Part shown: positions 1-64,000 of the stretch, in pieces | How positions within the stretch are numbered: position 1 is the stretch's first letter | Layout of the letters: each line of letters opens with the position of its first letter | Program-made: the position numbers and the translations under genes | Assembly: GCA_963665325.3 (NCBI GenBank) | Contig: OZ224045.1 | Location: 2,048,001-2,112,000 of the forward strand | Length of the DNA: 64,000 nt | From: Alphaproteobacteria bacterium | Lineage (GTDB): Bacteria; Pseudomonadota; Alphaproteobacteria; Bin95 | Reading direction: 5' to 3' | Notes under the pieces: model-generated | Databases searched by the model: none | The model's input: the letters and a program-made list of their open reading frames with translations, nothing else | What the model was told of the DNA's origin: nothing

Positions 1-1894
1 GCGCTTCGGCGGGCGTGATGCCTTGCGCGTGGACCAGGATGTCCTCGGCATCTGCGCGCTGGCGGCGGATCTGGGTTACGAGTGTGCTGCCGATCTCGTT
101 GCGCAGCAGTCTCAATCCGGGTCCGGCGCCGATGGGTTGCTGCTGCCTGGTATCGCCGGACCAGATGATGCTGGCGCCGGTCTTCTCGGCTATTTCGAGG
201 AGCTGCGCGGTATGCTCGACCTGCAATTGGCCGGCCTCGTCGACGATGATGAGGGACTTCTTGTCGAGATCGAGTTTCTGTTGCTTGTACATGTTGAGGA
301 GCTTCATCACGCACCAGGCCTGGATATGCGCAGCCGCCCCGAGCTCTTTGGCATTCCGCCAGGCCTGGGCCGTTCCGTAGACGGTCCAGCCCGCCTTCCG
401 GTAGATATCGGCGATAGGAATGAGGGTGGTGGTCTTGCCGGAACCGGCGGCACCTTCGATGATGAGGTTGCGTTTGCCGGCGGTCGCGGCGCGGACCGCA
501 TTTGCCTGCTCGGCGCTGAGAGGCTCCCCCTTTTCGGTCATCGTTTCGAGATGCTGGTCGGCGATCTCGGAGGTGATGGGTTCCGCGGGCTGGACGGCAA
601 GCGACTGACCGAGGTGTCCGATATCGCGCTCCCGGTCGAGATGCGCCTTGGTGGTGAAGACGCGCGTCTGGGCCATGTTGGCCTTGACGTTGGGTCCTTC
701 GCCCCAACGGTCGAGTTCGAGCACGTCTGAGCGTTCGATGACCTGCGACGCCATGGCTTCGACCTGCTCGGGCGCCAGCATGCCGGGCATGATGTGGGCG
801 ATCCGCTGCATGAGGTTGGTGAAGTGCCAGACGGCTTCATTTTCCGTGAGGTGCTTCGGGATTTCGTTCAGGAGCCTGTGGACTTCAGCCCTGTCCTCCT
901 CGGTTATGCTGTGCGGCGGCATGCTGTCGAGGACAGCCTGAACGTCCTCGACGAACTGAGCGCGGTCGAGGGACCAGAGGAGATGGCGGCCGTCCGGATC
1001 GAGGCTGTGGTCCTTGCTGGATCGCGTAGCCTTGTTGATTCGTTGCGCGCCCGTAGGATTATCCGAGGTTGAAAATCCCTGGGCTCTTGCCGCTCTGACG
1101 ATCTGATTGCGTCGGGTGGACCAGTGTTCCTGGAGGTCCTGCGGAACGCCGCGTATCCGGAAGAATTGGCCGTCGCGGCCGTGTCGTTCGACGGCGAGGC
1201 CGAGGCGCTGGGTGATGTTCCAGGCGAGGGCCAAGCGGTAGATGGATCCGGCAGTCCTGTACCACTCGTAGAGCGGGTATGCATACAATGACCGCCACTT
1301 TCCGTCGTCGGCGAGAGCGGCGTTGAAGACGATGCAGTGGGTGTGGAGTTGCGGTTCGTTCTCGCGGGACGACTGGTGTTGGAACGTGGCCGCGAGGAAT
1401 TTGGCTCGCATCGCTTCGAGTGTTCCGTCCTCGCCCCGGCGCCGGGTCCATCCGCAGTGTTTGCTGACGATGAGGTCGAGGGCCGACCGGACGGCGTCGT
1501 CGTGGGCGCGCGCGAGTTCGCGGTGCAGGCGGTCGTCTTCTCCATGCGCCATGGCCCAGAGGGTGGAGACCGATTTGTCGGCGGAGAAGGTGAGATCGTA
1601 GGCGGCAACGCGGGTATCGCTGCCGGAGTTGCGGGTGAGCTTGGCCTCTTCTCCGAGATCGTTCGGGTCATCGGGGTTGAAAGGCGCGTATCCCTTGTGG
1701 AGCCGATAGAAGGCGTTTGCGTCTACGCGCCTGCCGTCCTCCAGGCCGAACAGTCCGTGCGGGTTGTACCAGACGCCGTCGGGCTCCTCGCCGGCGAGAT
1801 AGTACTCGCCTGCCGGCCGGTGCGAGGCCTGCGATTCGATGTAGTAGTCGGCGGCATCTTTGGCGCTGGAGACTTTTGCGAGAGTGCCTACCAC
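1..1894 (-). CDS. MOB-F (TrwC/TraI-type) conjugative relaxase-helicase, 5' part; runs off the window start
   Basis: Manual translation from GTG at 1894: VVGTLAKVSSAKDAADYYIESQASHRPAGEYY (two Tyr pairs), YDLTFSADKSVS, FQHQSSRENEPQLHTHC (His triad), then helicase motifs IIEGAAGSGKTT, LIIVDEAGQ, SGDTRQQQPI. Absent from the ORF track because the stop lies outside the window. Confidence 0.92.
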   Translation of the reverse strand, partial: MVGTLAKVSSAKDAADYYIESQASHRPAGEYYLAGEEPDGVWYNPHGLFGLEDGRRVDANAFYRLHKGYAPFNPDDPNDLGEEAKLTRNSGSDTRVAAYDLTFSADKSVSTLWAMAHGEDDRLHRELARAHDDAVRSALDLIVSKHCGWTRRRGEDGTLEAMRAKFLAATFQHQSSRENEPQLHTHCIVFNAALADDGKWRSLYAYPLYEWYRTAGSIYRLALAWNITQRLGLAVERHGRDGQFFRIRGVPQDLQEHWSTRRNQIVRAARAQGFSTSDNPTGAQRINKATRSSKDHSLDPDGRHLLWSLDRAQFVEDVQAVLDSMPPHSITEEDRAEVHRLLNEIPKHLTENEAVWHFTNLMQRIAHIMPGMLAPEQVEAMASQVIERSDVLELDRWGEGPNVKANMAQTRVFTTKAHLDRERDIGHLGQSLAVQPAEPITSEIADQHLETMTEKGEPLSAEQANAVRAATAGKRNLIIEGAAGSGKTTTLIPIADIYRKAGWTVYGTAQAWRNAKELGAAAHIQAWCVMKLLNMYKQQKLDLDKKSLIIVDEAGQLQVEHTAQLLEIAEKTGASIIWSGDTRQQQPIGAGPGLRLLRNEIGSTLVTQIRRQRADAEDILVHAQGITPAEA

Positions 1895-3177
1895 GATGTG
1901 TCGGGCTCGCTCTGTGTGCGGTGCACTTCGCCCGGTGGAACGGATCGCTTGCGACTTGTCGGTGGTTTGATGAACGGACCGCTTGTGGGTCCTCGCGCCG
2001 GGCCGGCTGGTCTCGATCGGTATTGATCGAGATCCGCGCGTTCATCGGTCGGCAGGAGTTCGCACGAAAGCGCGAGCGCGGTGGAAGGCGTTAAGAGCCC
2101 GCATGACCAGTCCGCGGTGGCCTGGATCATGGTCTTGATGCGTCTGGCCGGTCGCTCGTCGGACAATGCCGGACGGAAAGCCGACAGCCGTTTCCGCAAG
2201 CTGTCGAGGAGAGACTGTGTGTCCGGAACTTCCTGGAACGGCGCGAAGGTCTGGCGGAAAGCGGGGAGGTTGCCGACGATGGGGACGGCCTGCAGTTCCC
2301 ACAGGATGTCGTTGAAGTGCGGATCCGATGAGAACAGTCTGGTGGGGCCTGTTCTGGTCGCGATTGCCCGCTTCAGGGCGGCGGGATTTCGAGGTTCAGA
2401 CGTGGTTCGTCTGGCTGCGTTGTTGATCGTTCGAGTGCGCGTGGACCAGAGGTCAAGCAGCTCTTTCGGTATGCCCGGCAGACGATATTGCCGGTCGTCG
2501 GGACCGTAACGTTCGATCGCGAGGCCGACATCCCGGGTAAGATTCCAGGCAAGAGCATTGCGGTAGATCGAGCCGGCGGTCTTGTGCCAGCGGTACAGAT
2601 GATGGCGGGCATCGAGGGTGCGGAAGTACCCGTCGTCGGCCTGGCACAGGTTGAAGATGACGCAATGGGTGCGGAGGTGCGGATCGCCGGAACGCGAGGT
2701 GATGCGCTCGAATGTTGCTGCGATGGGTCTGCCGACGATGCTCTTGTGGGAACCGTCGCTGGATCTGGAGCGTGTCCACGAGCAGAACTCGAGGAAGATG
2801 AGGTCAAGCGCCGCGAGGACTGCGCGATGGTGCGCTGAGGCCATGCTTTCGCGCTGAGCTTCGGAGGACAGCGCCCAGACTGCGGAGACGGTCTTGTCGG
2901 GCGCGAAGCACATGTCGAATGCGGCAATCTGGTTCCGGGAGGTGCGTCGCCGGAGGGGTTGGGGAGAGTGGTGTTCGGACCAGGGTGCATGACCTTGGAA
3001 CAGGTTCCGGAAGGCGCGGGAGCCAACTCGCGCACCGTGTTCGAGCCCGAAGATGCCGTATGGGTTCCACCATGACCCCAGGGGTTTGTGACCCGCAGCC
3101 CGAGCGGTGTTCTGCTGGCCGAGATAGTTGTCGGCGTGGGGCGCGGAGAGCGGCAGTTTCGCGAGCGTGGCTACCAT
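1888..3177 (-). CDS. TrwC-type relaxase-domain-only paralogue with degenerate active site
   Basis: MVATLAKL...WWNPYGIFGLEHG...FDMCFAPDKTVSAVWA...FERITSRSGDPHLRTHC aligns with the downstream relaxase. It has no helicase domain, and its stop overlaps the relaxase start region. Confidence 0.8.
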   Translation of the reverse strand: MVATLAKLPLSAPHADNYLGQQNTARAAGHKPLGSWWNPYGIFGLEHGARVGSRAFRNLFQGHAPWSEHHSPQPLRRRTSRNQIAAFDMCFAPDKTVSAVWALSSEAQRESMASAHHRAVLAALDLIFLEFCSWTRSRSSDGSHKSIVGRPIAATFERITSRSGDPHLRTHCVIFNLCQADDGYFRTLDARHHLYRWHKTAGSIYRNALAWNLTRDVGLAIERYGPDDRQYRLPGIPKELLDLWSTRTRTINNAARRTTSEPRNPAALKRAIATRTGPTRLFSSDPHFNDILWELQAVPIVGNLPAFRQTFAPFQEVPDTQSLLDSLRKRLSAFRPALSDERPARRIKTMIQATADWSCGLLTPSTALALSCELLPTDERADLDQYRSRPAGPARGPTSGPFIKPPTSRKRSVPPGEVHRTQSEPDTSW

Positions 3178-3187
3178 GGCCGTCGTC

Positions 3188-3391
3188 TCATGGGTCGACC
3201 TTGCGGGCGTGGTGATCGACGCAGAAGGCGCGGATGGCCTGCTGGATCGCGTAGCTTCTTGAGATACCGAGTTCACGAGCGGTGATCCTGAGGGACCGCA
3301 GTTCGTCGTCGGTGAGATAGACCTTCTGGGTTTTCCTGGGAGCCGAAGTGGGTCCGCATTTCCGGATCTGGGTTTTGCGAGGTGGTTTCAC
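3188..3391 (-). CDS. Ribbon-helix-helix relaxosome accessory protein (MobC/TrwA-like)
   Basis: QKVYLTDDELRSLRITARELGISRSYAIQQAI fits the RHH pattern; the gene lies directly upstream of the relaxase genes. Confidence 0.7.
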   Translation of the reverse strand: MKPPRKTQIRKCGPTSAPRKTQKVYLTDDELRSLRITARELGISRSYAIQQAIRAFCVDHHARKVDP

Positions 3392-3620
3392 GGACTGCCG
3401 ACTTCATGGTCAAAAAAATGAAACGGGCCCATTTCATTTGAAAGAATTTGGAGGAAAAAAATTCGAGGGAATAAGGTGTTACTTGGCGTGAAACGCTTCG
3501 AATCACATCCATGTATAAGGGTGTGACAGCCAGAATGCTTGTTATCGGGACGTATCATGGGGGTGTTCGCTATCGGATGAGGTGGTGGGAGGCATGATGA
3601 TGGAGGATGGAGAGGGGAGC
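3392..3620. promoter_or_regulatory. Candidate oriT / divergent promoter region
   Basis: AT-rich intergenic stretch next to RHH and relaxase genes; near-perfect palindrome AAATGAAA-C-GGGCCC-A-TTTCATTT (3416-3439); GGGTGT motifs at ~3519-3524 and ~3561-3566 resemble the F-type nic sequence. Confidence 0.5.
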
Positions 3621-3705
3621 AAGGGGTTGCGAACTGGAATCCGTAGGGAGATATAGAAGGTCGATGAAGCAGGACTCTGATGAGAGGAATCGAGGGAGAA
3701 ATCAA

Positions 3706-4002
3706 ATGGTGAAAAATGCCAACAAAGGTCGTCGTAACAGGAGAAGAGCGGTTCAAGAGGCAGGTATCGACTTCGAAGGGATTGTCGACGACCTTGGGAA
3801 GGAAAAGCCCAAGACGATCATGGTGAGTGAGGCGTTGGAGCGTCTGGTAGCGGCACTTTCGGAGGGGCATGGTCGGGGGTTGATGGTCGGACAGATTGCA
3901 GAGATTTGTCGTCGACGGGGCCTCGATGTCGATGAGGAGGAAGTGCAGGAGACGTTGGCAAATGCGGCGGCGGGGGAGACAGGGGAGAGGCGCACGGGGT
4001 AG
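3706..4002 (+). CDS. Small oriT-adjacent hypothetical protein (possible TraK/StbA-like DNA-binding protein)
   Basis: GGGAG RBS before ATG 3706; HTH-like segment LMVGQIAEICRRRGLDV; divergent from the relaxase operon. Confidence 0.5.
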   Translation: MVKNANKGRRNRRRAVQEAGIDFEGIVDDLGKEKPKTIMVSEALERLVAALSEGHGRGLMVGQIAEICRRRGLDVDEEEVQETLANAAAGETGERRTG

Positions 4003-4106
4003 GGGTGACAGGAGCGGGGTATCGATCTGAGAGGGGGAGAAACAAAGTAGTAAAGATCCCACATTCGGTGCGAAACGTACGGCGAAGTATGACCGGTGCG
4101 CGGAGC

Positions 4107-4140
4107 AAAAAAAGGGCCGGCGCTGAAACACGCCGGCCCT
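4107..4140 (-). terminator. Rho-independent terminator
   Basis: AGGGCCGGCG/CGCCGGCCCT stem with an A7 tract (U-tract on the minus strand). Confidence 0.7.
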
Positions 4141-4180
4141 TGGTGTTAGATGAAACGCGGATGGGCGTCCGCGAGTAGGA

Positions 4181-4726
4181 TCACGCGGCAAGCCTCTCGT
4201 AGAGGAAACGAGGATTGGAGTTCACGTGTTCGACCACGCGGGGGAGCAGCTCCGAAGCGGAGGTGACCTGGAACCGGGCGCACGGGTCGGTCATGATGAG
4301 GACGGAATAGAGCGGTCCGTCCGGGGCGCCTTGGTCCGCGAAGGTGGCGATCTCGCCGATGATACGGCCGCCGCGGTGGATGTGGGTCAGCGCCGGCGAG
4401 TAGCGGTGGAAACAGATGCCGGTCTCGGACGAACAGCCGGGGCAAGAATGGCTGGTCTCGGCGCGCGGAGGCAGCGCGAGGGGGCCGGATTCCTCGCGGG
4501 AGCCGTCCTCGTTGAAGCGGACGGTGAGGAGGAGCTCACCCGCGGGGCGGCCGTCGGGGGACGCCCGATATATGTGGTTGACCTCGCCGGGCGCGGGGTA
4601 CTCGGCGTAGCTGTAGAGGATGTCCTCATACGCCCAGAAGAGGGTGTCATAGCGGCTGGAACCGGACCGGGCGGGCCTGGTTTCGGTAGCCGGGCTTGTG
4701 TAGGCGAGGATGTACGAACCGGACAT
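4181..4726 (-). CDS. Hypothetical protein
   Basis: GGAGG RBS before MSGSYILAY; composition looks coding; followed by a terminator. Confidence 0.55.
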   Translation of the reverse strand: MSGSYILAYTSPATETRPARSGSSRYDTLFWAYEDILYSYAEYPAPGEVNHIYRASPDGRPAGELLLTVRFNEDGSREESGPLALPPRAETSHSCPGCSSETGICFHRYSPALTHIHRGGRIIGEIATFADQGAPDGPLYSVLIMTDPCARFQVTSASELLPRVVEHVNSNPRFLYERLAA

Positions 4727-4788
4727 GGGAACCTCCCAGGGTTGAGTTGCCAAAGCGGAGCTTTGCTGTTCTTTCGAGACGAAGGGGC

Positions 4789-4980
4789 TCACCGGCGCGG
4801 TGTCGCGAGGAGCGTGCCGAGGGCGCCGAAGACGGTCGGGGCAGCGATCGCAAGGAGAGCGAGCGCGATGTGAATCCGGTCCGAGAGGACGTGCGGTTCG
4901 AGCAGGAACGTGGCCACGACCGCGTAGGGGATGCCGAGGATGGCGAGGAGGAAAAAGAAACGATTGGCGCAGGCGGTCAT
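4789..4980 (-). CDS. Small two-TM membrane protein
   Basis: 63 aa with two hydrophobic stretches. Confidence 0.45.
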   Translation of the reverse strand: MTACANRFFFLLAILGIPYAVVATFLLEPHVLSDRIHIALALLAIAAPTVFGALGTLLATPRR

Positions 4981-5064
4981 GGTGGTGATTCCCCGGAGGT
5001 TGATTCACCCGAAAGCGGCTTTCCTGAAACTCCGGTGAGGCGAACGGGACCGGGGATTGGGGGC

Positions 5065-5097
5065 AAAAAAAGGGCCGCCGCGGTAAAGCGGCGGCCC
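5065..5097 (-). terminator. Rho-independent terminator after ssb copy 1
   Basis: GGGCCGCCGC/GCGGCGGCCC stem plus A7. Confidence 0.75.
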
Positions 5098-5132
5098 GAG
5101 TGGGGAGGGAGGAACGAGTGGGTAGACGGCGA

Positions 5133-5567
5133 TCAGAAGGGAACGGGATCGCTGTCGTTGAGGCCGGTGGGCTCGGGCGCCGGGGCCGGTTGGGCCGCGG
5201 GCTGCGGAGCGTCGCCGGGCTTGTCGAGGAAGGACACCTGGCTGCCCGGGATGACCATGATCTCGGTGGCGAAGCGGTCGGTCTGCTCGCCTTCCTTGCG
5301 CCAGCGCCGGGTCTTGAGCGTGCCCTCGACGAAGACGAGCCGGCCCTTGCGACCGTGCTTCTCGAACATGGTGACGAGGCCCTGCTGGAAGGTGACGACC
5401 TGGTGCCACTCCTGGGAGTCGACGCGCTCGCCCGACTGCTTCGAGACGTAGCTCTCGTCGGTGGCGACGCGCAGCTTGGCGATCTTGGTGCCGTTGGTGA
5501 GGGTGACGATTTCGGCGTCAGCGCCGAGGCGCCCGATGAGTTCGACGCGGTTCAATCCGAAAGCCAT
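5133..5567 (-). CDS. ssb: Single-stranded DNA-binding protein (copy 1)
   Basis: LNRVELIGRLGADAE...EWHQVV...KGRLVFVEGTLKTRRW; acidic C-terminal tip DSDPVPF. Confidence 0.95.
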   Translation of the reverse strand: MAFGLNRVELIGRLGADAEIVTLTNGTKIAKLRVATDESYVSKQSGERVDSQEWHQVVTFQQGLVTMFEKHGRKGRLVFVEGTLKTRRWRKEGEQTDRFATEIMVIPGSQVSFLDKPGDAPQPAAQPAPAPEPTGLNDSDPVPF

Positions 5568-5661
5568 GATGGCCTCCTCTGTTTGACGATGGCTGAAAGT
5601 GAACCGAGCGACCGGATCGTCCGACCCGATCATCGTTCAGTTCGAAAAAGCGCAAGCTTCC

Positions 5662-5788
5662 CTAAAACTTGAAACCGCGCGTGACGGCAAGAGAGGTAGT
5701 AGCCGGTGAGTTGGAGGCGGGGCAGCTGGGCGACGGAAGAGGCGGTAGTGGGTCGGCACGGGTGAGCATGGAGATCACCGTTCCGAGG
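5662..5788 (-). pseudogene. 3' fragment of a small membrane-protein gene interrupted by transposon copy 1
   Basis: Removing the element and one CGAGG copy gives a continuous frame ...SIGLAIYLGTVISMLTRADP...GFKF*. Confidence 0.5.
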
Positions 5789-5872
5789 TGAGTGTGCTCT
5801 CGGTATCTGATGGCGGGATGGTCACGTTGTTCGATGGTTTTCAGGCGTCGGGCCGGGCGTGACGGCGGGGGT

Positions 5873-5995
5873 GTCGGACGGCCGTCGGCGCGTCAAGCCG
5901 CTTCGCGGCTCCTGCGCTGCGCTCCGGCCCTTCGGGTGACCCGCCGCCGTCCCTCCGACGGAGTGCATCCATGGCCGTAAGCAAGCTTCCGGCCA
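5873..5995. other. Multi-stem hairpin structure in the transposon's distal non-coding end (present in all three copies)
   Basis: 23-bp imperfect IR (5873-5895 / 5937-5959) encloses AGCCGC-TTC-GCGGCT and CCC-TTCG-GG hairpins; a further hairpin TGGCCG.AAGC/GCTT.CGGCCA at 5972-5995. Confidence 0.6.
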
Positions 5996-6034
5996 CGGGC
6001 CGGCCGCTTTACGCAGTGTGACAATGGGAGCGGT

Positions 6035-6095
6035 GTTACCCGTTACCGTTACCCTCTCTCCCTAGGGGTTCGAGGCGGTAACGGTTTTCGGTAAC
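6035..6095. repeat. Iteron-like GTTACC x3 / GGTAAC x2 inverted array at the 3' end of the helicase gene
   Basis: GTTACC at 6035, 6042 and 6048; GGTAAC at 6077 and 6090, facing each other across the stop codon. Confidence 0.75.
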
Positions 6096-7060
6096 GTGTC
6101 CCTGCGGTCGTTGCCGTTGAGGGCGGCGAGGCGGTATCCGCCTTCGGATGCGCGCTCGACGCGTCCTTCGCGGACGAGCCTGTGCAGCGCCTCGGCGACG
6201 GTTGCGGGCCGGGTTGCCGCGCGCTCGCGGATCCGGCGCTGGGAGAGCGGCGCGTCGGCGTCGGCGAGGGCCTGCAGGATGCGCCGTTCGGGGGTATCCG
6301 GCTCCGGCGCCTGGTCTTCCGGCGTCTCGCGCAACCGCAGGGCGGGGCGCTCGTCGTCGTCGGCGAGTTCGATCTCGAGGTCTTCGAGGCCAGGGGCGTC
6401 GCGATGCTCGACGGTCATGAGGATCTGGCGGTCTCGCCGGCGCAGGTACAGATTCGAATCGCCCCAGGCGTGAAGTTCGCTGCTGCCGCGCAGCGCCTGC
6501 CCGGGCCGGGAGCCGCCGCTCTTTCGTGCGTGATGGACGAGGAGGACGGCGGTTTCGAAGCGGCGCTGTATGTCGCGCAGGAAGCCCAGCATGGGGGCGA
6601 CCTCGGCGACGGTATTTTCGTCGACGCCGTGCAGGCGCACGAGGGGGTCGAGGACGACGAGGCGGGGTGAGACGCGCTCCACCGTCTCGACCAGGCGCTG
6701 GCGATCGGCGCGATGGTCGAGACGCAGCGTGGGCACGTCGATGACGGCGATGTCGAGGGTCTCGAACGCGGTGCCTGCCGCCTTTGCGATGCCCTGGAGG
6801 CGTGCGCGCACGATATGGCCGGCGTCCTCGGCGGCGAACAGCAGCACGGGGCCGCTTGCGGCGGGACGGAAGTGGCGCAGGCAGGGGACGCCGGCGGCGA
6901 CCGCGACGGCGATGTCGAGTGCGAGGAAGGATTTGCCGCACTTGGGCTCGCCGCCGACGATGCCGACGCCCTGCTCGGACCACAACGCCTCGACCATCCA
7001 GCGGCGCGCCTGGGGGCGCTCTTCGAGCTCCGCCGGCGCCCGTGTCGGGAAGCCCTTCAC
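6062..7060 (-). CDS. AAA_25 / RepA-like (RecA-fold) helicase with C-terminal wHTH (transposon orf4)
   Basis: GTG start overlaps the upstream stop (GTGA); Walker A GGEPKCGKS, FAAED, Walker B LVVLDP, LLVHHARK, LRGSSELHAW; C-terminal LSQRRIRE...TVAEALHRLVREGRV. Confidence 0.88.
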   Translation of the reverse strand: MKGFPTRAPAELEERPQARRWMVEALWSEQGVGIVGGEPKCGKSFLALDIAVAVAAGVPCLRHFRPAASGPVLLFAAEDAGHIVRARLQGIAKAAGTAFETLDIAVIDVPTLRLDHRADRQRLVETVERVSPRLVVLDPLVRLHGVDENTVAEVAPMLGFLRDIQRRFETAVLLVHHARKSGGSRPGQALRGSSELHAWGDSNLYLRRRDRQILMTVEHRDAPGLEDLEIELADDDERPALRLRETPEDQAPEPDTPERRILQALADADAPLSQRRIRERAATRPATVAEALHRLVREGRVERASEGGYRLAALNGNDRRDTLPKTVTASNP

Positions 7061-7890
7061 CGCCGCGCCCTCCTCGGCTTGGCGGGTTCGCCCAGGGTCT
7101 CGATGAAGAGCTTCTCGTCGAGGACCTCGCGCTCCTTCTCGGCGGCGGCGGCGAGCAGGGCGTCGGCCATGACGGTGAGCGCCCGCGGGTTGCCGTCGGC
7201 ATGGGCGACCAGGGTGTCCTTGAGGCCCGCGGTCATGAGGCCGGGATTGCCGGCCTGCTCGATCAGATGGTCGAGCAGGGCCGCGAGGTCGCCGGCCTCG
7301 GCCTTGGTCATGACCAGGCGCTGGCGGATGCGCGAGGCGATGGGCTGCAGATCGGGCTGGCGGAGCTTGTCGAGCAGGCGCGTGTCGCCGGCGAGGACGA
7401 CCGAGAGGATGGCGCGCGAGTCGAAGTCGGTCGAAGCCAGCAGGCGGATCTCGGAGAACACCGAGGGCAGCAGCTCCTGGGCCTCGTCGACGAGCACGAC
7501 GGGGCGCATGCGGGTATCGTCGACATGGGCGAGCCAGCGCTCGCGCAGGCTTTTGAAGCTGGCCCAGCGGTTGTTGTACATCAGGTCGACGCCGAACATC
7601 TCGCCGATCTCGCGGTAGAAGTCGGACAGCCGGGAGGAGGGATGGGTGATGGCGGCGATGCTGAGCCCCTCGCAGCGGCCGAGACGGTCGGCGAGCAGGC
7701 GCAACGCCACACTCTTTCCGGCGCCGGGCTCGCCGGCGATCAAGGCGAAGCCGCCCTGGCGCACCAGGTGGCGCTCGATCCTGAGGCAGAAGCTGTCGAC
7801 GGCAGGCGTCGCCATGAGACTGTCGACCGGCAGGTCGGTGGCGAAGGGGTTCCACTTGAGCCCGTAGAAGGTGAGCAGTTCCCGGTTCAT
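7057..7890 (-). CDS. ExeA/TniB/TnsC-like AAA+ ATPase (transposon orf3)
   Basis: YGLKWNPF N-terminus, Walker A GEPGAGKS, Walker B VVLVDEAQ, sensor GNPR; ATGA overlap with the transposase. Confidence 0.9.
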   Translation of the reverse strand: MNRELLTFYGLKWNPFATDLPVDSLMATPAVDSFCLRIERHLVRQGGFALIAGEPGAGKSVALRLLADRLGRCEGLSIAAITHPSSRLSDFYREIGEMFGVDLMYNNRWASFKSLRERWLAHVDDTRMRPVVLVDEAQELLPSVFSEIRLLASTDFDSRAILSVVLAGDTRLLDKLRQPDLQPIASRIRQRLVMTKAEAGDLAALLDHLIEQAGNPGLMTAGLKDTLVAHADGNPRALTVMADALLAAAAEKEREVLDEKLFIETLGEPAKPRRARR

Positions 7891-9362
7891 GGCGCATCTC
7901 CCCGATCTTCGTCCTCGCCCGGACCGGGCGTCTTGTCATGGGGCAGCCAGGCCGGCGGCAGGCCGGTTGCGGCCTGGGCGTCGAGCATGCCCTTGAGCAG
8001 CGGCGGAAGTTCCCCCGTCCCCGCGCCGCCATTGCCATCGTTGCCGCCGGGGCCGGCGGGACGGCGCACGCCATCGGCGTTGCCGCGCTTGTCGAGGGGG
8101 TACAGCGTGCACAGGCGCTCGCCGCCTCGACCGTCGATCAGATCGACGCTGGCGAGGTTCCAGCGCGCGTAACGGATCCAGGCCTCGCGCAGGTGGCGCC
8201 ACGGCTGTGGCACCTGGTAGCGGATGCCCTCGACCGAGACGGTGCCGTCCGAGCGCCTGAGCGTGCGCTTCCTGGTGATGCGGAAGGCCGCCTTGAGCTC
8301 GGCCGAGCCGGGGCAGGATCTCGACGCGTCGACGCTCCCGGCCAGGCGTTGATGCGGCGTCATGCCGAGCTCGCGGTGCTTGCGGCGGTGATAGTCCTGC
8401 TCCAGCCAGGCGATGGTGGCGTCGTTGAGCATCTTCAAGGTAAGCGCGTCGACGCCTTCGAGCTGAGCCATCAGGCGCGATTCGACCGTGCCCCAGAACG
8501 ACTCGATCTTGCCGTTCTGATGGGGGCTGTAAGCGAGCGTCGTGACCCCCGCGATGCCGAGCCGGTGCAACCCCTCCTCGACCTCGCCCGCGGTCATCGC
8601 CGCGCCGTTGTCGGTCAGCAGGGACCTCGGCAGACCGCGCTTCATGAAGGCCTGGCAAAGGCCGTGGACGAACACCTCGGCGGTCTCGGCGAGGTACCAC
8701 TGAAGGTGGCAGCCGAGGCGCGAGTGGTCGTCGAGGAAGCCGAGCAGGATCGGCGTCTTCCACTCGCCCGAGGCGGTCAGCACGCGACGCTTGGCGCTGT
8801 GCATGTCGGCGTGCCACAGGGCGTGAGAGCGCGAGACCTCGTAGCTCAATACCTCGCGGGCTTCGACCGCCGGCCTGGCCTCGCTCTCATGCCACTTGCG
8901 CCGGCGCTTGCGTACCAGCCCGCGAGCCCGCATCGCCCGGGTCAGCGTCGCGTAGGACGGTATCGGGCCGAGCTCGGGATCGGCCTCGACCCGCGCGGCC
9001 AGATTCTCGTGATGAAGCTGCGCCGACCACGACGGATGCGCCCGGTACTGCTCGTGCAGCGCCTCGATCAGCGTCGGCGACATCGCGCGCGGGCGCCCGG
9101 CATCGGCGCGCGGGCGCCGCTTGAGCGCCCCCACCGGATCGTTGTCCGCCGCCCGCGCCTGGTAGTACCAGCGCTCGATCGTGGACACCGCGAAGCGCAC
9201 CCGGCCCTTGCCGGACGGGTGATCCCACTCGCGTTCGGCAAGCCGCTCAAGCTCGGCGTGCAGCCGCCCCGCCGGCGGCGGCGAGGCCAGAAGCGGCCCG
9301 ACCACCGCGAAGCGCAACCGCGCCCACCGGTCGCGACGCTCGCTCCCGTCGTTGCTGTTCAT
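7887..9362 (-). CDS. DDE (rve-type, IS481/TnsB/Mu-like) transposase (transposon orf2)
   Basis: HTH STIERWYY; catalytic LWHAD / LLTDNGA / NGKIESFW; C-terminal DGTVSVEGIRYQVP. Confidence 0.93.
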   Translation of the reverse strand: MNSNDGSERRDRWARLRFAVVGPLLASPPPAGRLHAELERLAEREWDHPSGKGRVRFAVSTIERWYYQARAADNDPVGALKRRPRADAGRPRAMSPTLIEALHEQYRAHPSWSAQLHHENLAARVEADPELGPIPSYATLTRAMRARGLVRKRRRKWHESEARPAVEAREVLSYEVSRSHALWHADMHSAKRRVLTASGEWKTPILLGFLDDHSRLGCHLQWYLAETAEVFVHGLCQAFMKRGLPRSLLTDNGAAMTAGEVEEGLHRLGIAGVTTLAYSPHQNGKIESFWGTVESRLMAQLEGVDALTLKMLNDATIAWLEQDYHRRKHRELGMTPHQRLAGSVDASRSCPGSAELKAAFRITRKRTLRRSDGTVSVEGIRYQVPQPWRHLREAWIRYARWNLASVDLIDGRGGERLCTLYPLDKRGNADGVRRPAGPGGNDGNGGAGTGELPPLLKGMLDAQAATGLPPAWLPHDKTPGPGEDEDRGDAP

Positions 9363-9410
9363 TCCGGCATCCCCCTCGCTGCTTCGTGGAGGTGCCGATG
9401 ATGCGGTGCC

Positions 9411-10025
9411 CTATCCGTGCATCATAGAAACGCTTTCTGCGGGCGAAGCCGGACCTGCGCCGAGCGCGCAAAAGCCGGTCCACGGCATCAGCCAGACCAG
9501 GCTCCGCAGCAGCCGCGAGCGGAAGCCACGGCCCCGCATGATGCGCAGCAGCCGGCGCAGCGGCGCCTCTTCGGGCGGCGCCGCCAGCTCGCCCCGTCTC
9601 GCCTGCCACTCCCGGGTCAGCGGGAAGGCTTCCAGCCACCAGCGCCGCCAGCGCTTCAGCGTCGAGGCCGGAACCCCGCACCGCCGCGCGATCGTCTGCA
9701 ACCGCGCGCCGCCGGCCACAGCCAGCGCACTCACCACAAGGAACAGCGCCCCGACGTAAAAGCGCCTGCCGAAGAAACGCACCGACGGCGGCTTCACGCG
9801 GCGTCGGCACACCGAACAGCACAGGCTGAAGCGCCGAACGTCGTTCCGAAGATTCGCCGCCAGACCGTGCGGCTTGCGCGGGTAGCTCGCGCTGTGAAGC
9901 GCGCCGCCGCAGCGCGGGCAACCCGCCGCCCGGCACGCCTCCGCCTCGGCCGCGTCGACCTGCTTCAGAAAATCCCAAACCCGGGCGTTGGAGAGATTGG
10001 AGTGCCGGAACAGCTTGTGCGACAT
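9411..10025 (-). CDS. Zn-finger + HTH protein (transposon orf1, DUF6431-like)
   Basis: CPRCGG...CCSVC Cys cluster, PPSVRFFGRRFY, HTH LQTIARRCGVPASTLKRWRRWW. Confidence 0.8.
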   Translation of the reverse strand: MSHKLFRHSNLSNARVWDFLKQVDAAEAEACRAAGCPRCGGALHSASYPRKPHGLAANLRNDVRRFSLCCSVCRRRVKPPSVRFFGRRFYVGALFLVVSALAVAGGARLQTIARRCGVPASTLKRWRRWWLEAFPLTREWQARRGELAAPPEEAPLRRLLRIMRGRGFRSRLLRSLVWLMPWTGFCALGAGPASPAESVSMMHG

Positions 10026-10172
10026 TGGGGCCGTCTCAGGTTGATGTCACTGTCACCGAGACAAGCCCTCCGGCGGCCTTCTTGCAAGATCGCCGGGGGG
10101 CACCCAATCCAAAACCTCGATTAATCCGAGCCGATCAGCCCCTGATCGCCGCTGAAAGCCTGCGCCCGCTCA

Positions 10173-10470
10173 CGAGGTAGATGGCGAGCCCGATCGAGAC
10201 GATGAGGATGCAAAGCCGGACGTAGAAGCGCGTGATGAGGGCAATCGCGTCGAGCATGCGGCAAGGCACGTTGGTGAGGAGGTTGCGGAGGCGCGCGAAG
10301 CGCCGGCGGGGGATACGAGAGTAGCTGGGGGAGGAGGAGTGTCGGCGATCGAGACAGGGAGTAGAGGAGTCCGGCGAGGCGGTGGCGTGGCGCAGGACGG
10401 CGTCGAAATCGCACGGCGGAATGGCGGGAACTGACGGTTTCTGGTCCGGGACGGGGATGAGTGCGCGCAT
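10173..10470 (-). pseudogene. 5' fragment of the small membrane-protein gene interrupted by transposon copy 1
   Basis: GGAGG RBS; frame continues across the TSD into 5788-5662. Confidence 0.5.
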
Positions 10471-10539
10471 GGCTGCCTCCGGGTTGCGGTTCGGAAGCGG
10501 GACGCTTTTCTGGACTCGGTGAGGTTGGGGAGTTGGAGC

Positions 10540-10572
10540 AAAAAAAGGGCCGCCGCTGTGAAGCGACGGCCC
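10540..10572 (-). terminator. Rho-independent terminator after ssb copy 2
   Basis: GGGCCGCCGC/GCGACGGCCC stem plus A7; paralogous to 5065-5097. Confidence 0.7.
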
Positions 10573-10603
10573 GTGTTGGGAGGATTGGAGAGGGTGGTCG
10601 CGG

Positions 10604-11050
10604 TCAGGCGGCCATGGGGTAGGATTCGTCGAGCGACGGGAGATCGTCGGAGGTCGGTGTCGGCGTGGGGTCGGCCGGGGCGCCTGCGACGGCGCCGGCG
10701 GGCTTGTCGAGGAAGGACACCTGGCTGCCCGGGATGACCATGATCTCGGTGGAGAAGCGGTCGGTCTCCTCGCCCTCCTTGCGCCAGCGGCGGGTCTGCA
10801 GCTTGCCCTCGACGAAGACGAGCCGGCCCTTGCGCCCGTGCTTCTCGAACATGGCGACGAGGCCCTGCTGGAAGGTGACGACCTGGTGCCACTCCTGGGC
10901 GTCGACGCGCTCGCCCGACTGCTTCGAGACGTAGCTCTCGTCGGTGGCGACGCGCAGCTTGGCGATCTTGGTGCCGTTGGAGAGGGTAACGATTTCGGCG
11001 TCAGCGCCGAGGCGCCCGATGAGTTCGACGCGGTTCAATCCGAAAGCCAT
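10604..11050 (-). CDS. ssb: Single-stranded DNA-binding protein (copy 2)
   Basis: Near-identical OB fold to copy 1; different tail (...DESYPMAA). Confidence 0.95.
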   Translation of the reverse strand: MAFGLNRVELIGRLGADAEIVTLSNGTKIAKLRVATDESYVSKQSGERVDAQEWHQVVTFQQGLVAMFEKHGRKGRLVFVEGKLQTRRWRKEGEETDRFSTEIMVIPGSQVSFLDKPAGAVAGAPADPTPTPTSDDLPSLDESYPMAA

Positions 11051-11141
11051 GATGGCCTCCTCTGTTTGACGATGGCTGAAAGTGAACCGAGCGACCGGAC
11101 CCTCCGGCCCGGTCATCGTTCGGTTCGAAATAGCGCAAGCT

Positions 11142-11312
11142 TCACTCAAACTCTGGGCGGATGTTGTCGGCGGGGCCGATCCAGAGCGGAGGAAGGACGT
11201 CGCGGATCTCGCGAGAGGACATGCCGATCTCTGCGAGGAGCTCCGGAGCGTTGAGGGGTTCGCGATCCGACGACGCGGAGGCGCGGTCGACGTCGATGGT
11301 GTCGATATACAT
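11142..11312 (-). CDS. Small hypothetical protein
   Basis: MYIDTIDVD... 56 aa; upstream GGAAAGCC motif. Confidence 0.4.
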   Translation of the reverse strand: MYIDTIDVDRASASSDREPLNAPELLAEIGMSSREIRDVLPPLWIGPADNIRPEFE

Positions 11313-11539
11313 GGCAGCCCTTTCTTCTGCTGGCCCGGTATTCCAGGCGGTTGCAGAAGCGGGGCTTTCCTCAAACTTGTTCGCGGGCGAGCGGATGTGG
11401 GGGGCGGAAACGGGTGGGGAAACAGAAAGAGCGAGACGCGGTTGAAGGGCAGTTTCGGGCGAGATTGTACGACCCGCCAGTTCCACCTTCAGGTGCAAGA
11501 ACGACTCTGGGAAGCGAGGTGACAGCGAAGTGCGGGGCG

Positions 11540-11995
11540 TTATTGGGGGGCTGGACCGTATACGAGGATATCGACGTGGTCGATCGGGGAAAGATGGCGG
11601 AGGATCAGTTGGCGGACGTCGCGCCAGGGCAGTCCGCCGAGGCCGCAGCCGAGCGGGGGGATCGCAATGGAACGGATGGTGTTGGCAGCGATGGTGCCGG
11701 CGAGGGCGTCGAGGCCCTGGGCGACGTCGTCGAGGTTGCTGGCGTCGCGCCAGTGGCGTTTCGTCGGGAAGTTGACGATGAGGCGGGGAGCCCCGGCGCC
11801 GGCGTCGAAGACGTGGAGGCGGCCGGGCGTGAGATCGCGGCGGCGGCATGCGGCGGCGTAGGACGCGAAGTTGGCGGGGAAGCGGCGCTTGAACTGGAGC
11901 GCCAGGCCCTTGCCCATGACGCCGACGCAGTTGACGGGATTGACGAGGGCCTCGCAGCCGGAATCGAAGATGTTGCCCTGGACGAAACGGATCAT
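11540..11995 (-). CDS. Stand-alone macrodomain protein (DarG/Poa1p-like ADP-ribosylhydrolase)
   Basis: GNIF...ALVNPVNCVGVMGKGLALQFK...IVNFPTKRHWR...SIAIPPLGCGLGGLPW; AGGAG RBS. Confidence 0.92.
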   Translation of the reverse strand: MIRFVQGNIFDSGCEALVNPVNCVGVMGKGLALQFKRRFPANFASYAAACRRRDLTPGRLHVFDAGAGAPRLIVNFPTKRHWRDASNLDDVAQGLDALAGTIAANTIRSIAIPPLGCGLGGLPWRDVRQLILRHLSPIDHVDILVYGPAPQ

Positions 11996-12115
11996 GGCGA
12001 TGCTCCTGGAAGGGGACGATCGCAGAGAGTCGGGCTTTGCTTCGCCTTTGGGCGCTGGCAACAAGAAAGAGGCCGGCGCTCCGGAGAACGCCGGCCGGTA
12101 TCGGGATTGGGCGTG

Positions 12116-12562
12116 TCAGCCCTGGAGGTTCTCGTCGTTGATCAGCTCTCCGGAGGGCGGGTTGTCCGGCGGCGGAGGCGCGGCCGGGTCGGCGCCCTGG
12201 GGTGCGGTGTCGTCGCGGCGGTCCAGGAAGAGCAGTTCGCCGCCGGGCGGTATAACGATCTCGGTGGTGTAGTGGTCCCTGCCGTCGCGGTCCGACCATT
12301 TGCGCGTCTGGAGACGTCCGGAGACGAAGACGCGGCGGCCCTTCTTGCCGTGTTGGGACAGGAGGTCGACGAAGAACGGGTGGTAGGTGGCGATGCGATG
12401 CCATTCTGTCCGTTCGGTGTAGTCGCCCGTCGAGCGGTCCTTGAAGCGCTCCGAGGTTGCAATTGAGATGGTCGCGACGCGGCCGGAATCCTGAAACGTA
12501 CGGACTTCGGGATCGCGTCCGAGGTTTCCGATGACCTCGGCGCGATTGAGCGATTGTGCCAT
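12116..12562 (-). CDS. ssb: Single-stranded DNA-binding protein (copy 3, divergent)
   Basis: LNRAEVIGNLGRDPEVR...TEWHRI...KGRRVFVSGRLQTRKW. Confidence 0.95.
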   Translation of the reverse strand: MAQSLNRAEVIGNLGRDPEVRTFQDSGRVATISIATSERFKDRSTGDYTERTEWHRIATYHPFFVDLLSQHGKKGRRVFVSGRLQTRKWSDRDGRDHYTTEIVIPPGGELLFLDRRDDTAPQGADPAAPPPPDNPPSGELINDENLQG

Positions 12563-12702
12563 GGATGTGTGAACTCCCTGGTGCACTGGTTGTCGGGCCG
12601 CAGGGAGATTCTGGCCTGCGGGGAGTCCGCAATCAATGGGAAAAGGAGTTGTGGCGCCGGCCGAATCGATAGCGGGATCACCTGCAGGTGCAGGGGAGAG
12701 CG

Positions 12703-12975
12703 TTAGTGGATGTGGCTGGGGTCGAGGTCCTGGAGGGCGTCTGTCGCGCGGGACCTGTCGGCTATGCGCTGAGCGTTGGCGCGACTCTGGCCGAGAGGGC
12801 CGTTGAAGCGGTCGCAAAGCTCCAGGGCTTCGTTCATGTTGGTGGCGTGCAGCTCTGTCGGGACGTAGCCGGGGATGCCTTCGATCGTGATGACGATCTG
12901 GATAAGGCCTGGGGTATCGGTGGGCTCGGGGACGAAGGCGTAGGTGATTTCAGTTGGAAGTCCGTGGAAGGGCAT
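12703..12975 (-). CDS. Hypothetical protein, paralogue of 38252-38506
   Basis: Shared TYAF.P...I.IV...G.PGY..T.L...A..LCD..N..LG.SR pattern. Confidence 0.65.
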   Translation of the reverse strand: MPFHGLPTEITYAFVPEPTDTPGLIQIVITIEGIPGYVPTELHATNMNEALELCDRFNGPLGQSRANAQRIADRSRATDALQDLDPSHIH

Positions 12976-13051
12976 CGCTGTCTCCCTTGGGGATGAGCCG
13001 GAATATATCGCCGGGATGGATTGCGAGGAATTCCCGGGGAAAGCCGGCTGG

Positions 13052-13474
13052 TCAGCGAGTGCTCTGGTGGGCGGCGTCGTGGAGTTCGGCGTAGTCGATC
13101 GGCTCCACGGCGTCGCCAGTGTGGCGTCGGATCGAGATGCGCGTTCGGGGATCTTCGCCCCGGTGGTGTTCGTGGGCCATTGCGTGTTCCTCAAGGGCGG
13201 CAACGGGGTCGGGGCTGCGGTGATAGACGGTCTCGCCGTTGACGATGATTTCGTAGTCGACGGGGCCGGTTGGCGTGCCTGCTTGCAGGGAACTGGAGAG
13301 GGGTCTTTCGAGGAGGGAGGTTTCGCCGTCGCAGTTTCGGCAGTAGGCCTGCTGCAGTGTGGCGGCGAGTTCCCAGGATTGGGTTTCGGTCGACCAGGCG
13401 GCCCAGGCGTCGAGTTGGACGTCATCGGACGCGCATGTTGCGCAGACGAAAGTCTTGGGGGCTTCGGTCTGCAT
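13052..13474 (-). CDS. Hypothetical protein with N-terminal Zn ribbon
   Basis: CATC...AWAAW...YCRNC. Confidence 0.65.
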   Translation of the reverse strand: MQTEAPKTFVCATCASDDVQLDAWAAWSTETQSWELAATLQQAYCRNCDGETSLLERPLSSSLQAGTPTGPVDYEIIVNGETVYHRSPDPVAALEEHAMAHEHHRGEDPRTRISIRRHTGDAVEPIDYAELHDAAHQSTR

Positions 13475-13475
13475 G

Positions 13476-13811
13476 TCAGGGGCTCCTGTTCATTGCGATT
13501 TTCGCGAACGAGCCTTTGCACCAGGACATAGTGGATTTGATAAAGGGATCGAGCTTGTGCGCGGGACAGGCGTGCAGGACCTCGTCGCGAAAGCGCCTGA
13601 GGGGGAAGGCGGCTTCGCAGTCTTCCTCGTACCAGCCGTCGGTGGAGCGTTCGTCGGGGGGCATTTGGGCGAGACGGTCGGTTGAGAGCCATATCCCGCC
13701 ATGGGAGGGGGTGTGGACGGATACGATTCCCTCGGCGAAGGGTATGGCGGCATCGACCGTTCCCCAGGGGGAATAGTGGCCGGGCTCCGGGGGATGGAGG
13801 TTGCGGGGCAT
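13476..13811 (-). CDS. DUF7007-like protein
   Basis: SPWG...GIVSVHTPSHGGIWLS...WYEEDCE motif. Confidence 0.75.
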   Translation of the reverse strand: MPRNLHPPEPGHYSPWGTVDAAIPFAEGIVSVHTPSHGGIWLSTDRLAQMPPDERSTDGWYEEDCEAAFPLRRFRDEVLHACPAHKLDPFIKSTMSWCKGSFAKIAMNRSP

Positions 13812-13860
13812 GGGCGGCTCCGGTGTCTGGAGAGATCGGTGGGCAAGGGGGCCGGTGGGG

Positions 13861-15177
13861 TCAGGCAACACGCATGTCGATGCGCTCGCCCCAGGGCTCG
13901 GTGTAGTACTCGTCCGGGATCGGGCCGAAATTCACCCAGATAACCGGGAAGAGCGGCTCTGCCTCTGGATAGCTGTCGCACAGCATGTCGGTGAGATAGA
14001 TGCAGCAGCCGGGATGGCGGCCATGCTGTTCCAGCCATTCGAAGCCCGGGCGGAAGTCGGTGCCGCCGCGTCCCTTCAGGGAGATGGCATCGGGAAGGTC
14101 GGAGGCGGCGTATTCGCAGGCGTCCTGAAGAACGGAGTCGACCTGGAGGAGAATGAGGGTCTCCGGGCGGACATCGGTCGCGATCTCGCGGATCTCGGCC
14201 CAGAATTCGTCGAGGACGCGAGACGGCAGCGAGGCCGAGGTGTCGATGAGGATGGCGATCTCGTTGATGCCCTCGGAGCGGATGGAGGGCAGGTAGAGGC
14301 CGCTGTCGATATAGCGGCGGTTGGGGGCGCTCCAGGAATAGTCGGCGCTGGCGGCGTCGGTGAGGTAGCGTCGCAGGAGCGAGCGCCAGTCGAGGACGCT
14401 CCTGTGGGCGTTGTCGACGGTGTCCTGGACGGCGCCGGGAAGGTTGCCCTGGACGCGCGCAAGCTGGGCGGCCTGGTGCATGGCCTCGTCCCAGGTCTGC
14501 TCCTCGATCGCGCGATCGACAGGCTGGGTCGCGCCGGCGCGCTCGTCGGCGTCGAGGACCTCGCCGGTTCCGGAGGGATCGAAGCTGGTCCCGGAAGAAT
14601 GGGAGGTGCCGTCGCTGGCGCCGGCGTTGCTGGAAGTGTCTTCGGGGCCGGGATTGGGGGAGCCGTCGTCGGTCCCGGAGTCCTGACCGGGTGGTGAGGG
14701 CGAGTTGCCGGTGGCGTCGGCCGGAGGCTGGTCGCTGTCGGGATCGGCAGTGGGATCGGGGTTTCCCGGGTCGTTTTCGATAAGGCGGTTGTAGGCCTCT
14801 TCGACGCTGCAGTCGGGCCAGCAGTCGGCGCCCTCGGGAAGGGTGAAGCCGGCATCCTGAAGGAGGGGATGGGTGACGAGTTGCGAGGCGAGCTGCCAGA
14901 CCTGCGGGTCCCGGTCTCGCCGGCGGGTGTGGTGTTTCAGCGCGCAGGCGGTGACGATGCGGGCCAGAGCGGTCTTCAGGAGGTCGGCTTCGGTATCGGT
15001 CACCCATTCGGGTGAGAAGCGGATCTCCTTGCCGTCGCTGGCGATCGTCTGGCGGGTGCGGTCCGGGCGTAAGGGCAGCCGCAGGGTGAGGTTGCCGAAG
15101 AAGGGCTGGTCCTGGAGCAGGGCCGTGACGCACTTGCTGAGGCGCGTCGCGGCGTCGTTGAGGGCGCGGGAGGTCAT
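13861..15177 (-). CDS. DUF2201-like metallopeptidase-fold / VWA domain protein
   Basis: QPFFGNL...IASDGKEIRF N-terminus; MIDAS IDTSAS; GRGGTDFRPGF; IYLTD. Confidence 0.88.
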   Translation of the reverse strand: MTSRALNDAATRLSKCVTALLQDQPFFGNLTLRLPLRPDRTRQTIASDGKEIRFSPEWVTDTEADLLKTALARIVTACALKHHTRRRDRDPQVWQLASQLVTHPLLQDAGFTLPEGADCWPDCSVEEAYNRLIENDPGNPDPTADPDSDQPPADATGNSPSPPGQDSGTDDGSPNPGPEDTSSNAGASDGTSHSSGTSFDPSGTGEVLDADERAGATQPVDRAIEEQTWDEAMHQAAQLARVQGNLPGAVQDTVDNAHRSVLDWRSLLRRYLTDAASADYSWSAPNRRYIDSGLYLPSIRSEGINEIAILIDTSASLPSRVLDEFWAEIREIATDVRPETLILLQVDSVLQDACEYAASDLPDAISLKGRGGTDFRPGFEWLEQHGRHPGCCIYLTDMLCDSYPEAEPLFPVIWVNFGPIPDEYYTEPWGERIDMRVA

Positions 15178-16076
15178 CAGGCGGCTTCCTTGAGGGCCGC
15201 GCCGGGCGGGGCGAAGTAGCCGGCGAACCTGGCGGCTAGGTCCTCGGCGTCGCGTTTGACGCGCTGGCGCGTGGCCGGGTTGAACGAGGACGATGGCCTG
15301 AGCTCGTCGGGATCGACGCTGGCGATGCGGTCCTTGACCTGCTGGCAGAGCTGGGCGAGGCGTTCGTCGCCGAAGATGTTCAGGCGGGGCACGATGTCGA
15401 CCAGGTCGCGGATGTTGCCGATCAGGCTGTTCCTGAAGACCAGCGGCTTGCCCTCGGCGTCGACGTCGAGGCGCTGGACGACGTGGTCGACGGCTTCTCC
15501 AAGCCGTTTGTACAGGTCGGTTATCGCGTCTTCGAGGCGTTCCTGGACGAGGTTCTCGATGTCGCGCTTGACGCGGTCCGCATCGCCGGCGGCGAGGTCC
15601 GCGATGAAATGTTCGGCGTCCGGGACCGGCACGATACGGTAGCGGATGGCGAAGCGCTGCCTGAGCGAGTCCTGGCTCGGATAGTCTTCGATACGGAAAA
15701 GGCCGCCCAGGCCGATGCGCGCCTGGTCGATATTGGCTCCGTATTCGGCGATGAAGACATTGCGTTCGCGGACGAGCTGCTCGGAAAATTCGTCGATGGT
15801 GGCGGTGTAGTGGTCGTAATTCGCGACCGTGAGGAGGCGGGCGCCGGTGTCGTCCCAGGGCAGGGAGTTCTCGTAATGGAGGGAGCGGGCCTTGCTCATC
15901 GTCTTTGTCATGTCGGCGAAGGCGGTTTTCGGCAGGAGGCGCTTGTTGAAGCGGCCGGCGCTCGGGTCGGCGTCGTTGCGCTCGGTTACGTCGTTGCTGG
16001 CTTCGCGGTCGTAGCGGCGCCCGGACCAGTTGTTGATGCGCAGGCTGACGAGCATGGCGTCCCGGGTGAGGTCCAT
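15177..16076 (-). CDS. DUF3150-like protein associated with MoxR/VWA modules
   Basis: MLVSLRINNWSGRRYD...LPWDDTGARLL...YPS; coupled to the VWA gene. Confidence 0.7.
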   Translation of the reverse strand: MDLTRDAMLVSLRINNWSGRRYDREASNDVTERNDADPSAGRFNKRLLPKTAFADMTKTMSKARSLHYENSLPWDDTGARLLTVANYDHYTATIDEFSEQLVRERNVFIAEYGANIDQARIGLGGLFRIEDYPSQDSLRQRFAIRYRIVPVPDAEHFIADLAAGDADRVKRDIENLVQERLEDAITDLYKRLGEAVDHVVQRLDVDAEGKPLVFRNSLIGNIRDLVDIVPRLNIFGDERLAQLCQQVKDRIASVDPDELRPSSSFNPATRQRVKRDAEDLAARFAGYFAPPGAALKEAA

Positions 16077-16201
16077 GGGAGGTCTCCGATGATGTCGGGG
16101 ATGGGGAAATGCGAAGACGGGCCGCTGCCTGTGCAGGGCCCGTGATCGACGGTAACGGCAATGTCGGTGCTGTGGCCGGCTGCGGCGCCGGCGGGCTGCG
16201 G

Positions 16202-16519
16202 CTAGCCGGCCGGGACGGCTCCCGGAGCGGTATTCCGGATGAGGGCGTCGAGGGCCTTCATGGCTTCCTTGTGCCGTTTTGCTTCGGCATCCATGGCTTC
16301 GCGATGCCTGTTGGCCTCGGTATCTATGGCTTCCCGGTGTTGTTCGGTCCGGGCCTTGTTTCCCTGGCTCATCTTCCAGATGCCATAGAAGACGACGGCG
16401 ATCTGGCCGAGACCGATCATGAGCCCGACGGCCACGAGCGCCATGGTGGCGAGTGCGGTGGCCGCGGCGGGGTGGGCCATTGTCCAGGAGACGAGGTCGT
16501 GCTGTTCCATGACGAGCAT
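16202..16519 (-). CDS. TM-anchored small coiled-coil protein (paralogue of 20645-20977)
   Basis: Hydrophobic N-half; 11-aa repeats HREAIDTEANR/HREAMDAEAKR/HKEAM. Confidence 0.65.
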   Translation of the reverse strand: MLVMEQHDLVSWTMAHPAAATALATMALVAVGLMIGLGQIAVVFYGIWKMSQGNKARTEQHREAIDTEANRHREAMDAEAKRHKEAMKALDALIRNTAPGAVPAG

Positions 16520-16708
16520 TGGTTTATTCCTCTTTAGGTGCGGATTCAAGGAATGTGCCGGCAATCCGGGTTCCGGGGGTTCATCAGGACCTGGCTGTTC
16601 TTCCCTTCAGAAGAAGGGTCTGTCGAGGCCGGGAGCGATGTCGGCCTGCTCTCTCCAGGCGAGGCGGGGGACGGCCGCATTTCGTCCCTTGCGGAGGTGG
16701 GAGAACCG

Positions 16709-17866
16709 CTAGACGCGCACCGGCATCTGCACGATGGCGAGCTCGGGGCGGTCGGGCGAGACGAACACTGCCGGATGACCGGGTTTCGTGTAGCGCATGA
16801 CCGTGGCGACGCGCCCGAAGGCACGGCTGGCGTCCTCCAGACAGCGGGCTTCGAACCCGATCGGATCGCTCCTGATCCGGCACCGGACCGGCAGGAGCGT
16901 CTCTTCGCCGACCTTGTAGCGGTCGACGTATTCGGTGAGCGTGACCTTGCCGTTGAGGGTGACTTGCAACCCGCGCCGCGCGGGCTGGGCGCCTGGCGGC
17001 GCCGCCTTTACCGCTTCGGTCAGTGCGAACAGGTCGAGCGGCGCGGACTTCATGCTGCCGGCAGGCGTGACGCGCCGGTAATCCGGGAACACGCCATCCA
17101 TGAATTGCGTCACGACTTCGCCCGCTCTGCAGCGGAACCGCGCGCCTCCGGTCCATATCTCCGTGTCCGCCGGTCCGCCGCCCTTCAGCAGGCGCTGCAA
17201 TGCCCTTACGGATTTGAGCGGCAGGATCGCGCCGCGCTTGTTGAAGCCGTCATCCGTCAGCGCGTCTTCGGCGAGCCGGATGTTCGTGTCCCGGATCGCC
17301 ATTCTCGACCCGTCGGTCGCCACCGCGCGCAGGCGTCCGTGGTGCGATTCGATGAACAGCCCGTTCAGGTACTGGCGGGACGGGTCGGTCGAGGCGGCGA
17401 ACGCCGTTTCGGCGACGATCGCCGCGAGTTCCGCCGCCGGCGCCTCCAGGCGCGCCTCGAGCTGCCCGCCCAGGGCCATATGGCAATAGCCGGACCTGCC
17501 GGTCGGAGCGCGCCCCAGTGCGGTTGCCTTGCCACTGTCCAGCAGGCGGCAGGCCGCCATTTCGGCGTCGCCGTGCTCGCTGCGGGCTTCGAACGTCACG
17601 ACGTCGCGCGCATTCGCCCGGGCCAGGGCATCGCGCAGCTCACCGGTATCGATCGATACCGATCCGGGGGCGGAAACGCCTGCCGGCACGCGCTGCGTCA
17701 GGAGGGCGGTGCCGTTGAAGGCCGATATCTCGAGGCCGAGCGGAGTCGCGACCAGATCGACGGGGTAGCGAAAATCGGTCCTCTGCCGCGTTCCGGCGGA
17801 GTTGCCGAAGGCGTGCGCGGAGCGGACCGCCTGTCCGAACAGCTGTTTGCGGATCGCGAATTTCAT
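16709..17866 (-). CDS. dnaN: DNA polymerase III beta sliding clamp homologue
   Basis: TAFAASTDPSRQYLNGLFI, LRAVATDGSRMA, ILPLKSV, DGVFPDYRRV; ~385 aa; GGGAG RBS. Confidence 0.85.
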   Translation of the reverse strand: MKFAIRKQLFGQAVRSAHAFGNSAGTRQRTDFRYPVDLVATPLGLEISAFNGTALLTQRVPAGVSAPGSVSIDTGELRDALARANARDVVTFEARSEHGDAEMAACRLLDSGKATALGRAPTGRSGYCHMALGGQLEARLEAPAAELAAIVAETAFAASTDPSRQYLNGLFIESHHGRLRAVATDGSRMAIRDTNIRLAEDALTDDGFNKRGAILPLKSVRALQRLLKGGGPADTEIWTGGARFRCRAGEVVTQFMDGVFPDYRRVTPAGSMKSAPLDLFALTEAVKAAPPGAQPARRGLQVTLNGKVTLTEYVDRYKVGEETLLPVRCRIRSDPIGFEARCLEDASRAFGRVATVMRYTKPGHPAVFVSPDRPELAIVQMPVRV

Positions 17867-17976
17867 CTCCCTTTTCCTTTCGGTTGTCTGTCGGTTGCAG
17901 GTGGACAAGCTGAGATCGCGCTTCAGGGGCATGGTGACGAGGAACTCGCCGACCTCGCGGCAGAGGTGGCTGGCGG

Positions 17977-18351
17977 TCAGGCGAGCATTGAACGGATGGT
18001 CGCTTCCAGCTGGCCGGTGACCTCGACCGGCTTGAGCGTGTCGGCCAGGCTCTCGGTGCCATCGAGGAGCGCGTCCCAGCATGCTGGTGTGTCGATTTCG
18101 ATGGCAGGGGGCGCGAGGTCGAAGCAGCTGGTGTCCGCGCGTTTGGTGAACCCGGCAGCGCTCGTGTCGCGGCGGAGCAGCGCCAGGCTGTATGAACCCC
18201 AGCTGCTGCCGGGGTGGGGGAGTTGGACCAGGTAGCTGTGATTGTTGAAATCGGAAGAATCGTTGTCGGCGCTGAGGATTTCGAGCGTGTCCGGATCGTA
18301 GCCGGCTTGCTGGATCGACGTGCGCCAGTCTTCGAGGCAGGGCTGCATCAT
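17977..18351 (-). CDS. Hypothetical protein
   Basis: MMQPCLEDWR... co-oriented ORF with AGGA RBS. Confidence 0.5.
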   Translation of the reverse strand: MMQPCLEDWRTSIQQAGYDPDTLEILSADNDSSDFNNHSYLVQLPHPGSSWGSYSLALLRRDTSAAGFTKRADTSCFDLAPPAIEIDTPACWDALLDGTESLADTLKPVEVTGQLEATIRSMLA

Positions 18352-18416
18352 GGCGTGTTTCCTGGTTTGTGTTGTATTGCGGGAGGTGGCGGGAAGCCGG
18401 TCGGGAGGTGACGGGA

Positions 18417-19442
18417 TTACCGGGTGCGCTGTGCGGCCCAGCGGATGAAGCCGGCGGTCCTTTGCAGGTCCGGATCGCGCTTCAGGGACATGGTGACGAG
18501 GAACTCGCCGATCTCGCGGCGGAGGCGCCGGGCATAGGCGACGATCGCGTCGAAGTTGGTGTCGTCGGCGATGTTGTAGAGGGCGCCGCAGAGGGAGACG
18601 AGGACATCGGATTCGGTCGGGACTTCGGCATTGTCCGGATCGGCGATGACGGCCGCCGGGTGCGGGATCTCGCGCCAGATCTTCAGGAAGGCAGAGAATA
18701 CGACGGCGGGGCCCTCGCCCACGGCGCCGCGGAAGAGAGCGCGCTCGATGTTCGGATCGAGGTCGGCGCGCTGGTTCACGATGTTGGAGACCTTGTGCCA
18801 GGTCCGGGGGCAGGCGAAGGCCTTCTCCTTCGACTGGGGATCGAAGTCGTTGAGGAGTTCGGGGCGGCAGGAGATGAAGAAGATGACTTCGGGCGCGATG
18901 CCGGCGCCGGCGGCCCATGCGCACCAGTCCCGGTGGTCGGACTTGAGCTCCAGGTGGACGAAGCGCGATGCCAGCGGGGCTACCATGCGGTGGACGACGC
19001 CCCGGTCGTTCTCGCGGTTGCCGCAGGCGATCAGGGACGCGCCGGGTGGCAGCTCGTATTCGCCGATGCGGCGATTCAGGACGAGCTGGTAGAGGGCGGC
19101 CTGGACCATCGGCACGGCTGAGGGAAGTTCTTCCAGGTTGATGAGGAAGCGGCCGTTGTCGTTCGACGGGGGGAGGAACTCGGGCGAGGCCCAGCGTGTG
19201 CGGTCGTTCTTGTCGCGCCAGGGGATGCCGCGCAGGTCGACGGGATCGAGGAGCAGGGCGCGGACGTCGATGTAGCGGCGGCCGGTGGCGGTTGCGACGG
19301 CGTCGGCGATATCGCTCTTTCCGATTCCAGGCTGGCCCCAGACCATGCAGGGCTCCCGGGCTTCGACCAGGAGGGAGAGGGTATCGGCGAGCTCGCTGGG
19401 CTTGAGCGAGTAGTCGGCGGAGACGTTGATCGGTTCGGGCAT
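18417..19442 (-). CDS. MoxR-type AAA+ ATPase
   Basis: WGQPGIGKS, DLRGIP, INLEEL, ACGNR, LASRFVH, CPRTW. Confidence 0.92.
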   Translation of the reverse strand: MPEPINVSADYSLKPSELADTLSLLVEAREPCMVWGQPGIGKSDIADAVATATGRRYIDVRALLLDPVDLRGIPWRDKNDRTRWASPEFLPPSNDNGRFLINLEELPSAVPMVQAALYQLVLNRRIGEYELPPGASLIACGNRENDRGVVHRMVAPLASRFVHLELKSDHRDWCAWAAGAGIAPEVIFFISCRPELLNDFDPQSKEKAFACPRTWHKVSNIVNQRADLDPNIERALFRGAVGEGPAVVFSAFLKIWREIPHPAAVIADPDNAEVPTESDVLVSLCGALYNIADDTNFDAIVAYARRLRREIGEFLVTMSLKRDPDLQRTAGFIRWAAQRTR

Positions 19443-19554
19443 GAAGGGCCTCGCGGTCGGTGTCGGAAAGGAACGGGTGCGGGATGCCGCCCGGGCACCG
19501 GCAGATTGCTGGAATCCGGCTTTCCCAGGCTTGGTGCGGCGAGTGGGCCGGCGG

Positions 19555-20538
19555 CTAGCGCGAGTAGGGAGAGCCGAGATGGCGGCGAACCGAGCGCGGC
19601 CCGCATGCGGCCAGGTCGTCGTTGAAGTCGTTTCCGCGCGGGATGAGGACGCGGCAGACGATGCCGGATTTCTCGCAGCGCTCGGCAAGGCGATCGGCGG
19701 CCTGGATGCCGTCCGGATCGTTGTCGCGTGCAATTGCGACGCGCGTGGATGCCGGAGGTGAGAACGACCCGACGCCGGAGGCGGAGAGTGCTGCTGCGCC
19801 TCCGGCGCCCGGGTATGCCGTGATGATGGAGAGGACGGTCTCGAGGCCTTCGCCGACGACGAGGGTGCATTTGTGGCTTCGAGGGGGGAAGCGCACGGCG
19901 GAGCCGAAGAGGCGTCCCAGCGCCTTGCGCGGGTGCTGCACGGGCGCCTTGGCGGGGGCTTCGGGGTCGAGCCAGGTGCGCAGCAGGCCGGTGAGCTGGC
20001 CGCGCGCGTCGGTGGCGGCGGCGACGAGGGCGGGAAAGGCGCCGGTGAAGTTCTCGTCGCGGTAGTGAAGCTTCGGGTGGTAGCGAAGGGAAGGGAAGCG
20101 GCAGCAGCGGATGCCGCGCGCCTGGAGGTATTCCTCTGCATGGGTGCCGGCGATCGGGCGGCAGGCCCGCCAGAGGCGTTCTATGGCGGCCGACGGGCTC
20201 TCGTTTGAGGATGCGGGAGCGGACCGGCGGCTGGGAGCCGGCATGGCCAGGAAGGAGCGTGCCTCGGCGAGGGTATCGCGGAGGGTCTCCGAGCGGGTCC
20301 GGTGCTTGATGAGGTCGAGCAGGTCCCCATGATCCCCGGTGGCGCCGTCTGTCCATTTCCCGGAACGCGGACCGTGGAGACGGACGAACAGCGATTCTCC
20401 GCGCGCGCCGTGGACATCGCCTGCGATCCAGTAGCGGCCCTGGCGCTGGCCGGCCGGGAGATAGTGCCGGCAGACGGCCTCGGCTTGTGCGGCGAGGGCG
20501 GCGGCGATCTCGGATGCTGGAGAGGATTGGGCATGCAT
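19555..20538 (-). CDS. DUF7146 + toprim primase-like protein (copy 1)
   Basis: AEAVCRHYLPAG...GKWTDGATGDHGDLLDLI...YLQARGI...VGEGLETVLS...DND...NDFNDDL. Confidence 0.88.
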   Translation of the reverse strand: MHAQSSPASEIAAALAAQAEAVCRHYLPAGQRQGRYWIAGDVHGARGESLFVRLHGPRSGKWTDGATGDHGDLLDLIKHRTRSETLRDTLAEARSFLAMPAPSRRSAPASSNESPSAAIERLWRACRPIAGTHAEEYLQARGIRCCRFPSLRYHPKLHYRDENFTGAFPALVAAATDARGQLTGLLRTWLDPEAPAKAPVQHPRKALGRLFGSAVRFPPRSHKCTLVVGEGLETVLSIITAYPGAGGAAALSASGVGSFSPPASTRVAIARDNDPDGIQAADRLAERCEKSGIVCRVLIPRGNDFNDDLAACGPRSVRRHLGSPYSR

Positions 20539-20644
20539 GGCGGTTCTCCCGGGAGAGAGCGAACGCGAAAAACGGGCCGCTGCTGATGCAGGGCCCGTGT
20601 TCGGAGAGTGATGCGGTGGGTGGAGGCGCCGCGACGCCGGCGGC

Positions 20645-20977
20645 TTATCTGGTCGGGATCGGTCGGCTTCGACGCCCCGAGTTCCGGATGAGGGCGTTGA
20701 GGGCGGTCATGGATTCCTTGTGGCGCTTGGCTTCGGCTGCCATGGCGTCCTCGTGGCGCTTGTCGCGTTTCTCGCTGGCCTCGGTCATCTTGTCGATGCC
20801 CCGGGACACGACCCGGATCTGCAGGACGCCGATAACGCAGCCAGCGACGACGAGGGCGAAGGTGACGAAGACAAGTGCGAAAGTGACGGTGACCAGGTCG
20901 CCGGTGGCAATGGCGGCTGCTGCCTGAGGATCCGAAACGGCAAGTTCTGTGACGTCGGTGAAGAACATGTCGAACAT
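20645..20977 (-). CDS. TM-anchored small coiled-coil protein (paralogue of 16202-16519)
   Basis: TM segment then RHEDAMAAEAKRHKESMTALNALIRN. Confidence 0.65.
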   Translation of the reverse strand: MFDMFFTDVTELAVSDPQAAAAIATGDLVTVTFALVFVTFALVVAGCVIGVLQIRVVSRGIDKMTEASEKRDKRHEDAMAAEAKRHKESMTALNALIRNSGRRSRPIPTR

Positions 20978-21105
20978 GTGTCTAGCCCTCCTGCAGCCGG
21001 GTTTCAACGAGGCGCGGTCGGCGGGCCTGCCGACGCGCGATCACCCGACAGGGGCTTTCCTTTCTCCTTTCGGGCCGTTGTGGGCGGGCACGGCAATGAC
21101 GTTCT

Positions 21106-21339
21106 TCAGAACCAGCCTCCGGCGTAGCCGGAGCTCGTTCCGGGGTAGCGCAGAGCGGCCTTGATGCGGGCGTCGTCATATCCGTGCTCGTAGGCCTGCG
21201 CGGTGGCGGGATGGCAGAGGCGGGCGACCAGGTTCCCGCGCCAGTTGCCGTTGCGGAAGGCGGCCCGCCCCATTCGCCGGGCGCGGTCGAGGTGTTTCCT
21301 GGCGGGAGGAGTCCCGGGGTGGGCGGGGTTGCGAGGCAT
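21106..21339 (-). CDS. Small hypothetical protein
   Basis: AGGA RBS; ARRMGRAAF...AYEHGYDDA pattern. Confidence 0.5.
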   Translation of the reverse strand: MPRNPAHPGTPPARKHLDRARRMGRAAFRNGNWRGNLVARLCHPATAQAYEHGYDDARIKAALRYPGTSSGYAGGWF

Positions 21340-21816
21340 GGGGCGTGTTTCCTGTGCGGTGAGAGGAATGGACCGGGCTGCGCGGGTTCGTCGGTGGCTG
21401 GCGGGTTCAGACGATCTTGCCGTCCGTGCGAAGCCAACCCCGGGCGCGAGAACGGGACTTGAGGCCGGTTGCGGCCTCGATTTTCCAGCGGCGTGCACCC
21501 TTCGGACCGCTATGGTCGGCGTAGATGATGGGAGCGGTGAGCGTGCTGGCGATCTCCTCCGCCTTCGGACGGCTGTCGAAGGAACGGACGGGCGCCGGCT
21601 TGGCCTGGCGTCGTTTTGCCCGTCGGCGGCGGGGTTTGGTGGAAGGCATGCCTGTGGTTCCCTGTGCAGGATGTGGAGAGGCCGGGAGCGGATGTCCCCT
21701 CCGGGCCGGTTCGCGCCAGAGAGGCTTTCCTTCTGCTGGGGGTTCCTCGCCGGCAGGCACGGCGATGGGTCGGTTCGGAAACGTGTCTTCGGGTTCGCGG
21801 CGGACCGGAGGACTGT

Positions 21817-22197
21817 TCAGCGATATGTCCAGACCGGCCAGATGTCCTGGCGGTGCTGACGGCGCTTCTCGCGGTTTGCTCCGCAGTGGGTGCAACGCTG
21901 GATCCAGTTGTGCGTGCCCTGGAGTTCGTCTTCCCAATGGTGGAGGAGGGATGCCTGGAAGATCGCCGTTGCGATTCTCGCGGAATTCCGGGACTGAAGG
22001 GCCTGCAGGATGCGGGCTTTCAGTTCCGCCTTGTCCTGCCGTGTCGGGCGCGGGGGCCAATAGCTCTGCGGGACGGCTTCGAGGACGTCCAGGAGCTGCT
22101 CCCTGGTGAGCGTGTCGAGGGCGGTTGCGGCGGTGGTCGAATCTGTGCCGCTGCACCTGGAGGCGGTGAAGGGTGCTCGGGGCGTGCAGGAGCTCAC
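21817..22197 (-). CDS. Hypothetical protein
   Basis: GTGA overlap with the upstream gene; CTHCG motif. Confidence 0.45.
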   Translation of the reverse strand: MSSCTPRAPFTASRCSGTDSTTAATALDTLTREQLLDVLEAVPQSYWPPRPTRQDKAELKARILQALQSRNSARIATAIFQASLLHHWEDELQGTHNWIQRCTHCGANREKRRQHRQDIWPVWTYR

Positions 22198-23072
22198 GGT
22201 GCTGCTCCCTTCAATGCCACGGGAACGCCGGAGAGGTGGAATGCGGCGCCGTCGGCCCAGTTGTCGAAATGCTCGAAGCAGCAGGGATGCGCGCCGGCGC
22301 CGAAGGGCGGTCCGCCTTCGAGGTACAGGAAGCGGCCGTCCTCGAGGCGCATGAAGTCGGCGGTGAAGGCCTTGCGGTCCGGGGAGTGGCGCCGGGGCGC
22401 CAGTGCCGGAAACCTGAGAGGCGTCGGCACGGCACCGATCAGCTTCTCGGTTTCGATGAGGCAGGCGGCGGCGTCCTGGCGGACCACGGGTGAGTCGGTC
22501 AGCGGGCGCTGCGGGTAGTAGCTGCTGATCGCGATGATCCGGCCGTCTTCGACGAAGACCCGGTATTCGACCGGGTAGCCGTCCACGATGCGCGCCTGCA
22601 TCCATGGTCTCGACCATGCCGGGATGACAGTGTCGGGATATTCGAGGATCAGATCTGTGGCGCGGAAGTCGTCGATATAGAAGCAGTCGAGCAGATCCTG
22701 GTGCCATTCGTGCCTGCCGGTGTCGAGGCGGTATTTCACCTCCGAGCAAGTGCAGCAGTCCCAGCGGATCATGGTGCCGGGTTCCTTGGCCGCCTCGATC
22801 TTCGTCCAGAAGGCCCGGAGCGCCCGGGTAGCCTCGTTCTCTTCGGTGCTCTCTGGGTTGTCGATGGCGACGATCAGATGCGCGATCTCGATCTTCCCGA
22901 TTTCGGTTGCCGGCACGGCTTCGACGCCGGCCGCCTTGCACACATCGAGCCAGGCGCTGAGCGAGACGGTGTTGAAGCCCGGCTGGCTGTTCCGGTCGTG
23001 GTGCGGGGAGTCGGAGTTCGCGTGCGCGTGCATGGCTTCGGCGACGTCGGGGGGAAGCTCGTTGTCAGCCAT
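22194..23072 (-). CDS. Putative ATP-grasp fold protein (R2K/Cdc123-like)
   Basis: EYRVFVEDGRIIAISSYY...FTADF...YLEGGPPFGAG. Confidence 0.65.
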   Translation of the reverse strand: MADNELPPDVAEAMHAHANSDSPHHDRNSQPGFNTVSLSAWLDVCKAAGVEAVPATEIGKIEIAHLIVAIDNPESTEENEATRALRAFWTKIEAAKEPGTMIRWDCCTCSEVKYRLDTGRHEWHQDLLDCFYIDDFRATDLILEYPDTVIPAWSRPWMQARIVDGYPVEYRVFVEDGRIIAISSYYPQRPLTDSPVVRQDAAACLIETEKLIGAVPTPLRFPALAPRRHSPDRKAFTADFMRLEDGRFLYLEGGPPFGAGAHPCCFEHFDNWADGAAFHLSGVPVALKGAAP

Positions 23073-23198
23073 CCTTCGTCCTTTCCGGTGCGATGGTGTC
23101 GCGAGCCGGCTGGACCAGGCCCGGTCCGCGCAGGTTCGCGGGGAACCCGCTTTCCTCCCCTTTGGGTCTGGGCCGCGAGTAACGCCGGCGGGGACCGG

Positions 23199-24686
23199 TC
23201 AGTCCTGCAGGGAGGGCACGATGCCGGTGAGTTTCCGCTCCCATCGGGGCCCGGAAGCGGTCTCGATCTTTCGGACCAGGATGTGCGGATAGACGGGAAT
23301 GAGCTTGCGGGTGCGGAGCTCGCGCTCGAGGGGCGGGACGAGCCAGGCGTCGGCGAGCACGAGGATCTTGCGAATGCCATTCCGGCGCGCGGCCATGACG
23401 GCGATGTCGGCCCAGGCGCGGGCGCAGATCCGGACCTGCTGTTCGTTGGGCGGCTTCTCGAAGTGGATGGTTTTCGCCAACTCCTTGCGGTCGGTCTCGT
23501 CGAGCGCGACAAGGCCGAACTCGGAGGCATCGAAGGAGAGCGCGGATCGCGACAGGGTGAGAACAGGTTCCGGGGCGGCCGGTTCGTCCGGCGCCGGCGG
23601 AGGGGCTGCGCGGAGCTGATCGGGAAGCTGCAGGGCCGGCGCGGAGAGCTGGGCCTGGATGTGCTCGCGCAGGCCTCCGGCGCCGAGCGCCATGAGGTCG
23701 TCGTTGAAGTCGTTACGTTGCGGAAGGATGAGGCGGACCGGCCGTCCCTCTTCGCGGAGACGCTGTTCGAGCTTCATGGCGGCCGGGTAGCCGGACTTGT
23801 CGCGGTCCACGGCGATCAGGACCCGGCCGATGGAATCGGGAATTGCGACTCCTGCCATTACCGAGGAGGAGAGGGTCGCGATGCCGGCGCAGCCGGGGAG
23901 CGCGGTGGTGACGGAGAGCACGGTCTCGATGCCTTCCCCGACGACGATATCGTTGCGGTCCGCGCGCTCCGGGTGGAACTGGACGCCGTGACCCTTGGGG
24001 GGGCCGAGCATCTTGCGCGGCTGGGGCAGCGGGGCCTTGCCGGTGCCGCTTGCGTCCAGCCAGGTCCGGTGCACGGCGTTGATCGAGCCGTCCGCTCCCT
24101 TGATGGCTGCGACCATGGCGGGCGCCCTGGTGACGAAGCTGTCTTCGCGGTAGAGCACTTCGGGGTGGAAGCGCAGGGACTCGTGGACGATGTCCGATAT
24201 GCCGCGGGAGTGGAGGTACATTCCCGCATCGGTATCGGTGAGCGGCCTGCAGCGCTCCCAGAGGCGGCGCGCATTGACGGTGTTGGACGAAACCTCGTCG
24301 TCATCGTCGTTTGCGACATGCTGGATTGTCGGCACCGGGTCGGGTGCAGGGGAAGGCGGTTTGGACCCGGTGTTTCGGGGTGGATTCGCGATCCCGAGGA
24401 TCTGCCGCGCTTCGGCCATGGCGTGGCCGAGCTTGGGATGCCCGCGGGCATGCCGGATCAGGTCCAGGAGGTCGCCGCGATCGCCCGTGGCCTTGTCTTC
24501 CCACCGGCCGATGTTGCTGCCCTTGAGGTGCACGAAGAGGGACTTGCCCGGATTGTTGTGGACGTCGCCGGCCTGCCAGTAGTTGCCGGTTTTCCTGCCG
24601 GCCGGCAGGTATTGACGGCAGACGGCCTCGGCATGGGGTTTGAGCAGGTCCGAGAGTTGGGCGGCGGAGAGGCGGCTGTCGGTCAG
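23199..24686 (-). CDS. DUF7146 + toprim primase-like protein (copy 2, C-terminally extended), probable CTG start
   Basis: Homology to copy 1 extends upstream of the track's start (AEAVCRQYLPAGRKTGNYW); GGAGGAG-AAAA-CTG; in-frame stop 8 codons further upstream. Confidence 0.85.
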   Translation of the reverse strand: MTDSRLSAAQLSDLLKPHAEAVCRQYLPAGRKTGNYWQAGDVHNNPGKSLFVHLKGSNIGRWEDKATGDRGDLLDLIRHARGHPKLGHAMAEARQILGIANPPRNTGSKPPSPAPDPVPTIQHVANDDDDEVSSNTVNARRLWERCRPLTDTDAGMYLHSRGISDIVHESLRFHPEVLYREDSFVTRAPAMVAAIKGADGSINAVHRTWLDASGTGKAPLPQPRKMLGPPKGHGVQFHPERADRNDIVVGEGIETVLSVTTALPGCAGIATLSSSVMAGVAIPDSIGRVLIAVDRDKSGYPAAMKLEQRLREEGRPVRLILPQRNDFNDDLMALGAGGLREHIQAQLSAPALQLPDQLRAAPPPAPDEPAAPEPVLTLSRSALSFDASEFGLVALDETDRKELAKTIHFEKPPNEQQVRICARAWADIAVMAARRNGIRKILVLADAWLVPPLERELRTRKLIPVYPHILVRKIETASGPRWERKLTGIVPSLQD

Positions 24687-24705
24687 TTTTCTCCTCCCGG
24701 GCGCA

Positions 24706-27483
24706 TCAGGCGCTCATGGAATACTGTTCTTCGGCCTCTTCCGAGCGTCGCCGGCTGGCGGCCAGTGAGGCCTCGGATGCGACCGGTGCCTGGAACCGGG
24801 GATCGCGGAGCATCGGGACTGCCGTTTCTGCCAGGACGCCAAGACTGTCTGCGCGGGTGAGGTGCAGGGCGAGGCCGGGGTCGTGTTCCGCTGCCTCGTA
24901 ATGCCGGAGCGCCCGGTCGGCATTGTCTCGCCAGGTCTTGAAATTCGGCGCTTCGTGTATGGGCACGCCCGAGCGTTCGGACCACGACTTCATGGTGCAG
25001 AGGGCCTGGCTGGCGTCGGCGATGTCCCTGGTGGCGGCTTGGGCGCGGGTCATGCGTTCGTGGCTGTCGTCGAGCGCAGTGCGCATGTTGGTGAGCCTGT
25101 CGAGAAGATCGGGGGCATGCCTGCATTCGTCGATGGCTTTGGACACGGCGGTCTTCAGCTCGTCGAACTGCGGCGCGTAGGGCAAGAGGTTCGGATCGCG
25201 GTCGACGAAGGCAAGGGCGCGGTCATAGACCTGCGAGAGCGGCTGCAGGGAGGGCGTGTAGACGCCCTGTCCGGATGACGGGACCGGGTATTCGGCGCTC
25301 GGCCGGTGGATGCTGGTCAGCGGCTCGTCGGAGAGCTCGGCGATCCGTGGCGCCATCATGTCGGGCGCCAGGATCTGCATATGCTCCTTGTGCGCCGGGT
25401 CTGCGGCCAGCTCGCGCCACCGCGCCACGGCAGCATCGCGGTCGCGAAGCCAGCCGGTGTAGCCCGGCATGGTTTCGATGGTCTGTCCGGGTTCCGAGCT
25501 CATCTTCTCCTTCAGGTCGGCAAGGCGTGCGCCGGCGTCCTCGAGGCGGGTGTGCGCATCGTGCACAGCGTCGTGTCGGCCGGCCTGGGTTTCGAGGGTC
25601 TCGTGCAGGGCCTTGAGCCGATCCCGGTATTCGGGCGGGCAGGCGCCGTCCTGCACGGCCCCGGCGACGAGATCGCGAAACCCGGCGAAACCTTCCTGAT
25701 GGGGAAGGTGGTGGATGCGGTCTCCGGACGCGGTGTACAGGGAGGCGTAGTCCATCTTGATGCGCTGCCAGGTGTCGGCAACAGCGGCCGGGTTCTCGTG
25801 GGCGGCGGCCCAGGCGTTTCCGGCGGTCTCCAGAAACTCGCGACGGGTCGTGATCCGGGGCGAGGCCAGTAGTGCCTCGGCGGGGTCAGCTGCGTCTGCC
25901 TGGGTGGTTGTCGGGGATGCTGCCCGGTTACGGTTTGCGTTCGCCCAGGCGGCCGCGCTTGCGAGCACGTCGCCGTGACAAGGCTGGGGCGCGCAATGAC
26001 AGGCAAGGTTCTTGCCGTGCAGTTCGGCAAGGTCGTCCTTCGATATCTCGCCGGCGCGGATGTTGTTCCAGAGGTGATCGCGGTATTTGGAGATCACGTC
26101 TTCGCGGGTTCCGTCCGGGCCTATGCGAAAGGGGTTCCCCCATCGCGTCCGGCGGTCGATCCGGATGGCGTCGGGCGGTGCATTCCTGAGATGCAGGACC
26201 CGGGCCATTCCCTCTTTTCGGCCGGCTGCCTGCATGTTTGAGGCATCGGTGGCGGTGCGGTGGGCGTCGGGTTCGGTGCGGTCCTTGCCGGCAGAGACGC
26301 CCTGTCCGGCTGTCAGTGAACGTCGGAGTTCCTGGAGGCCTTTCCAGGCTTCCTCCATTGTCATGGAGCCAAGGTTGAAGATCGGGATACCGTGTTCCAT
26401 GGCGATTCGGAGGCCCTGGGCGGTGCCGCCCTGGAGCTTGCCGCCCTGGGTGTAGGCAACAACGGCGTCGACTGGTTTGTCGAGGTTGGGGCCGAGCAGG
26501 ATCAGGCCGTTGCGCGCGTGCAGCTTGCGTGCGCCCTGCGTGCACCTGTCCCAGGTTGGATGGAAGCGTTCTGCAAGCTCCAGTGATTGCCGTAGGCGGT
26601 CCTGGGGGATCGGATGGCAATCGGGCCCGGAGAGGTTGTTGTAGCCGGGCCAGGGAAGCCAGATCGTGCGCTGGTCGACCGGGGTGCCGCTTGCGAAGGC
26701 GGTGTCGGAGCCGTCGGCGCCTCCGGAAGAGAGATGCCAGCCGTCTGCGGCCATTCGTCGGGCGAGCTCGGTCATGTCCGCGAGCACGGACGGGGGCATC
26801 GGCTCTCTGTCGTTCCCGCGTGACCCGATACCGGCCCAGTTCAGCTGGAAAGCATGGGTATCCAATGCAATTTCTGCCGGGTCGGTTTGCTGTTGCACGG
26901 CGGTATCGGCGGACGGAGTTGCCGGTTCGGCGCCGACGTCGGCTGGCGCCGGTGTGGGAGCGGCGGCGCTGGCGGCTTCGGCCAGTGTGGCCGGCGTCGC
27001 GGCGTTGGCAAGCTCGGGGAGGTTCGTGAGGACGCGGTCGAGGTGAGGGGCCATGTCCGGGTCTGCGCGGAGGCGTTCGACTTCGGCCAGGGTGCGCTCG
27101 CGGGCGTCGAGCCAGCTTTCGTAGTAGGGATCGTCCGCGGTTCGCAGGCCCTCGCCGTAGCTGGCGCGGAGGGCTTCGATCTCCTCGAGGCTCTGGCGGA
27201 CTTCGATATAGAGGTCGGCTACCTGCGCGCGGCGCGCGTCGATGGCCGTCAGGGCCGTGCGGAAGTCCGCCAGCTGGCTTGTGTATTCGGGATACTCGTT
27301 CTCATCGCGGAGGAGGTCTCGGGTTTCTTCGAGGAGGAACTCGAATTCGTCCGTATAGGCGATCAATTCGTGCTGGGTCCCGGCCTGTTCGCAAGCGCGC
27401 CGGTAAGCATCGGCGAGCTCGGCGTGCATGAAGTGGCCGGACGCGGACGGGTCGAGGAAGAACGCATGCAGTTCGGGTTTCAT
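24706..27483 (-). CDS. Multidomain protein: helical repeat + DprA-like SLOG + DUF4326 + two helical repeats + SMSA tail
   Basis: WAGIGSR...SGGADGSDTAF...HARN...GGTAQG (SLOG); IDRRTRWGNPF...GKNLACHCAPQPCHGDVL (DUF4326). Confidence 0.85.
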   Translation of the reverse strand: MKPELHAFFLDPSASGHFMHAELADAYRRACEQAGTQHELIAYTDEFEFLLEETRDLLRDENEYPEYTSQLADFRTALTAIDARRAQVADLYIEVRQSLEEIEALRASYGEGLRTADDPYYESWLDARERTLAEVERLRADPDMAPHLDRVLTNLPELANAATPATLAEAASAAAPTPAPADVGAEPATPSADTAVQQQTDPAEIALDTHAFQLNWAGIGSRGNDREPMPPSVLADMTELARRMAADGWHLSSGGADGSDTAFASGTPVDQRTIWLPWPGYNNLSGPDCHPIPQDRLRQSLELAERFHPTWDRCTQGARKLHARNGLILLGPNLDKPVDAVVAYTQGGKLQGGTAQGLRIAMEHGIPIFNLGSMTMEEAWKGLQELRRSLTAGQGVSAGKDRTEPDAHRTATDASNMQAAGRKEGMARVLHLRNAPPDAIRIDRRTRWGNPFRIGPDGTREDVISKYRDHLWNNIRAGEISKDDLAELHGKNLACHCAPQPCHGDVLASAAAWANANRNRAASPTTTQADAADPAEALLASPRITTRREFLETAGNAWAAAHENPAAVADTWQRIKMDYASLYTASGDRIHHLPHQEGFAGFRDLVAGAVQDGACPPEYRDRLKALHETLETQAGRHDAVHDAHTRLEDAGARLADLKEKMSSEPGQTIETMPGYTGWLRDRDAAVARWRELAADPAHKEHMQILAPDMMAPRIAELSDEPLTSIHRPSAEYPVPSSGQGVYTPSLQPLSQVYDRALAFVDRDPNLLPYAPQFDELKTAVSKAIDECRHAPDLLDRLTNMRTALDDSHERMTRAQAATRDIADASQALCTMKSWSERSGVPIHEAPNFKTWRDNADRALRHYEAAEHDPGLALHLTRADSLGVLAETAVPMLRDPRFQAPVASEASLAASRRRSEEAEEQYSMSA

Positions 27484-27951
27484 GGCTGGATGCTCTCCGG
27501 GGCGATTGCCGGGGACCGGGCCGCGGATCGGCGATCGGCGAGTGTTTCGATGGTTCGCGCCAGGGCCCGGACGCGCTTCTCCTGCCGGTCGGGAAAGTGG
27601 GCCGCTCCGAGTGTTTGGCGGATCAGGCGGTGGAGGGCGTCGAAGCCGTCCTGGCGGGGGATAAGGTTGAAGTCGCCGCCGGCTGCTTCGTACATGCGGC
27701 CGTAATCGGCCTTGATCTTTTCCCAGGTGCGCTCCGGCGTGTCGTCCATGTGCCGGAACCAGCGTTCGACGGCGCGGCGGAAGATGCGGTCGAAATCAAT
27801 GAGGTGAGTCTTGTCGGGTGCGGGGCAGGCGCGTTCGCAGTCGGCCTTGAAGGTTTCGAGTATGGCGATGCCGACTCGCGGAGGCACCAGGCGGTCATTC
27901 TTGATGATATCCATGAGGCGCGAGGCATACGCGGGCGGCTTCAGCTCGCGT
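27480..27951 (-). pseudogene. 3' fragment of a helical-repeat family gene interrupted by transposon copy 2
   Basis: Removing the element and one GCGT copy restores ...AGIQWIR-ELKPPAYASRL-MDIIKNDR in frame; contains TWEKIKADY. Confidence 0.85.
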
Positions 27952-28224
27952 TGAGTGTGCTCTCGGTATCTGATGGCGGGATGGTCACGTTGTTCGATGG
28001 TTTTCAGGCGTCGGGCCGGGCGTGACGGCGGGGGTGTCGGACGGCCGTCGGCGCGTCAAGCCGCTTCGCGGCTCCTGCGCTGCGCTCCGGCCCTTCGGGT
28101 GACCCGCCGCCGTCCCTCCGACGGAGTGCATCCATGGCCGTAAGCAAGCTTCCGGCCACGGGCCGGCCGCTTTACGCAGTGTGACAATGGGAGCGGTGTT
28201 ACCCGTTACCGTTACCCTCTCTCC

Positions 28225-29223
28225 CTAGGGGTTCGAGGCGGTAACGGTTTTCGGTAACGTGTCCCTGCGGTCGTTGCCGTTGAGGGCGGCGAGGCGGTAT
28301 CCGCCTTCGGATGCGCGCTCGACGCGTCCTTCGCGGACGAGCCTGTGCAGCGCCTCGGCGACGGTTGCGGGCCGGGTTGCCGCGCGCTCGCGGATCCGGC
28401 GCTGGGAGAGCGGCGCGTCGGCGTCGGCGAGGGCCTGCAGGATGCGCCGTTCGGGGGTATCCGGCTCCGGCGCCTGGTCTTCCGGCGTCTCGCGCAACCG
28501 CAGGGCGGGGCGCTCGTCGTCGTCGGCGAGTTCGATCTCGAGGTCTTCGAGGCCAGGGGCGTCGCGATGCTCGACGGTCATGAGGATCTGGCGGTCTCGC
28601 CGGCGCAGGTACAGATTCGAATCGCCCCAGGCGTGAAGTTCGCTGCTGCCGCGCAGCGCCTGCCCGGGCCGGGAGCCGCCGCTCTTTCGTGCGTGATGGA
28701 CGAGGAGGACGGCGGTTTCGAAGCGGCGCTGTATGTCGCGCAGGAAGCCCAGCATGGGGGCGACCTCGGCGACGGTATTTTCGTCGACGCCGTGCAGGCG
28801 CACGAGGGGGTCGAGGACGACGAGGCGGGGTGAGACGCGCTCCACCGTCTCGACCAGGCGCTGGCGATCGGCGCGATGGTCGAGACGCAGCGTGGGCACG
28901 TCGATGACGGCGATGTCGAGGGTCTCGAACGCGGTGCCTGCCGCCTTTGCGATGCCCTGGAGGCGTGCGCGCACGATATGGCCGGCGTCCTCGGCGGCGA
29001 ACAGCAGCACGGGGCCGCTTGCGGCGGGACGGAAGTGGCGCAGGCAGGGGACGCCGGCGGCGACCGCGACGGCGATGTCGAGTGCGAGGAAGGATTTGCC
29101 GCACTTGGGCTCGCCGCCGACGATGCCGACGCCCTGCTCGGACCACAACGCCTCGACCATCCAGCGGCGCGCCTGGGGGCGCTCTTCGAGCTCCGCCGGC
29201 GCCCGTGTCGGGAAGCCCTTCAC
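28225..29223 (-). CDS. AAA_25 / RepA-like helicase-wHTH (transposon copy 2)
   Basis: Same translation as 6062-7060. Confidence 0.88.
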   Translation of the reverse strand: MKGFPTRAPAELEERPQARRWMVEALWSEQGVGIVGGEPKCGKSFLALDIAVAVAAGVPCLRHFRPAASGPVLLFAAEDAGHIVRARLQGIAKAAGTAFETLDIAVIDVPTLRLDHRADRQRLVETVERVSPRLVVLDPLVRLHGVDENTVAEVAPMLGFLRDIQRRFETAVLLVHHARKSGGSRPGQALRGSSELHAWGDSNLYLRRRDRQILMTVEHRDAPGLEDLEIELADDDERPALRLRETPEDQAPEPDTPERRILQALADADAPLSQRRIRERAATRPATVAEALHRLVREGRVERASEGGYRLAALNGNDRRDTLPKTVTASNP

Positions 29224-30053
29224 CGCCGCGCCCTCCTCGGCTTGGCGGGTTCGCCCAGGGTCTCGATGAAGAGCTTCTCGTCGAGGACCTCGCGCTCCTT
29301 CTCGGCGGCGGCGGCGAGCAGGGCGTCGGCCATGACGGTGAGCGCCCGCGGGTTGCCGTCGGCATGGGCGACCAGGGTGTCCTTGAGGCCCGCGGTCATG
29401 AGGCCGGGATTGCCGGCCTGCTCGATCAGATGGTCGAGCAGGGCCGCGAGGTCGCCGGCCTCGGCCTTGGTCATGACCAGGCGCTGGCGGATGCGCGAGG
29501 CGATGGGCTGCAGATCGGGCTGGCGGAGCTTGTCGAGCAGGCGCGTGTCGCCGGCGAGGACGACCGAGAGGATGGCGCGCGAGTCGAAGTCGGTCGAAGC
29601 CAGCAGGCGGATCTCGGAGAACACCGAGGGCAGCAGCTCCTGGGCCTCGTCGACGAGCACGACGGGGCGCATGCGGGTATCGTCGACATGGGCGAGCCAG
29701 CGCTCGCGCAGGCTTTTGAAGCTGGCCCAGCGGTTGTTGTACATCAGGTCGACGCCGAACATCTCGCCGATCTCGCGGTAGAAGTCGGACAGCCGGGAGG
29801 AGGGATGGGTGATGGCGGCGATGCTGAGCCCCTCGCAGCGGCCGAGACGGTCGGCGAGCAGGCGCAACGCCACACTCTTTCCGGCGCCGGGCTCGCCGGC
29901 GATCAAGGCGAAGCCGCCCTGGCGCACCAGGTGGCGCTCGATCCTGAGGCAGAAGCTGTCGACGGCAGGCGTCGCCATGAGACTGTCGACCGGCAGGTCG
30001 GTGGCGAAGGGGTTCCACTTGAGCCCGTAGAAGGTGAGCAGTTCCCGGTTCAT
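29220..30053 (-). CDS. ExeA/TniB-like AAA+ ATPase (copy 2)
   Basis: Same translation as 7057-7890. Confidence 0.9.
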   Translation of the reverse strand: MNRELLTFYGLKWNPFATDLPVDSLMATPAVDSFCLRIERHLVRQGGFALIAGEPGAGKSVALRLLADRLGRCEGLSIAAITHPSSRLSDFYREIGEMFGVDLMYNNRWASFKSLRERWLAHVDDTRMRPVVLVDEAQELLPSVFSEIRLLASTDFDSRAILSVVLAGDTRLLDKLRQPDLQPIASRIRQRLVMTKAEAGDLAALLDHLIEQAGNPGLMTAGLKDTLVAHADGNPRALTVMADALLAAAAEKEREVLDEKLFIETLGEPAKPRRARR

Positions 30054-31525
30054 GGCGCATCTCCCCGATCTTCGTCCTCGCCCGGACCGGGCGTCTTGTC
30101 ATGGGGCAGCCAGGCCGGCGGCAGGCCGGTTGCGGCCTGGGCGTCGAGCATGCCCTTGAGCAGCGGCGGAAGTTCCCCCGTCCCCGCGCCGCCATTGCCA
30201 TCGTTGCCGCCGGGGCCGGCGGGACGGCGCACGCCATCGGCGTTGCCGCGCTTGTCGAGGGGGTACAGCGTGCACAGGCGCTCGCCGCCTCGACCGTCGA
30301 TCAGATCGACGCTGGCGAGGTTCCAGCGCGCGTAACGGATCCAGGCCTCGCGCAGGTGGCGCCACGGCTGTGGCACCTGGTAGCGGATGCCCTCGACCGA
30401 GACGGTGCCGTCCGAGCGCCTGAGCGTGCGCTTCCTGGTGATGCGGAAGGCCGCCTTGAGCTCGGCCGAGCCGGGGCAGGATCTCGACGCGTCGACGCTC
30501 CCGGCCAGGCGTTGATGCGGCGTCATGCCGAGCTCGCGGTGCTTGCGGCGGTGATAGTCCTGCTCCAGCCAGGCGATGGTGGCGTCGTTGAGCATCTTCA
30601 AGGTAAGCGCGTCGACGCCTTCGAGCTGAGCCATCAGGCGCGATTCGACCGTGCCCCAGAACGACTCGATCTTGCCGTTCTGATGGGGGCTGTAAGCGAG
30701 CGTCGTGACCCCCGCGATGCCGAGCCGGTGCAACCCCTCCTCGACCTCGCCCGCGGTCATCGCCGCGCCGTTGTCGGTCAGCAGGGACCTCGGCAGACCG
30801 CGCTTCATGAAGGCCTGGCAAAGGCCGTGGACGAACACCTCGGCGGTCTCGGCGAGGTACCACTGAAGGTGGCAGCCGAGGCGCGAGTGGTCGTCGAGGA
30901 AGCCGAGCAGGATCGGCGTCTTCCACTCGCCCGAGGCGGTCAGCACGCGACGCTTGGCGCTGTGCATGTCGGCGTGCCACAGGGCGTGAGAGCGCGAGAC
31001 CTCGTAGCTCAATACCTCGCGGGCTTCGACCGCCGGCCTGGCCTCGCTCTCATGCCACTTGCGCCGGCGCTTGCGTACCAGCCCGCGAGCCCGCATCGCC
31101 CGGGTCAGCGTCGCGTAGGACGGTATCGGGCCGAGCTCGGGATCGGCCTCGACCCGCGCGGCCAGATTCTCGTGATGAAGCTGCGCCGACCACGACGGAT
31201 GCGCCCGGTACTGCTCGTGCAGCGCCTCGATCAGCGTCGGCGACATCGCGCGCGGGCGCCCGGCATCGGCGCGCGGGCGCCGCTTGAGCGCCCCCACCGG
31301 ATCGTTGTCCGCCGCCCGCGCCTGGTAGTACCAGCGCTCGATCGTGGACACCGCGAAGCGCACCCGGCCCTTGCCGGACGGGTGATCCCACTCGCGTTCG
31401 GCAAGCCGCTCAAGCTCGGCGTGCAGCCGCCCCGCCGGCGGCGGCGAGGCCAGAAGCGGCCCGACCACCGCGAAGCGCAACCGCGCCCACCGGTCGCGAC
31501 GCTCGCTCCCGTCGTTGCTGTTCAT
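30050..31525 (-). CDS. DDE transposase (copy 2)
   Basis: Same translation as 7887-9362. Confidence 0.93.
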   Translation of the reverse strand: MNSNDGSERRDRWARLRFAVVGPLLASPPPAGRLHAELERLAEREWDHPSGKGRVRFAVSTIERWYYQARAADNDPVGALKRRPRADAGRPRAMSPTLIEALHEQYRAHPSWSAQLHHENLAARVEADPELGPIPSYATLTRAMRARGLVRKRRRKWHESEARPAVEAREVLSYEVSRSHALWHADMHSAKRRVLTASGEWKTPILLGFLDDHSRLGCHLQWYLAETAEVFVHGLCQAFMKRGLPRSLLTDNGAAMTAGEVEEGLHRLGIAGVTTLAYSPHQNGKIESFWGTVESRLMAQLEGVDALTLKMLNDATIAWLEQDYHRRKHRELGMTPHQRLAGSVDASRSCPGSAELKAAFRITRKRTLRRSDGTVSVEGIRYQVPQPWRHLREAWIRYARWNLASVDLIDGRGGERLCTLYPLDKRGNADGVRRPAGPGGNDGNGGAGTGELPPLLKGMLDAQAATGLPPAWLPHDKTPGPGEDEDRGDAP

Positions 31526-31573
31526 TCCGGCATCCCCCTCGCTGCTTCGTGGAGGTGCCGATGATGCGGTGCC

Positions 31574-32188
31574 CTATCCGTGCATCATAGAAACGCTTTC
31601 TGCGGGCGAAGCCGGACCTGCGCCGAGCGCGCAAAAGCCGGTCCACGGCATCAGCCAGACCAGGCTCCGCAGCAGCCGCGAGCGGAAGCCACGGCCCCGC
31701 ATGATGCGCAGCAGCCGGCGCAGCGGCGCCTCTTCGGGCGGCGCCGCCAGCTCGCCCCGTCTCGCCTGCCACTCCCGGGTCAGCGGGAAGGCTTCCAGCC
31801 ACCAGCGCCGCCAGCGCTTCAGCGTCGAGGCCGGAACCCCGCACCGCCGCGCGATCGTCTGCAACCGCGCGCCGCCGGCCACAGCCAGCGCACTCACCAC
31901 AAGGAACAGCGCCCCGACGTAAAAGCGCCTGCCGAAGAAACGCACCGACGGCGGCTTCACGCGGCGTCGGCACACCGAACAGCACAGGCTGAAGCGCCGA
32001 ACGTCGTTCCGAAGATTCGCCGCCAGACCGTGCGGCTTGCGCGGGTAGCTCGCGCTGTGAAGCGCGCCGCCGCAGCGCGGGCAACCCGCCGCCCGGCACG
32101 CCTCCGCCTCGGCCGCGTCGACCTGCTTCAGAAAATCCCAAACCCGGGCGTTGGAGAGATTGGAGTGCCGGAACAGCTTGTGCGACAT
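31574..32188 (-). CDS. Zn-finger + HTH protein (copy 2)
   Basis: Same translation as 9411-10025. Confidence 0.8.
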   Translation of the reverse strand: MSHKLFRHSNLSNARVWDFLKQVDAAEAEACRAAGCPRCGGALHSASYPRKPHGLAANLRNDVRRFSLCCSVCRRRVKPPSVRFFGRRFYVGALFLVVSALAVAGGARLQTIARRCGVPASTLKRWRRWWLEAFPLTREWQARRGELAAPPEEAPLRRLLRIMRGRGFRSRLLRSLVWLMPWTGFCALGAGPASPAESVSMMHG

Positions 32189-32335
32189 TGGGGCCGTCTC
32201 AGGTTGATGTCACTGTCACCGAGACAAGCCCTCCGGCGGCCTTCTTGCAAGATCGCCGGGGGGCACCCAATCCAAAACCTCGATTAATCCGAGCCGATCA
32301 GCCCCTGATCGCCGCTGAAAGCCTGCGCCCGCTCA

Positions 32336-32794
32336 GCGTATCCATTGGATGCCGGCCCTCGCACCGGGTCCCGGTTCTGGCTCGTCGCCATCATGCTGTT
32401 GCCGGTCGGGCGAAGACGGGGATGTGGGGGCGTCGTCGTCAAGTGGTCTGGGGCTCTCGGCCCAGGGTCCGAAGAAGACAGGCTCGGTGTCGGGCTCGAG
32501 CTGGATGGCGAAGCGGAGACGGTCGTGGTCGTAGACTTCGAACGTGAGGGTGGAGGCGTGTTTGATGAGCTCGTGGTTGGTGTCGTAGTAGGGTTCCGTG
32601 TCGTCTTCTTCGTAGTCGATGCGGCGTTGGTTCTGGCGCCAGCGCTGAAGATCGGTGAGACATTCCTCGCGGGTGGCATAGGTGCGGATGTCTTCCGGCG
32701 GGTCGATATCGTCCGGGAAGTCGGGATCGATTTCGGTGAAGACCGTGGTGAACGGTCGTTCCGGGTCGAGACGAATGTGGAAGGGGAGCGGCAT
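32336..32794 (-). pseudogene. 5' fragment of the gene interrupted by transposon copy 2
   Basis: MPLP...DPERPF...YATREECL.DL.RW...TFEVY; paralogous to the N-terminus of 32829-34508. Confidence 0.85.
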
Positions 32795-32828
32795 CGGTTC
32801 GTTTCCGGGAAGGGGGCGTTGCGGCCGG

Positions 32829-34508
32829 TCAGGCGCTCATGGAGAACGACTCCTCCCGGGAGTCGGCGCGGGCTTCGGCGCGGGCCCGGCGCTGAGCGGC
32901 GACTTCCTCGGGAGAGGGGGGCTTCTGGAAGCGGTCCTCGCGAAGGAACGAGATAGCGGTCCGGGCGGACTCCTCGGAGGCGCCGGCGCGCTTGAAGTGG
33001 GGGGCGAGGCGGGGATCCTGCAGCATTGCTTCGCTACGGGATGCGGCCCGGTCGGCCTTGTCGCGCCAGGCGCTGAACCCTGGAGCCTCGTGAATGGGCT
33101 GGCGGCTCGATTTCGACCAGTTGATGTGCCGGACCAGTTCGTCGGACATGTCGGTGAGGTCTTGGGCGGCCTCGACCGCGGTGACTTTCCTCTGGATGGC
33201 GACTTCGAGCTGGGCGGCCAGGGACTCGATATGAGCGAGTCTCTCCGGGATGCCCGCGCATGTTTCGCGGGTCTGTCGAAGGGTGAACTGCAGACTGTCG
33301 AAGCCCTGCGAATAGGGAAGAAGGTTGGCGTCGCCGTCAACGGACTCCAGGGCGCGGTCGTAGTCTGCGGCGAGCCGGTTCATGGGAGGATTCTGGACCG
33401 GCTCGCGGGTTATCGAGAGGACGCTTGGATGAAAGACCGTAGGGATGGCGGGGTCAGCCAGGCGGTCGATCTGAAGCTGGAGGTTCGGGAGGAAGGGCAG
33501 GTGCTCGCTGAGAGCCGGATCTGCGCGGATCTCCGTCCAACCTGCGATGGCCTCGTTTCGGTAGGCGAGCCATTCGAAGAAGTCGGGCGCATATTGAAGG
33601 GCTCTGACGCCGACGCCGGAGTCTCTGGCTTGTTGCAGGAGTTTGTCGAGGCGCAGGCAGGCAGAGTGGGCGCTTCCGCAGGTGGTGGCGACTTTGGCGC
33701 GGTTGTCCTTGCCGGTGTCGAGGGTATGGAGCAGGGCCTTGAGCTTGTCCTCCTGGCGGTCGGGGTAGTGAGCGGTGTCGAGCGCCTTCCGGGTGAGGTA
33801 GTGAAGATCCTCGAAGCCCTCCTGGTGGACGAGGCCGGCAAGATTGTCGCCGGCTGCCTGGAACAGCGCCGCGTAATCGGCCTTGATGGTTTCCCAGGTG
33901 TTTTCCGGTGTTTCGGTCATGGTCCGGAAATGCTGTTCGGCAGCGCGCTTGAGGAGGCGTTCGGTCTGGCTGCGGTCGATGTGGCCACCCTCCGCGCGGG
34001 CCCGGTCGCCCATGTCTTCGAATGTCTTGATGATGGCGCGGCGGGTCGCAGGAGCAACTTCGTCGGGGTCGGAGAGGTAGCCCAGGAACTGACCGATGGA
34101 TGAGGTCTTGTCCTGTGCATACATCCAGATAGCGGTTTCACGTCTCGGGTCGCCCGCGTCTTGCGCGATGTAGTCATCGACCTGGATCTGCGACCGGGCT
34201 GCGGATGCGCGCGCCCAGGGACCGGCTTCGCGGTGGCCGAGCCGGTCTATGTCGAGCTGGAGGCGGAGTTCGCCGTTCTCGTAAACCTCGAAGGTGTAGG
34301 TGTTGTCGTCGCCCTGGTATCCGACGCCTAGATGGTAATAGCGGTCCTGGCGGACCAGGCTGGAGTCCTGCCAGCGATCGAGGTCGGCAAGGCACTCTTC
34401 GCGGGTCGCGTATCGGCGGATTTCGTCGGGATCGTGGAAGCTGGTGGCCTTGCGGACCGTGATGAACGGCCTGTCGGGGTCCGGGGTCACGCCTTCGGGA
34501 AGCGGCAT
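32829..34508 (-). CDS. Unknown N-terminal domain + two helical repeats + SMSA tail
   Basis: TWETIKADY...QEGF; LLPYSQGFD...PIHEAPGFSAWRD; ends REESFSMSA. Confidence 0.85.
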   Translation of the reverse strand: MPLPEGVTPDPDRPFITVRKATSFHDPDEIRRYATREECLADLDRWQDSSLVRQDRYYHLGVGYQGDDNTYTFEVYENGELRLQLDIDRLGHREAGPWARASAARSQIQVDDYIAQDAGDPRRETAIWMYAQDKTSSIGQFLGYLSDPDEVAPATRRAIIKTFEDMGDRARAEGGHIDRSQTERLLKRAAEQHFRTMTETPENTWETIKADYAALFQAAGDNLAGLVHQEGFEDLHYLTRKALDTAHYPDRQEDKLKALLHTLDTGKDNRAKVATTCGSAHSACLRLDKLLQQARDSGVGVRALQYAPDFFEWLAYRNEAIAGWTEIRADPALSEHLPFLPNLQLQIDRLADPAIPTVFHPSVLSITREPVQNPPMNRLAADYDRALESVDGDANLLPYSQGFDSLQFTLRQTRETCAGIPERLAHIESLAAQLEVAIQRKVTAVEAAQDLTDMSDELVRHINWSKSSRQPIHEAPGFSAWRDKADRAASRSEAMLQDPRLAPHFKRAGASEESARTAISFLREDRFQKPPSPEEVAAQRRARAEARADSREESFSMSA

Positions 34509-34541
34509 TTCCGTATCTCCGGTTGGGGTGGGGTCGGCCGG

Positions 34542-37500
34542 TCAGGCGCTCATGGAGCGGCCTTCTTCCATGCTCTCCTGCCGGGCCTGCTGCAGGGCTG
34601 CCGGCAGTTGGGGAACGATCGGAAGCTGGAAGCGCTCGTCGCGCAGGAGGGCGACGGCGACTTCGGTTGACTCGGCCGAGGCGCCGGCGCGTTCGAGGTG
34701 CGGCGCGAGCTTGGGGTCGTTGCGCATGGTCTCGCAGCGCGAGACGATCGCATCGGCGCTGTCCCGCCACTCCTTGAAGTTGGGAGCTTCGTGAACGGGC
34801 CGCTCGGTCTTCGCGGCCCACTGCTGGAAGCCGAGGACCTGGGTGCAGGCTTCGGAGAGATCGCGGGCCGCGGCGCCGGCTTCCGCCTGGCGTTGGCTCG
34901 ATGCCTGGAGCCGGCCGTCCAGTTTCTGGAGGTCCTTCACCTGGTCGGGTTGCGAGACGAGCTCGCCGGCGACTTGCCGGACGGTCTGGCGGAGCTCGTC
35001 GAAGTGAGGCGAGTAGGCGACGAGGTTCGGGTCCCGGTCGACGAAGGCGAGCGCGTGCTCGTAGAGATTGTTGACGCGCTCCATGTGCCTGTTGCCGGTC
35101 TCGAGGGCGGGATGGAACAGCGACGGCAGGTCGGGATTGGAGAGGCGCTCGATTTCGGCCTTCATGCCGTCCTCGCCGAGCCGGGGCAAATGATCCTTGA
35201 GCTCGGGGTTTCGGGCTGCGTTGTTCCACTGGGCAACGGTCGCATCGCGGTCTCTCAGCCAGGCGATGAAGCCCGGGGCGAGCTCGATCGGGCGTCCGGG
35301 CTCGGCCGCCACCCACTCCTTCAGGCCGTCCAGCCGATCCGTGAGGCCTTCTATGCGGCCCTGGAGGGTCTGGACGGTATCCCGGCGTTCTGCCTCGGTA
35401 TCGAGGTCGTCCCGGAGTTTGTGAAGACGGGGCGCGTGCTGTTTCGGGTGGTTCCCGGTCGCTATGGCGGTGGTGACCAGGCCGCGGAACTCATCGAAGC
35501 CTTCCTGGTAGGGGAGAAGGTGGGCCCGGTTGCCGGCGGCCTGGAAGATGGTCGTGTGGTCGGCCTTGATCTTCTCCCAGGTGCCGTCCGGATCGGGCTG
35601 GAGAACCGGCGTGGGCAGGTTTGCCATTTCGGCAGCGGGGTCGACGTGCCAGGTCGATCTTCCGGCGCGCTGGATCATGTCCTCGAGGATTGCGCCCCTG
35701 GCGCCGAAGGCGACGAGGCCCTGGATCGACAGTTTCTCGAAGATCTTCTCGTTCCGCATGATCGGGGCCTTGCCCTGGGTATGCGGGCCCCATTCCGGCT
35801 GCGCGGCGATCTGGGGGACGTCGTTACGCTCGGCCCATTCGGCGAAGAGCTTGTCGTAGCCCTTGTCGTTTCCGCCATGGACCAGGACCGTGTCGGGATA
35901 TTTGGCGAGCACGCTGTCGAGATAGCGGTCGACAACGGGGCGGTGCGGCTCTTCCTGCTCGGGGGCCAAGGCGCCGCCGGCGGCGACGACATACTGGCCG
36001 TGGCGGTAGATGGCTTCGTGCCGGTGCTGTTCGACCTGCTTCAGGAGGTTCTCGGCCTCGAGTGTCGCGAGCGTGTGGGTATGGTCGAGCCTGGCGTATC
36101 CGTCCGGGTTCCAGGGCTGCCGGGCTTCGCGCTGGTAGACTTTCCCGGCCTGGAGGAAGAGTTGGTTGAAGACGTCGCGGCGCATATCGTAGTTGCGGGA
36201 GAGTGCGTCCCTGGTCTCTTGAGCCAGGTCGGTATCGCGCGCAGTATCCCTGGCTTCGCCGTTGAGGCGTCCCAGCTGCTTCTTGAAAACATTGACGACG
36301 CCCCAGAGCAGTTGCTCGCGTTCGTCGTTGAGCTGGTAGCCGTCGGCGGTAACGCGTTCGGCCAGAAGGTTGATGGCGAAGGCCAGGGTTTCCCGGGGCG
36401 TTTCGATCCTGTCGGGGTGCTCGGGGTCTGCGGCGCCAGCGGCGGTTGCGGCGCGGCCGGTGCGGCGCTCGCTGCGCGCGGGATCGGTGTCGCCTGCGTC
36501 CAGCTCCGGACGGAATTCGTTGTGGTCGAGCGTGTAGCCGGGCATGAGGCGGCCGCGGGTGGCATGGAGCTGGGCGGCGCTCTCGATCTCCGCGATGGGG
36601 ACGCGGGCGGCCCTGGCCTTGGCGACGAGGTCGCCCGGCACGCCGGTCCGGGCGCCGGGGAAGACGACGAGGCCGTTGATGGCGACTCCTTCCTCCTTCC
36701 GGCCCTTCTCGTCCATGTGGTGAACGATGCGGGTGTTTCGGGCCCTGAGTTCGGCCTGTAAGTCCGGGGCATCGAAGTCGGGCTTCACGGCCTGGAGCGG
36801 CACGTTGTACTGGGTCGCCCATTCGGCTGCATGGCGGTCGGCGCCGGTCTTGTTGCCTCCCGTAACGACGACGAGGTCGGGGTGATCCTTCAGCAGCCGG
36901 GAGAGGGTTCCCCAGACGAGAGCGTGCCCGGGGCGCTGTCCGGAGACGACGGCTATGCGGGTGCCTTCGGCGCGTTCGAGCCAGGTGCGGGCCTTGAGGT
37001 GGTCGGTGAGCGATACCTTGGGCGCGCGGGCCGGCTCGGTAAGGGAGAAGGTGGACTTGTTGGATTCGCGCGCGCGCCAGGCGCTGTCGGTCAGCGTCTC
37101 GTAGGCGATGGATGCGGTATTGGTGAGGCGGTCGAAGGCGAGCGCGCGGTCGTAAAGGTTCCGGGCCTCGTCAGTCTTCTGTGTGAGTTCGTTGTCGCGG
37201 ACTTCGGATCCGTCCTGGGAATGGATGAGCTCGCGGATTGTATGGGCCATGCCTTCGATGCGCTTGTGCAGGCGTTCCGACTGGGCGTTGAGGACGTAGA
37301 CGAAGCCCCAGAGGATCTGGTCGCGATCCTCGGCGAGCGGCGAGCCGTCGGGCGCGAGCCTGGTCGCGATGATGTTCATGACCTCTTCGACGGCGGTGTG
37401 TGCGTCGTCCGGGTCGTAGACGGCCCGGGTGTCGGGCTCGCCGCGGGCGGGCCCGAGGCCGAAGATGCGGGCCTGGTTCATCCAGTCGCCGACGTCGGAG

Positions 37501-37658
37501 CCGAGGGCGCGGTCGGTCGGGTCGGTCCGGTCGGGATCGTCCTGGTCGTAGGGGTCGGGTTCGTCGACGTCCGGCCCCGCTCCTACCGGCCCGAATTGTT
37601 CGAATTCGTCGGGATCTTCGATTTGGAAGGGATCGGTATCAATGTTGGGATTATCCAT
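34542..37658 (-). CDS. Tandem DUF2493 (YspA-like SLOG) protein + two helical repeats + SMSA tail
   Basis: Two units of [EDRDQILWGFV helical region + HPDLVVVTGGNKTGADRHAAEWA / YPDTVLVHGGNDKGYDKLFAEWA]; ends EEGRSMSA. Confidence 0.88.
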   Translation of the reverse strand: MDNPNIDTDPFQIEDPDEFEQFGPVGAGPDVDEPDPYDQDDPDRTDPTDRALGSDVGDWMNQARIFGLGPARGEPDTRAVYDPDDAHTAVEEVMNIIATRLAPDGSPLAEDRDQILWGFVYVLNAQSERLHKRIEGMAHTIRELIHSQDGSEVRDNELTQKTDEARNLYDRALAFDRLTNTASIAYETLTDSAWRARESNKSTFSLTEPARAPKVSLTDHLKARTWLERAEGTRIAVVSGQRPGHALVWGTLSRLLKDHPDLVVVTGGNKTGADRHAAEWATQYNVPLQAVKPDFDAPDLQAELRARNTRIVHHMDEKGRKEEGVAINGLVVFPGARTGVPGDLVAKARAARVPIAEIESAAQLHATRGRLMPGYTLDHNEFRPELDAGDTDPARSERRTGRAATAAGAADPEHPDRIETPRETLAFAINLLAERVTADGYQLNDEREQLLWGVVNVFKKQLGRLNGEARDTARDTDLAQETRDALSRNYDMRRDVFNQLFLQAGKVYQREARQPWNPDGYARLDHTHTLATLEAENLLKQVEQHRHEAIYRHGQYVVAAGGALAPEQEEPHRPVVDRYLDSVLAKYPDTVLVHGGNDKGYDKLFAEWAERNDVPQIAAQPEWGPHTQGKAPIMRNEKIFEKLSIQGLVAFGARGAILEDMIQRAGRSTWHVDPAAEMANLPTPVLQPDPDGTWEKIKADHTTIFQAAGNRAHLLPYQEGFDEFRGLVTTAIATGNHPKQHAPRLHKLRDDLDTEAERRDTVQTLQGRIEGLTDRLDGLKEWVAAEPGRPIELAPGFIAWLRDRDATVAQWNNAARNPELKDHLPRLGEDGMKAEIERLSNPDLPSLFHPALETGNRHMERVNNLYEHALAFVDRDPNLVAYSPHFDELRQTVRQVAGELVSQPDQVKDLQKLDGRLQASSQRQAEAGAAARDLSEACTQVLGFQQWAAKTERPVHEAPNFKEWRDSADAIVSRCETMRNDPKLAPHLERAGASAESTEVAVALLRDERFQLPIVPQLPAALQQARQESMEEGRSMSA

Positions 37659-37815
37659 AGTTCGATCTCCCTGGGGCCGTTCGTATCAATTATAGGAGTC
37701 GAGTAGAGCGAAGCTGTCAAGAATCGATGAAATTGTGTTGACGGAATAATTAGTTTCGGGGCTTAGTGATTGTACCGACTTAGATACGGGGAGACGTGGA
37801 ATGGTTGGTGAGCAT

Positions 37816-38151
37816 ATGAACGGGGAAGATACCAACTTCGATCTTGGGAAAGTTCAAACGGTCGACGATGTTAAAGATGCCGTCGATTCGATGATCGATG
37901 CAACATTCGGTGTAATGGCGGAAACGGGCGGTGAAGTTGCGAACGAGGACAGGGGTCCGGTGCTGCTGGATATCGTGAACATGTTCGACGAGCGGGTGCT
38001 GGCACTGGAAGGAGCGCAGGGGGAGGTTGCGGAGGGGATCGACAGAGGGGCGCTGGAGGCGAGCCTGCACAGATGGGCGGCTGCGCGGGATCGGGCGGTG
38101 GAGCGGTATGAAGGAGAGACGGGAGTGATCTGGGAGCGCGCAGCAGGGTGA
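37816..38151 (+). CDS. Stand-alone helical domain resembling the N-terminal part of the divergent DUF2493 protein
   Basis: EDRGPVLLDIVNMF...AVERYEGETGVIW vs EDRDQILWGFVYVL...ASIAYETLTDSAW. Confidence 0.6.
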   Translation: MNGEDTNFDLGKVQTVDDVKDAVDSMIDATFGVMAETGGEVANEDRGPVLLDIVNMFDERVLALEGAQGEVAEGIDRGALEASLHRWAAARDRAVERYEGETGVIWERAAG

Positions 38152-38189
38152 ACGGATGGCCGGGTCGCGTTGGGACCCGGTCGAGCTGC

Positions 38190-38230
38190 AAGAAAAAGCC
38201 CCGCGGGCCGTAGAGGCCGGCGGGGCTTCT
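38190..38230. terminator. Terminator hairpin between convergent genes
   Basis: AAGCCCCGC/GCGGGGCTT stem with A-tract. Confidence 0.6.
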
Positions 38231-38251
38231 TGCTGGTGAAGGGGGTGTGGG

Positions 38252-38506
38252 TCAATTGAAGAGCAGCGGCTGGCCTTCCATGGAGGCGGTCATGAGGGCA
38301 GTCCAGATATCGCGGGACATGCCGAGCCTCGCGTTGAGCTTGTCGCACAGCCTTTCGGCGTCTTCGAGGCTGCGGGTCGAAAGGCTGGTGGAGATATAGC
38401 CGGGGTGTCCAAGGAAGACGATCCGGATTTCCTGGGGTTCGTCGGGGAAGTCGTAGGCGGGGCAGAAGGCGTAGGTTGGGTTGGCCTCGATCTGTTGCAG
38501 ACTCAT
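38252..38506 (-). CDS. Hypothetical protein, paralogue of 12703-12975
   Basis: See paralogue alignment. Confidence 0.65.
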   Translation of the reverse strand: MSLQQIEANPTYAFCPAYDFPDEPQEIRIVFLGHPGYISTSLSTRSLEDAERLCDKLNARLGMSRDIWTALMTASMEGQPLLFN

Positions 38507-38850
38507 GGCGCGGGTGCTTTTCGGTCCGGTGATGGGGGGAGGGGCGGCGTCCTTTCGTTGAGCTGGGGTTTCCGGATTGCTGGCCTGGAGGGGGCCGGCG
38601 GGTGAGGAGTGGCGAAAGCCGGTCGCCGGTTTCGTGCGATCGGTCGCGATTTGAGCGCGTTGGTGTAGGTGACGGCCCCAAACTGCACTTATTTGCTGAA
38701 GTCGACGGTTGAGCGCAGCAACCCGATAGCCACGCGGACGGCGGTTGGGAGCGTTCCTCGGCGGAGCGGTGGGTAAGTGTAGTCCGCCGCAGCGACCGGC
38801 GACGAGTTTGGTGCCGGCGGGCTGGCGTCCCGGAGGTCAGTACAGCGAGG

Positions 38851-39195
38851 CTATTCGTCTGCTCCACCCGGTTCGGGCGATGCCCCGGAAGCCTGAAGGT
38901 TACGGGCGATGATGTAGCGCTCGATGAAGTCGAGCTTGCCGAGGATCAGACCCTTGAGTTCGGCCTGTGAAGTCTCAAGGGCGCGAAGACGTTCGTCGAA
39001 GCCGTCCATGCGCTTTTCGAAGCCATCCATGCGCTTTTCCAGGCTGTTGCTGACTTCGCTGATGCGCTTGCCGAGGCTGTCGTTGACCTCGTCGATGCGC
39101 TTGCCGAGGCTGTTGTTCAGGCCGCGTTGGCCTTGAAGCATCAGCCCTGCGAGGGCTACGCCGACAGCGAGGATGGCGATCATCTCGGGGCTCAT
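38851..39195 (-). CDS. TM-anchored coiled-coil repeat protein
   Basis: N-terminal TM; repeats SLGKRIDEVND/SLGKRISEVSN/SLEKRMDGF/EKRMDGF. Confidence 0.7.
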   Translation of the reverse strand: MSPEMIAILAVGVALAGLMLQGQRGLNNSLGKRIDEVNDSLGKRISEVSNSLEKRMDGFEKRMDGFDERLRALETSQAELKGLILGKLDFIERYIIARNLQASGASPEPGGADE

Positions 39196-39384
39196 GAGGG
39201 ATTCCTATCAGGTCAGGGGTTGAAGGTCCACGCGGGGCGTTTCCGGGCGGTCGCAGGCGGGTGTCGCCCGGTTTGGAGGAACGGGGGAAGGTCCTGCCCG
39301 AAATTTCGGCATGTTGCCATCTCCGGCTTTGCTTCACTTCGGGTAGGGCGCTGGCGATGTTTGCGGTCCTGGGTTGCGGTGTCG

Positions 39385-42300
39385 TCAGGCGGCGAGCGGC
39401 CAGCGGGCGAAGATGCGGTCCAGCACGTGCGGCGCCGTTGGGAAGATGCGCGCGCGCCAGTTGATGAGCTCGATGGTGCAGCCGAGCTGGCGGAGCGCTT
39501 CGGTGTCGGTGTCGTCGGGGCCTTCGAGCTCGACGCGGTTGTCGCCCGAGATCGAGCGGCGGGTGAGGCGCCATCCGTTGGACAAGGGGAGGGCGGTGCC
39601 CCGGTTCAGGATCGCGTCGTAGGCCTCTTCGCCCGTGAGCTCGGTGGATCCTTCGAGATTGAAGGCTTTCCTGACCTTGCGCACCTGGTCGGCGTCGAGG
39701 ACCCGGCCGATGAGCTGTTCGCCGTCGTCGGTTGTGAGGCGCCGGACGCGCATGTTGTCGTCGGGGAGCCGGTTCCAGATGGGCAGGAGCAGGCCGGAGG
39801 TGATCCAGAAGCGGGAGTCGGTGTGGCTCGGGAGGCCGGCAAGTTCCCGCTGCCAGTGGGCGCGCCAGGGGGCTTCGTTGGAGAGCGTCCAGTTGGAGGC
39901 CTGGAGATCGGCGTAGGGGATGGTTTCGTGGCTTGCGGGCCTTACCAGGCGGACACGCCGCTGGACGCCCCCGTCGTCGAAGAGGCGGGAGGGAGCGGGA
40001 AGTATGAAGGCCGCGCGCCCTGAGCGGGTATTGATGACGAGGCGGGGCTTGCCGTCGGCGTCTCCGTATCGGCTGGCGGTGTCGATGGCCTCGTCGGCGG
40101 GGAGGGGGACGAGCCGGTTACGCCGGGCGATCTCGACGAGCTCGGTGACAGCGGAGGAGCGGGGATGTTCGAACAGGGTCTCGCGGGCGGTGATGGTGAG
40201 CGAGTCTGCGCGGACGGTCTCGACACCGACCTCGTACGTGCCGGCTTCCCTGGCACGGTCGATATTCTCGTCGATGCGCGTTTCCAGTTCGGTGAAGAGC
40301 TGGTTCTGCTCGTCGATCGGGAGCGCGAGCAGGCGGTTCAGGAACTGCGGCATCGGCGGCAGGTCTTCCTTGAGGGAGCCCTCATGCACGATCTTGAGGC
40401 CGGTCGCTTCCTGGAAGCGCTTGACGGACCATTCCTTGATGATGCCGCGGTGGATTGCGGCGTAGAGAAGGCGGAGCGCGGCCTTGGCGTACGGGCTCTC
40501 CAGGTTGTCGCTCTCGTTGAAGAGCGTCTGGCTGTCGGTGCCCATGGAGGCCTGGGAGTTGCGTTGGCCGCGGGTGATGGCGCCGAGGGAGTCGAGGCGC
40601 CGGGCGATGGTGGCGATGAACCTGCGCTCGCCTTTAACATCGGTGGTGACGGGCCGGAACAGCGGGGCGGAGGCCTGGTGCGTCCGGTGGGTGCGGCCGA
40701 GGCCCTGAATGGCCTGGTCGGCGCGCCAGCCGGGTTCCAGAAGATAGTGGATGCGCCGTTCCGTGTTGGGGCAGCCGAGATCGGCGTGATAGCTCCGGCC
40801 CGTGCCTCCTGCCATGGAGAAGACAAGGATGCGCTTGTCGCCTTGCATGAAGGCTGAGGTCTCGGCGAGGTTGGCGGATGCCGGGCGGCTGCGCAGCGTG
40901 AGGCGTTCTCCGTTGGCGTCGTTGATGCGCAGGACCCGGCGCGACCTGCCGGTGATTTCTGCGACGGCGTCGTGACCGAAATGCTGCACGATCTGGTCGA
41001 GGGCGGAGGCGACGGGCGGCAGAGCGGCGAGTTTGCCGATGAGGGCGTCGCGCCGCGCGATCGCTTCCTGGCAGAGGACGGCGTGACCGTCCTGGTCGAA
41101 GACGGGCCGGGAGTAGAGGTTGCCTTTGTCGTCGGTGAACTCCTGTTGGAGCTGGACCGGGAAGGAGTGGGCGAGGAACTCGATCACGGTTTCGCGCGGG
41201 GTGAGGTCGATAGAGAGATCGTCCCACTCGGAGGCCGGGATTTCGGCAATGCGCCGGTCCATGAGCGCTTCGCCGGTGGAGACGAGCTGGACGACGGCGG
41301 AATGGCCCGCTTCGAGGTCTTCCCGGATCGAGCGGATGAGCGTGGGACACTTCATGCTGGTCAGCAGGTGTCCGAAGAAGCGCTGCTTGGCGCCCTCGAA
41401 GGCGGAGAGTGCGGCGGCCTTGGCGCGGCGGTTGAGGGTGTCGTCGTCCTTGACGATTCCGGTGGCCTTGAGCGCTGCGTCGATATTCGAGTGTATGACT
41501 TTGAAGGCTTCGGCGTAGCTGTCGTAGATGCGCCGCTGCGACGGGGTGAGGGGATGTTCGAGGATGTCGACCTCGACGCCCTGGTAGGAGAGGGCGCGGG
41601 CCTGGTAGAGGCCGAGGGCCTTGAGGTCGCGGGCGACGATTTCCATGGCGGCAACGCCTCCGGCCTCCATGGCGGTGACGAAATCGGTCCGTCGATTGAA
41701 CGGGGAGTCGTCGGTGGACCAGAGGCCGAGCCTGGTCGCGTATGCCAGACCGGGAATGGTTGTGGCTCCGGTTGCGGAGACGTAGAGGATGCGGGCGTCC
41801 GGAAGGGCGTTCTGGAGGCGGAGGCCGGCTCGGCCCTGGAGTGAGCCCTTGGTGTCGCCGTGGTCGGTCCTGGTGCCGGCGGCGTTGGCCATGGCGTGGG
41901 CTTCGTCGAAGACGATGACGCCGTCGAATTCGTGGCAGTGGTGTTCCTGCAGGGAGCCGGCGAGCCATTCGACGATCTGGTCGAGGCGGGAGGGCTTGCC
42001 CTCGCGGGCGGGTGAGCGGAGCGTCGCGTAGGTGGCGAAGAGGATGCCTTCGGGCAGGGCAATCCTTGTTCCCTGGCGGAACTTCGAGATCGGAACGATC
42101 TGGTGCGCGGCGCCTCCGACGGATGTCCAGTCGCGCCTGGCGTCTTCGACGAGCTTGTCGGACTGGGAGAGCCAGAGTGCCTTGCGGCGGCCCTTGATCC
42201 AGTTGTCGAGGATGACGGCGGCGGCCTCGCGGCCCTTGCCCACTCCGGTGCCGTCGCCGAGCATCCAGCCGCGGCGCAGGTGAACCGGGAGCGATAGCGC

Positions 42301-43839
42301 CTCGTTGGAGTTTGCCGGAACGACGGCGCTGTCGTCATCGTCCTCGTAGTCGCTGACGCGGTGGATGGTCTCCCAGCCTTCGCCGATCCTGTAGCGGGCA
42401 GGGAGATGACGGGAATGGGCGGCGCCGGCGAGGACGACGGATTCCAGCTGGGCGTCGGAGAGCAGGGCGTCGGCAAGGATCCGGGTGGGTAGTTCGGGGC
42501 GGTAGTCCGGGCAGGGGTGGCGCACTGCTGCCATGGCGGCGGACTGGACCAGCGGTGTGGGGTGCTCGGCGGCGCCGGTTATGCGGAAGGCGGACGGGCG
42601 CCAGGGATGATAGGCCCCGGCGCCGGCGGAAGGAGCCGGGTCGGAGTCGTTGGCGGCGGCGGTCTCGATTGAGAGCGGTGCGGTGGGGCCCCACTCGTGT
42701 GGCATTGGGGTGAGGTGGGTGCGGCTGCCCGAGGGGGGTGTGATGGGCCGGCCGAAAAGATCGGCGGCAGGTCCCAGGGACTGGAGCGGCAGTGTGGCGG
42801 GCGGCTGCTGGCGGGGTGGAAGGTTGCGGCCGAGGGCGGCGAGGAGGTCGGCAGCGGATGAGGCGCGGTCGGTGGGGTCGAGCCGGGAAGAGGGTTTGTC
42901 GGAACGCTCGATGACCGTGAGACGGGTGTCGACGGTGGTTCCCCGGCGCGCATAGAGGCAGCGGTCGATGAGGGACGTGAAGAGGATGCGCGGGGGCGGG
43001 GTCTGGCCGGCGAAAGCGGCGTTCCAGGCGTCGGATCCGGGAATGCAGTTCGGGGAGGTGATCGCGGAGAGGCGTCCGCCCGGGGCGAGCATGGCGTAGG
43101 CGGAGCGGATATGGCGGAGGTCGGCGCGGCGGCTGGTTCTGCCGACTTCGACGGTTGCGGAGAAGGGCGGGTTCATGGCGATGGCCGTCGGATGGAGGCC
43201 TGGCATGAAGTCGGCGAGAGTCTCGGCGTCGTGGGATGTGATGGAGGCGCCCGGGAAGAGGCTGCCGAGGAGGGCGTGCCGGGTTTCGGCGATCTCGTTG
43301 AGGTGGAGGACGGGCCTGGCGTTTTCGGCGAGGAGCTGGCAGGAGGCTGCGAGGATGCCGGTGCCGGCGGAGGGTTCCAGGACGATGTCGCTGTGCTGGA
43401 CGTCGAGGGCAGTGGCTGCAACATAGGCGAGCGGCAGCGGGGTGGAGAACTGCTGCAGCTGGACCTGGTGCTCGGAGCGTTTCGTGTGGGAGGGCTCGAG
43501 GGCGGAGATGCGTTCGAGCATGGCGAGGACGCGGGCAGGACCTTCTTTGGCGGCGTGATTGACCAGGGCGGGTCCGAAGTGCTGCAGGAAGAGAACGGTC
43601 GCTGCTTCGGCGGCCTCGTAGGCCTCTTTCCAGAGCCAGCTGCCGGAATAGTGTCCGAAGACCTGTTTCATGGTCTTGCGGAGAGCGGGGGCGTCGAGCG
43701 GCCGGCCGGCCGAGAGGATGGGCAACAGGGTCTGGGCGGCGGCGAAGATGGCGGCCGCGCGGTTGCGGGTCTGGCCGGCGCCGGAGCGTGGGAGGGGGAG
43801 GATGGGTGCGCCGGAGATGGCGGCGGGGAGTTCATGCAT
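39385..43839 (-). CDS. Strawberry-notch family methyltransferase-helicase
   Basis: QQFSTP, LEPSAGTG, MNPPFS (N6-MTase); LGDGTGVGKGR, VFDEAH, YVSATGAT, QGLGRTHRTHQ. Confidence 0.95.
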   Translation of the reverse strand: MHELPAAISGAPILPLPRSGAGQTRNRAAAIFAAAQTLLPILSAGRPLDAPALRKTMKQVFGHYSGSWLWKEAYEAAEAATVLFLQHFGPALVNHAAKEGPARVLAMLERISALEPSHTKRSEHQVQLQQFSTPLPLAYVAATALDVQHSDIVLEPSAGTGILAASCQLLAENARPVLHLNEIAETRHALLGSLFPGASITSHDAETLADFMPGLHPTAIAMNPPFSATVEVGRTSRRADLRHIRSAYAMLAPGGRLSAITSPNCIPGSDAWNAAFAGQTPPPRILFTSLIDRCLYARRGTTVDTRLTVIERSDKPSSRLDPTDRASSAADLLAALGRNLPPRQQPPATLPLQSLGPAADLFGRPITPPSGSRTHLTPMPHEWGPTAPLSIETAAANDSDPAPSAGAGAYHPWRPSAFRITGAAEHPTPLVQSAAMAAVRHPCPDYRPELPTRILADALLSDAQLESVVLAGAAHSRHLPARYRIGEGWETIHRVSDYEDDDDSAVVPANSNEALSLPVHLRRGWMLGDGTGVGKGREAAAVILDNWIKGRRKALWLSQSDKLVEDARRDWTSVGGAAHQIVPISKFRQGTRIALPEGILFATYATLRSPAREGKPSRLDQIVEWLAGSLQEHHCHEFDGVIVFDEAHAMANAAGTRTDHGDTKGSLQGRAGLRLQNALPDARILYVSATGATTIPGLAYATRLGLWSTDDSPFNRRTDFVTAMEAGGVAAMEIVARDLKALGLYQARALSYQGVEVDILEHPLTPSQRRIYDSYAEAFKVIHSNIDAALKATGIVKDDDTLNRRAKAAALSAFEGAKQRFFGHLLTSMKCPTLIRSIREDLEAGHSAVVQLVSTGEALMDRRIAEIPASEWDDLSIDLTPRETVIEFLAHSFPVQLQQEFTDDKGNLYSRPVFDQDGHAVLCQEAIARRDALIGKLAALPPVASALDQIVQHFGHDAVAEITGRSRRVLRINDANGERLTLRSRPASANLAETSAFMQGDKRILVFSMAGGTGRSYHADLGCPNTERRIHYLLEPGWRADQAIQGLGRTHRTHQASAPLFRPVTTDVKGERRFIATIARRLDSLGAITRGQRNSQASMGTDSQTLFNESDNLESPYAKAALRLLYAAIHRGIIKEWSVKRFQEATGLKIVHEGSLKEDLPPMPQFLNRLLALPIDEQNQLFTELETRIDENIDRAREAGTYEVGVETVRADSLTITARETLFEHPRSSAVTELVEIARRNRLVPLPADEAIDTASRYGDADGKPRLVINTRSGRAAFILPAPSRLFDDGGVQRRVRLVRPASHETIPYADLQASNWTLSNEAPWRAHWQRELAGLPSHTDSRFWITSGLLLPIWNRLPDDNMRVRRLTTDDGEQLIGRVLDADQVRKVRKAFNLEGSTELTGEEAYDAILNRGTALPLSNGWRLTRRSISGDNRVELEGPDDTDTEALRQLGCTIELINWRARIFPTAPHVLDRIFARWPLAA

Positions 43840-43955
43840 CAGCGGGGTCCCGATCGGTCAATGGCGGCGCCGGGCGTTCTTGCAGCCCGGTGTCATTGGG
43901 TTCGGGAAGAGCCTGCTTTTCTGGTCTCTGGAGTGGGCCGTGATGGCGAAAGGTG

Positions 43956-44282
43956 TCAGAGTGAAATGCGATGAATTCCGGGCTGGGGGTTGGAATGGAG
44001 AAGTTCCGTTGCAGAGGGAATCAGGGGTTGAAGATCGTTGAGTCGGTTGGTCACGGAGACGAGTATGAGGACGGCAATCGGGATGGTGTGGAGGTTTTGC
44101 TGGTATTCAATCCCGCGATCTACGGTGAGGAGGGCGTCAAAGGAGTGGGATGCTGCGCGGCGCAGGAGTTCTCCGTTGGATATCCCTGACCAGCCCATGA
44201 TTTGGGTGGTGAGGATGTCGAACTGAGGCGGGAAGAGAACGGACAGGCGGCGGGGAAGGGATTCGTCAAGCAGCAGCTTCAT
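43956..44282 (-). CDS. DUF5615 PIN-like toxin (VapC45-like)
   Basis: MKLLLDESLP...GWSGISNGELL...LLTVDRG. Confidence 0.88.
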   Translation of the reverse strand: MKLLLDESLPRRLSVLFPPQFDILTTQIMGWSGISNGELLRRAASHSFDALLTVDRGIEYQQNLHTIPIAVLILVSVTNRLNDLQPLIPSATELLHSNPQPGIHRISL

Positions 44283-44490
44283 TGGGAGAGCTTGTCAGGA
44301 TTGTCTTTGCGCGTTCGAGAACTGCGACGGCCTGGTCGCGAGTGACCGTCGGATAGTCGTAGAGAAATTCATGAAGCGGATCGCCCGCTTCCAGATATTC
44401 GATGAGCGTTCGGACGGGGACCCGGGTTCCGGCAAAAACGGGAGTGCCTGCGAGAATTTCAGGGTCGCGGTTGATGAGCGTGTCGGTCAT
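44266..44490 (-). CDS. DUF433 antitoxin (VapB45-like)
   Basis: DPEILAGTPVFAGTRVPV...FLYDYPTV; overlaps the toxin gene. Confidence 0.9.
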   Translation of the reverse strand: MTDTLINRDPEILAGTPVFAGTRVPVRTLIEYLEAGDPLHEFLYDYPTVTRDQAVAVLERAKTILTSSPNEAAA

Positions 44491-44608
44491 GGGAACCTGC
44501 GCGTTTGTGTTGTCAGGAACGAGAGGCAGGCTTGTGCCGGTTCGGGAATCATATCACAGCCGGGGTGAGAGGTGGATGTTGGCTTCGCTGGACTGAAGGT
44601 CGGCGGGG

Positions 44609-46117
44609 TCAGGCGGCGAGAGAGTGGAGATGCGGCCGGACGTTGGCTGCGACGAGAGCTTCGGCCACGTCGGGGCAGACGGAGTTTCCGCACATCCGGA
44701 TCTGGGCTTCCTTGGTGAGAGGCTTGCCGTTCAGCTCGAAGGCGATGCGGTATGTGTCCGGGAACCCCTGGGCGTTGTAGAGCTCGCGGGCGGCGAGCAT
44801 GCGCATGCCGATATCGGTGAGCTGGTAGTCGATGGCATCGACGGTGACGAGGCCGAAGCGGGCTTTTGTTGTTGCTATAGGACAGGGGTGCCGGAGTTCC
44901 GATCCGGTGTTGGTGCCGTAGTATTTGGCGAGGAAGGCGGCTACGAGCGCTTTGTGCTGGCCCTGGGCGAGGATGGTGTTGACGGGCTTTCGAAGGTCTC
45001 CGGACCCGCCATTGGTGTTGCTGTGGTGGAAGTTGGTAAGGCAGGCGGAGACGAGAGTGGTCTTGCCGCCTCCACCGGGCATGACCGTGGGCATGGGATT
45101 GTTCAGGGCCTGTCCGGTGCTGGCGCCGAACTCGCGGGTGAGGAGAGACGTGACGAGAGCCTGGTTGGAGCCCCGGGAGACGATGGTGCTGACGGGCTCG
45201 TTGCAGGAGTGGCCGGTCATTCCCGTGTTGTGCTGGGCCATGTGGGCCGCAACGATGGCGAGCTCTCCGCGCTTCGCGGTGGTGATGGTCCGCAGGGGCT
45301 CGGTAATGGCGTGTGTGCGGTGGTCGCCGGCATGGGTGACGGGGATGATGAAGGGCTGGGCGGCGTCCAGAACGTAGCGTTTGACGCCTCGAGCGATGCG
45401 GGCGAGGGTTTTGTTGGCGAGCGGGCGGCGGACGCCGATTTTGCGGGCCTGCTTGCGTGACAGGAAGATGGAGTGGACGGGGATGGTCCAGTCCATGCAG
45501 TCGGCGGCGACGCGGAAGGGTCGGCGCCCGGGGCCGTGAGTGGGTTCGGGCCAGGCGATCGGAAGGCCGTCCCGGCGGGCGACCAGGAAGAAGCGGGTTC
45601 TGAAGGTGGGCGATCCGTAGTCGCATCCGCGCAGCTTGCGCCACTCGAAGCGGTATCCTGCGTCGGAGAGTGCCGCGAGCCATGCGCGGAAGGTCTCGCC
45701 TTCGCGCGACTTGTCGGGGCGGCCGTTCGCAAGGAGCGGTCCCCACCCCATGAACTCCTGGACGTTTTCCAGCATGATGACGCCGGGACGGGCAAGGCGC
45801 GCCCAGTGGATGACGACCCAGGCGAGGTCGCGGCTGCGCTGCTGGTCCGGGCGGATGGGAGCGGCGCCCTTGGCAACGCTGAAATGCGTGCAGTCGGGAC
45901 TGAACCACGCCAGAGAGATGGGACCGCGTCGGGAGATCTCTGCGGGGTCGACCGACCATACGTCCTGGAGGTGGTGGATCGTGGCAGGGTGGTTGAGGCG
46001 GTGCATGGCGACTGCTTCGGGATCGTGGTTGACGGCAATGTCGACCGGGCGGCCGAGGGCCTTTTCGATTCCGAGCGATGCACCTCCCCCGCCGGCGAAG
46101 TTGTCGACGGTGAGCAT
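44609..46117 (-). CDS. Orphan DNA (cytosine-5) methyltransferase
   Basis: DNFAGGGG, WFSPDCTHFS, MLENV, RTRFF, QGFP, GNSV. Confidence 0.93.
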   Translation of the reverse strand: MLTVDNFAGGGGASLGIEKALGRPVDIAVNHDPEAVAMHRLNHPATIHHLQDVWSVDPAEISRRGPISLAWFSPDCTHFSVAKGAAPIRPDQQRSRDLAWVVIHWARLARPGVIMLENVQEFMGWGPLLANGRPDKSREGETFRAWLAALSDAGYRFEWRKLRGCDYGSPTFRTRFFLVARRDGLPIAWPEPTHGPGRRPFRVAADCMDWTIPVHSIFLSRKQARKIGVRRPLANKTLARIARGVKRYVLDAAQPFIIPVTHAGDHRTHAITEPLRTITTAKRGELAIVAAHMAQHNTGMTGHSCNEPVSTIVSRGSNQALVTSLLTREFGASTGQALNNPMPTVMPGGGGKTTLVSACLTNFHHSNTNGGSGDLRKPVNTILAQGQHKALVAAFLAKYYGTNTGSELRHPCPIATTKARFGLVTVDAIDYQLTDIGMRMLAARELYNAQGFPDTYRIAFELNGKPLTKEAQIRMCGNSVCPDVAEALVAANVRPHLHSLAA

Positions 46118-46134
46118 GGGGATTCTCCGGTGGG

Positions 46135-46890
46135 TCAGATCAGGCCGGCTTCGGCGAAGCTGAGATGGCCGGAGTTGGTGATGATGATGTGGTCGAGGAG
46201 CCTGATGCAGAGGCAGGCGGCGCCGGTCTTTATCTCTTTGGTGAGCGCGAGGTCGTGGGGGGACGGTTCTGCCACCTGGCTGGGGTGGTTATGCACGAGC
46301 ACGATGGCGGTGGCGTTGAGTTCCAGGGTCCGCATGACGATGTCGCGGGGATGGGCGGGGACGTTGTTGACGGTGCCGGTGCGGTGCAGCTCGAAGGCGA
46401 TGGGCCGGTTGCGGATGTCGAGGTAGAGGATGTGCAGTTCCTCGTGCGGTTTGTGACCGATGAGGGACCGGCAGTGCTCGATCACGGACTTGTAGTTGTT
46501 GAGCATCGGGTTGACGTTGGTCGGGAGGCGCGCTGTGGAGTGCCGGATGGCGAGGGATTCGGCGACCTTGATTGCGACGATGGCGTCATTGTCGATGCCG
46601 GGGATGGAGCGCAGGCGGCCGGGAGTGGCGGCAAGGATGCGGGAGGGGTCGCGGAAGACGTCCAGCAGGGTGTCGGCAAGCGCTTCGGCCTCGTCGTTCG
46701 GCCGGGAGCCCGAAAGGAGAAGGGTGACGAGCTCGCGCTCGTCTAGGATGTCCGGCTGTTCGCCTATGAGCCTGAGGGCGGGAGAAGCAAGCGCAGAGGC
46801 CGGCGCTGTTTCGGCGTGGGTGCAGGGGCTGGAAGCGAAGAGGGGTAGGCCGGGCGTGCGCGGGGCCGCGCAGTCGTCGAGCGGGGGCAT
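46135..46890 (-). CDS. radC: RadC/JAB domain protein
   Basis: ELVTLLL...HEEL...GTVN...LVHNHPS...PSPHD...LLDHII. Confidence 0.9.
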   Translation of the reverse strand: MPPLDDCAAPRTPGLPLFASSPCTHAETAPASALASPALRLIGEQPDILDERELVTLLLSGSRPNDEAEALADTLLDVFRDPSRILAATPGRLRSIPGIDNDAIVAIKVAESLAIRHSTARLPTNVNPMLNNYKSVIEHCRSLIGHKPHEELHILYLDIRNRPIAFELHRTGTVNNVPAHPRDIVMRTLELNATAIVLVHNHPSQVAEPSPHDLALTKEIKTGAACLCIRLLDHIIITNSGHLSFAEAGLI

Positions 46891-47083
46891 TGGCAGGGTC
46901 CCATAGCGTCGGGGGTCGATGACGGACCGGAGCGGTCCGATCTGGCCGAAAGCGGCTTTCCTCGGCTTTGGGCTGCGGTGCTCAGAGGCTGACCTGGATG
47001 GGGGACAGGAACTTGCGGTGAGCGAGGGGTGTTGGGACCGGTCAGTTGTCTTCTGGCTGGTGGACCTGGATTGTGTCTGCGAG

Positions 47084-47593
47084 TCAGCCCTGGATGTGGC
47101 GTGTGACGAGCAGGCCGGTGAGGAAGGCATCTGCCTGAGTAGTTCGCCGGATGTCCTTCCAATGTTGAAGCGCTCTGATTGCTAGCTGGTGGTAGTACAG
47201 GGCATCGGATCGCTGGAAGAGGCGATAGGTGTTGTAGTCGGCTTGGTGCCGGGCTTCCTGAAGGTCTTGGAATGTTTGTGCGATTGCAACGAGCCGGGGG
47301 TCTATGGCAACGCCGGTGAAGGCTGGGGCCAGGTTGCTGGGAGGGTTGCCTGCCGCGAATGACTTGCAGACGGCGCGCATGTCGGAGTGGCGGAAGGCAC
47401 GGGAGACGCATTGACGGATGGAGGTACGATGCGGGCCCGGCATCATCCGTCGTGTCGCGTCGTCGACCAAGCAATGGAACAAAGCGTAGTACGACGCCGA
47501 TATGGCGCGGCGCAGGCTGGCTTGGGAGGGGCGTCTGGGTTCTTTTGTCGCCAGGTGATGCGCCTGCTTCAGCAGGTCGGCATGCAGGCTCAT
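47084..47593 (-). CDS. HEPN-like protein
   Basis: LRRAISASYYALFH...LQEARHQADY. Confidence 0.75.
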   Translation of the reverse strand: MSLHADLLKQAHHLATKEPRRPSQASLRRAISASYYALFHCLVDDATRRMMPGPHRTSIRQCVSRAFRHSDMRAVCKSFAAGNPPSNLAPAFTGVAIDPRLVAIAQTFQDLQEARHQADYNTYRLFQRSDALYYHQLAIRALQHWKDIRRTTQADAFLTGLLVTRHIQG

Positions 47594-47877
47594 CCGATCT
47601 CCTCCGCCTCAGCGGGGGTCTTGAAGCTGACATAGACAGAGACAGGGAATTCGCTGCGTTCCCGGATAAATTGGAGGACGCGGTCGCGAATCTGGATACG
47701 GGTATCGATATCGGTGTTTTCGTCGGGGAGAACAGCCCAGATCCACACGGCGGGATCGTCGGCGGAGTCGGAGCCGATTTCGACGAGCCAATCGGAAACC
47801 GGCGTAGGTAAAGGATTACATTCGGTGAGGGCGGTGCGGATTTCGCTGTTTGCGAACTTCATGGCGCTATCGCTCAT
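47590..47877 (-). CDS. MNT-like partner of the HEPN protein
   Basis: GSDSADDPAVWIWAVL...YVSFKT; ATGA-coupled to the HEPN gene. Confidence 0.6.
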   Translation of the reverse strand: MSDSAMKFANSEIRTALTECNPLPTPVSDWLVEIGSDSADDPAVWIWAVLPDENTDIDTRIQIRDRVLQFIRERSEFPVSVYVSFKTPAEAEEIG

Positions 47878-47942
47878 CGAAGGTTTCCTTTTGGGTAGTT
47901 ACTTTCGTGAGGACAGGACTGCAAGGGCAAAGCAGCGGCGGG

Positions 47943-48248
47943 CTACGGTTGCTGTAGCGGTTGAGCATCGGAGGGAATGTCGAGCTGCATCTGGCCGCGC
48001 TCGGTGAGGATATGCGGAACCTCGATCGGCGTGGGCGATGTGCCCGGGTCGGAGTTGGCACCGTCGCAGGCGGCAACAATGAAGATCGGGCCGGCGTAGT
48101 CGAGGCTTTTCCATCCGTCGTCGAAATTGGCCTCCTCGATCGCTCTGTTGAGGGCCGTGTCGAGGTCCTCGTCGTCGGAGACCTCGATCTGGACGGTATT
48201 CGACATGTAGGTGGCGAAGCAGCACTGGACAGAGACGGTGCGCGACAT
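47943..48248 (-). CDS. Hypothetical protein
   Basis: MSRTVSVQCCFATY...; start overlaps the upstream stop. Confidence 0.6.
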   Translation of the reverse strand: MSRTVSVQCCFATYMSNTVQIEVSDDEDLDTALNRAIEEANFDDGWKSLDYAGPIFIVAACDGANSDPGTSPTPIEVPHILTERGQMQLDIPSDAQPLQQP

Positions 48249-49506
48249 CAGGCGGCTTCCTTCGGTTCGGGTCCGGCAATGGAGACGGAGATCCTGTTGC
48301 GGTCGATGGTAATGGTGACCGGGCGCTCGCGTGGTGCGATCCAATGGATATGGCGGCATACCATCTCCTTGATCGCGTCGATGGTGGCTTCGTCCTCGGA
48401 GCAGAGCAGCCGGGTCGCGATCCGGTTCGCTTCCAGCATGAAGTCGTTGCGCTGGGTTTCCCAGGCATTGGCTTCGGCATCGTCGGAGTAGCAGAAGAAG
48501 GCGCTGTAGATGAGGTCTGCCAGCTCGAAGGGTTGGAGGTTGCTCGAGGCGGAGACGAGCGGCGCTATCTCCTCGACGTAGCAGTCCTGGTCGCAGGCGA
48601 ACGCCATGTCGGCGTCGGTGACGATGGCCGTCGTGGAACCGTCCGGATGTTGGATCTCCAGATGCATCGTCATGGCGTCGGGGCGAATGCCGGCCGGGGT
48701 GTCGTCTGTCGGGTAGTCTTCGAGGGCACGGCTGTGTTCGCCCGCGATGACTTCGATGCGGACTCCGGTGATCCGCGGCAGGCAATCGTACCAGTCGTAG
48801 CCGGCGAGATCGCTCTCGGGGCGGTAGAGACGCTCGGCGATGCTGGCGCGCTGCGCTGCGCGCCAGAAGGCCTGCGAGAGCGGCGGCTCGTCCTCGAAGT
48901 CGACGACGAGGGCGTCGACCGGGAGGATTTCGGGGGCGGGGTCCTCCTGGTTGTTGCACCAGTCGGCGTTGCGAGGACGCCACGGGTGGAGGTGCGGGGG
49001 CGCCGGGCGGATGTGGATGCCGGCATCGCGGGCGGCCGTCCAGGTCTTGTAGGTGGGCCGGGGATCGGGGTGTGCGGCCATTGCCCTGTAGATGGCGTGG
49101 GTGGAGGCCTCGTGCATGCGAGGGACGAAGGGGGTTGCGACGAGCTGCTTGCGGGCCGGGAGGACGAGCTCCAGCTCGGGACAGTCCCGGACGTCGGCGC
49201 GGATGGACCAGGTCGGGCCGCCTACGGAGGAGATTTCGGGGAAGCCGGTCTCGATCGTGTGGCCGTGGAAGTTGATCGTCGGGTCGTGGAAATGCTTGCG
49301 TCCGTTGACCATGACCCCGAAGTCGATGCCGTGCCATGCCTCACGGTGGACGGCGTCCTGGAGGAAGTCGCGGCGCGGGAGGGTTTCTCCGTCTTCAGGC
49401 GAGTCCGGAAGACCGGAAAGGGTTACAGGGAGCGGGTGGTAGAGGGCGGCCGCTTCGGTGGCTCTCCGGATGTCGAGGACGTGGGAAACGATGAGGAACG
49501 ATATGG
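48248..49506 (-). pseudogene. 3' fragment of a GHKL ATPase gene interrupted by transposon copy 3
   Basis: Removing the element and one TATGG copy restores ...PWPHGTSI-SFLIVSHVLDIRR in frame. Confidence 0.88.
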
Positions 49507-49779
49507 TGAGTGTGCTCTCGGTATCTGATGGCGGGATGGTCACGTTGTTCGATGGTTTTCAGGCGTCGGGCCGGGCGTGACGGCGGGGGTGTCGGACGGC
49601 CGTCGGCGCGTCAAGCCGCTTCGCGGCTCCTGCGCTGCGCTCCGGCCCTTCGGGTGACCCGCCGCCGTCCCTCCGACGGAGTGCATCCATGGCCGTAAGC
49701 AAGCTTCCGGCCACGGGCCGGCCGCTTTACGCAGTGTGACAATGGGAGCGGTGTTACCCGTTACCGTTACCCTCTCTCC

Positions 49780-50778
49780 CTAGGGGTTCGAGGCGGTAAC
49801 GGTTTTCGGTAACGTGTCCCTGCGGTCGTTGCCGTTGAGGGCGGCGAGGCGGTATCCGCCTTCGGATGCGCGCTCGACGCGTCCTTCGCGGACGAGCCTG
49901 TGCAGCGCCTCGGCGACGGTTGCGGGCCGGGTTGCCGCGCGCTCGCGGATCCGGCGCTGGGAGAGCGGCGCGTCGGCGTCGGCGAGGGCCTGCAGGATGC
50001 GCCGTTCGGGGGTATCCGGCTCCGGCGCCTGGTCTTCCGGCGTCTCGCGCAACCGCAGGGCGGGGCGCTCGTCGTCGTCGGCGAGTTCGATCTCGAGGTC
50101 TTCGAGGCCAGGGGCGTCGCGATGCTCGACGGTCATGAGGATCTGGCGGTCTCGCCGGCGCAGGTACAGATTCGAATCGCCCCAGGCGTGAAGTTCGCTG
50201 CTGCCGCGCAGCGCCTGCCCGGGCCGGGAGCCGCCGCTCTTTCGTGCGTGATGGACGAGGAGGACGGCGGTTTCGAAGCGGCGCTGTATGTCGCGCAGGA
50301 AGCCCAGCATGGGGGCGACCTCGGCGACGGTATTTTCGTCGACGCCGTGCAGGCGCACGAGGGGGTCGAGGACGACGAGGCGGGGTGAGACGCGCTCCAC
50401 CGTCTCGACCAGGCGCTGGCGATCGGCGCGATGGTCGAGACGCAGCGTGGGCACGTCGATGACGGCGATGTCGAGGGTCTCGAACGCGGTGCCTGCCGCC
50501 TTTGCGATGCCCTGGAGGCGTGCGCGCACGATATGGCCGGCGTCCTCGGCGGCGAACAGCAGCACGGGGCCGCTTGCGGCGGGACGGAAGTGGCGCAGGC
50601 AGGGGACGCCGGCGGCGACCGCGACGGCGATGTCGAGTGCGAGGAAGGATTTGCCGCACTTGGGCTCGCCGCCGACGATGCCGACGCCCTGCTCGGACCA
50701 CAACGCCTCGACCATCCAGCGGCGCGCCTGGGGGCGCTCTTCGAGCTCCGCCGGCGCCCGTGTCGGGAAGCCCTTCAC
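49780..50778 (-). CDS. AAA_25 / RepA-like helicase-wHTH (copy 3)
   Basis: Same translation as copy 1. Confidence 0.88.
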   Translation of the reverse strand: MKGFPTRAPAELEERPQARRWMVEALWSEQGVGIVGGEPKCGKSFLALDIAVAVAAGVPCLRHFRPAASGPVLLFAAEDAGHIVRARLQGIAKAAGTAFETLDIAVIDVPTLRLDHRADRQRLVETVERVSPRLVVLDPLVRLHGVDENTVAEVAPMLGFLRDIQRRFETAVLLVHHARKSGGSRPGQALRGSSELHAWGDSNLYLRRRDRQILMTVEHRDAPGLEDLEIELADDDERPALRLRETPEDQAPEPDTPERRILQALADADAPLSQRRIRERAATRPATVAEALHRLVREGRVERASEGGYRLAALNGNDRRDTLPKTVTASNP

Positions 50779-51608
50779 CGCCGCGCCCTCCTCGGCTTGG
50801 CGGGTTCGCCCAGGGTCTCGATGAAGAGCTTCTCGTCGAGGACCTCGCGCTCCTTCTCGGCGGCGGCGGCGAGCAGGGCGTCGGCCATGACGGTGAGCGC
50901 CCGCGGGTTGCCGTCGGCATGGGCGACCAGGGTGTCCTTGAGGCCCGCGGTCATGAGGCCGGGATTGCCGGCCTGCTCGATCAGATGGTCGAGCAGGGCC
51001 GCGAGGTCGCCGGCCTCGGCCTTGGTCATGACCAGGCGCTGGCGGATGCGCGAGGCGATGGGCTGCAGATCGGGCTGGCGGAGCTTGTCGAGCAGGCGCG
51101 TGTCGCCGGCGAGGACGACCGAGAGGATGGCGCGCGAGTCGAAGTCGGTCGAAGCCAGCAGGCGGATCTCGGAGAACACCGAGGGCAGCAGCTCCTGGGC
51201 CTCGTCGACGAGCACGACGGGGCGCATGCGGGTATCGTCGACATGGGCGAGCCAGCGCTCGCGCAGGCTTTTGAAGCTGGCCCAGCGGTTGTTGTACATC
51301 AGGTCGACGCCGAACATCTCGCCGATCTCGCGGTAGAAGTCGGACAGCCGGGAGGAGGGATGGGTGATGGCGGCGATGCTGAGCCCCTCGCAGCGGCCGA
51401 GACGGTCGGCGAGCAGGCGCAACGCCACACTCTTTCCGGCGCCGGGCTCGCCGGCGATCAAGGCGAAGCCGCCCTGGCGCACCAGGTGGCGCTCGATCCT
51501 GAGGCAGAAGCTGTCGACGGCAGGCGTCGCCATGAGACTGTCGACCGGCAGGTCGGTGGCGAAGGGGTTCCACTTGAGCCCGTAGAAGGTGAGCAGTTCC
51601 CGGTTCAT
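50775..51608 (-). CDS. ExeA/TniB-like AAA+ ATPase (copy 3)
   Basis: Same translation as copy 1. Confidence 0.9.
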   Translation of the reverse strand: MNRELLTFYGLKWNPFATDLPVDSLMATPAVDSFCLRIERHLVRQGGFALIAGEPGAGKSVALRLLADRLGRCEGLSIAAITHPSSRLSDFYREIGEMFGVDLMYNNRWASFKSLRERWLAHVDDTRMRPVVLVDEAQELLPSVFSEIRLLASTDFDSRAILSVVLAGDTRLLDKLRQPDLQPIASRIRQRLVMTKAEAGDLAALLDHLIEQAGNPGLMTAGLKDTLVAHADGNPRALTVMADALLAAAAEKEREVLDEKLFIETLGEPAKPRRARR

Positions 51609-53080
51609 GGCGCATCTCCCCGATCTTCGTCCTCGCCCGGACCGGGCGTCTTGTCATGGGGCAGCCAGGCCGGCGGCAGGCCGGTTGCGGCCTGGGCGTC
51701 GAGCATGCCCTTGAGCAGCGGCGGAAGTTCCCCCGTCCCCGCGCCGCCATTGCCATCGTTGCCGCCGGGGCCGGCGGGACGGCGCACGCCATCGGCGTTG
51801 CCGCGCTTGTCGAGGGGGTACAGCGTGCACAGGCGCTCGCCGCCTCGACCGTCGATCAGATCGACGCTGGCGAGGTTCCAGCGCGCGTAACGGATCCAGG
51901 CCTCGCGCAGGTGGCGCCACGGCTGTGGCACCTGGTAGCGGATGCCCTCGACCGAGACGGTGCCGTCCGAGCGCCTGAGCGTGCGCTTCCTGGTGATGCG
52001 GAAGGCCGCCTTGAGCTCGGCCGAGCCGGGGCAGGATCTCGACGCGTCGACGCTCCCGGCCAGGCGTTGATGCGGCGTCATGCCGAGCTCGCGGTGCTTG
52101 CGGCGGTGATAGTCCTGCTCCAGCCAGGCGATGGTGGCGTCGTTGAGCATCTTCAAGGTAAGCGCGTCGACGCCTTCGAGCTGAGCCATCAGGCGCGATT
52201 CGACCGTGCCCCAGAACGACTCGATCTTGCCGTTCTGATGGGGGCTGTAAGCGAGCGTCGTGACCCCCGCGATGCCGAGCCGGTGCAACCCCTCCTCGAC
52301 CTCGCCCGCGGTCATCGCCGCGCCGTTGTCGGTCAGCAGGGACCTCGGCAGACCGCGCTTCATGAAGGCCTGGCAAAGGCCGTGGACGAACACCTCGGCG
52401 GTCTCGGCGAGGTACCACTGAAGGTGGCAGCCGAGGCGCGAGTGGTCGTCGAGGAAGCCGAGCAGGATCGGCGTCTTCCACTCGCCCGAGGCGGTCAGCA
52501 CGCGACGCTTGGCGCTGTGCATGTCGGCGTGCCACAGGGCGTGAGAGCGCGAGACCTCGTAGCTCAATACCTCGCGGGCTTCGACCGCCGGCCTGGCCTC
52601 GCTCTCATGCCACTTGCGCCGGCGCTTGCGTACCAGCCCGCGAGCCCGCATCGCCCGGGTCAGCGTCGCGTAGGACGGTATCGGGCCGAGCTCGGGATCG
52701 GCCTCGACCCGCGCGGCCAGATTCTCGTGATGAAGCTGCGCCGACCACGACGGATGCGCCCGGTACTGCTCGTGCAGCGCCTCGATCAGCGTCGGCGACA
52801 TCGCGCGCGGGCGCCCGGCATCGGCGCGCGGGCGCCGCTTGAGCGCCCCCACCGGATCGTTGTCCGCCGCCCGCGCCTGGTAGTACCAGCGCTCGATCGT
52901 GGACACCGCGAAGCGCACCCGGCCCTTGCCGGACGGGTGATCCCACTCGCGTTCGGCAAGCCGCTCAAGCTCGGCGTGCAGCCGCCCCGCCGGCGGCGGC
53001 GAGGCCAGAAGCGGCCCGACCACCGCGAAGCGCAACCGCGCCCACCGGTCGCGACGCTCGCTCCCGTCGTTGCTGTTCAT
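51605..53080 (-). CDS. DDE transposase (copy 3)
   Basis: Same translation as copy 1. Confidence 0.93.
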   Translation of the reverse strand: MNSNDGSERRDRWARLRFAVVGPLLASPPPAGRLHAELERLAEREWDHPSGKGRVRFAVSTIERWYYQARAADNDPVGALKRRPRADAGRPRAMSPTLIEALHEQYRAHPSWSAQLHHENLAARVEADPELGPIPSYATLTRAMRARGLVRKRRRKWHESEARPAVEAREVLSYEVSRSHALWHADMHSAKRRVLTASGEWKTPILLGFLDDHSRLGCHLQWYLAETAEVFVHGLCQAFMKRGLPRSLLTDNGAAMTAGEVEEGLHRLGIAGVTTLAYSPHQNGKIESFWGTVESRLMAQLEGVDALTLKMLNDATIAWLEQDYHRRKHRELGMTPHQRLAGSVDASRSCPGSAELKAAFRITRKRTLRRSDGTVSVEGIRYQVPQPWRHLREAWIRYARWNLASVDLIDGRGGERLCTLYPLDKRGNADGVRRPAGPGGNDGNGGAGTGELPPLLKGMLDAQAATGLPPAWLPHDKTPGPGEDEDRGDAP

Positions 53081-53128
53081 TCCGGCATCCCCCTCGCTGC
53101 TTCGTGGAGGTGCCGATGATGCGGTGCC

Positions 53129-53743
53129 CTATCCGTGCATCATAGAAACGCTTTCTGCGGGCGAAGCCGGACCTGCGCCGAGCGCGCAAAAGCCGGTCCA
53201 CGGCATCAGCCAGACCAGGCTCCGCAGCAGCCGCGAGCGGAAGCCACGGCCCCGCATGATGCGCAGCAGCCGGCGCAGCGGCGCCTCTTCGGGCGGCGCC
53301 GCCAGCTCGCCCCGTCTCGCCTGCCACTCCCGGGTCAGCGGGAAGGCTTCCAGCCACCAGCGCCGCCAGCGCTTCAGCGTCGAGGCCGGAACCCCGCACC
53401 GCCGCGCGATCGTCTGCAACCGCGCGCCGCCGGCCACAGCCAGCGCACTCACCACAAGGAACAGCGCCCCGACGTAAAAGCGCCTGCCGAAGAAACGCAC
53501 CGACGGCGGCTTCACGCGGCGTCGGCACACCGAACAGCACAGGCTGAAGCGCCGAACGTCGTTCCGAAGATTCGCCGCCAGACCGTGCGGCTTGCGCGGG
53601 TAGCTCGCGCTGTGAAGCGCGCCGCCGCAGCGCGGGCAACCCGCCGCCCGGCACGCCTCCGCCTCGGCCGCGTCGACCTGCTTCAGAAAATCCCAAACCC
53701 GGGCGTTGGAGAGATTGGAGTGCCGGAACAGCTTGTGCGACAT
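53129..53743 (-). CDS. Zn-finger + HTH protein (copy 3)
   Basis: Same translation as copy 1. Confidence 0.8.
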   Translation of the reverse strand: MSHKLFRHSNLSNARVWDFLKQVDAAEAEACRAAGCPRCGGALHSASYPRKPHGLAANLRNDVRRFSLCCSVCRRRVKPPSVRFFGRRFYVGALFLVVSALAVAGGARLQTIARRCGVPASTLKRWRRWWLEAFPLTREWQARRGELAAPPEEAPLRRLLRIMRGRGFRSRLLRSLVWLMPWTGFCALGAGPASPAESVSMMHG

Positions 53744-53890
53744 TGGGGCCGTCTCAGGTTGATGTCACTGTCACCGAGACAAGCCCTCCGGCGGCCTTCT
53801 TGCAAGATCGCCGGGGGGCACCCAATCCAAAACCTCGATTAATCCGAGCCGATCAGCCCCTGATCGCCGCTGAAAGCCTGCGCCCGCTCA

Positions 53891-54376
53891 TATGGACGTT
53901 CCATGCGGCCAGGGAGCCTGCTCGCAAGAAGAGACGGCAGCCGGGAGCTTGCCCGTGAAATGGTCGGGGTCGAGTTTGACGCGCCAGCCGCTATAGGAGC
54001 GCCCATTGAGGGACCGGGGCCGCGAGGTGACGGTGCAGCCGATCCGCGCCAGCGAAAGGAAGCCCATGCCGGCGGCGTCCTCGCGTGCGACGAGCTCGCG
54101 GCTCCAGCCGTTCCGTCCGTAGGAGAGCAGGACGGAAGGGTCGGCTATGCCTGAGCCGTCGTCGCAGATCGTGACGAGCTGCGAATTCGGCGTCGAGGGA
54201 TGACGGGGCTCGATATGGATGCGGACCATGGTGGCGTCGGCGCGGCGCGCATTCTGCAAGGTCTCCGAGAGGACGTCTTCGATCTTGGCCGAGAACATGC
54301 GGGGCACGCGTTCCAGGGTGGAATCGTCGATGCGGGCCCGGATGGTGCGGGGAAGGACGGAAGGCGAAGCGGACAT
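53891..54376 (-). pseudogene. 5' fragment (HATPase_c/GHKL domain) of the gene interrupted by copy 3
   Basis: ETLQNARRA, ICDDGSGI, AGMGF (GHKL N, G1 and G2 boxes). Confidence 0.88.
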
Positions 54377-54407
54377 GAGCGCTCCTTGGAGAAGGACTGA
54401 AAGAAGA

Positions 54408-54442
54408 AGCGCCCCGCCAGTGGGAGGATCTGGCGGGGCGCT
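54408..54442 (-). terminator. Terminator hairpin after the ParB-like gene
   Basis: Perfect 13-bp stem AGCGCCCCGCCAG/CTGGCGGGGCGCT with an adjacent A-rich tract. Confidence 0.7.
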
Positions 54443-54465
54443 CGGGTCAACGTCTCCCTTGGGGA

Positions 54466-56613
54466 TCAGGAGACGTTGCGGAGGAACTCCGGGACTTCCG
54501 GTTCCGGCGCGGCGCCGGTGTCGGCCGCCTGGGCGGTGTCGTCATTGGCGGGCTCGGAAGCGGTCTCCACGGGAGGCTTCTCGTGGTCGGCGCTCGGCGC
54601 GTCGGTAGTTGTATCGGCCGACCCGTCGAAGGCGGCGAAGCCGGGTGGGACCCAGCCGAGCGCAGCGGCGTGGCCCTCGGCATTGACGCCCAGGGGAATG
54701 TCGCCGGTGGCGAAGGCGGTCTCCATGGCGGCCGCGAGCTCCGTCTTCTTTTGCTTGGCGTGGGAGTTCACCCAGTCTGCGCCGAGGGTGTGGCCCGCGA
54801 TATCGAGGAGCTGGCTCTTGTTGATGCGCGACCAGAACATGTCCGCGGTCGGCCGGACCTGGCTGGCAAAGTCGATATCGAGCCGGGCGACGGTTGCCTC
54901 GAATTCCGGCAGGGCGTCGTATTCGAAGGCGAGCTGGCCCTTCAGCGTGCGGGCGACGGCAGCCGCGAACAGTTCCTTCTTTTCGTCGATCGGAAGGGCG
55001 CGAAAGGCCTCGAAGCACGTCGAGCTGTCCGGGTGTTCCATCCAGTCGAAGGAGAGGTGCGAAGCGTCGTCGATCTCGTCCATCGAGGGGTTCCAGGCGG
55101 AGAAGTCCGGGTCGTTGACACGCAGGGTCGGCCGGTCCGGGGTGACGCTGGCGGAGATGTCGAGCGCTTTGGCCCTGTAGCTGTGGCCGTCCGTGAAGAC
55201 GGAGCGCGCCATCTGGAAGACGGTCAGGTCGAACGCGGCATCGAAGTCGTGCTGCAGGTGGGTCTTGACGATGGTGGTCCGGATTGCCCGCATGTCGTCG
55301 GCAAGGCCGATGCCGATGCCGGCCTCCTTGCGCGCTGCGGCCCTGGGGTCGGTGTCGCGGATGGCCGGCTGTGCGACCCGCTCGCTGTCGTTGGCCGGGG
55401 GCGCGGCGGAGCCGGATGTGCTGTCCTGTTCCGGCGCCGGCATGTCCTCGGGACGGACAAGGCCGGGGATGATCCGGAGCGAACCGTCGCGGTCGATCGT
55501 GACGATACAGCCTGCGATGGCCCTGTCCTCGTCGCGGTAGGACGTGCGCTGCTCGACTTCGCCCTGGATCCGGGCGATCTCGCTGTGGGCGGTCCCGTAT
55601 TCCGCGGCTTGCTCTTCGGTCCAGTCTTCCCTGGCCGTGCTTTCGAGCTGGGCCATCCGCTCGCGGTGGCGATCGATGGCGGCCTGTTCGTCATCGGTGG
55701 GTTCGCCCGGAACCGGATAGACGCGGCCCAACTCGGCGGTGATCTGCCAATGGACCTCGGTCATCGGAACGGCCCAGCTCCAGTCGCCGGAGATGCTGTC
55801 GGCTTCCCTGGTGAGCTTGGCAGTGGCGAGTTCGTTCAGGAGGTCAGGGTTGTCGAGCCAGGTGTTCGAGCCGGTGGAGAAGAGGTCGCGGAGGAAGCTG
55901 CCGCCCGCTGCCTTGTACGCATTGACGCCGACAAACTTCGCGATGGCGGCGTCAGACGGGATGCGCTCGGAGGTGAGCATGCGTTCGACTTGATAAGCGT
56001 TCGGCCGGAAGGCCATGCCGGAGAGCTGCTCCCAGACGGCCATCTGCCTCGCATGGTCGGTGGTAAGGCTGAAGGCCTGAAGCGCGTCCATGTCGATGCG
56101 CTCGTCGCGGTAGGCCTGGATGATCTCCGGCGCGATATTGCCGAGGCGCATGCGCTGTTTCACCAGGCGCTGCGAGACGCCGAAGCGGGTGGCGACCTGG
56201 GAAACGCTGGCGCCGGCGTCGAGCAGGCGCGAGAAGGCGGTGATCTGGTCCGCGGGGTGCATGGCCAGCCGGACGGTGTTCTCGGCAAGGGAGATCTCCT
56301 CGGCTGGCGTGTCGGACGAGGCGACGATGCAGGGGATGGGGTGGTCTGCCGGGAGTTCGTCCTCGGATGCCAGGTCCTGGAGGACGGTGAGGCGTCGGCC
56401 GCCTGCGAGGACGGCGAAGCGCGGGCTGCCGTCCCTGGCGGGATCGGCTTCGCGGACGACCAGGTTCTCGAGGAGGCCGTGATTGAGGACCGAGGCCTTG
56501 AGTTCGGCCTGGGCGCTCTTGCTCGGCGGCGTCGTGCGGACGTTCTCGGGCGCGAGGAAGAGATGGGCGAGGGGGACGGTCTGGATGACCGCGACGGATG
56601 CGGGTGTCGCCAT
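54466..56613 (-). CDS. Large ParB/Spo0J-like protein
   Basis: PENVR...GLLENLVV...VLAGGRRL...ISLAEN..R..MHPADQ; HTH VSQVATRFGVS. Confidence 0.92.
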   Translation of the reverse strand: MATPASVAVIQTVPLAHLFLAPENVRTTPPSKSAQAELKASVLNHGLLENLVVREADPARDGSPRFAVLAGGRRLTVLQDLASEDELPADHPIPCIVASSDTPAEEISLAENTVRLAMHPADQITAFSRLLDAGASVSQVATRFGVSQRLVKQRMRLGNIAPEIIQAYRDERIDMDALQAFSLTTDHARQMAVWEQLSGMAFRPNAYQVERMLTSERIPSDAAIAKFVGVNAYKAAGGSFLRDLFSTGSNTWLDNPDLLNELATAKLTREADSISGDWSWAVPMTEVHWQITAELGRVYPVPGEPTDDEQAAIDRHRERMAQLESTAREDWTEEQAAEYGTAHSEIARIQGEVEQRTSYRDEDRAIAGCIVTIDRDGSLRIIPGLVRPEDMPAPEQDSTSGSAAPPANDSERVAQPAIRDTDPRAAARKEAGIGIGLADDMRAIRTTIVKTHLQHDFDAAFDLTVFQMARSVFTDGHSYRAKALDISASVTPDRPTLRVNDPDFSAWNPSMDEIDDASHLSFDWMEHPDSSTCFEAFRALPIDEKKELFAAAVARTLKGQLAFEYDALPEFEATVARLDIDFASQVRPTADMFWSRINKSQLLDIAGHTLGADWVNSHAKQKKTELAAAMETAFATGDIPLGVNAEGHAAALGWVPPGFAAFDGSADTTTDAPSADHEKPPVETASEPANDDTAQAADTGAAPEPEVPEFLRNVS

Positions 56614-57393
56614 TGGGCACTGCCTTGTCGTGTTTGAAGGAAAGCAAGCGGACCGGCCGGGAGTCCCGAACGGTCGAAACGCTTGGAAAAAAAGGGGCTT
56701 TCCTCGAAACTGGACGGCAGACCGGCGTCGCGGTTCGTGTCCTGGCTGCCTGTTGCGGGTTCGGCGTTTCCGAACTCGGGCGGGACCGGGGGTGTCCCGG
56801 AAACAGGCCGGTCGGTTGCAAACCGGGGTCTCCGGCAAGGGACAGCCCCATGTCGGAGGGCTTTTCTTTACCTGCCTATGGTCAGGCAGGTGGCGAGGCG
56901 GCCTGGCGCTGGATTTCTCTCAGTTCGTGACGGGGCGCGGGAGGCCGGAACGGGTGCTGGGGCTTCGCAAGGGCGAGCAGGCAGAGCAATTGGTGTCTGA
57001 CGGGAAGCGTCGGGAAGGGGAGCTGCTTCCAGTCCTGGACCTCGGCGCGGCCGGCTTCGACGGCATGACACTGGACGGCCCGGCAGTGATCGCACTGGTA
57101 GATCTGGATCGTGGGTTGGCCGGTTGGCGAACCTTCGAAGATAAGGGTCGAGTAGGGATGCTGGCAGCGGGCCATGCAATGGTTCCGGAAGGGTTGTTCA
57201 AAGGGATTTGATTATAGCGAAAACGGCGCAATCCGTCGAGGTTCAGGATGACAATGTGTGTTGATGGAGAAGGAAAGTTTCTCAGTCTGGTGGAGCAGAA
57301 GATGGTTATACGCAAGGCATATAGGGTGTTCGTCTGGACTCGGACACGGTGTGGGGTTATTGACGGTGACGGGAATTCCGGTAGGAGCCGACG

Positions 57394-57681
57394 ATGGCGG
57401 CAGGAAAGATGGAAATTGCCGAGAAGGTCGCGACGAGACTGTGCGTGACTCGTCAGACGGCGATGGTGTTCGTCTCGGCGGTGGTGGATGCCCAGGCGCG
57501 GACGCTTGCGGAACACGGGGAGGTGACGTTGCGGGGGTTCGGGGCGTTCCGGGTCAAGGAAGTGGCAGAGAGCCGGGCGAGAAATCCGAGGACGGGCGAG
57601 ATGGTGGCTGTTCCGCCGCATAAGCGGGTCCGGTTCAGGGCCGGAAAGGTTTTGCGGGATATCGTGTCGGGTCGGCGCTGA
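57394..57681 (+). CDS. HU-family DNA-binding protein
   Basis: VTLRGFGAFRV...ARNPRTGE...VRFRAGKVL. Confidence 0.92.
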   Translation: MAAGKMEIAEKVATRLCVTRQTAMVFVSAVVDAQARTLAEHGEVTLRGFGAFRVKEVAESRARNPRTGEMVAVPPHKRVRFRAGKVLRDIVSGRR

Positions 57682-57705
57682 CGAGGTGCGGTGGCGCAGT
57701 ATCGG

Positions 57706-59216
57706 TCAGGCGTTGGCAAGTGTTCGGGTTGCGACGCGAATCAGCGCGATTGCATTCGGTTTGATACGAAGACGGGCCTTTCCTCGTGTTGGGCCGGCGG
57801 ACATGTCGATATGGTCGAGCAGGTCGGCAAGGCGAATGGTTGCCTCGATACGCGTTTCGGGGTCGTCGCAGTCGATGGACGCTTGAAGGTTGCTGGCGTA
57901 TTCGGCCAGGATCGGTTTGAGGTTGATGGTCTCGGGCTGGAACTGGGAACCGATGGCGTACCGGTTCAGTTCGGCTTCGATTGAGTGGATTTCGTCCGAA
58001 AGCTCCATCATCCTGTCTCGCATTTGTGGCGTATCGGTTCCGGTTTCGATAGCTTGCACGAGGCGGTTCATGCGCAGGTTGCAGTCCGAGAGTTCGGCGC
58101 GCAGATGGGCGCGAGTTTCGACGATGCGGTTATGGGCGTCCTGGAGGATATGGTTCCAGTCCTTGTGACGACGGACCCAGGACGTGAGTTGACGGGCGGA
58201 AAGACGGTCGATGTCGCGCAGGACGAAGGTCCGGGCCGTGCATTTTCCTCGCGCCTTGCTTTCATTGCACGCCCACCGATGGCGGCCGATGGTACGAACC
58301 GGTCCCTTGCAGCGTGAACAGCGCAGCAGGGTGGTCAGTGGCATGGCCCCGCGTGCAAGACTTGGAGCTCCGGCCGTGTGTCTGCGGGGGAGGGATCTGG
58401 AATGGATGCGCTCCTGGACTGCATGCCAGGTCTCGTCGTCGACGATTTGGAGGGCTGGAACCTGGGTGATTCGCCAGGTCTCCTTGGGATTGGGTCGGTA
58501 TACGCGCTTGGCGGTGGCGGGGTCGGTAGCTGTTTCGATTACGCCGTAGTGCAGGGAGCCCTCGTAGATCGGGTTTGTCAGGATTCCGAAGAACGAGTGG
58601 GCGCCGGTTAGCGAGCTGTGGTTCCAGGCTCTCGCAGTGTGAGGCGGCGGTATGCGTTCTTCGTTGAGAGTCCGAGCGATTGCCCGGGCGGAAGATCCGT
58701 CGAGATACAGTCGGTATATGCGGCGGACGATTAGTGACGTATCCGGATCGATTTCACGCAAGCCGCGGATGATCTTGGAACCTTCGATGCGGTTTGCAAT
58801 GCGATAGCCGTAGGCGGGACGACCGATCTGTCGTCCCTGGTTGATGAGGGCTATCTGGCCTCGGCGGGTCTTTGATGCGAGGTCCGTCAGGAACATAGCG
58901 TTCATCGTTGACTTGAAGGCGGCGATAACAGGGCCGACGGGGCCCTCATTGATCGTGAGGAGCGTAACATGGCTGAATTCGAGTTGCTTTTGTATATGGG
59001 CGGTATCTTCGATGTCGCGGCTGATACGGTCGAGCGCTTCGGCGCAGACCGCTGTGAAGGCGTTGCGGCGGCAGTCGCGAAGCAGGGCCTGGATGCCAGG
59101 ACGCTTTAACGCGGTGGATCCGGAAACGGCAGCGTCGGAGTATCTGGCGACGACGGTGCCTCCGAGATCGTGGATGTAGCGCTGGCACTCTGCGAGCTGG
59201 TCGTCGATGGATTTAG
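57706..59216 (-). pseudogene. Large serine recombinase, 3' part (interrupted by IS1634-family element)
   Basis: SIDDQ...RPGIQALL...EALDRISR; PAYGY; recombinase domain; Zn ribbon CSRC...C...C. Confidence 0.9.
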
Positions 59217-61286
59217 CCCAAGTTTAACGTTTTGGTGGCCGATTTTGTCGAGGTTGGCCGGCGCGGTGTCATCAAGCCATTGATATTGCTGGATTGAGGT
59301 TTCCGGGGGCGCAATGTAGTGCCATAATATTTTCACTTGGGGATTTCGAGACCTTGCGCCCGCTCCTATGCTGTGCGCCATGTTCATTCGCCGCACCAGG
59401 ACCGGAACCGGCGAGCGCGGCGAGGTCTATTATTCCCATCGCCTTGTTCGCTCGGAGCGCGACGGCGGGAAGATCCGCCAGCGCACCCTGCTCAACCTGG
59501 GGAGCGACTTCCCTGTCGAGCGGCGGCACTGGGCGGTGCTGTGCAGCCGGATCCAGCAGCAGCTCGACCGCCAGGCCGAGCTGGTTTCGCTGTCCTGTCC
59601 GGAGGAGGTCGAGCGGCACGCCCAGCGCATCGCCGCGCAATTGCTCAACAGCGCGCCGTCCGGCGGGACCGGGCGCCCTGACCTGCAGACGGTGGATGTC
59701 GGCTCCCTGGAGCTGATCCGCCCGCGTTCGGTCGGCGTCGAGCATGTCGGGCTGTGGGCCATGGAGCGGCTCGGCCTGGAGGCTTTGCTGGAGCGCCTGG
59801 GCTTCAACGGCACGCAGCGCGCGCTCGCCATGGCCACCGTGATCGCGCGCATGGCGGCGCCGGGCTCGGAGCGCGCCTCCTGGCGCTGGCTGTGCGAGCG
59901 TTCGGCGCTCGGCGAGTTGCTGGGGGTGGACTTCGAGCGCATGAGCATGATGCGCCTGTACCGCGCCTCCGACGCCCTGATGGCGCAGCGCGCGGCGATC
60001 GAGGCGCATCTGTTCGATCGGGCGACGGATCTGTTCGGCCTGCGCCACACGGTGACGCTGTACGACCTGACCAACACCTTCTTCGAGGGCGCGGCGGCGG
60101 CCCAGGCCAAGGCCGAACGCGGCCATTCCAAGGAGAAGCGCTCGGATTGCCCGCTCTTGACCCTGGGGCTGGTGCTCGACGGCTCGGGCTTCGTGCGCCG
60201 CTCCGAGGTGTTCTCGGGCGCGGTCAACGAAGACAGGACCCTGGCGTCGATGCTCGGCGCCCTGGGCGCGCCGGCGGACGCGCTGGTGGTGATGGATGCG
60301 GGGATCGCCACCGAGGCCAACATCGCCTGGCTGCGCGCGAACGGCTACCGCTATCTCGCGGTCAGCCGGGAACGCACCCGCCGCTTCGATCCCGAGCTGG
60401 CGCTGGCCATCGAGACCCGGTCGCGCCAGACGGTCCATGTCCACAAGGCGGTCGACGCCGAAGCTGGAGAGGCGCGGCTCTACTGCTACTCCGAGGCGCG
60501 GGCGAAGAAGGAACAGGGCATCGCAAACCGCTTCGCCGCGCGCTTCGAGGGCGAGATGCAGAAGCTCCACGACGGCCTCAAGCGGCCGCGCACCCGCAAG
60601 CGGCTCGACCATGTCTGGCAGCGGATCGGCCGGATCAGGGAGAAGAGCCGCGGCGCCGCGGCCCACTACGACATCGACGTCATCGCCGACGAAAGCGGCG
60701 AGAAGGCCCGGGCCGTCACATGGGAGCGCCGCCCGCTCGCCGGCACCATGGCCACCCATCCCGGCGTTTACTGCCTGCGCACCAACGTCGAGGACTGGGA
60801 CGAGGAGGCGCTGTGGCGGACCTATACCTCGCTCACCGATGTGGAGGCGGTGTTCCGATCGCTCAAGTCGGAACTCGGCCTGCGCCCCATCTTCCACCAG
60901 ACCCAGAGGCGCTCCGACGGCCACCTGTTCATCACCGTGATCGCCTACCAGATGGTGCAGACCATCCGCCGGCGCCTCGCCGAGCACGGCGAACACGCCA
61001 GCTGGGCCAGCCTGCGAGCCATCCTCGAAGGCCAGCAGCGGGTCACCGCGACCTTCAGGCGCAAGGACGGACGCACCTTGCATGTCCGCAAGGCCACACG
61101 GGCCGAGCCCGAACAGCAAGAAATCTATCGCGCGCTCGGCATCGACCCCGCCCCTGGAGGCATCAGGAAAATGATCGTCTGATCCCGAACCGGGCGAAAT
61201 AACCGAAATGTAGTGCCAGACGCGAAATTATTGCTCCGTAAGGCATTGATAATCAATGATCTTCAAAATGCTCTGTTAAACTTGGG
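59217..61286 (+). mobile_element. IS1634-family insertion sequence, 2,070 bp, 12-bp IR, 4-bp TSD TTAG
   Basis: CCCAAGTTTAAC...GTTAAACTTGGG; TTAG at 59213-59216 and 61287-61290; AATGTAGTGCCA repeated near both ends. Confidence 0.92.
59380..61182 (+). CDS. IS1634-family DDE transposase
   Basis: LYDLTNTFFEG, GHSKEKRSD, VVMDAGI, VEAVFRSLKSELGLRPIFHQ. Confidence 0.93.
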   Translation: MFIRRTRTGTGERGEVYYSHRLVRSERDGGKIRQRTLLNLGSDFPVERRHWAVLCSRIQQQLDRQAELVSLSCPEEVERHAQRIAAQLLNSAPSGGTGRPDLQTVDVGSLELIRPRSVGVEHVGLWAMERLGLEALLERLGFNGTQRALAMATVIARMAAPGSERASWRWLCERSALGELLGVDFERMSMMRLYRASDALMAQRAAIEAHLFDRATDLFGLRHTVTLYDLTNTFFEGAAAAQAKAERGHSKEKRSDCPLLTLGLVLDGSGFVRRSEVFSGAVNEDRTLASMLGALGAPADALVVMDAGIATEANIAWLRANGYRYLAVSRERTRRFDPELALAIETRSRQTVHVHKAVDAEAGEARLYCYSEARAKKEQGIANRFAARFEGEMQKLHDGLKRPRTRKRLDHVWQRIGRIREKSRGAAAHYDIDVIADESGEKARAVTWERRPLAGTMATHPGVYCLRTNVEDWDEEALWRTYTSLTDVEAVFRSLKSELGLRPIFHQTQRRSDGHLFITVIAYQMVQTIRRRLAEHGEHASWASLRAILEGQQRVTATFRRKDGRTLHVRKATRAEPEQQEIYRALGIDPAPGGIRKMIV

Positions 61287-61360
61287 TTAGGGTTCTGGAG
61301 GTGGGACGAATAGCGGGCGTACAAGGCTACGCGCGAAAGGTCGGGGCCAGTTTCGAACAT
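61287..61360 (-). pseudogene. 5' fragment of the serine recombinase (catalytic YARYSS)
   Basis: MFETGPDLSRVALYARYSSHLQNP joins in frame to KSIDDQ after IS removal. Confidence 0.9.
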
Positions 61361-61493
61361 GGATCGGTCCATAGCATCAAATCCGGCTCAGCAAATTTTG
61401 CGACCGGGCCGTATCGACGACACTACCGGATTGGGGAGCGGTGATGGAAGGGCGGGGACGGCGACCGAATGAGGCCAAGTAATCGGTGAAGGG

Positions 61494-61778
61494 TCATTCG
61501 CTGTTGCCGTTGGGCAGGAGGCGGGCGCTGAAGCCGACTCCGTTCTGCAGATCGATGATGTGCTCGGCGACTTCCCCGGGGCTCCACTTCGAGAATTCTG
61601 CTGCATATACCTCGTTGAATTCGTAGCCGCCCCAGTCGTCGAGATCGCCGGCGTCGGGATCGGCGTTCGCGAGGCGGGAGGTGGTGACTTCGGTTCCATC
61701 CCACTCCTGGATCCATGTGGGCTCGTCTGTCACCAGGTGGGAGATTTCGATGCGGACGGAAAGTGTTGTGCCGGACAT
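61494..61778 (-). CDS. Small acidic hypothetical protein
   Basis: GGAG RBS; MSGTTLSVRIEI... Confidence 0.5.
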   Translation of the reverse strand: MSGTTLSVRIEISHLVTDEPTWIQEWDGTEVTTSRLANADPDAGDLDDWGGYEFNEVYAAEFSKWSPGEVAEHIIDLQNGVGFSARLLPNGNSE

Positions 61779-61819
61779 GTACAGGTCTCCGTTGGATCGT
61801 CTTGGTGAGGGGATGGCGG

Positions 61820-62527
61820 TTACCGGCGGGAGCGGCGCCAGCCGCCGGCTCGGGCCTGGGCCTCGCTGCAGAACCAGCGTTCGCCGCGCGATTCGTCGAT
61901 GCGGGTTCGGTCGTAGTACATGCCTCCGGGCACGTGGTAGATGCGGCCGCTGGCAGAGATGTTTCCCTTGATGAGGCATCCGCCGGCGCTTCGCGACGGC
62001 GCGGTCTGCGGTTGGCGACGATGGCTTGAGGTGCTACGGGTTTTCTGGTGCCGGCGCCACCGCCAGGGCTCGATGAACGAACCGGACCACAAGCCGCGTT
62101 GCGCTTCGCGAGCCTCGTCTTCGGCCGGGACATAGCGTGTCGAGTAGCGACGGTATGCAAGGGCCAGGCCCTGCCGGACAAGCTCGTGCTGCAGGTCCCG
62201 GCCGTTGACGAAACAGGCGCCGATCCCGCGGCCGTATTTGTCGCGACGGTCGATCCTGCAGAGAACCTCGTTGGGACCGATGAGGCGGTGCAAAGCCTGT
62301 GTGGAGGCTTTGCCGCAGGCCCATTGGCGGCCGTCGCGTCCGCAGGTCTGCCTGCTCTCAGGGGCGTCGATGCCGTTGAGCCGGATGCGCTCGCCTGCGA
62401 CGGCCAGGGTGTCGCCGTCAATGATGCGGGCCTGGCCGGAGAGCGTTTCGGCTTGCGCCGGCAGAGCGAAGGCGAGCAATCCGGCGGCAGTGACGATCGA
62501 TGGGAGGAGTCGGAAGAGGGATATCAT
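61820..62527 (-). CDS. Secreted thermonuclease (SNase/ExoI-like)
   Basis: Signal peptide; IIDGDT, IRLNGIDAPE, DKYGR, AQRGLW; C-terminal CLIKGNIS...YHVPG...WFCSE. Confidence 0.92.
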   Translation of the reverse strand: MISLFRLLPSIVTAAGLLAFALPAQAETLSGQARIIDGDTLAVAGERIRLNGIDAPESRQTCGRDGRQWACGKASTQALHRLIGPNEVLCRIDRRDKYGRGIGACFVNGRDLQHELVRQGLALAYRRYSTRYVPAEDEAREAQRGLWSGSFIEPWRWRRHQKTRSTSSHRRQPQTAPSRSAGGCLIKGNISASGRIYHVPGGMYYDRTRIDESRGERWFCSEAQARAGGWRRSRR

Positions 62528-62687
62528 GGGGTTGTCAACTCCGGGACGGCCCTAGTCGCGCGCCAGGACCTTGCTGTGGAAGCGCTCGTGTGAAGAGCGC
62601 ATATCTCGCTGACCGAAGGACGTGTACGAGATCATGGCTCCAGCTCCCGCAATGGAGCTGGCGAGTTCCGACATGCCGCACTGGACT

Positions 62688-62927
62688 TCAACCATGTGTC
62701 GGCCTGTACAAGACGGACGTGGGCAAGGTGAGAGGCCCTGCTCCGACTCTTCGGATCAGGTAGGGTCCGCGGCCGAATCGCTCGACGGTCGAGCTCGCAG
62801 CGGTCTGAAATTCATCGAAACATCCAGCCAGGGTTTCGCCATGGATGATGACCCACTTCCCAAAGTGCTCTGTCTCCAGCCGGTTACGCATCCGTTCGTA
62901 AGCGGCGATTTCGGCGTTTAGGGTCAC
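62688..62927 (-). CDS. Small hypothetical protein (DUF5678-like)
   Basis: LETEHFGKWVIIHGE...G.FD...FGRGPYLIRRVG. Confidence 0.6.
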   Translation of the reverse strand: MTLNAEIAAYERMRNRLETEHFGKWVIIHGETLAGCFDEFQTAASSTVERFGRGPYLIRRVGAGPLTLPTSVLYRPTHG

Positions 62928-62957
62928 TGTTTTCTCTCGGATCCGTTGTCCCCAGAT

Positions 62958-63251
62958 TCAACTCTTCCGATCGGCGAGGCGGATTTCGGCTATGGGTGCG
63001 CGCGTCGCGCGCGCCAGGGCCTCGCTGTGGAAGGGTTCGTGCGACGCATGGGCGCTTTGCTGACCCGAGAACGTGGGAGAGATACGCGGATCCCCGCCAT
63101 GTTCCCGGCAAGGTTCGGATACGGCGCCGTCGGCGACCAGGCCGGGCTCGCAGGTCGGGCAGCACCGGATTGTCCAGATTGCTGCGAGGCCGCCGGTGTG
63201 CGGGTCGATGGCGTTGAGAGACGGATGGGGCGTGGTGGAGGGGCCGGTCAT
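62958..63251 (-). CDS. Hypothetical protein
   Basis: ATGA-coupled to the upstream ORF; CPTC motif. Confidence 0.35.
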   Translation of the reverse strand: MTGPSTTPHPSLNAIDPHTGGLAAIWTIRCCPTCEPGLVADGAVSEPCREHGGDPRISPTFSGQQSAHASHEPFHSEALARATRAPIAEIRLADRKS

Positions 63252-63691
63252 TGCAATCTCTGTCTGTTGGAGGGTGAAGCGTCCGACGCCCAGCCCTTGC
63301 CGAAACGCGCGTCCATTTCGGCCACCAGCTCGTGGCCGGCGTCAGTGCCTCGGAAGGAGCAGTGTTCGTCCTGTTGGCCGGTACGGGCGGCCAGGCCGGA
63401 TTGCTCGAAACGGCCGAGGACGGCGCCCGGAGCGTCGAGGAGTGTCCCCGACCGGTCGGAGCGCCAACCTTTGGTCGGCCAGACGACGCCGTGCTCCAGT
63501 GCATGGAGCAGCGCCAATTCGTGCACGGAAGGGGCGAAGCCCGTGCGCGAGGCGAAGAGGCCGGCAGGCGTTGGTTGAGCATGTGCCAGACCGGCCTGGA
63601 TGACGGATGCGAGGCCGACTGGAGACGCGGCGGGCTTACCCTCCCGGATTTCAGCAAGACGCGAGAGCGAAGCGTTCGGCAGTTTTCTCAT
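63248..63691 (-). CDS. Hypothetical protein
   Basis: AGGAG RBS; co-oriented. Confidence 0.45.
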   Translation of the reverse strand: MRKLPNASLSRLAEIREGKPAASPVGLASVIQAGLAHAQPTPAGLFASRTGFAPSVHELALLHALEHGVVWPTKGWRSDRSGTLLDAPGAVLGRFEQSGLAARTGQQDEHCSFRGTDAGHELVAEMDARFGKGWASDASPSNRQRLQ

Positions 63692-63739
63692 TTCCGGCGC
63701 TCCTCCTTGTCGATGAGGAAAGTCCCGGGGCTGATGCGG

Positions 63740-64000
63740 TCAGCCGCACCTGGAATGGCCGCAGGACGGGCAGACATCGCAACCTTCCTGGTGGATCATC
63801 CCGGGCTGGTTGCACTTCGGGCAGACCGGTCCGGCAGGTCGCCCGGCCCCGGGCGCCGGGCCGACCTTGATCGGCGGGAGGGGTTCGTCGGGGTCGATAT
63901 GGCCGAGCTCGACCATCCAGTCCCGGATCTCCATGCCGATGAGGGCGATGAGGGACGCCACCCAGCCGCGGCCCTTGACCCACTGGCCGTCGTTCGGGTC
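63740..64000 (-). CDS. nrdJ: C-terminus of a class II (B12-dependent) ribonucleotide reductase or TSCPD-domain protein
   Basis: DP..GQWV...SLIALIG...CPKC...HQEGCDVCPSCGHSRCG C-terminal Zn ribbon; starts outside the window. Confidence 0.7.
   Translation of the reverse strand, partial: DPNDGQWVKGRGWVASLIALIGMEIRDWMVELGHIDPDEPLPPIKVGPAPGAGRPAGPVCPKCNQPGMIHQEGCDVCPSCGHSRCG

Follow-up and report, generated by a model that had tools for sequence, protein, structure and literature searches.

Among described mobile elements, the nearest counterpart of the transposon analysed here is Tn6049, which was reportedly named in 2009 and is a named element without a mechanistic study. In Cupriavidus metallidurans CH34 it is present in 12 copies, without a helicase, and is 'often associated with genomic islands' (PMC2864759). 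Two other reports describe its ends as imperfect inverted repeats of the TG..CA type accompanied by a 4-bp direct repeat (PMC4739549), and its module as one that 'could not be categorized', a statement still made in 2018 (PMC6210171).

The element also possesses three traits of the group formed by Mu, Tn552, Tn7 and Tn5053, i.e. an rve DDE transposase, TG..CA ends and a dedicated AAA+ partner. Phage Mu (A/B) and Tn552 (p480/p271) share all three with it; the partner is a separate protein, about 270-310 aa long in pairs of this type, and duplications are about 5 bp in Mu and short in Tn552, compared with 4-6 bp here. PHROG transposition families match the transposase ('transposase', 2.4e-40) and the ATPase ('DNA transposition protein', 1.4e-23) of the element. 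However, the Tn552-type transposase aligns with that of the element over 362 residues (E 2e-14) at an identity of only 22%, the two ATPases have the Walker A region alone in common, and the element contains neither phage genes nor a resolvase, which Tn552 has. To our knowledge, no helicase is encoded by Mu or Tn552. At the level of insertion sequences, the element's transposase scores best against the NCBIfam model of IS481, and PGAP labels the Tn6049 enzyme 'IS481 family'. IS481 elements possess a single gene, and an assignment to this family was rejected (score of 124 bits, cut-off 224; four genes). In IS21, too, a DDE enzyme works with an AAA+ helper, and the duplications vary between 4 and 8 bp; this family was rejected as well (45 bits against a cut-off of 160; ATPase without the IstB_IS21 domain). 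Tn7 and Tn5053 (TnsABC with selectors, and TniABQ) resemble the element in their DDE enzyme, AAA+ regulator and modular extra part, and in a duplication of 5 bp. Unlike them, it contains no resolvase, TnsA or TniQ, for which its four proteins gave no match in Pfam (E <= 0.01) or NCBIfam. In the available sections of a survey of Tn7 target selectors, the RecA, DnaB and RepA types are unmentioned, and the word 'helicase' is used for Cas3 and in one reference only (PMC10293859).

The window, i.e. the whole stretch of 64,000 nucleotides that was analysed, contains three copies of the element, at positions 5789-10172 (copy 1), 27952-32335 (copy 2) and 49507-53890 (copy 3), all with their genes on the minus strand. 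An earlier note, made from the sequence, had described the copies as apparently identical and their ends as exact. The comparison between copies confirms this: no difference separates them over a length of exactly 4,384 bp (100% identity), the identity breaks off precisely at the element coordinates in all three, and the tips read TGAG...CTCA. Each copy is flanked by its own target-site duplication, likewise as described: CGAGG at copy 1 (left 5784-5788, right 10173-10177), GCGT, of 4 bp only, at copy 2 (27948-27951 and 32336-32339), and the 5-bp TATGG at copy 3 (49502-49506 and 53891-53895). The limits of copy 1 are also apparent from contigs of two public runs (X2, X3), which link position 5785 to position 10175 and thereby represent the unoccupied site; the stretch that they skip measures 4,389 bp, i.e. 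4,384 + 5. The further claim that each insertion splits a gene which rejoins in frame holds for part of the set. It is clear for copy 3, where the rejoined open reading frame comprises 579 aa and its N-terminal fragment matches HATPase_c_3, and plausible for copy 2 (308 aa, without a family match); for copy 1 the case is weak, the rejoined frame being only 139 aa long and unsupported.

A whole-genome search revealed a total of 24 copies, spread over all five contigs. Twenty-one of them are identical, two show a single-base difference inside a G-run, which may be an assembly error, and one is broken by a 2,070-bp IS. Perfect direct repeats of 5 bp accompany ten copies, of 4 bp eight and of 6 bp two, so that target duplications range from 4 to 6 bp across the genome; a 5-bp repeat with one mismatch occurs at two copies, and the flanks of another two, unmatched within each copy, match each other crosswise. 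All 24 copies have an intact orf4, and 23 an intact transposase gene. The copy number, the identity of 21 copies, the intact genes and the empty site in other strains speak for activity. We consider it almost certain that the element belongs to the Tn6049 family of DDE transposons and is active; the recent movement proposed in the earlier note is borne out by the same copies and by the empty site of copy 1.

Four genes are read from the minus strand. The product of the first, orf1 (9411-10025, 204 aa), consists of a Zn-ribbon followed by a helical HTH_23 part; the ribbon cysteines C36, C39, C70 and C73 are invariant in 38 sequences. It has no match among solved structures, and the Atlas lead is DUF6431. 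By tblastn, orf1 was found in 70 of 80 related loci (the best 80 of 523 by likeness to the query), the misses being mostly contigs that begin at the transposase; the gene is family-specific to Tn6049-type elements. The DDE transposase (7887-9362, 491 aa) is composed of an HTH_32 domain, an rve core and a conserved C-terminal peptide, and D186, D251 and E287 are invariant in an alignment of three sequences. Pfam reports no Mu-transpos_C domain in it at E <= 0.01. This domain is reported for the transposase of a second lineage, to which we return below, and is annotated in distant plasmid relatives, among them a trio of Tn552 type, in which a resolvase is accompanied by a transposase of 480 aa and an ATPase of 271 aa. 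The third gene (7057-7890) overlaps the transposase stop by ATGA and encodes an ExeA/GspA-like AAA+ ATPase of 277 aa (AAA_22), which was found, partial in some cases, in all 80 related loci. The fourth, orf4 (6062-7060, 332 aa), has a GTG start and overlaps the ATPase stop by GTGA. Both overlaps are as the earlier note gave them, and its domain calls for the four products were right. The non-coding end 5' of orf1 (10026-10172, minus strand, 147 bp) starts with TGAGCGGGCGCAGG; that 3' of orf4 (5789-6061, minus strand, 273 bp) ends with ...CCATCAGATACCGAGAGCACACTCA and yielded no significant fold (z -1.15) and no Rfam match.

The element had been proposed to represent an uncharacterised transposon class. 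This view is not tenable, since the element has its first three genes, the TG..CA type of its ends and its short duplications in common with Tn6049. The order of orf1, DDE transposase and 277-aa AAA_22 protein ('GspA') is common to both, with identities to the Tn6049 copy of pMOL30 of 40% for orf1 (E 4e-30), 50% for the transposase (over 94% of its length) and 52% for the ATPase (E 2e-98). Imperfect terminal repeats of the TG..CA type, a duplication of 4-5 bp, the multicopy state and the association with genomic islands are shared as well. The difference lies in the fourth gene, which in Tn6049 encodes a 71-aa protein without similarity to the 332-aa orf4 product. Tn6049 measures 3.5 kb and the present element is 0.9 kb longer; it falls in the other half of the transposase tree, and the profile of the small protein found no match in it. 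As the element lacks the small fourth gene and possesses orf4 instead, it constitutes a variant branch of the Tn6049 family, not Tn6049 itself.

The product of orf4 comprises an AAA_25 RecA-fold NTPase domain of the RSF1010 RepA/DnaB-like type (4.6e-36) and a C-terminal winged helix; Walker A, Walker B and further motifs are invariant in 17 sequences sharing 38-76% identity with it. The name RepA-like, given in the earlier note, is apt: among solved structures, the RSF1010 RepA helicase is its closest homologue (1g8y, E 1.6e-15), and the fold compares with that of RepA at a TM-score of 0.68, normalised to target length, and an rmsd of 2.5 Å, and the PHROG matches are primase/helicase families. 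These likenesses point to a RepA(RSF1010)/DnaB-type helicase-like protein. RadA, Rad51 and KaiC match this fold as well, so that helicase activity stays putative. In RSF1010, RepA is a hexameric helicase that acts with the RepB' primase and the RepC initiator, and a pairing of helicase and primase recurs in elements related to this one. However, RepA has no winged helix and belongs to a plasmid, whereas orf4 lies in a transposon in which a search for iterons or origin-like repeats found none.

Outside the elements, the genome contains no orf4 paralogue, one remnant excepted. In all nine loci with orthologue-level orf4 matches an AAA_22 gene lies directly upstream, and in seven of them (L114-L117, L120-L122) a DDE gene is found further upstream; L118 and L123 show no transposase match within the sequence stretch examined. 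The 26 loci with merely generic AAA_25 matches, one of them cut by the contig end, have neither an AAA_22 nor a DDE gene nearby. According to our own reading, at least nine of 16 relatives show an overlap between the start of orf4 and the stop of the ATPase gene. This gene neighbourhood suggests that orf4 is an integral module and not a stray passenger.

Within the best 80 of 523 loci, orf4 follows the ATPase gene in 27, and 36 of the scorable relatives do not possess it; these proportions are no population estimates, because the loci were chosen by their likeness to the query. The earlier note had held that homologues usually lacking orf4 would speak against its reading, and this is partly the case: relatives without the gene outnumber those with it, and Tn6049, which has none, attained 12 copies. 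It follows from these two observations that the helicase is unnecessary for the core transposition of the family. In the transposase tree, all 27 orf4 carriers cluster in one half, which comprises 34 rows and includes a few relatives without the gene, and none of the 46 rows of the other half carries it. The orf4 tree shows the same major clades as the transposase tree, and the two genes co-diverge across phyla. In relatives, too, the helicase gene lies inside the element ends, a point that the earlier note had singled out for checking. The carriers of orf4 represent a deep, widespread and undescribed branch with members in several phyla.

The short relatives possess in the fourth slot a protein of about 70 aa with an SSB-like acidic Pro-Phe tail, a likeness that concerns a short C-terminal motif. 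In 27 of 32 such proteins the C-terminus reads Pro-x(0-2)-Phe, and acidic residues mostly stand before this motif; the SSB encoded in the window itself ends in DSDPVPF. According to a profile search, the small protein and orf4 are mutually exclusive, the former being present in 36 loci and in none of the 34 long-variant loci. Some long variants are extended by a further gene. L049 and L050 represent an element of 5,029 bp, which has TGAG..CTCA at its tips and is flanked by duplications of 5 bp. Its fifth gene, located inside the ends, encodes DUF3991 + Toprim_2; such a gene also follows orf4 in L038/40/41, L039 and L116. The product contains no recognised zinc-binding primase domain and is therefore no more than a likely primase. 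In the second lineage, whose DDE transposase carries Mu-transpos_C and is paired with an AAA_22 protein, the gene after the orf4 orthologue encodes a DnaG-type primase, in which a CHC2 Zn-ribbon is combined with Toprim. The element in the window has no primase gene. Members of the second lineage from the same genus contain an orf4 that is 75-77% identical next to an ATPase that is only 27% identical; hence, orf4 passes from one element to another, a behaviour that is compatible with a selfish or independent role as well.

Based on these observations, we propose that this is a Tn6049-family transposon whose fourth slot couples transposition to replication. By homology, the Mu/Tn552/IS481-like rve transposase cuts the TG..CA-type tips and joins them to the target, which is cut with a stagger of 4-6 bp (mostly 5). 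The MuB/ExeA-like AAA+ ATPase most likely serves as activator or regulator at the target DNA, and the Zn-ribbon/HTH protein orf1 most likely binds DNA, at the ends or as a regulator. The occupant of slot four would recruit or supply a primosome and thereby couple a branched intermediate, perhaps a strand-transfer fork or else a figure-eight of the copy-out type, to replication. Short forms would borrow the host primosome by means of the SSB-tail mimic, and long forms would bring a helicase of their own, in some cases along with a primase; in both, the element would be copied and the donor copy kept. Copying of this kind would explain the 24 copies and their identity, the intact duplications and the lack of a resolvase.

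We estimate the probability of this explanation as a whole at roughly one half, and for orf4 itself a role in replication coupling is about an even bet. The idea of replicative copying, already raised in the earlier note, receives indirect support from the RepA homology, the PHROG primase/helicase matches, the Toprim and DnaG neighbours and the SSB-like tail of the alternative in the same slot. What counts against it is that the element lacks a resolvase and yet is found, in 22 of its 24 copies, as a simple insertion flanked by duplications; this pattern disagrees with a plain Shapiro cointegrate pathway, unless the products are resolved by host recombination. Furthermore, Tn6049 multiplies without a helicase, so that orf4 is dispensable for the basic reaction, and this element has no primase gene of its own.

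It is unlikely that orf4 instead acts as a target selector, immunity factor or regulator, with the winged helix binding the target or the element ends. Together with the MuB-like protein, its own ATPase would then choose or veto targets, in the manner of TnsD/TniQ/TnsE or MuB immunity. The winged helix, the location directly after the AAA+ regulator, often with translational coupling, and the resemblance of the slot-four alternatives to modular Tn7 selectors (PMC10293859) are consistent with such a role. So is the distribution of insertions, since 8 of 24 fall within about 120 kb of an ICE-like island and Tn6049 is often island-associated (PMC2864759). Yet the clustering could equally result from tolerated DNA or local hopping, and no common sequence is evident at the insertion sites of the 24 copies. 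Moreover, target selection leaves unexplained that two unrelated primase-type genes join orf4 in separate lineages, and that an SSB-tail-like protein occupies the same slot.

We find it similarly improbable that an excised circle is replicated by the helicase, aided by the primase-like gene in those elements that have one, with the winged helix as origin binder and a plasmid-like phase before reinsertion, after the model of RSF1010 and its use of RepA, RepB' and RepC. RepA is indeed the nearest solved relative, the combination of helicase, Toprim protein and DNA-binding domain resembles a minimal replicon toolkit, and IS3- and IS481-type enzymes make circles. However, searches of the element revealed no iterons or significant structure, it has no primase gene, and the short forms hold nothing able to replicate a circle; the contigs of the public runs include no end-to-end junction, although contigs drop rare forms. 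Slightly less probable still is that orf4 is cargo without a role in transposition, be it a selfish addiction, anti-defence or host-benefit gene: Tn6049 transposes without it, the module was exchanged between two divergent DDE/AAA+ lineages within one genus and the gene is missing from a few relatives that belong to the orf4 half of the tree, but the co-divergence with the transposase across phyla, the fixed and often translationally coupled position, the detection of orthologues solely beside DDE + AAA_22 pairs, the mutual exclusion with the small slot-four protein and the intact gene in 24 of 24 copies argue against it.

Returning to replication coupling, we tentatively suggest, at somewhat less than even odds, that a whole group of bacterial DDE transposons, made up of the Tn6049 family and one or more additional Mu-type DDE/AAA+ lineages, possesses a dedicated 'replisome-coupling' slot. 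In some elements it would be filled by an SSB-tail mimic that captures the host primosome, in others by a RepA-like helicase of the element's own, which a Toprim or DnaG-like primase may accompany. The helicase and the occasional primase-like gene suggest that such elements bring part of the copying machinery along. If this is true, these DDE transposons would provide part of their primosome themselves, and their copying would be independent of the replication-restart loading of the host.

The boundaries of the transposon were taken as the bases at which identity between its copies stops. In the window, these copies occupy positions 5789-10172 (copy 1, genes on the minus strand), 27952-32335 (copy 2) and 49507-53890 (copy 3), and full identity among the three spans exactly 4,384 bp. 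An earlier note on this DNA had described three apparently identical copies of that length, and for copy 1 identity indeed ends at precisely the bases it named. The whole assembly (5.58 Mb in five contigs, labelled with C; 67% G+C) contains 24 copies with every contig represented; 21 of them are identical, two have lost one G in a G-run, and one is split by another insertion sequence (IS). The tips of the element read TGAG...CTCA. According to the flanks of all 24 copies, a perfect 5-bp direct repeat is present at ten, a 4-bp repeat at eight, a 6-bp repeat at two, and a 5-bp repeat with one mismatch at two. The copies at C2:25283-29666 and C4:930514-934897 have no repeat of their own; their flanks pair crosswise (ccgt / ggtcg), which is the expected outcome of recombination between two element copies. 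This pattern indicates either such a recombination, with a swap of DNA between the contigs of 196 kb and 1.10 Mb, or a mis-join of the assembly across the repeat.

Contigs from two public sequencing runs, with flanks ~95-97% similar to the window, connect position 5785 with 10175 and thus skip 4,389 bp, i.e. 4,384 + 5; hence the empty site of copy 1 is present in related strains. The element itself also occurs in these strains at ~99.7% identity (3 and 11 differences over contigs of 1,174 and 3,235 nt), and depth ratios from such contig-only runs do not represent copy numbers. With the 24 genomic copies and the empty site, the boundaries and the recent mobility of the element, both proposed earlier, are firmly established. 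A further claim of the earlier note, that all three insertions interrupt genes, is well borne out at copy 3: without the element the two parts form a 579-aa ORF, the N-terminal fragment of which matches HATPase_c_3. For copy 2 (308-aa ORF) the claim is plausible, and for copy 1 it is weak.

The two single-G losses correspond to window positions 8100 and 10100 (element positions 2312 and 4312) and are found in the copies at C1:503215 and C3:175650. Both fall within runs of six Gs and are the sole differences in these copies; a frameshift in the transposase would follow from the first. Rather than mutation, homopolymer errors in the assembly may account for both. The other IS, of ~2,070 bp, lies at window 59217-61290 (C1:2107217-2109290), is bounded by terminal inverted repeats with a duplication of CTAG, and contains a 604-aa ORF (window 59368-61182). 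Twelve full copies are present in the genome, and the one at C1:2290869-2292942 is inserted in a transposon copy at element position 274-277.

In gene content, the window resembles an integrated island of conjugative or plasmid-derived type: among its products are two SSB proteins, DnaN-like, DUF7146/Toprim and YAcAr proteins, a Strawberry-notch-type helicase (AAA_34) and a C5 methylase. The SSB genes (5133-5633 and 10604-11374) are 95% identical over 300 nt and lie on either side of copy 1, without which their spacing would be ~1 kb. The island region (C1:1.98-2.10 Mb) has an unusually strong GC skew of ~0.10. Eight of the 24 element copies are clustered there, seven of them in one orientation, which echoes the island association reported for the transposon Tn6049 of Cupriavidus metallidurans and may reflect targeting preference, tolerance or local hopping. 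Genome-wide, 17 copies are oriented '+' and 7 '-'. GC skew reveals a clear origin or terminus on none of the contigs, and so offers no replication map to which this bias could be related.

In copy 1, the four genes on the minus strand are orf1 (9411-10025; 204 aa, HTH_23 and four invariant cysteines), the DDE transposase (7887-9362; 491 aa, HTH_32 and rve), the ATPase (7057-7890; 277 aa, AAA_22) and orf4 (6062-7060; GTG start, 332 aa, AAA_25 at 4.6e-36 followed by a winged helix). The domains found (HTH_23, rve, AAA_22, and AAA_25 with winged helix) agree with the types previously assigned to the four ORFs, and the ATGA and GTGA overlaps between genes were recovered as well. Residues D186, D251 and E287 of the transposase are invariant in an alignment with two relatives. 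The predicted structure of orf1 is of moderate quality (pLDDT 65.8); it has no PDB match at E <= 0.001 in Foldseek, and the orf1 profile has no meaningful match among PDB sequences. A lead comes from the Atlas, where 32-44% of members in some neighbouring clusters belong to DUF6431. A TniQ-like identity of orf1 was sought through Pfam, with no match. The 273-bp non-coding end has a predicted fold z of -1.15. Rfam matches and promoter sites numbered zero in the respective scans, terminator-like sites were no commoner than in shuffles, and a search for origin-like repeats or iterons in the element gave GC-rich noise only.

A tblastn search of plasmids located the transposase at 50% identity on plasmids of C. 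metallidurans. On pMOL30, a 'transposase' of 181-189 aa comes first, followed in order by an 'IS481 family transposase' (479 aa), an 'AAA family ATPase' (277 aa) and a hypothetical protein of 71 aa; this four-gene neighbourhood is Tn6049. Identity to the Tn6049 proteins amounts to 40% for orf1, 50% for the transposase and 52% for the ATPase, whereas orf4 has no counterpart there. Hence the uncharacterised transposon class envisaged in the earlier note is, in its core, a named family, although one that is indeed unstudied. [quoted passage not shown] A Pseudomonas plasmid paper describes its TG..CA repeats as imperfect and 12 bp long and its direct repeat as 4 bp (PMC4739549), and its transposition module 'could not be categorized' in a 2018 paper (PMC6210171).

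Among curated transposase models, IS481 scores best, yet remains sub-threshold (124 vs 224 bits), and IS21 scores far below it. A PHROG phage transposase family matches the transposase (2.4e-40) and the PHROG 'DNA transposition protein' the ATPase (1.4e-23), for which 'target DNA activator B' of Mu is a weak PDB match (E 0.056). Distant plasmid relatives are annotated with a Mu transposase C-terminal domain; in one of them, from Staphylococcus aureus SAP017A, a resolvase, a transposase of 480 aa and an ATPase of 271 aa form a Tn552-type trio. Its transposase aligns with that of the element over 362 residues (22% identity, E 2e-14), whereas the ATPases have only the Walker A region in common. 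On the basis of these matches the core is likened to the Mu A/B and Tn552 pairs; it would work as they do, yet it appears to belong to neither family, nor to IS481 or IS21. In the literature we found no earlier description of a helicase/primase module in Tn6049-like or other DDE/AAA+ transposons, with ISfinder, TnCentral, the 2009 Tn6049 paper and supplements outside this search. The observation of the earlier note is thus confirmed and its interpretation supported in part: the element represents a new variant of a family that is known yet uncharacterised, and the branch it stands for is large and had gone unrecognised.

The description of orf4 as RepA-like, already made in the earlier note, is borne out at two levels. 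With a 17-sequence profile, the sole strong solved relative is the RSF1010 RepA hexameric helicase (1g8y, E 1.6e-15), and the C-terminus shows a weak likeness to winged-helix domains. The AlphaFold2 model (pLDDT 74.7) matches DnaB, RepA, RadA, Rad51 and KaiC; superposition on RepA 1g8y gives a TM-score (normalised to target length) of 0.68 and an rmsd of 2.5 Å over 226 columns. PHROG matches are to primase/helicase families. Profile and model therefore support a RepA-like, putative helicase. Complex prediction for the ATPase and orf4 scored 0.00 in both runs, which weighs neither for nor against association.

In a scan of one genome per species, related loci numbered at least 523. The 80 that most resembled the query were kept for analysis, and proportions among these are therefore not population estimates. 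Many loci lie on 2.7-4.4 kb contigs, as collapsed repeats would give, and the phylum labels of such bins are unreliable. The spread across phyla is nevertheless solid, because long contigs with related loci come from Isosphaeraceae, other Planctomycetota, Verrucomicrobiae and Alphaproteobacteria. At 27 of these 80 loci, an orf4 homologue comes after the ATPase gene. In the transposase tree (80 rows), the 27 rows with orf4 (the element and 26 loci) all fall inside one half of 34 rows, whereas none of the 46 rows of the other half, Tn6049 included, has orf4; overall it is absent in 36 rows and unscorable in 17. The major clades of the orf4 tree match those of the transposase tree. It had been asked whether orf4 falls within the ends of homologous elements, and it does: L035/L036, a 4,428-bp element with ~26-bp terminal repeats, is one example in which copies within a genome are identical throughout orf4, which places the gene inside the ends. 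In 17 orf4 sequences (38-76% identical to that of the element), no variation occurs at the lysines of Walker A, the aspartate of Walker B or further motifs. In the relative L033 (CBDHDI010000017.1), identity to the window element declines from 92% for the transposase through 85% (orf1) and 75% (ATPase) to 68% (orf4), a gradient that suggests recombination between related elements.

Within the genus of the window, 10 of 16 other species possess an orf4 orthologue (73-83% identity; 12 matches in one of them), and none was found in 24 sampled genomes of other genera. Among 400 sampled genomes of the phylum, AAA_25 proteins of generic type abound, but orthologue-level matches (E <= 1e-25) are rare, occurring in 3 genomes. 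All nine orthologue-level loci have an AAA_22 gene immediately upstream, and seven a DDE gene further upstream; L118 and L123 show no transposase match in the stretch covered. Conversely, an AAA_22 or DDE gene lies within 1.5 kb of none of 26 weak AAA_25 loci, one of which ends at a contig edge. Candidate homologues are plentiful (at least 7,823 at E <= 1e-5 among 8,000 scored), and PLSDB holds no close one (4 matches, all <31% identity). In its own genome, orf4 is intact in all 24 copies, and beyond these the only paralogue is a remnant of a related element at C1:446335-446548, in which the C-terminus of an orf4 homologue survives at 53% identity, together with a stretch that resembles an element end at 83-86% DNA identity. 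By tree, neighbourhood and genome distribution, orf4 thus constitutes a dedicated transposon-bound clade within the AAA_25 superfamily.

The gene position after the ATPase gene, slot four, has other contents in other relatives. Short forms have there a gene for a conserved protein 59-98 aa in length, recognised at 32 loci by clustering and at 36 by profile, and exemplified by L031:7309-7524, L032:7266-7481 and L092:8283-8480 together with 30 further loci. It matches no Pfam family. In 27 of 32 sequences the C-terminus is Pro-x(0-2)-Phe, preceded in most by acidic residues. In bacterial SSB, the C-terminal tip serves to recruit PriA, the chi subunit and further proteins of genome maintenance; the end of the short-form protein has, at the level of sequence, the form of this tip, and an SSB encoded in the window ends in DSDPVPF. 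The short-form profile matched none of 34 long-variant loci, and the two proteins are therefore mutually exclusive. Longer variants add a gene. A five-gene element of 5,029 bp (L049:5147-10175, also L050; tips TGAGCACG...GTGCTCA, 5-bp duplications) encodes a 276-aa DUF3991 + Toprim_2 protein between orf4 and the element end. This gene (46-48% identity) also follows orf4 in L038/40/41, L039 and L116, the last from the window's own genus; relatives with this arrangement, L053 included, measure 5.0-5.2 kb. It is found neither in the window element nor in its genome.

A second DDE/AAA_22 lineage has an orf4 orthologue in the same position (L151:1071-5273; L152:116-4321, minus strand; L150:2507-5594). 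Its transposase, with a Pfam Mu-transpos_C match, is 28-34% identical to that of the element and its ATPase 27-30%; its upstream ORFs have no homology to orf1. In L151 and L152 the next gene after orf4 encodes a DnaG-type primase (CHC2 zinc ribbon, Toprim), which is placed with the lineage by gene adjacency. In two species of the window's genus, the second-lineage orf4 is 75-77% identical to that of the element, whereas the adjoining ATPase reaches only 27%, a disparity which argues that the orf4 module moved between transposon lineages. Helicase and transposon are genuinely associated, and this association is both ancient and modular.

Three contents of slot four can thus be recognized: an SSB-tail-like peptide, a replicative-type helicase, and this helicase with either of two unrelated primase-type proteins. 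Their common denominator, we infer, is primosome assembly on single-stranded or forked DNA. In phage Mu, conversion of the strand-transfer complex into a replication fork requires the host proteins PriA, DnaB-DnaC and DnaG. Starting from an active DDE transposon whose enzyme pair is Mu/Tn552-like, which makes 4-6 bp duplications and exists in many identical copies, we propose that the Tn6049 family handles this step by one of two routes: the slot-four product would recruit host factors, or the element would supply its own helicase, with or without a primase. Either way, the element would be copied and the donor copy kept. As substrate, either a Shapiro-type fork or a copy-out/paste-in figure-eight is conceivable. 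Mostly simple insertions with intact duplications, and no resolvase in the element, fit the figure-eight; the same pattern also fits a Shapiro-type fork with recombinational resolution afterwards.

Because primase-type genes are added in relatives, a replication role is the best hypothesis for orf4. Two facts count against it: the family core multiplies without any helicase, and the element itself has no primase. Rival readings would make orf4 a target selector or regulator, or a replicator of an excised circle; end-to-end circle junctions were not seen in the contigs of four public runs, and contigs drop rare forms. A last rival regards orf4 as cargo.

To our knowledge, the hand-off of branched transposition intermediates to the replisome is understood in detail only for phage Mu, where host restart proteins are needed. 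Tn6049-type transposons offer natural experiments on this hand-off, since one gene slot is filled by an SSB-tail-like peptide, by a replicative-type helicase, or by such a helicase together with a primase-like protein. Abundance adds to its interest: the related loci, at least 523, spread over several phyla (long contigs from Planctomycetota, Verrucomicrobiota and Alphaproteobacteria), orf4 homologues number thousands, and the family can reach 24 copies in one genome, reshaping replicons. Small, highly active elements with loose target preference could become tools, and Tn6049, uncategorised since 2009, gains a place beside Mu and Tn552.

Follow-up and report, generated by a model that had tools for sequence, protein, structure and literature searches.

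The question raised by the locus considered here is why three neighbouring genes, which lie in the DNA-processing region of a conjugative element integrated in the chromosome, encode proteins that combine different N-terminal domains with one and the same C-terminal region. The element belongs to an Alphaproteobacteria bacterium (Bin95; GCA_963665325.3), and the window, i.e. the whole stretch of DNA that was analysed, comprises 64,000 nt corresponding to forward-strand positions 2,048,001-2,112,000 of contig OZ224045.1. Since substrates of type IV secretion systems (T4SS) are laid out with a constant C-terminus and variable N-termini, the encoded proteins can be regarded as candidate T4SS substrates, and the answer that we consider probable is that the C-terminal region of ~350 aa is a BID-like but sequence-distinct translocation signal, by which establishment enzymes that process NAD/ADP-ribose and nucleotides would reach the recipient. 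A sequence-only reading of the locus had interpreted it along these lines, as cargo fused to delivery domains, and this interpretation is supported computationally. The three genes and their conserved surroundings are arranged as follows:

34542..37658, minus strand: p1038, 1038 aa; twice a helical part plus YAcAr/DUF2493 SLOG domain, then the two-unit module and the tail ...EEGRSMSA
32829..34508, minus strand: p559, 559 aa; N-terminal domain (~1-150), module, tail ...REESFSMSA
24706..27483, minus strand: p925, 925 aa; N-terminal unit, DprA-like SLOG, DUF4326, module, tail ...EEQYSMSA
23199..24533, minus strand: primase gene (DUF7146 + Toprim_3), the next gene, 172 bp downstream of p925
39385..43839, minus strand: Strawberry-notch-type helicase gene (AAA_34 + Helicase_C_4), the conserved upstream neighbour

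The three ORFs have a GC3 of 0.79-0.85. Orthologues of p1038 occur at 79-86% identity in L019, L020 and L022, where the synteny of the primase gene is retained as well; the operon continues into a toprim primase gene, as had been read from the sequence.

The ~350-aa C-terminus claimed to be common to the three proteins is recovered by BLASTP at 35-40% identity: residues 571-925 of p925 match 693-1038 of p1038 (40% over 355 aa, E 3e-79), residues 151-559 of p559 match 649-1038 of p1038 (37% over 412 aa, E 2e-73), and p559 matches p925 (35% over 390 aa, E 8e-61), with a mean column identity of 62% in the three-way alignment. Its proposed composition of two copies of a ~150-aa helical unit is confirmed by hhalign, where profiles of units A and B taken from an alignment of 24 rows agree over 151 columns at 99.8% probability (E 8.7e-28). 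In addition, the third copy suspected at the N-terminus of p925 is present, since residues 3-150 match residues 842-990 (E 3.8e-9) and 706-827 (E 2e-4) of p1038 in BLASTP.

35133..35594, minus strand: p1038 unit A (unit HMM and alignments; pLDDT >90 across most of the unit)
34644..35132, minus strand: p1038 unit B, the terminal unit (unit HMM and alignments)
34545..34643, minus strand: p1038 tail, consisting of RFQxP, an Arg/Gln-rich linker and an acidic patch, then SMSA
33429-33914, minus strand: p559 unit A (unit HMM/alignment)
32919-33392, minus strand: p559 unit B (unit HMM/alignment)
26989-27483, minus strand: p925 extra N-terminal unit (BLASTP and unit HMM)
25309-25788, minus strand: p925 unit A (unit HMM/alignment)
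24769-25248, minus strand: p925 unit B (unit HMM/alignment)

The predicted model of p1038 unit B plus tail (pLDDT 90, pTM 0.77) contains a central helix of 48 residues. The novelty ascribed to the repeat holds at the sequence level: Pfam gave no match even at E<=10 for the three modules, the C-terminus of the window's relaxase or the N-terminal unit of p925, NCBIfam none for the unit, and the best E-value for the unit among PDB sequences was only 0.33. Moreover, only 32 clusters among 1.84 billion representatives carry the unit. The module is C-terminal in all long members (17/17), ending at most 13 residues from the C-terminus of the protein.

What follows the module is a tail that, in p1038, has a pLDDT of 51-63 in predicted models. 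The endings EEGRSMSA, REESFSMSA and EEQYSMSA, noted earlier for the 1038-, 559- and 925-aa proteins, are seen in the alignment, in which the last four residues are conserved among members and the preceding linker is variable. Position -3 is hydrophobic in 27/29 members and Met in 21/29, compared with 19% and 2.4%, respectively, in a background of 7751 ORFs; in Legionella signals, a hydrophobic residue at this position is important. Over their last 12 residues, 24/29 members carry a net charge of zero or below, and the window proteins, which have three to four acidic residues at positions -5 to -16, one of -2 to -4. Tails of this kind are acidic or neutral, not basic, and the comparison with the charged tail of BID proteins that had been drawn for them does not hold. 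Genome-wide, the C-terminal pattern [SG]M[SGAK][AVMIL]L? is found in 8/7637 ORFs. Six of them are accounted for by the three proteins of the window, its own relaxase, one further relaxase and a NADAR+YAcAr protein of 1787 aa that adjoins a second type IVB locus.

The N-terminal cargoes are as different as previously described, with two DUF2493 copies, a domain without family and a DprA-like SLOG plus DUF4326, as is evident from Pfam and PHROG searches:

36771..36947, minus strand: first YAcAr domain of p1038 (residues 238-296; best Pfam stretch)
35652..36026, minus strand: second YAcAr-like region of p1038 (~residues 545-669; best stretch of PHROG 289 at 545-669)
26335-26841, minus strand: DprA-like SLOG of p925 (residues 215-383; PHROG 768 at 1e-44)
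25960-26181, minus strand: DUF4326 of p925 (Pfam E 1.8e-25)

YAcAr/DUF2493 matches p1038 in two stretches (Pfam E 7.9e-30), the DprA-like part of p925 matches no Pfam model at E<=0.1, and the N-terminus of p559 has no family match in Pfam or PHROG searches. Other members of the module family carry Macro, NADAR, DprA-like SLOG, DUF4326 and YAcAr domains, which are combined in relatives as Macro + DprA-like + NADAR or as DprA-like + DUF4326 + NADAR.

The module is shared by enzymes and relaxases. Two unrelated relaxase families, Ti-type TraA and TrwC/MobF, have the two-unit module as their extreme C-terminus. The Ti-type TraA P0006 (MobA_MobL + AAA_30, 1101 aa) carries it at residues 746-1096; in the corresponding C-terminal part of Rhizobium gallicum TraA (1100 aa), the Pfam BID domain PF17841 is found at 855-950 (E 4.6e-42). 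TrwC/MobF relaxases with the module are P0026 and the product of C1:1224538-1229444 in this genome (last unit E 1.8e-19), and 4/5 further weak unit-HMM matches in the genome are TrwC relaxase genes, including two 1445-aa copies with identical match coordinates. No match to T4CP, VirB4 or DotA lies within 600 kb of the module-carrying TrwC relaxases. The relaxase of the element itself extends beyond the window:

2..1894, minus strand: N-terminal part of the element's TrwC/MobF relaxase; whole gene C1:2045218-2049894, C-terminus outside the window

Of the two features considered for its C-terminus beyond position 1, the SMSA-like tail is present (...EEDTGMSIL), whereas the repeat unit is not detectable by the unit HMM or by hhalign (probability 0.33%). 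In a module tree built on 23/24 alignment rows, each of two starred clades (100/99) mixes relaxase modules with those of YAcAr and SLOG/DUF4326/NADAR cargo; hence, modules group by system and not by cargo. Different enzymes are thus fused to a tail module in common with relaxases, which makes their injection into recipients during mating probable.

With regard to the machine involved, the claimed linkage of the repeat to conjugative loci is correct, as the operon resides on an integrated conjugative element with type IVB genes; the nearest machine is of type IVB (IncI/Dot-Icm-like) and not VirB/D4. The element encodes DotA/TraY (1.6e-68), DotB/TraJ (1.2e-74), DotD (2e-19) and IncI TraI (1.7e-56), as well as PilN/PilS/PilV-like thin-pilus genes and a TraG-type coupling protein, all of them at a distance of 40-55 kb from the operon; a DotO/TraU-type ATPase and homologues of DotM/TrbA and IcmSW were not identified in the search for type IVB components. 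All seven VirB4-type loci are situated elsewhere in the genome. DotA/DotB loci number exactly two, module proteins occur on both replicons, and the second of these loci has a further module protein encoded at a distance of 10-13 kb. Among 37 related genomes, which as kin are not independent, DotA is present in 9/10 module-positive but only 3/27 module-negative genomes, the exceptions being three DotA-positive genomes without module and one module-positive draft without DotA. Linkage of module and type IVB genes is loose, amounting to 40-150 kb in G000, G008, G013 and G016, and in G009, G010 and G012 the nearest DotA match is either more than 1 Mb distant or located on a different contig.

From these observations, the following course may be envisaged. 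The ~350-aa region would act as an address tag for a conjugative T4SS, composed of two all-helical units of ~150 aa and a disordered tail ending small-Met-Ser-aliphatic; it is found both on relaxases, which pilot the DNA, and on several cargo enzymes. Docking in the donor would involve the terminal unit and the tail, which would bring the protein to the coupling-protein complex of the type IVB machine encoded by the element. The tagged protein would then pass into the recipient together with the transferred strand or shortly ahead of it. There, SLOG domains (YAcAr, DprA-like), DUF4326 and the NADAR/Macro domains of relatives might bind or erase nucleotide, NAD and ADP-ribose signals and marks, or alternatively be loaded onto the incoming single strand. 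Such cargo, with a putative anti-defence or establishment role, could help the element to establish itself ahead of its own gene expression.

Protein transfer of this kind has precedents: the SogL primase of IncI R64 is transferred in conjugation (PMC5512222). Conjugally transferred proteins (Sog of IncI R64, TraC1 of RP4, ParB/SSB/PsiB of the F plasmid) and polyvalent proteins resemble the module proteins in being multi-domain and conflict-related, in having their genes close to those for primase, SSB and ParB on a conjugative element, and in presumably acting early in the recipient (PMC5512222, PMC8406263). In line with the definition of polyvalent proteins, the module proteins unite several conflict-related domains per polypeptide, and their genes are found close to DNA-processing genes of a conjugative element; YAcAr, DUF4326 and NADAR have 0 occurrences in the available text of the polyvalent-protein paper (Iyer et al. 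2017). Unlike the module proteins, those groups are not known to possess a recognisable delivery module that is common to them and also present on the relaxase.

A further parallel concerns type IVB effectors, since DotM of these systems reads acidic Glu-rich C-termini, e.g. ...EESSRFTM and ...EESRNSASV (PMC5802825, Table 2). The C-termini of the present proteins, with a type IVB machine close by, resemble the Dot/Icm E-block in being disordered and in having an acidic patch followed by Ser-rich/hydrophobic last residues, and the ...EESSRFTM-type Legionella peptides listed there may be compared with ...ESSISFRM, the tail of P0006, and with ...EEGRSMSA. On the contrary, a large folded module precedes the tail here, the acidic patch of 3-4 residues is shorter than in the Legionella peptides given there (PMC5802825), transfer is conjugative from bacterium to bacterium, and no DotM/TrbA or IcmSW homologue was identified here. 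It is conceivable, albeit tentative, that the unit constitutes a new fold-level family rather than a BID and, together with the acidic tip with Met at -3, forms the substrate code of conjugative type IVB (I-type) systems, which would inject relaxases and swappable enzymes erasing NAD/ADP-ribose and nucleotide signals (Macro, NADAR, SLOG, DUF4326) before gene expression, disarming recipient immunity. If true, this would be a living example of Dot/Icm-like effector repertoires arising by a relaxase C-terminus moved onto new cargo.

Relaxases, toxins and Beps have BID plus tail in common, and transfer in the course of conjugation is documented for VbhT (PMC6509941, PMC5675462). The BID domains of Bartonella Beps, VbhT, PezT/Zeta-BID toxins and alphaproteobacterial TraA (PF17841, PF18543; PDB 4YK1-4YK3) are likewise helical, of 100-150 aa, and single or tandem. 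They are also C-terminal in relaxases and otherwise unrelated cargo of Alphaproteobacteria, precede a short unstructured tail and show interleaved relaxase and cargo copies in the tree. In contrast to the module, with its acidic or neutral tail ending small-Met-Ser-aliphatic, its type IVB neighbour and its SLOG, DUF4326, NADAR and Macro cargo, BIDs feature a basic tail, a VirB/VirD4-like (type IVA) machine and FIC or PezT toxins, and no sequence relation between the two is detectable. That the unit is merely a very divergent BID, placing the family within the known BID class with a function as in Bartonella and Rhizobiales, is unlikely in our view. Although the module sits in Ti-type TraA where classical TraA has its BID region, and its copies can be tandem and non-terminal as with BIDs, PF17841 and PF18543 match neither these proteins nor the genome above cut-off: P0006 and P0026 lack a BID Pfam match at E<=1, and a six-frame search of the whole genome gave a best E-value of 0.525 for PF17841 and nothing for PF18543. 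The 24-row module profile does align weakly with four TraA C-termini through a shared 'DPxLk' motif (E 0.034), but hhalign probabilities are 1.5% in this case and 0.17% for A1 against one TraA, compared with 99.8% for unit A against unit B, bearing in mind that the profile holds four TraA rows and a deeper BID profile might do better. The predicted central helix approximates the 70 Å length quoted for BID in PMC6509941. Fold searches were uninformative on this point, with generic helical matches only and no BID entry in any list. The tails and the linked type IVB system, as outlined above, speak against a BID as well.

Folded recognition domains for coupling proteins are also known from the XVIPCD, which is not known to occur on relaxases, and from TSA, which is internal to TraI, unlike the C-terminal module here. 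Both XVIPCD of Xanthomonas T4SS toxins (~100 aa plus; PMC8740702) and TSA of the TraI relaxase (PMC6509941) are folded, and XVIPCD and TraI TSA/TSB resemble the module in exceeding ~100 aa; by description, they are set apart by unrelated sequences and hosts. Still less probable than a BID is a scaffold of DNA processing or of the relaxosome, in which the module would not be a secretion signal but would, in the donor or the recipient, either oligomerise the enzymes or link them to the relaxase, to primase, to SSB or to the transferred strand. That the SMSA-type tip is a degradation tag keeping the proteins scarce in the donor, with the shared region reflecting a recent duplication of one gene, is highly improbable: known protease tags have similarly short, non-polar tips and the three genes are adjacent paralogues, but these are only 35-40% identical with unrelated N-termini, the module is also found on relaxases, at other loci and in other genomes, and a degron needs no 300 structured residues.

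A fourth gene of the operon with a partial unit had been described as split by a transposon, and indeed an insertion of 4384 bp separates its two parts, with the partial unit in the C-terminal one:

32333..32794, minus strand: split gene, N-terminal part; 38% identity to p559 residues 1-101 and 81% to the intact L019 orthologue
27480..27914, minus strand: split gene, C-terminal part; first half of one unit, ending ...ESIQP, with a 4-bp overlap with the start of p925
27952..32335, no strand given: transposon copy splitting the gene, 4384 bp; rve transposase of 491 aa, AAA_22 protein of 277 aa, HTH protein of 204 aa
5789-10172: further transposon copy (duplication CGAGG)
49507-53890: further transposon copy (duplication TATGG)

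The C-terminal part is 41% identical to residues 151-271 of p559 (BLASTP, E 6e-28) and has no SMSA tail; orthologues of the split gene (P0019, P0022, L019/L020) likewise end ESIQP or ESLPP, and intact ones have 302-305 aa (P0022, L019). Given the many transposon copies on the element, it may be decaying. The three copies in the window are of equal length and at most 3 mismatches apart in the compared stretches; 2/3 are flanked by perfect 5-bp target duplications, and at the gene-splitting copy 4/5 flanking bases repeat.

The G+C-rich window (0.60-0.71), at C1:2048001-2112000, belongs to a genome of five contigs and 5.58 Mb, and carries on its minus strand a long run of mobile-element DNA-processing genes, with a ParB-like gene at one end and a relaxase at the other:

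54466-56838, minus strand: ParB-like gene, first of the array
between the ParB-like gene and the helicase, minus strand: 431-aa ORF, RadC and C5 methylase
39385-43839, minus strand: Strawberry-notch helicase
next after the helicase, minus strand: p1038, p559, a split gene and p925 (p1038, p559 and p925 being proteins of 1038, 559 and 925 aa)
after p925, minus strand: two DUF7146/Toprim primases, an R2K ATP-grasp-like ORF and a PolIII-beta-like ORF
between the PolIII-beta-like ORF and the relaxase, minus strand: Macro protein and two SSBs
last of the array, minus strand: TrwC/MobF relaxase, extending beyond the window start

The spacing in the module-gene cluster (gaps of 33 bp and 34 bp, an overlap of 4 bp, and 172 bp before the primase) is operon-like, and a promoter/terminator scan yielded nothing exceeding shuffle expectation. 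As the sequence-only reading had claimed, p1038, p559 and p925 have their last ~350 residues in common (35-40% identity, E about 1e-61 to 1e-79) and end with EEGRSMSA, REESFSMSA and EEQYSMSA, respectively. This module is an internal duplication of two units, A and B, the profiles of both halves matching each other with a probability of 99.8% (E 8.7e-28, 151 columns). The third copy proposed for the N-terminus of p925 was recovered as a more divergent unit (BLAST E 3.8e-9 against unit B of p1038), and so was the partial copy in the gene between p559 and p925, which is split by a transposon copy: the N-part is similar to the N-terminus of p559, the C-part comprises the first half of a unit without the SMSA tip, and intact orthologues of 302-305 aa are present elsewhere. 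With regard to the N-terminal cargoes, the assignments stand for the two YAcAr/DUF2493 stretches of p1038 and for the DUF4326 and DprA-like SLOG region of p925 (PHROG 768, 1e-44), and the p559 N-terminus gave no family match.

The module also occurs on relaxases, which supports the core of the earlier T4SS delivery-domain interpretation, with corrections concerning the machine, the tail charge and the window's relaxase. In the source genome, the unit HMM matches a TrwC relaxase/helicase (C1:1224538-1229444, L008:12538-17444) at its C-terminus, with E 1.8e-19 for the last unit; the gene comprises two overlapping open frames of 700 aa and 1180 aa, reflecting either a frameshift or two genes. About four unit-like repeats are visible towards its end, ...SEGGGMKL; other TrwC relaxases of this genome end with ...GGGMTP and ...GGGISA. 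The HMM also matches, weakly, four more TrwC relaxase genes, including a pair of 1445-aa copies whose match coordinates are identical, as well as one ORF without a family. Among 32 protein clusters that match the module profile, P0026 represents a TrwC relaxase that carries several units, and P0006 a Ti-type TraA (MobA_MobL + AAA_30, 1101 aa) whose residues 746-1096 form the two-unit module. Residues 1-740 of P0006 align to classical TraA proteins in tblastn, and in the 1100-aa TraA of Rhizobium gallicum the corresponding C-terminal part is occupied by Pfam BID (PF17841, 4.6e-42). In the remaining cluster members the module is joined to Macro, DprA-like, NADAR, DUF4326 or YAcAr domains. A maximum-likelihood tree of 23 modules (one of 24 rows was left out for low coverage) contains two well-supported clades (100/99), each of which mixes relaxase modules with YAcAr and SLOG/DUF4326/NADAR cargoes, as a system-specific address tag would give. 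We regard it as somewhat probable that module and tip together constitute a T4SS recruitment and translocation signal.

The tail following unit B consists of a conserved RFxxP motif, a variable Arg/Gln-rich linker, a short acidic patch and a conserved tip. Among 29 family members, which as homologues do not provide independent counts, 28 have S, G or A at position -4 and 28 an aliphatic residue at -1; position -3 is hydrophobic in 27 (19% of 7751 genome ORFs) and Met in 21 (2.4% of these ORFs). The tails are acidic and not basic, which corrects the BID-type charged tail invoked earlier. A genome-wide pattern search located such a tip on 8 of 7637 ORFs, six of them relevant, namely p1038, p559, p925, the module-bearing relaxase, the window's relaxase and a 1787-aa protein. 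For the window's relaxase, the proposed check for the repeat or an SMSA-like tail gave the SMSA-like ending ...EEDTGMSIL, and no unit was found in its C-terminus by the unit profile. P0020 (448 aa) presents a variant tail context, with an N-terminal unit fragment, a long Glu/Arg/Gln-rich region and the end ...EGWSMSR.

The mating apparatus of the element is of type IVB (I-type), not VirB/D4, and is encoded upstream of the window:

upstream of the window: DotA/TraY (1.6e-68)
upstream of the window: TraG-type coupling protein (C1:about 2031078-2033024)
upstream of the window: DotB/TraJ and DotD (1.2e-74 and 2e-19)
upstream of the window: IncI TraI (PF16932, 1.7e-56)
upstream of the window: PilN, PilP, PilS, PilV/shufflon-like and prepilin-peptidase genes

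Neither a DotO/TraU ATPase nor a DotM/TrbA homologue turned up in this machinery, which weakens the module's link to it. Searches for VirB4 gave no match with Pfam PF03135 and seven loci with TIGR00929, none near the window. The source genome contains exactly two DotA/DotB loci. The first is 40-55 kb away from the p1038-p925 operon; at a distance of 107 kb from the second lies a paralogue of p1038 (C3:611959-615192, tail ...RAMSA). Across 37 related genomes, DotA is present in 9 of the 10 module-positive versus 3 of the 27 module-negative ones, a contrast among kin that is weak within the genus alone (9/10 versus 3/7). Further points weaken the link: module-DotA distances are large (38-147 kb), three genomes have no DotA near the module, and the module-bearing TrwC relaxases lie far from any detected T4SS and may belong to mobilizable elements.

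In its layout the module follows BID, likewise a relaxase-derived helical domain which, together with its tail, directs unrelated cargo to a conjugative T4SS. Beps, VbhT, PezT/Zeta toxins and TraA relaxases are documented carriers of BID (PMC6509941, PMC5675462). The module might be a very divergent BID, which would leave the mechanism unchanged, and a weak hhalign alignment of the module with the BID region (E 0.034), sharing a 'DPxLk' motif, makes remote homology possible. On the other hand, the Pfam BID models miss the family, hhalign against the TraA BID region gave probabilities of 0.17% and 1.5%, the tails are not basic and the linked system is of type IVB, so that this reading is unlikely and membership of the BID family is not supported. 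Confident AlphaFold models of the two-unit module (pLDDT 88) and of unit B with tail (pLDDT 90, pTM 0.77) show each unit as all-helical and built round a 48-residue central helix, with the last ~35 residues at pLDDT 51-63. Foldseek against the PDB and VIA-align wide, each with both models, and a second VIA run returned generic helical or spectrin-like matches, with no BID entry among the matches listed. Whatever likelihood is left falls to a scaffold or degron role of module or tip. A polymorphic-toxin layout was dropped: such toxins have their constant part, which serves trafficking, at the N-terminus and vary at the C-terminus, the reverse of the order found here.

With respect to the translocation signal preferred here, Dot/Icm signals bound by DotM (PMC5802825, Table 2) are acidic, Ser-rich and hydrophobic-ended like the module tips, though their acidic patch is longer than in the module tails. 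As a functional precedent, the Sog primase comes closest, which the I-type plasmid R64 transfers (PMC5512222).

No match to the unit was found in Pfam (even at E<=10), NCBIfam or PDB sequences, and the ESM Atlas gave no usable match to the module; in addition, no prior description emerged from the openly available papers searched. Among 1.84 billion representatives, the module profile matched 32 clusters at E<=0.001, 18 of them at E<=1e-30, and tblastn against 72,556 plasmids gave no match for the module or the TrwC-relaxase C-terminus. By these searches, the unit appears both undescribed and rare. The module occurs in 10 of 37 genomes of the same family or order (both surveys covered the identical 37, the source genome included), all of one genus, and in none of 400 other genomes across the class, for which the best 5 candidates per genome were scored. 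This patchy spread inside one genus fits a mobile element. Four related loci were found by a search seeded with A1, and in three related genomes operon and flanks are syntenic (RadC, methylase, helicase, 84-aa ORF, module genes, primase, R2K, second primase), with varying numbers of module genes and N-terminal extra units. For instance, the p925 orthologue at L019:11882-15862 (1327 aa) has two N-terminal units and four in all, and a 1596-aa open frame in a related genome (G013:C5:3793502-3799340) has at least four unit matches.

The system is narrow in distribution but clean in architecture and open to direct testing. Since the family is rare and essentially confined to one genus among the sampled genomes, its direct reach is narrow. 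If the tag works as proposed, it would constitute the second independent case, after BID, of a relaxase-derived delivery domain plus cargo; the machine it is tied to here is of type IVB, the conjugation type ancestral to the effector injectors of Legionella and Coxiella. One could then test how I-type coupling complexes select protein substrates, and whether enzymes for the removal of immune signals (ADP-ribose, NAD or nucleotides) are delivered in advance by conjugative elements. More transferred proteins could also be sought with the tag; in the source genome it retrieves, besides relaxases, the polyvalent 1787-aa protein (C3:484744-490107, L035:744-6107). This protein combines NADAR, YAcAr and a weak DprA-like domain with divergent units and the tail ...RGMGMSA; between its gene and the second type IVB locus are 10-13 kb. 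The 1821-aa orthologue in a related genome (G008) carries units at E 5e-22 and 9e-9 and is located 6.6 kb from a DotA gene.

Three copies of a transposon, each 4384 bp long, break up the array, with at most 3 mismatches in the compared stretches:

5789-10172: transposon copy
27952-32335: transposon copy, splitting the gene between p559 and p925
49507-53890: transposon copy

The transposon encodes an rve transposase (491 aa), an AAA_22 protein (277 aa) and an HTH protein (204 aa), has the ends TGAGTG...GCTCA and is flanked by the 5-bp duplications CGAGG and TATGG. At least five further copies lie in the 80 kb upstream of the window (L014, L032, L033), which has the appearance of a recent burst within the element. 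Since transposon copies are so frequent, the element may be damaged here, which also weakens the link to the type IVB machine.

Several smaller features of the array deserve mention. An 84-aa ORF between helicase and p1038 (38252-38506, minus strand) shares 87-99% identity with its counterparts in three related genomes and gave no family match; a terminator-like hairpin (38197-38209, minus strand) lies 3' of it, in a scan that overall does not exceed shuffle expectation. A 574-aa ORF (18417-20141, minus strand), which matches a phage ATPase family (PHROG 1297, 6e-90), overlaps the frame of the second primase (19555-20538), and the ORF between both primases (22194-23072, minus strand) has sub-threshold R2K ATP-grasp matches; both are kept in relatives. 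The SSB at 10604-11374 (minus strand) possesses the usual acidic tip, ...DSDPVPF. The second SSB (5133-5633, minus strand) ends with ...LDESYPMAA, similar to the YSMSA tips on the module proteins, and may represent another transferred protein.
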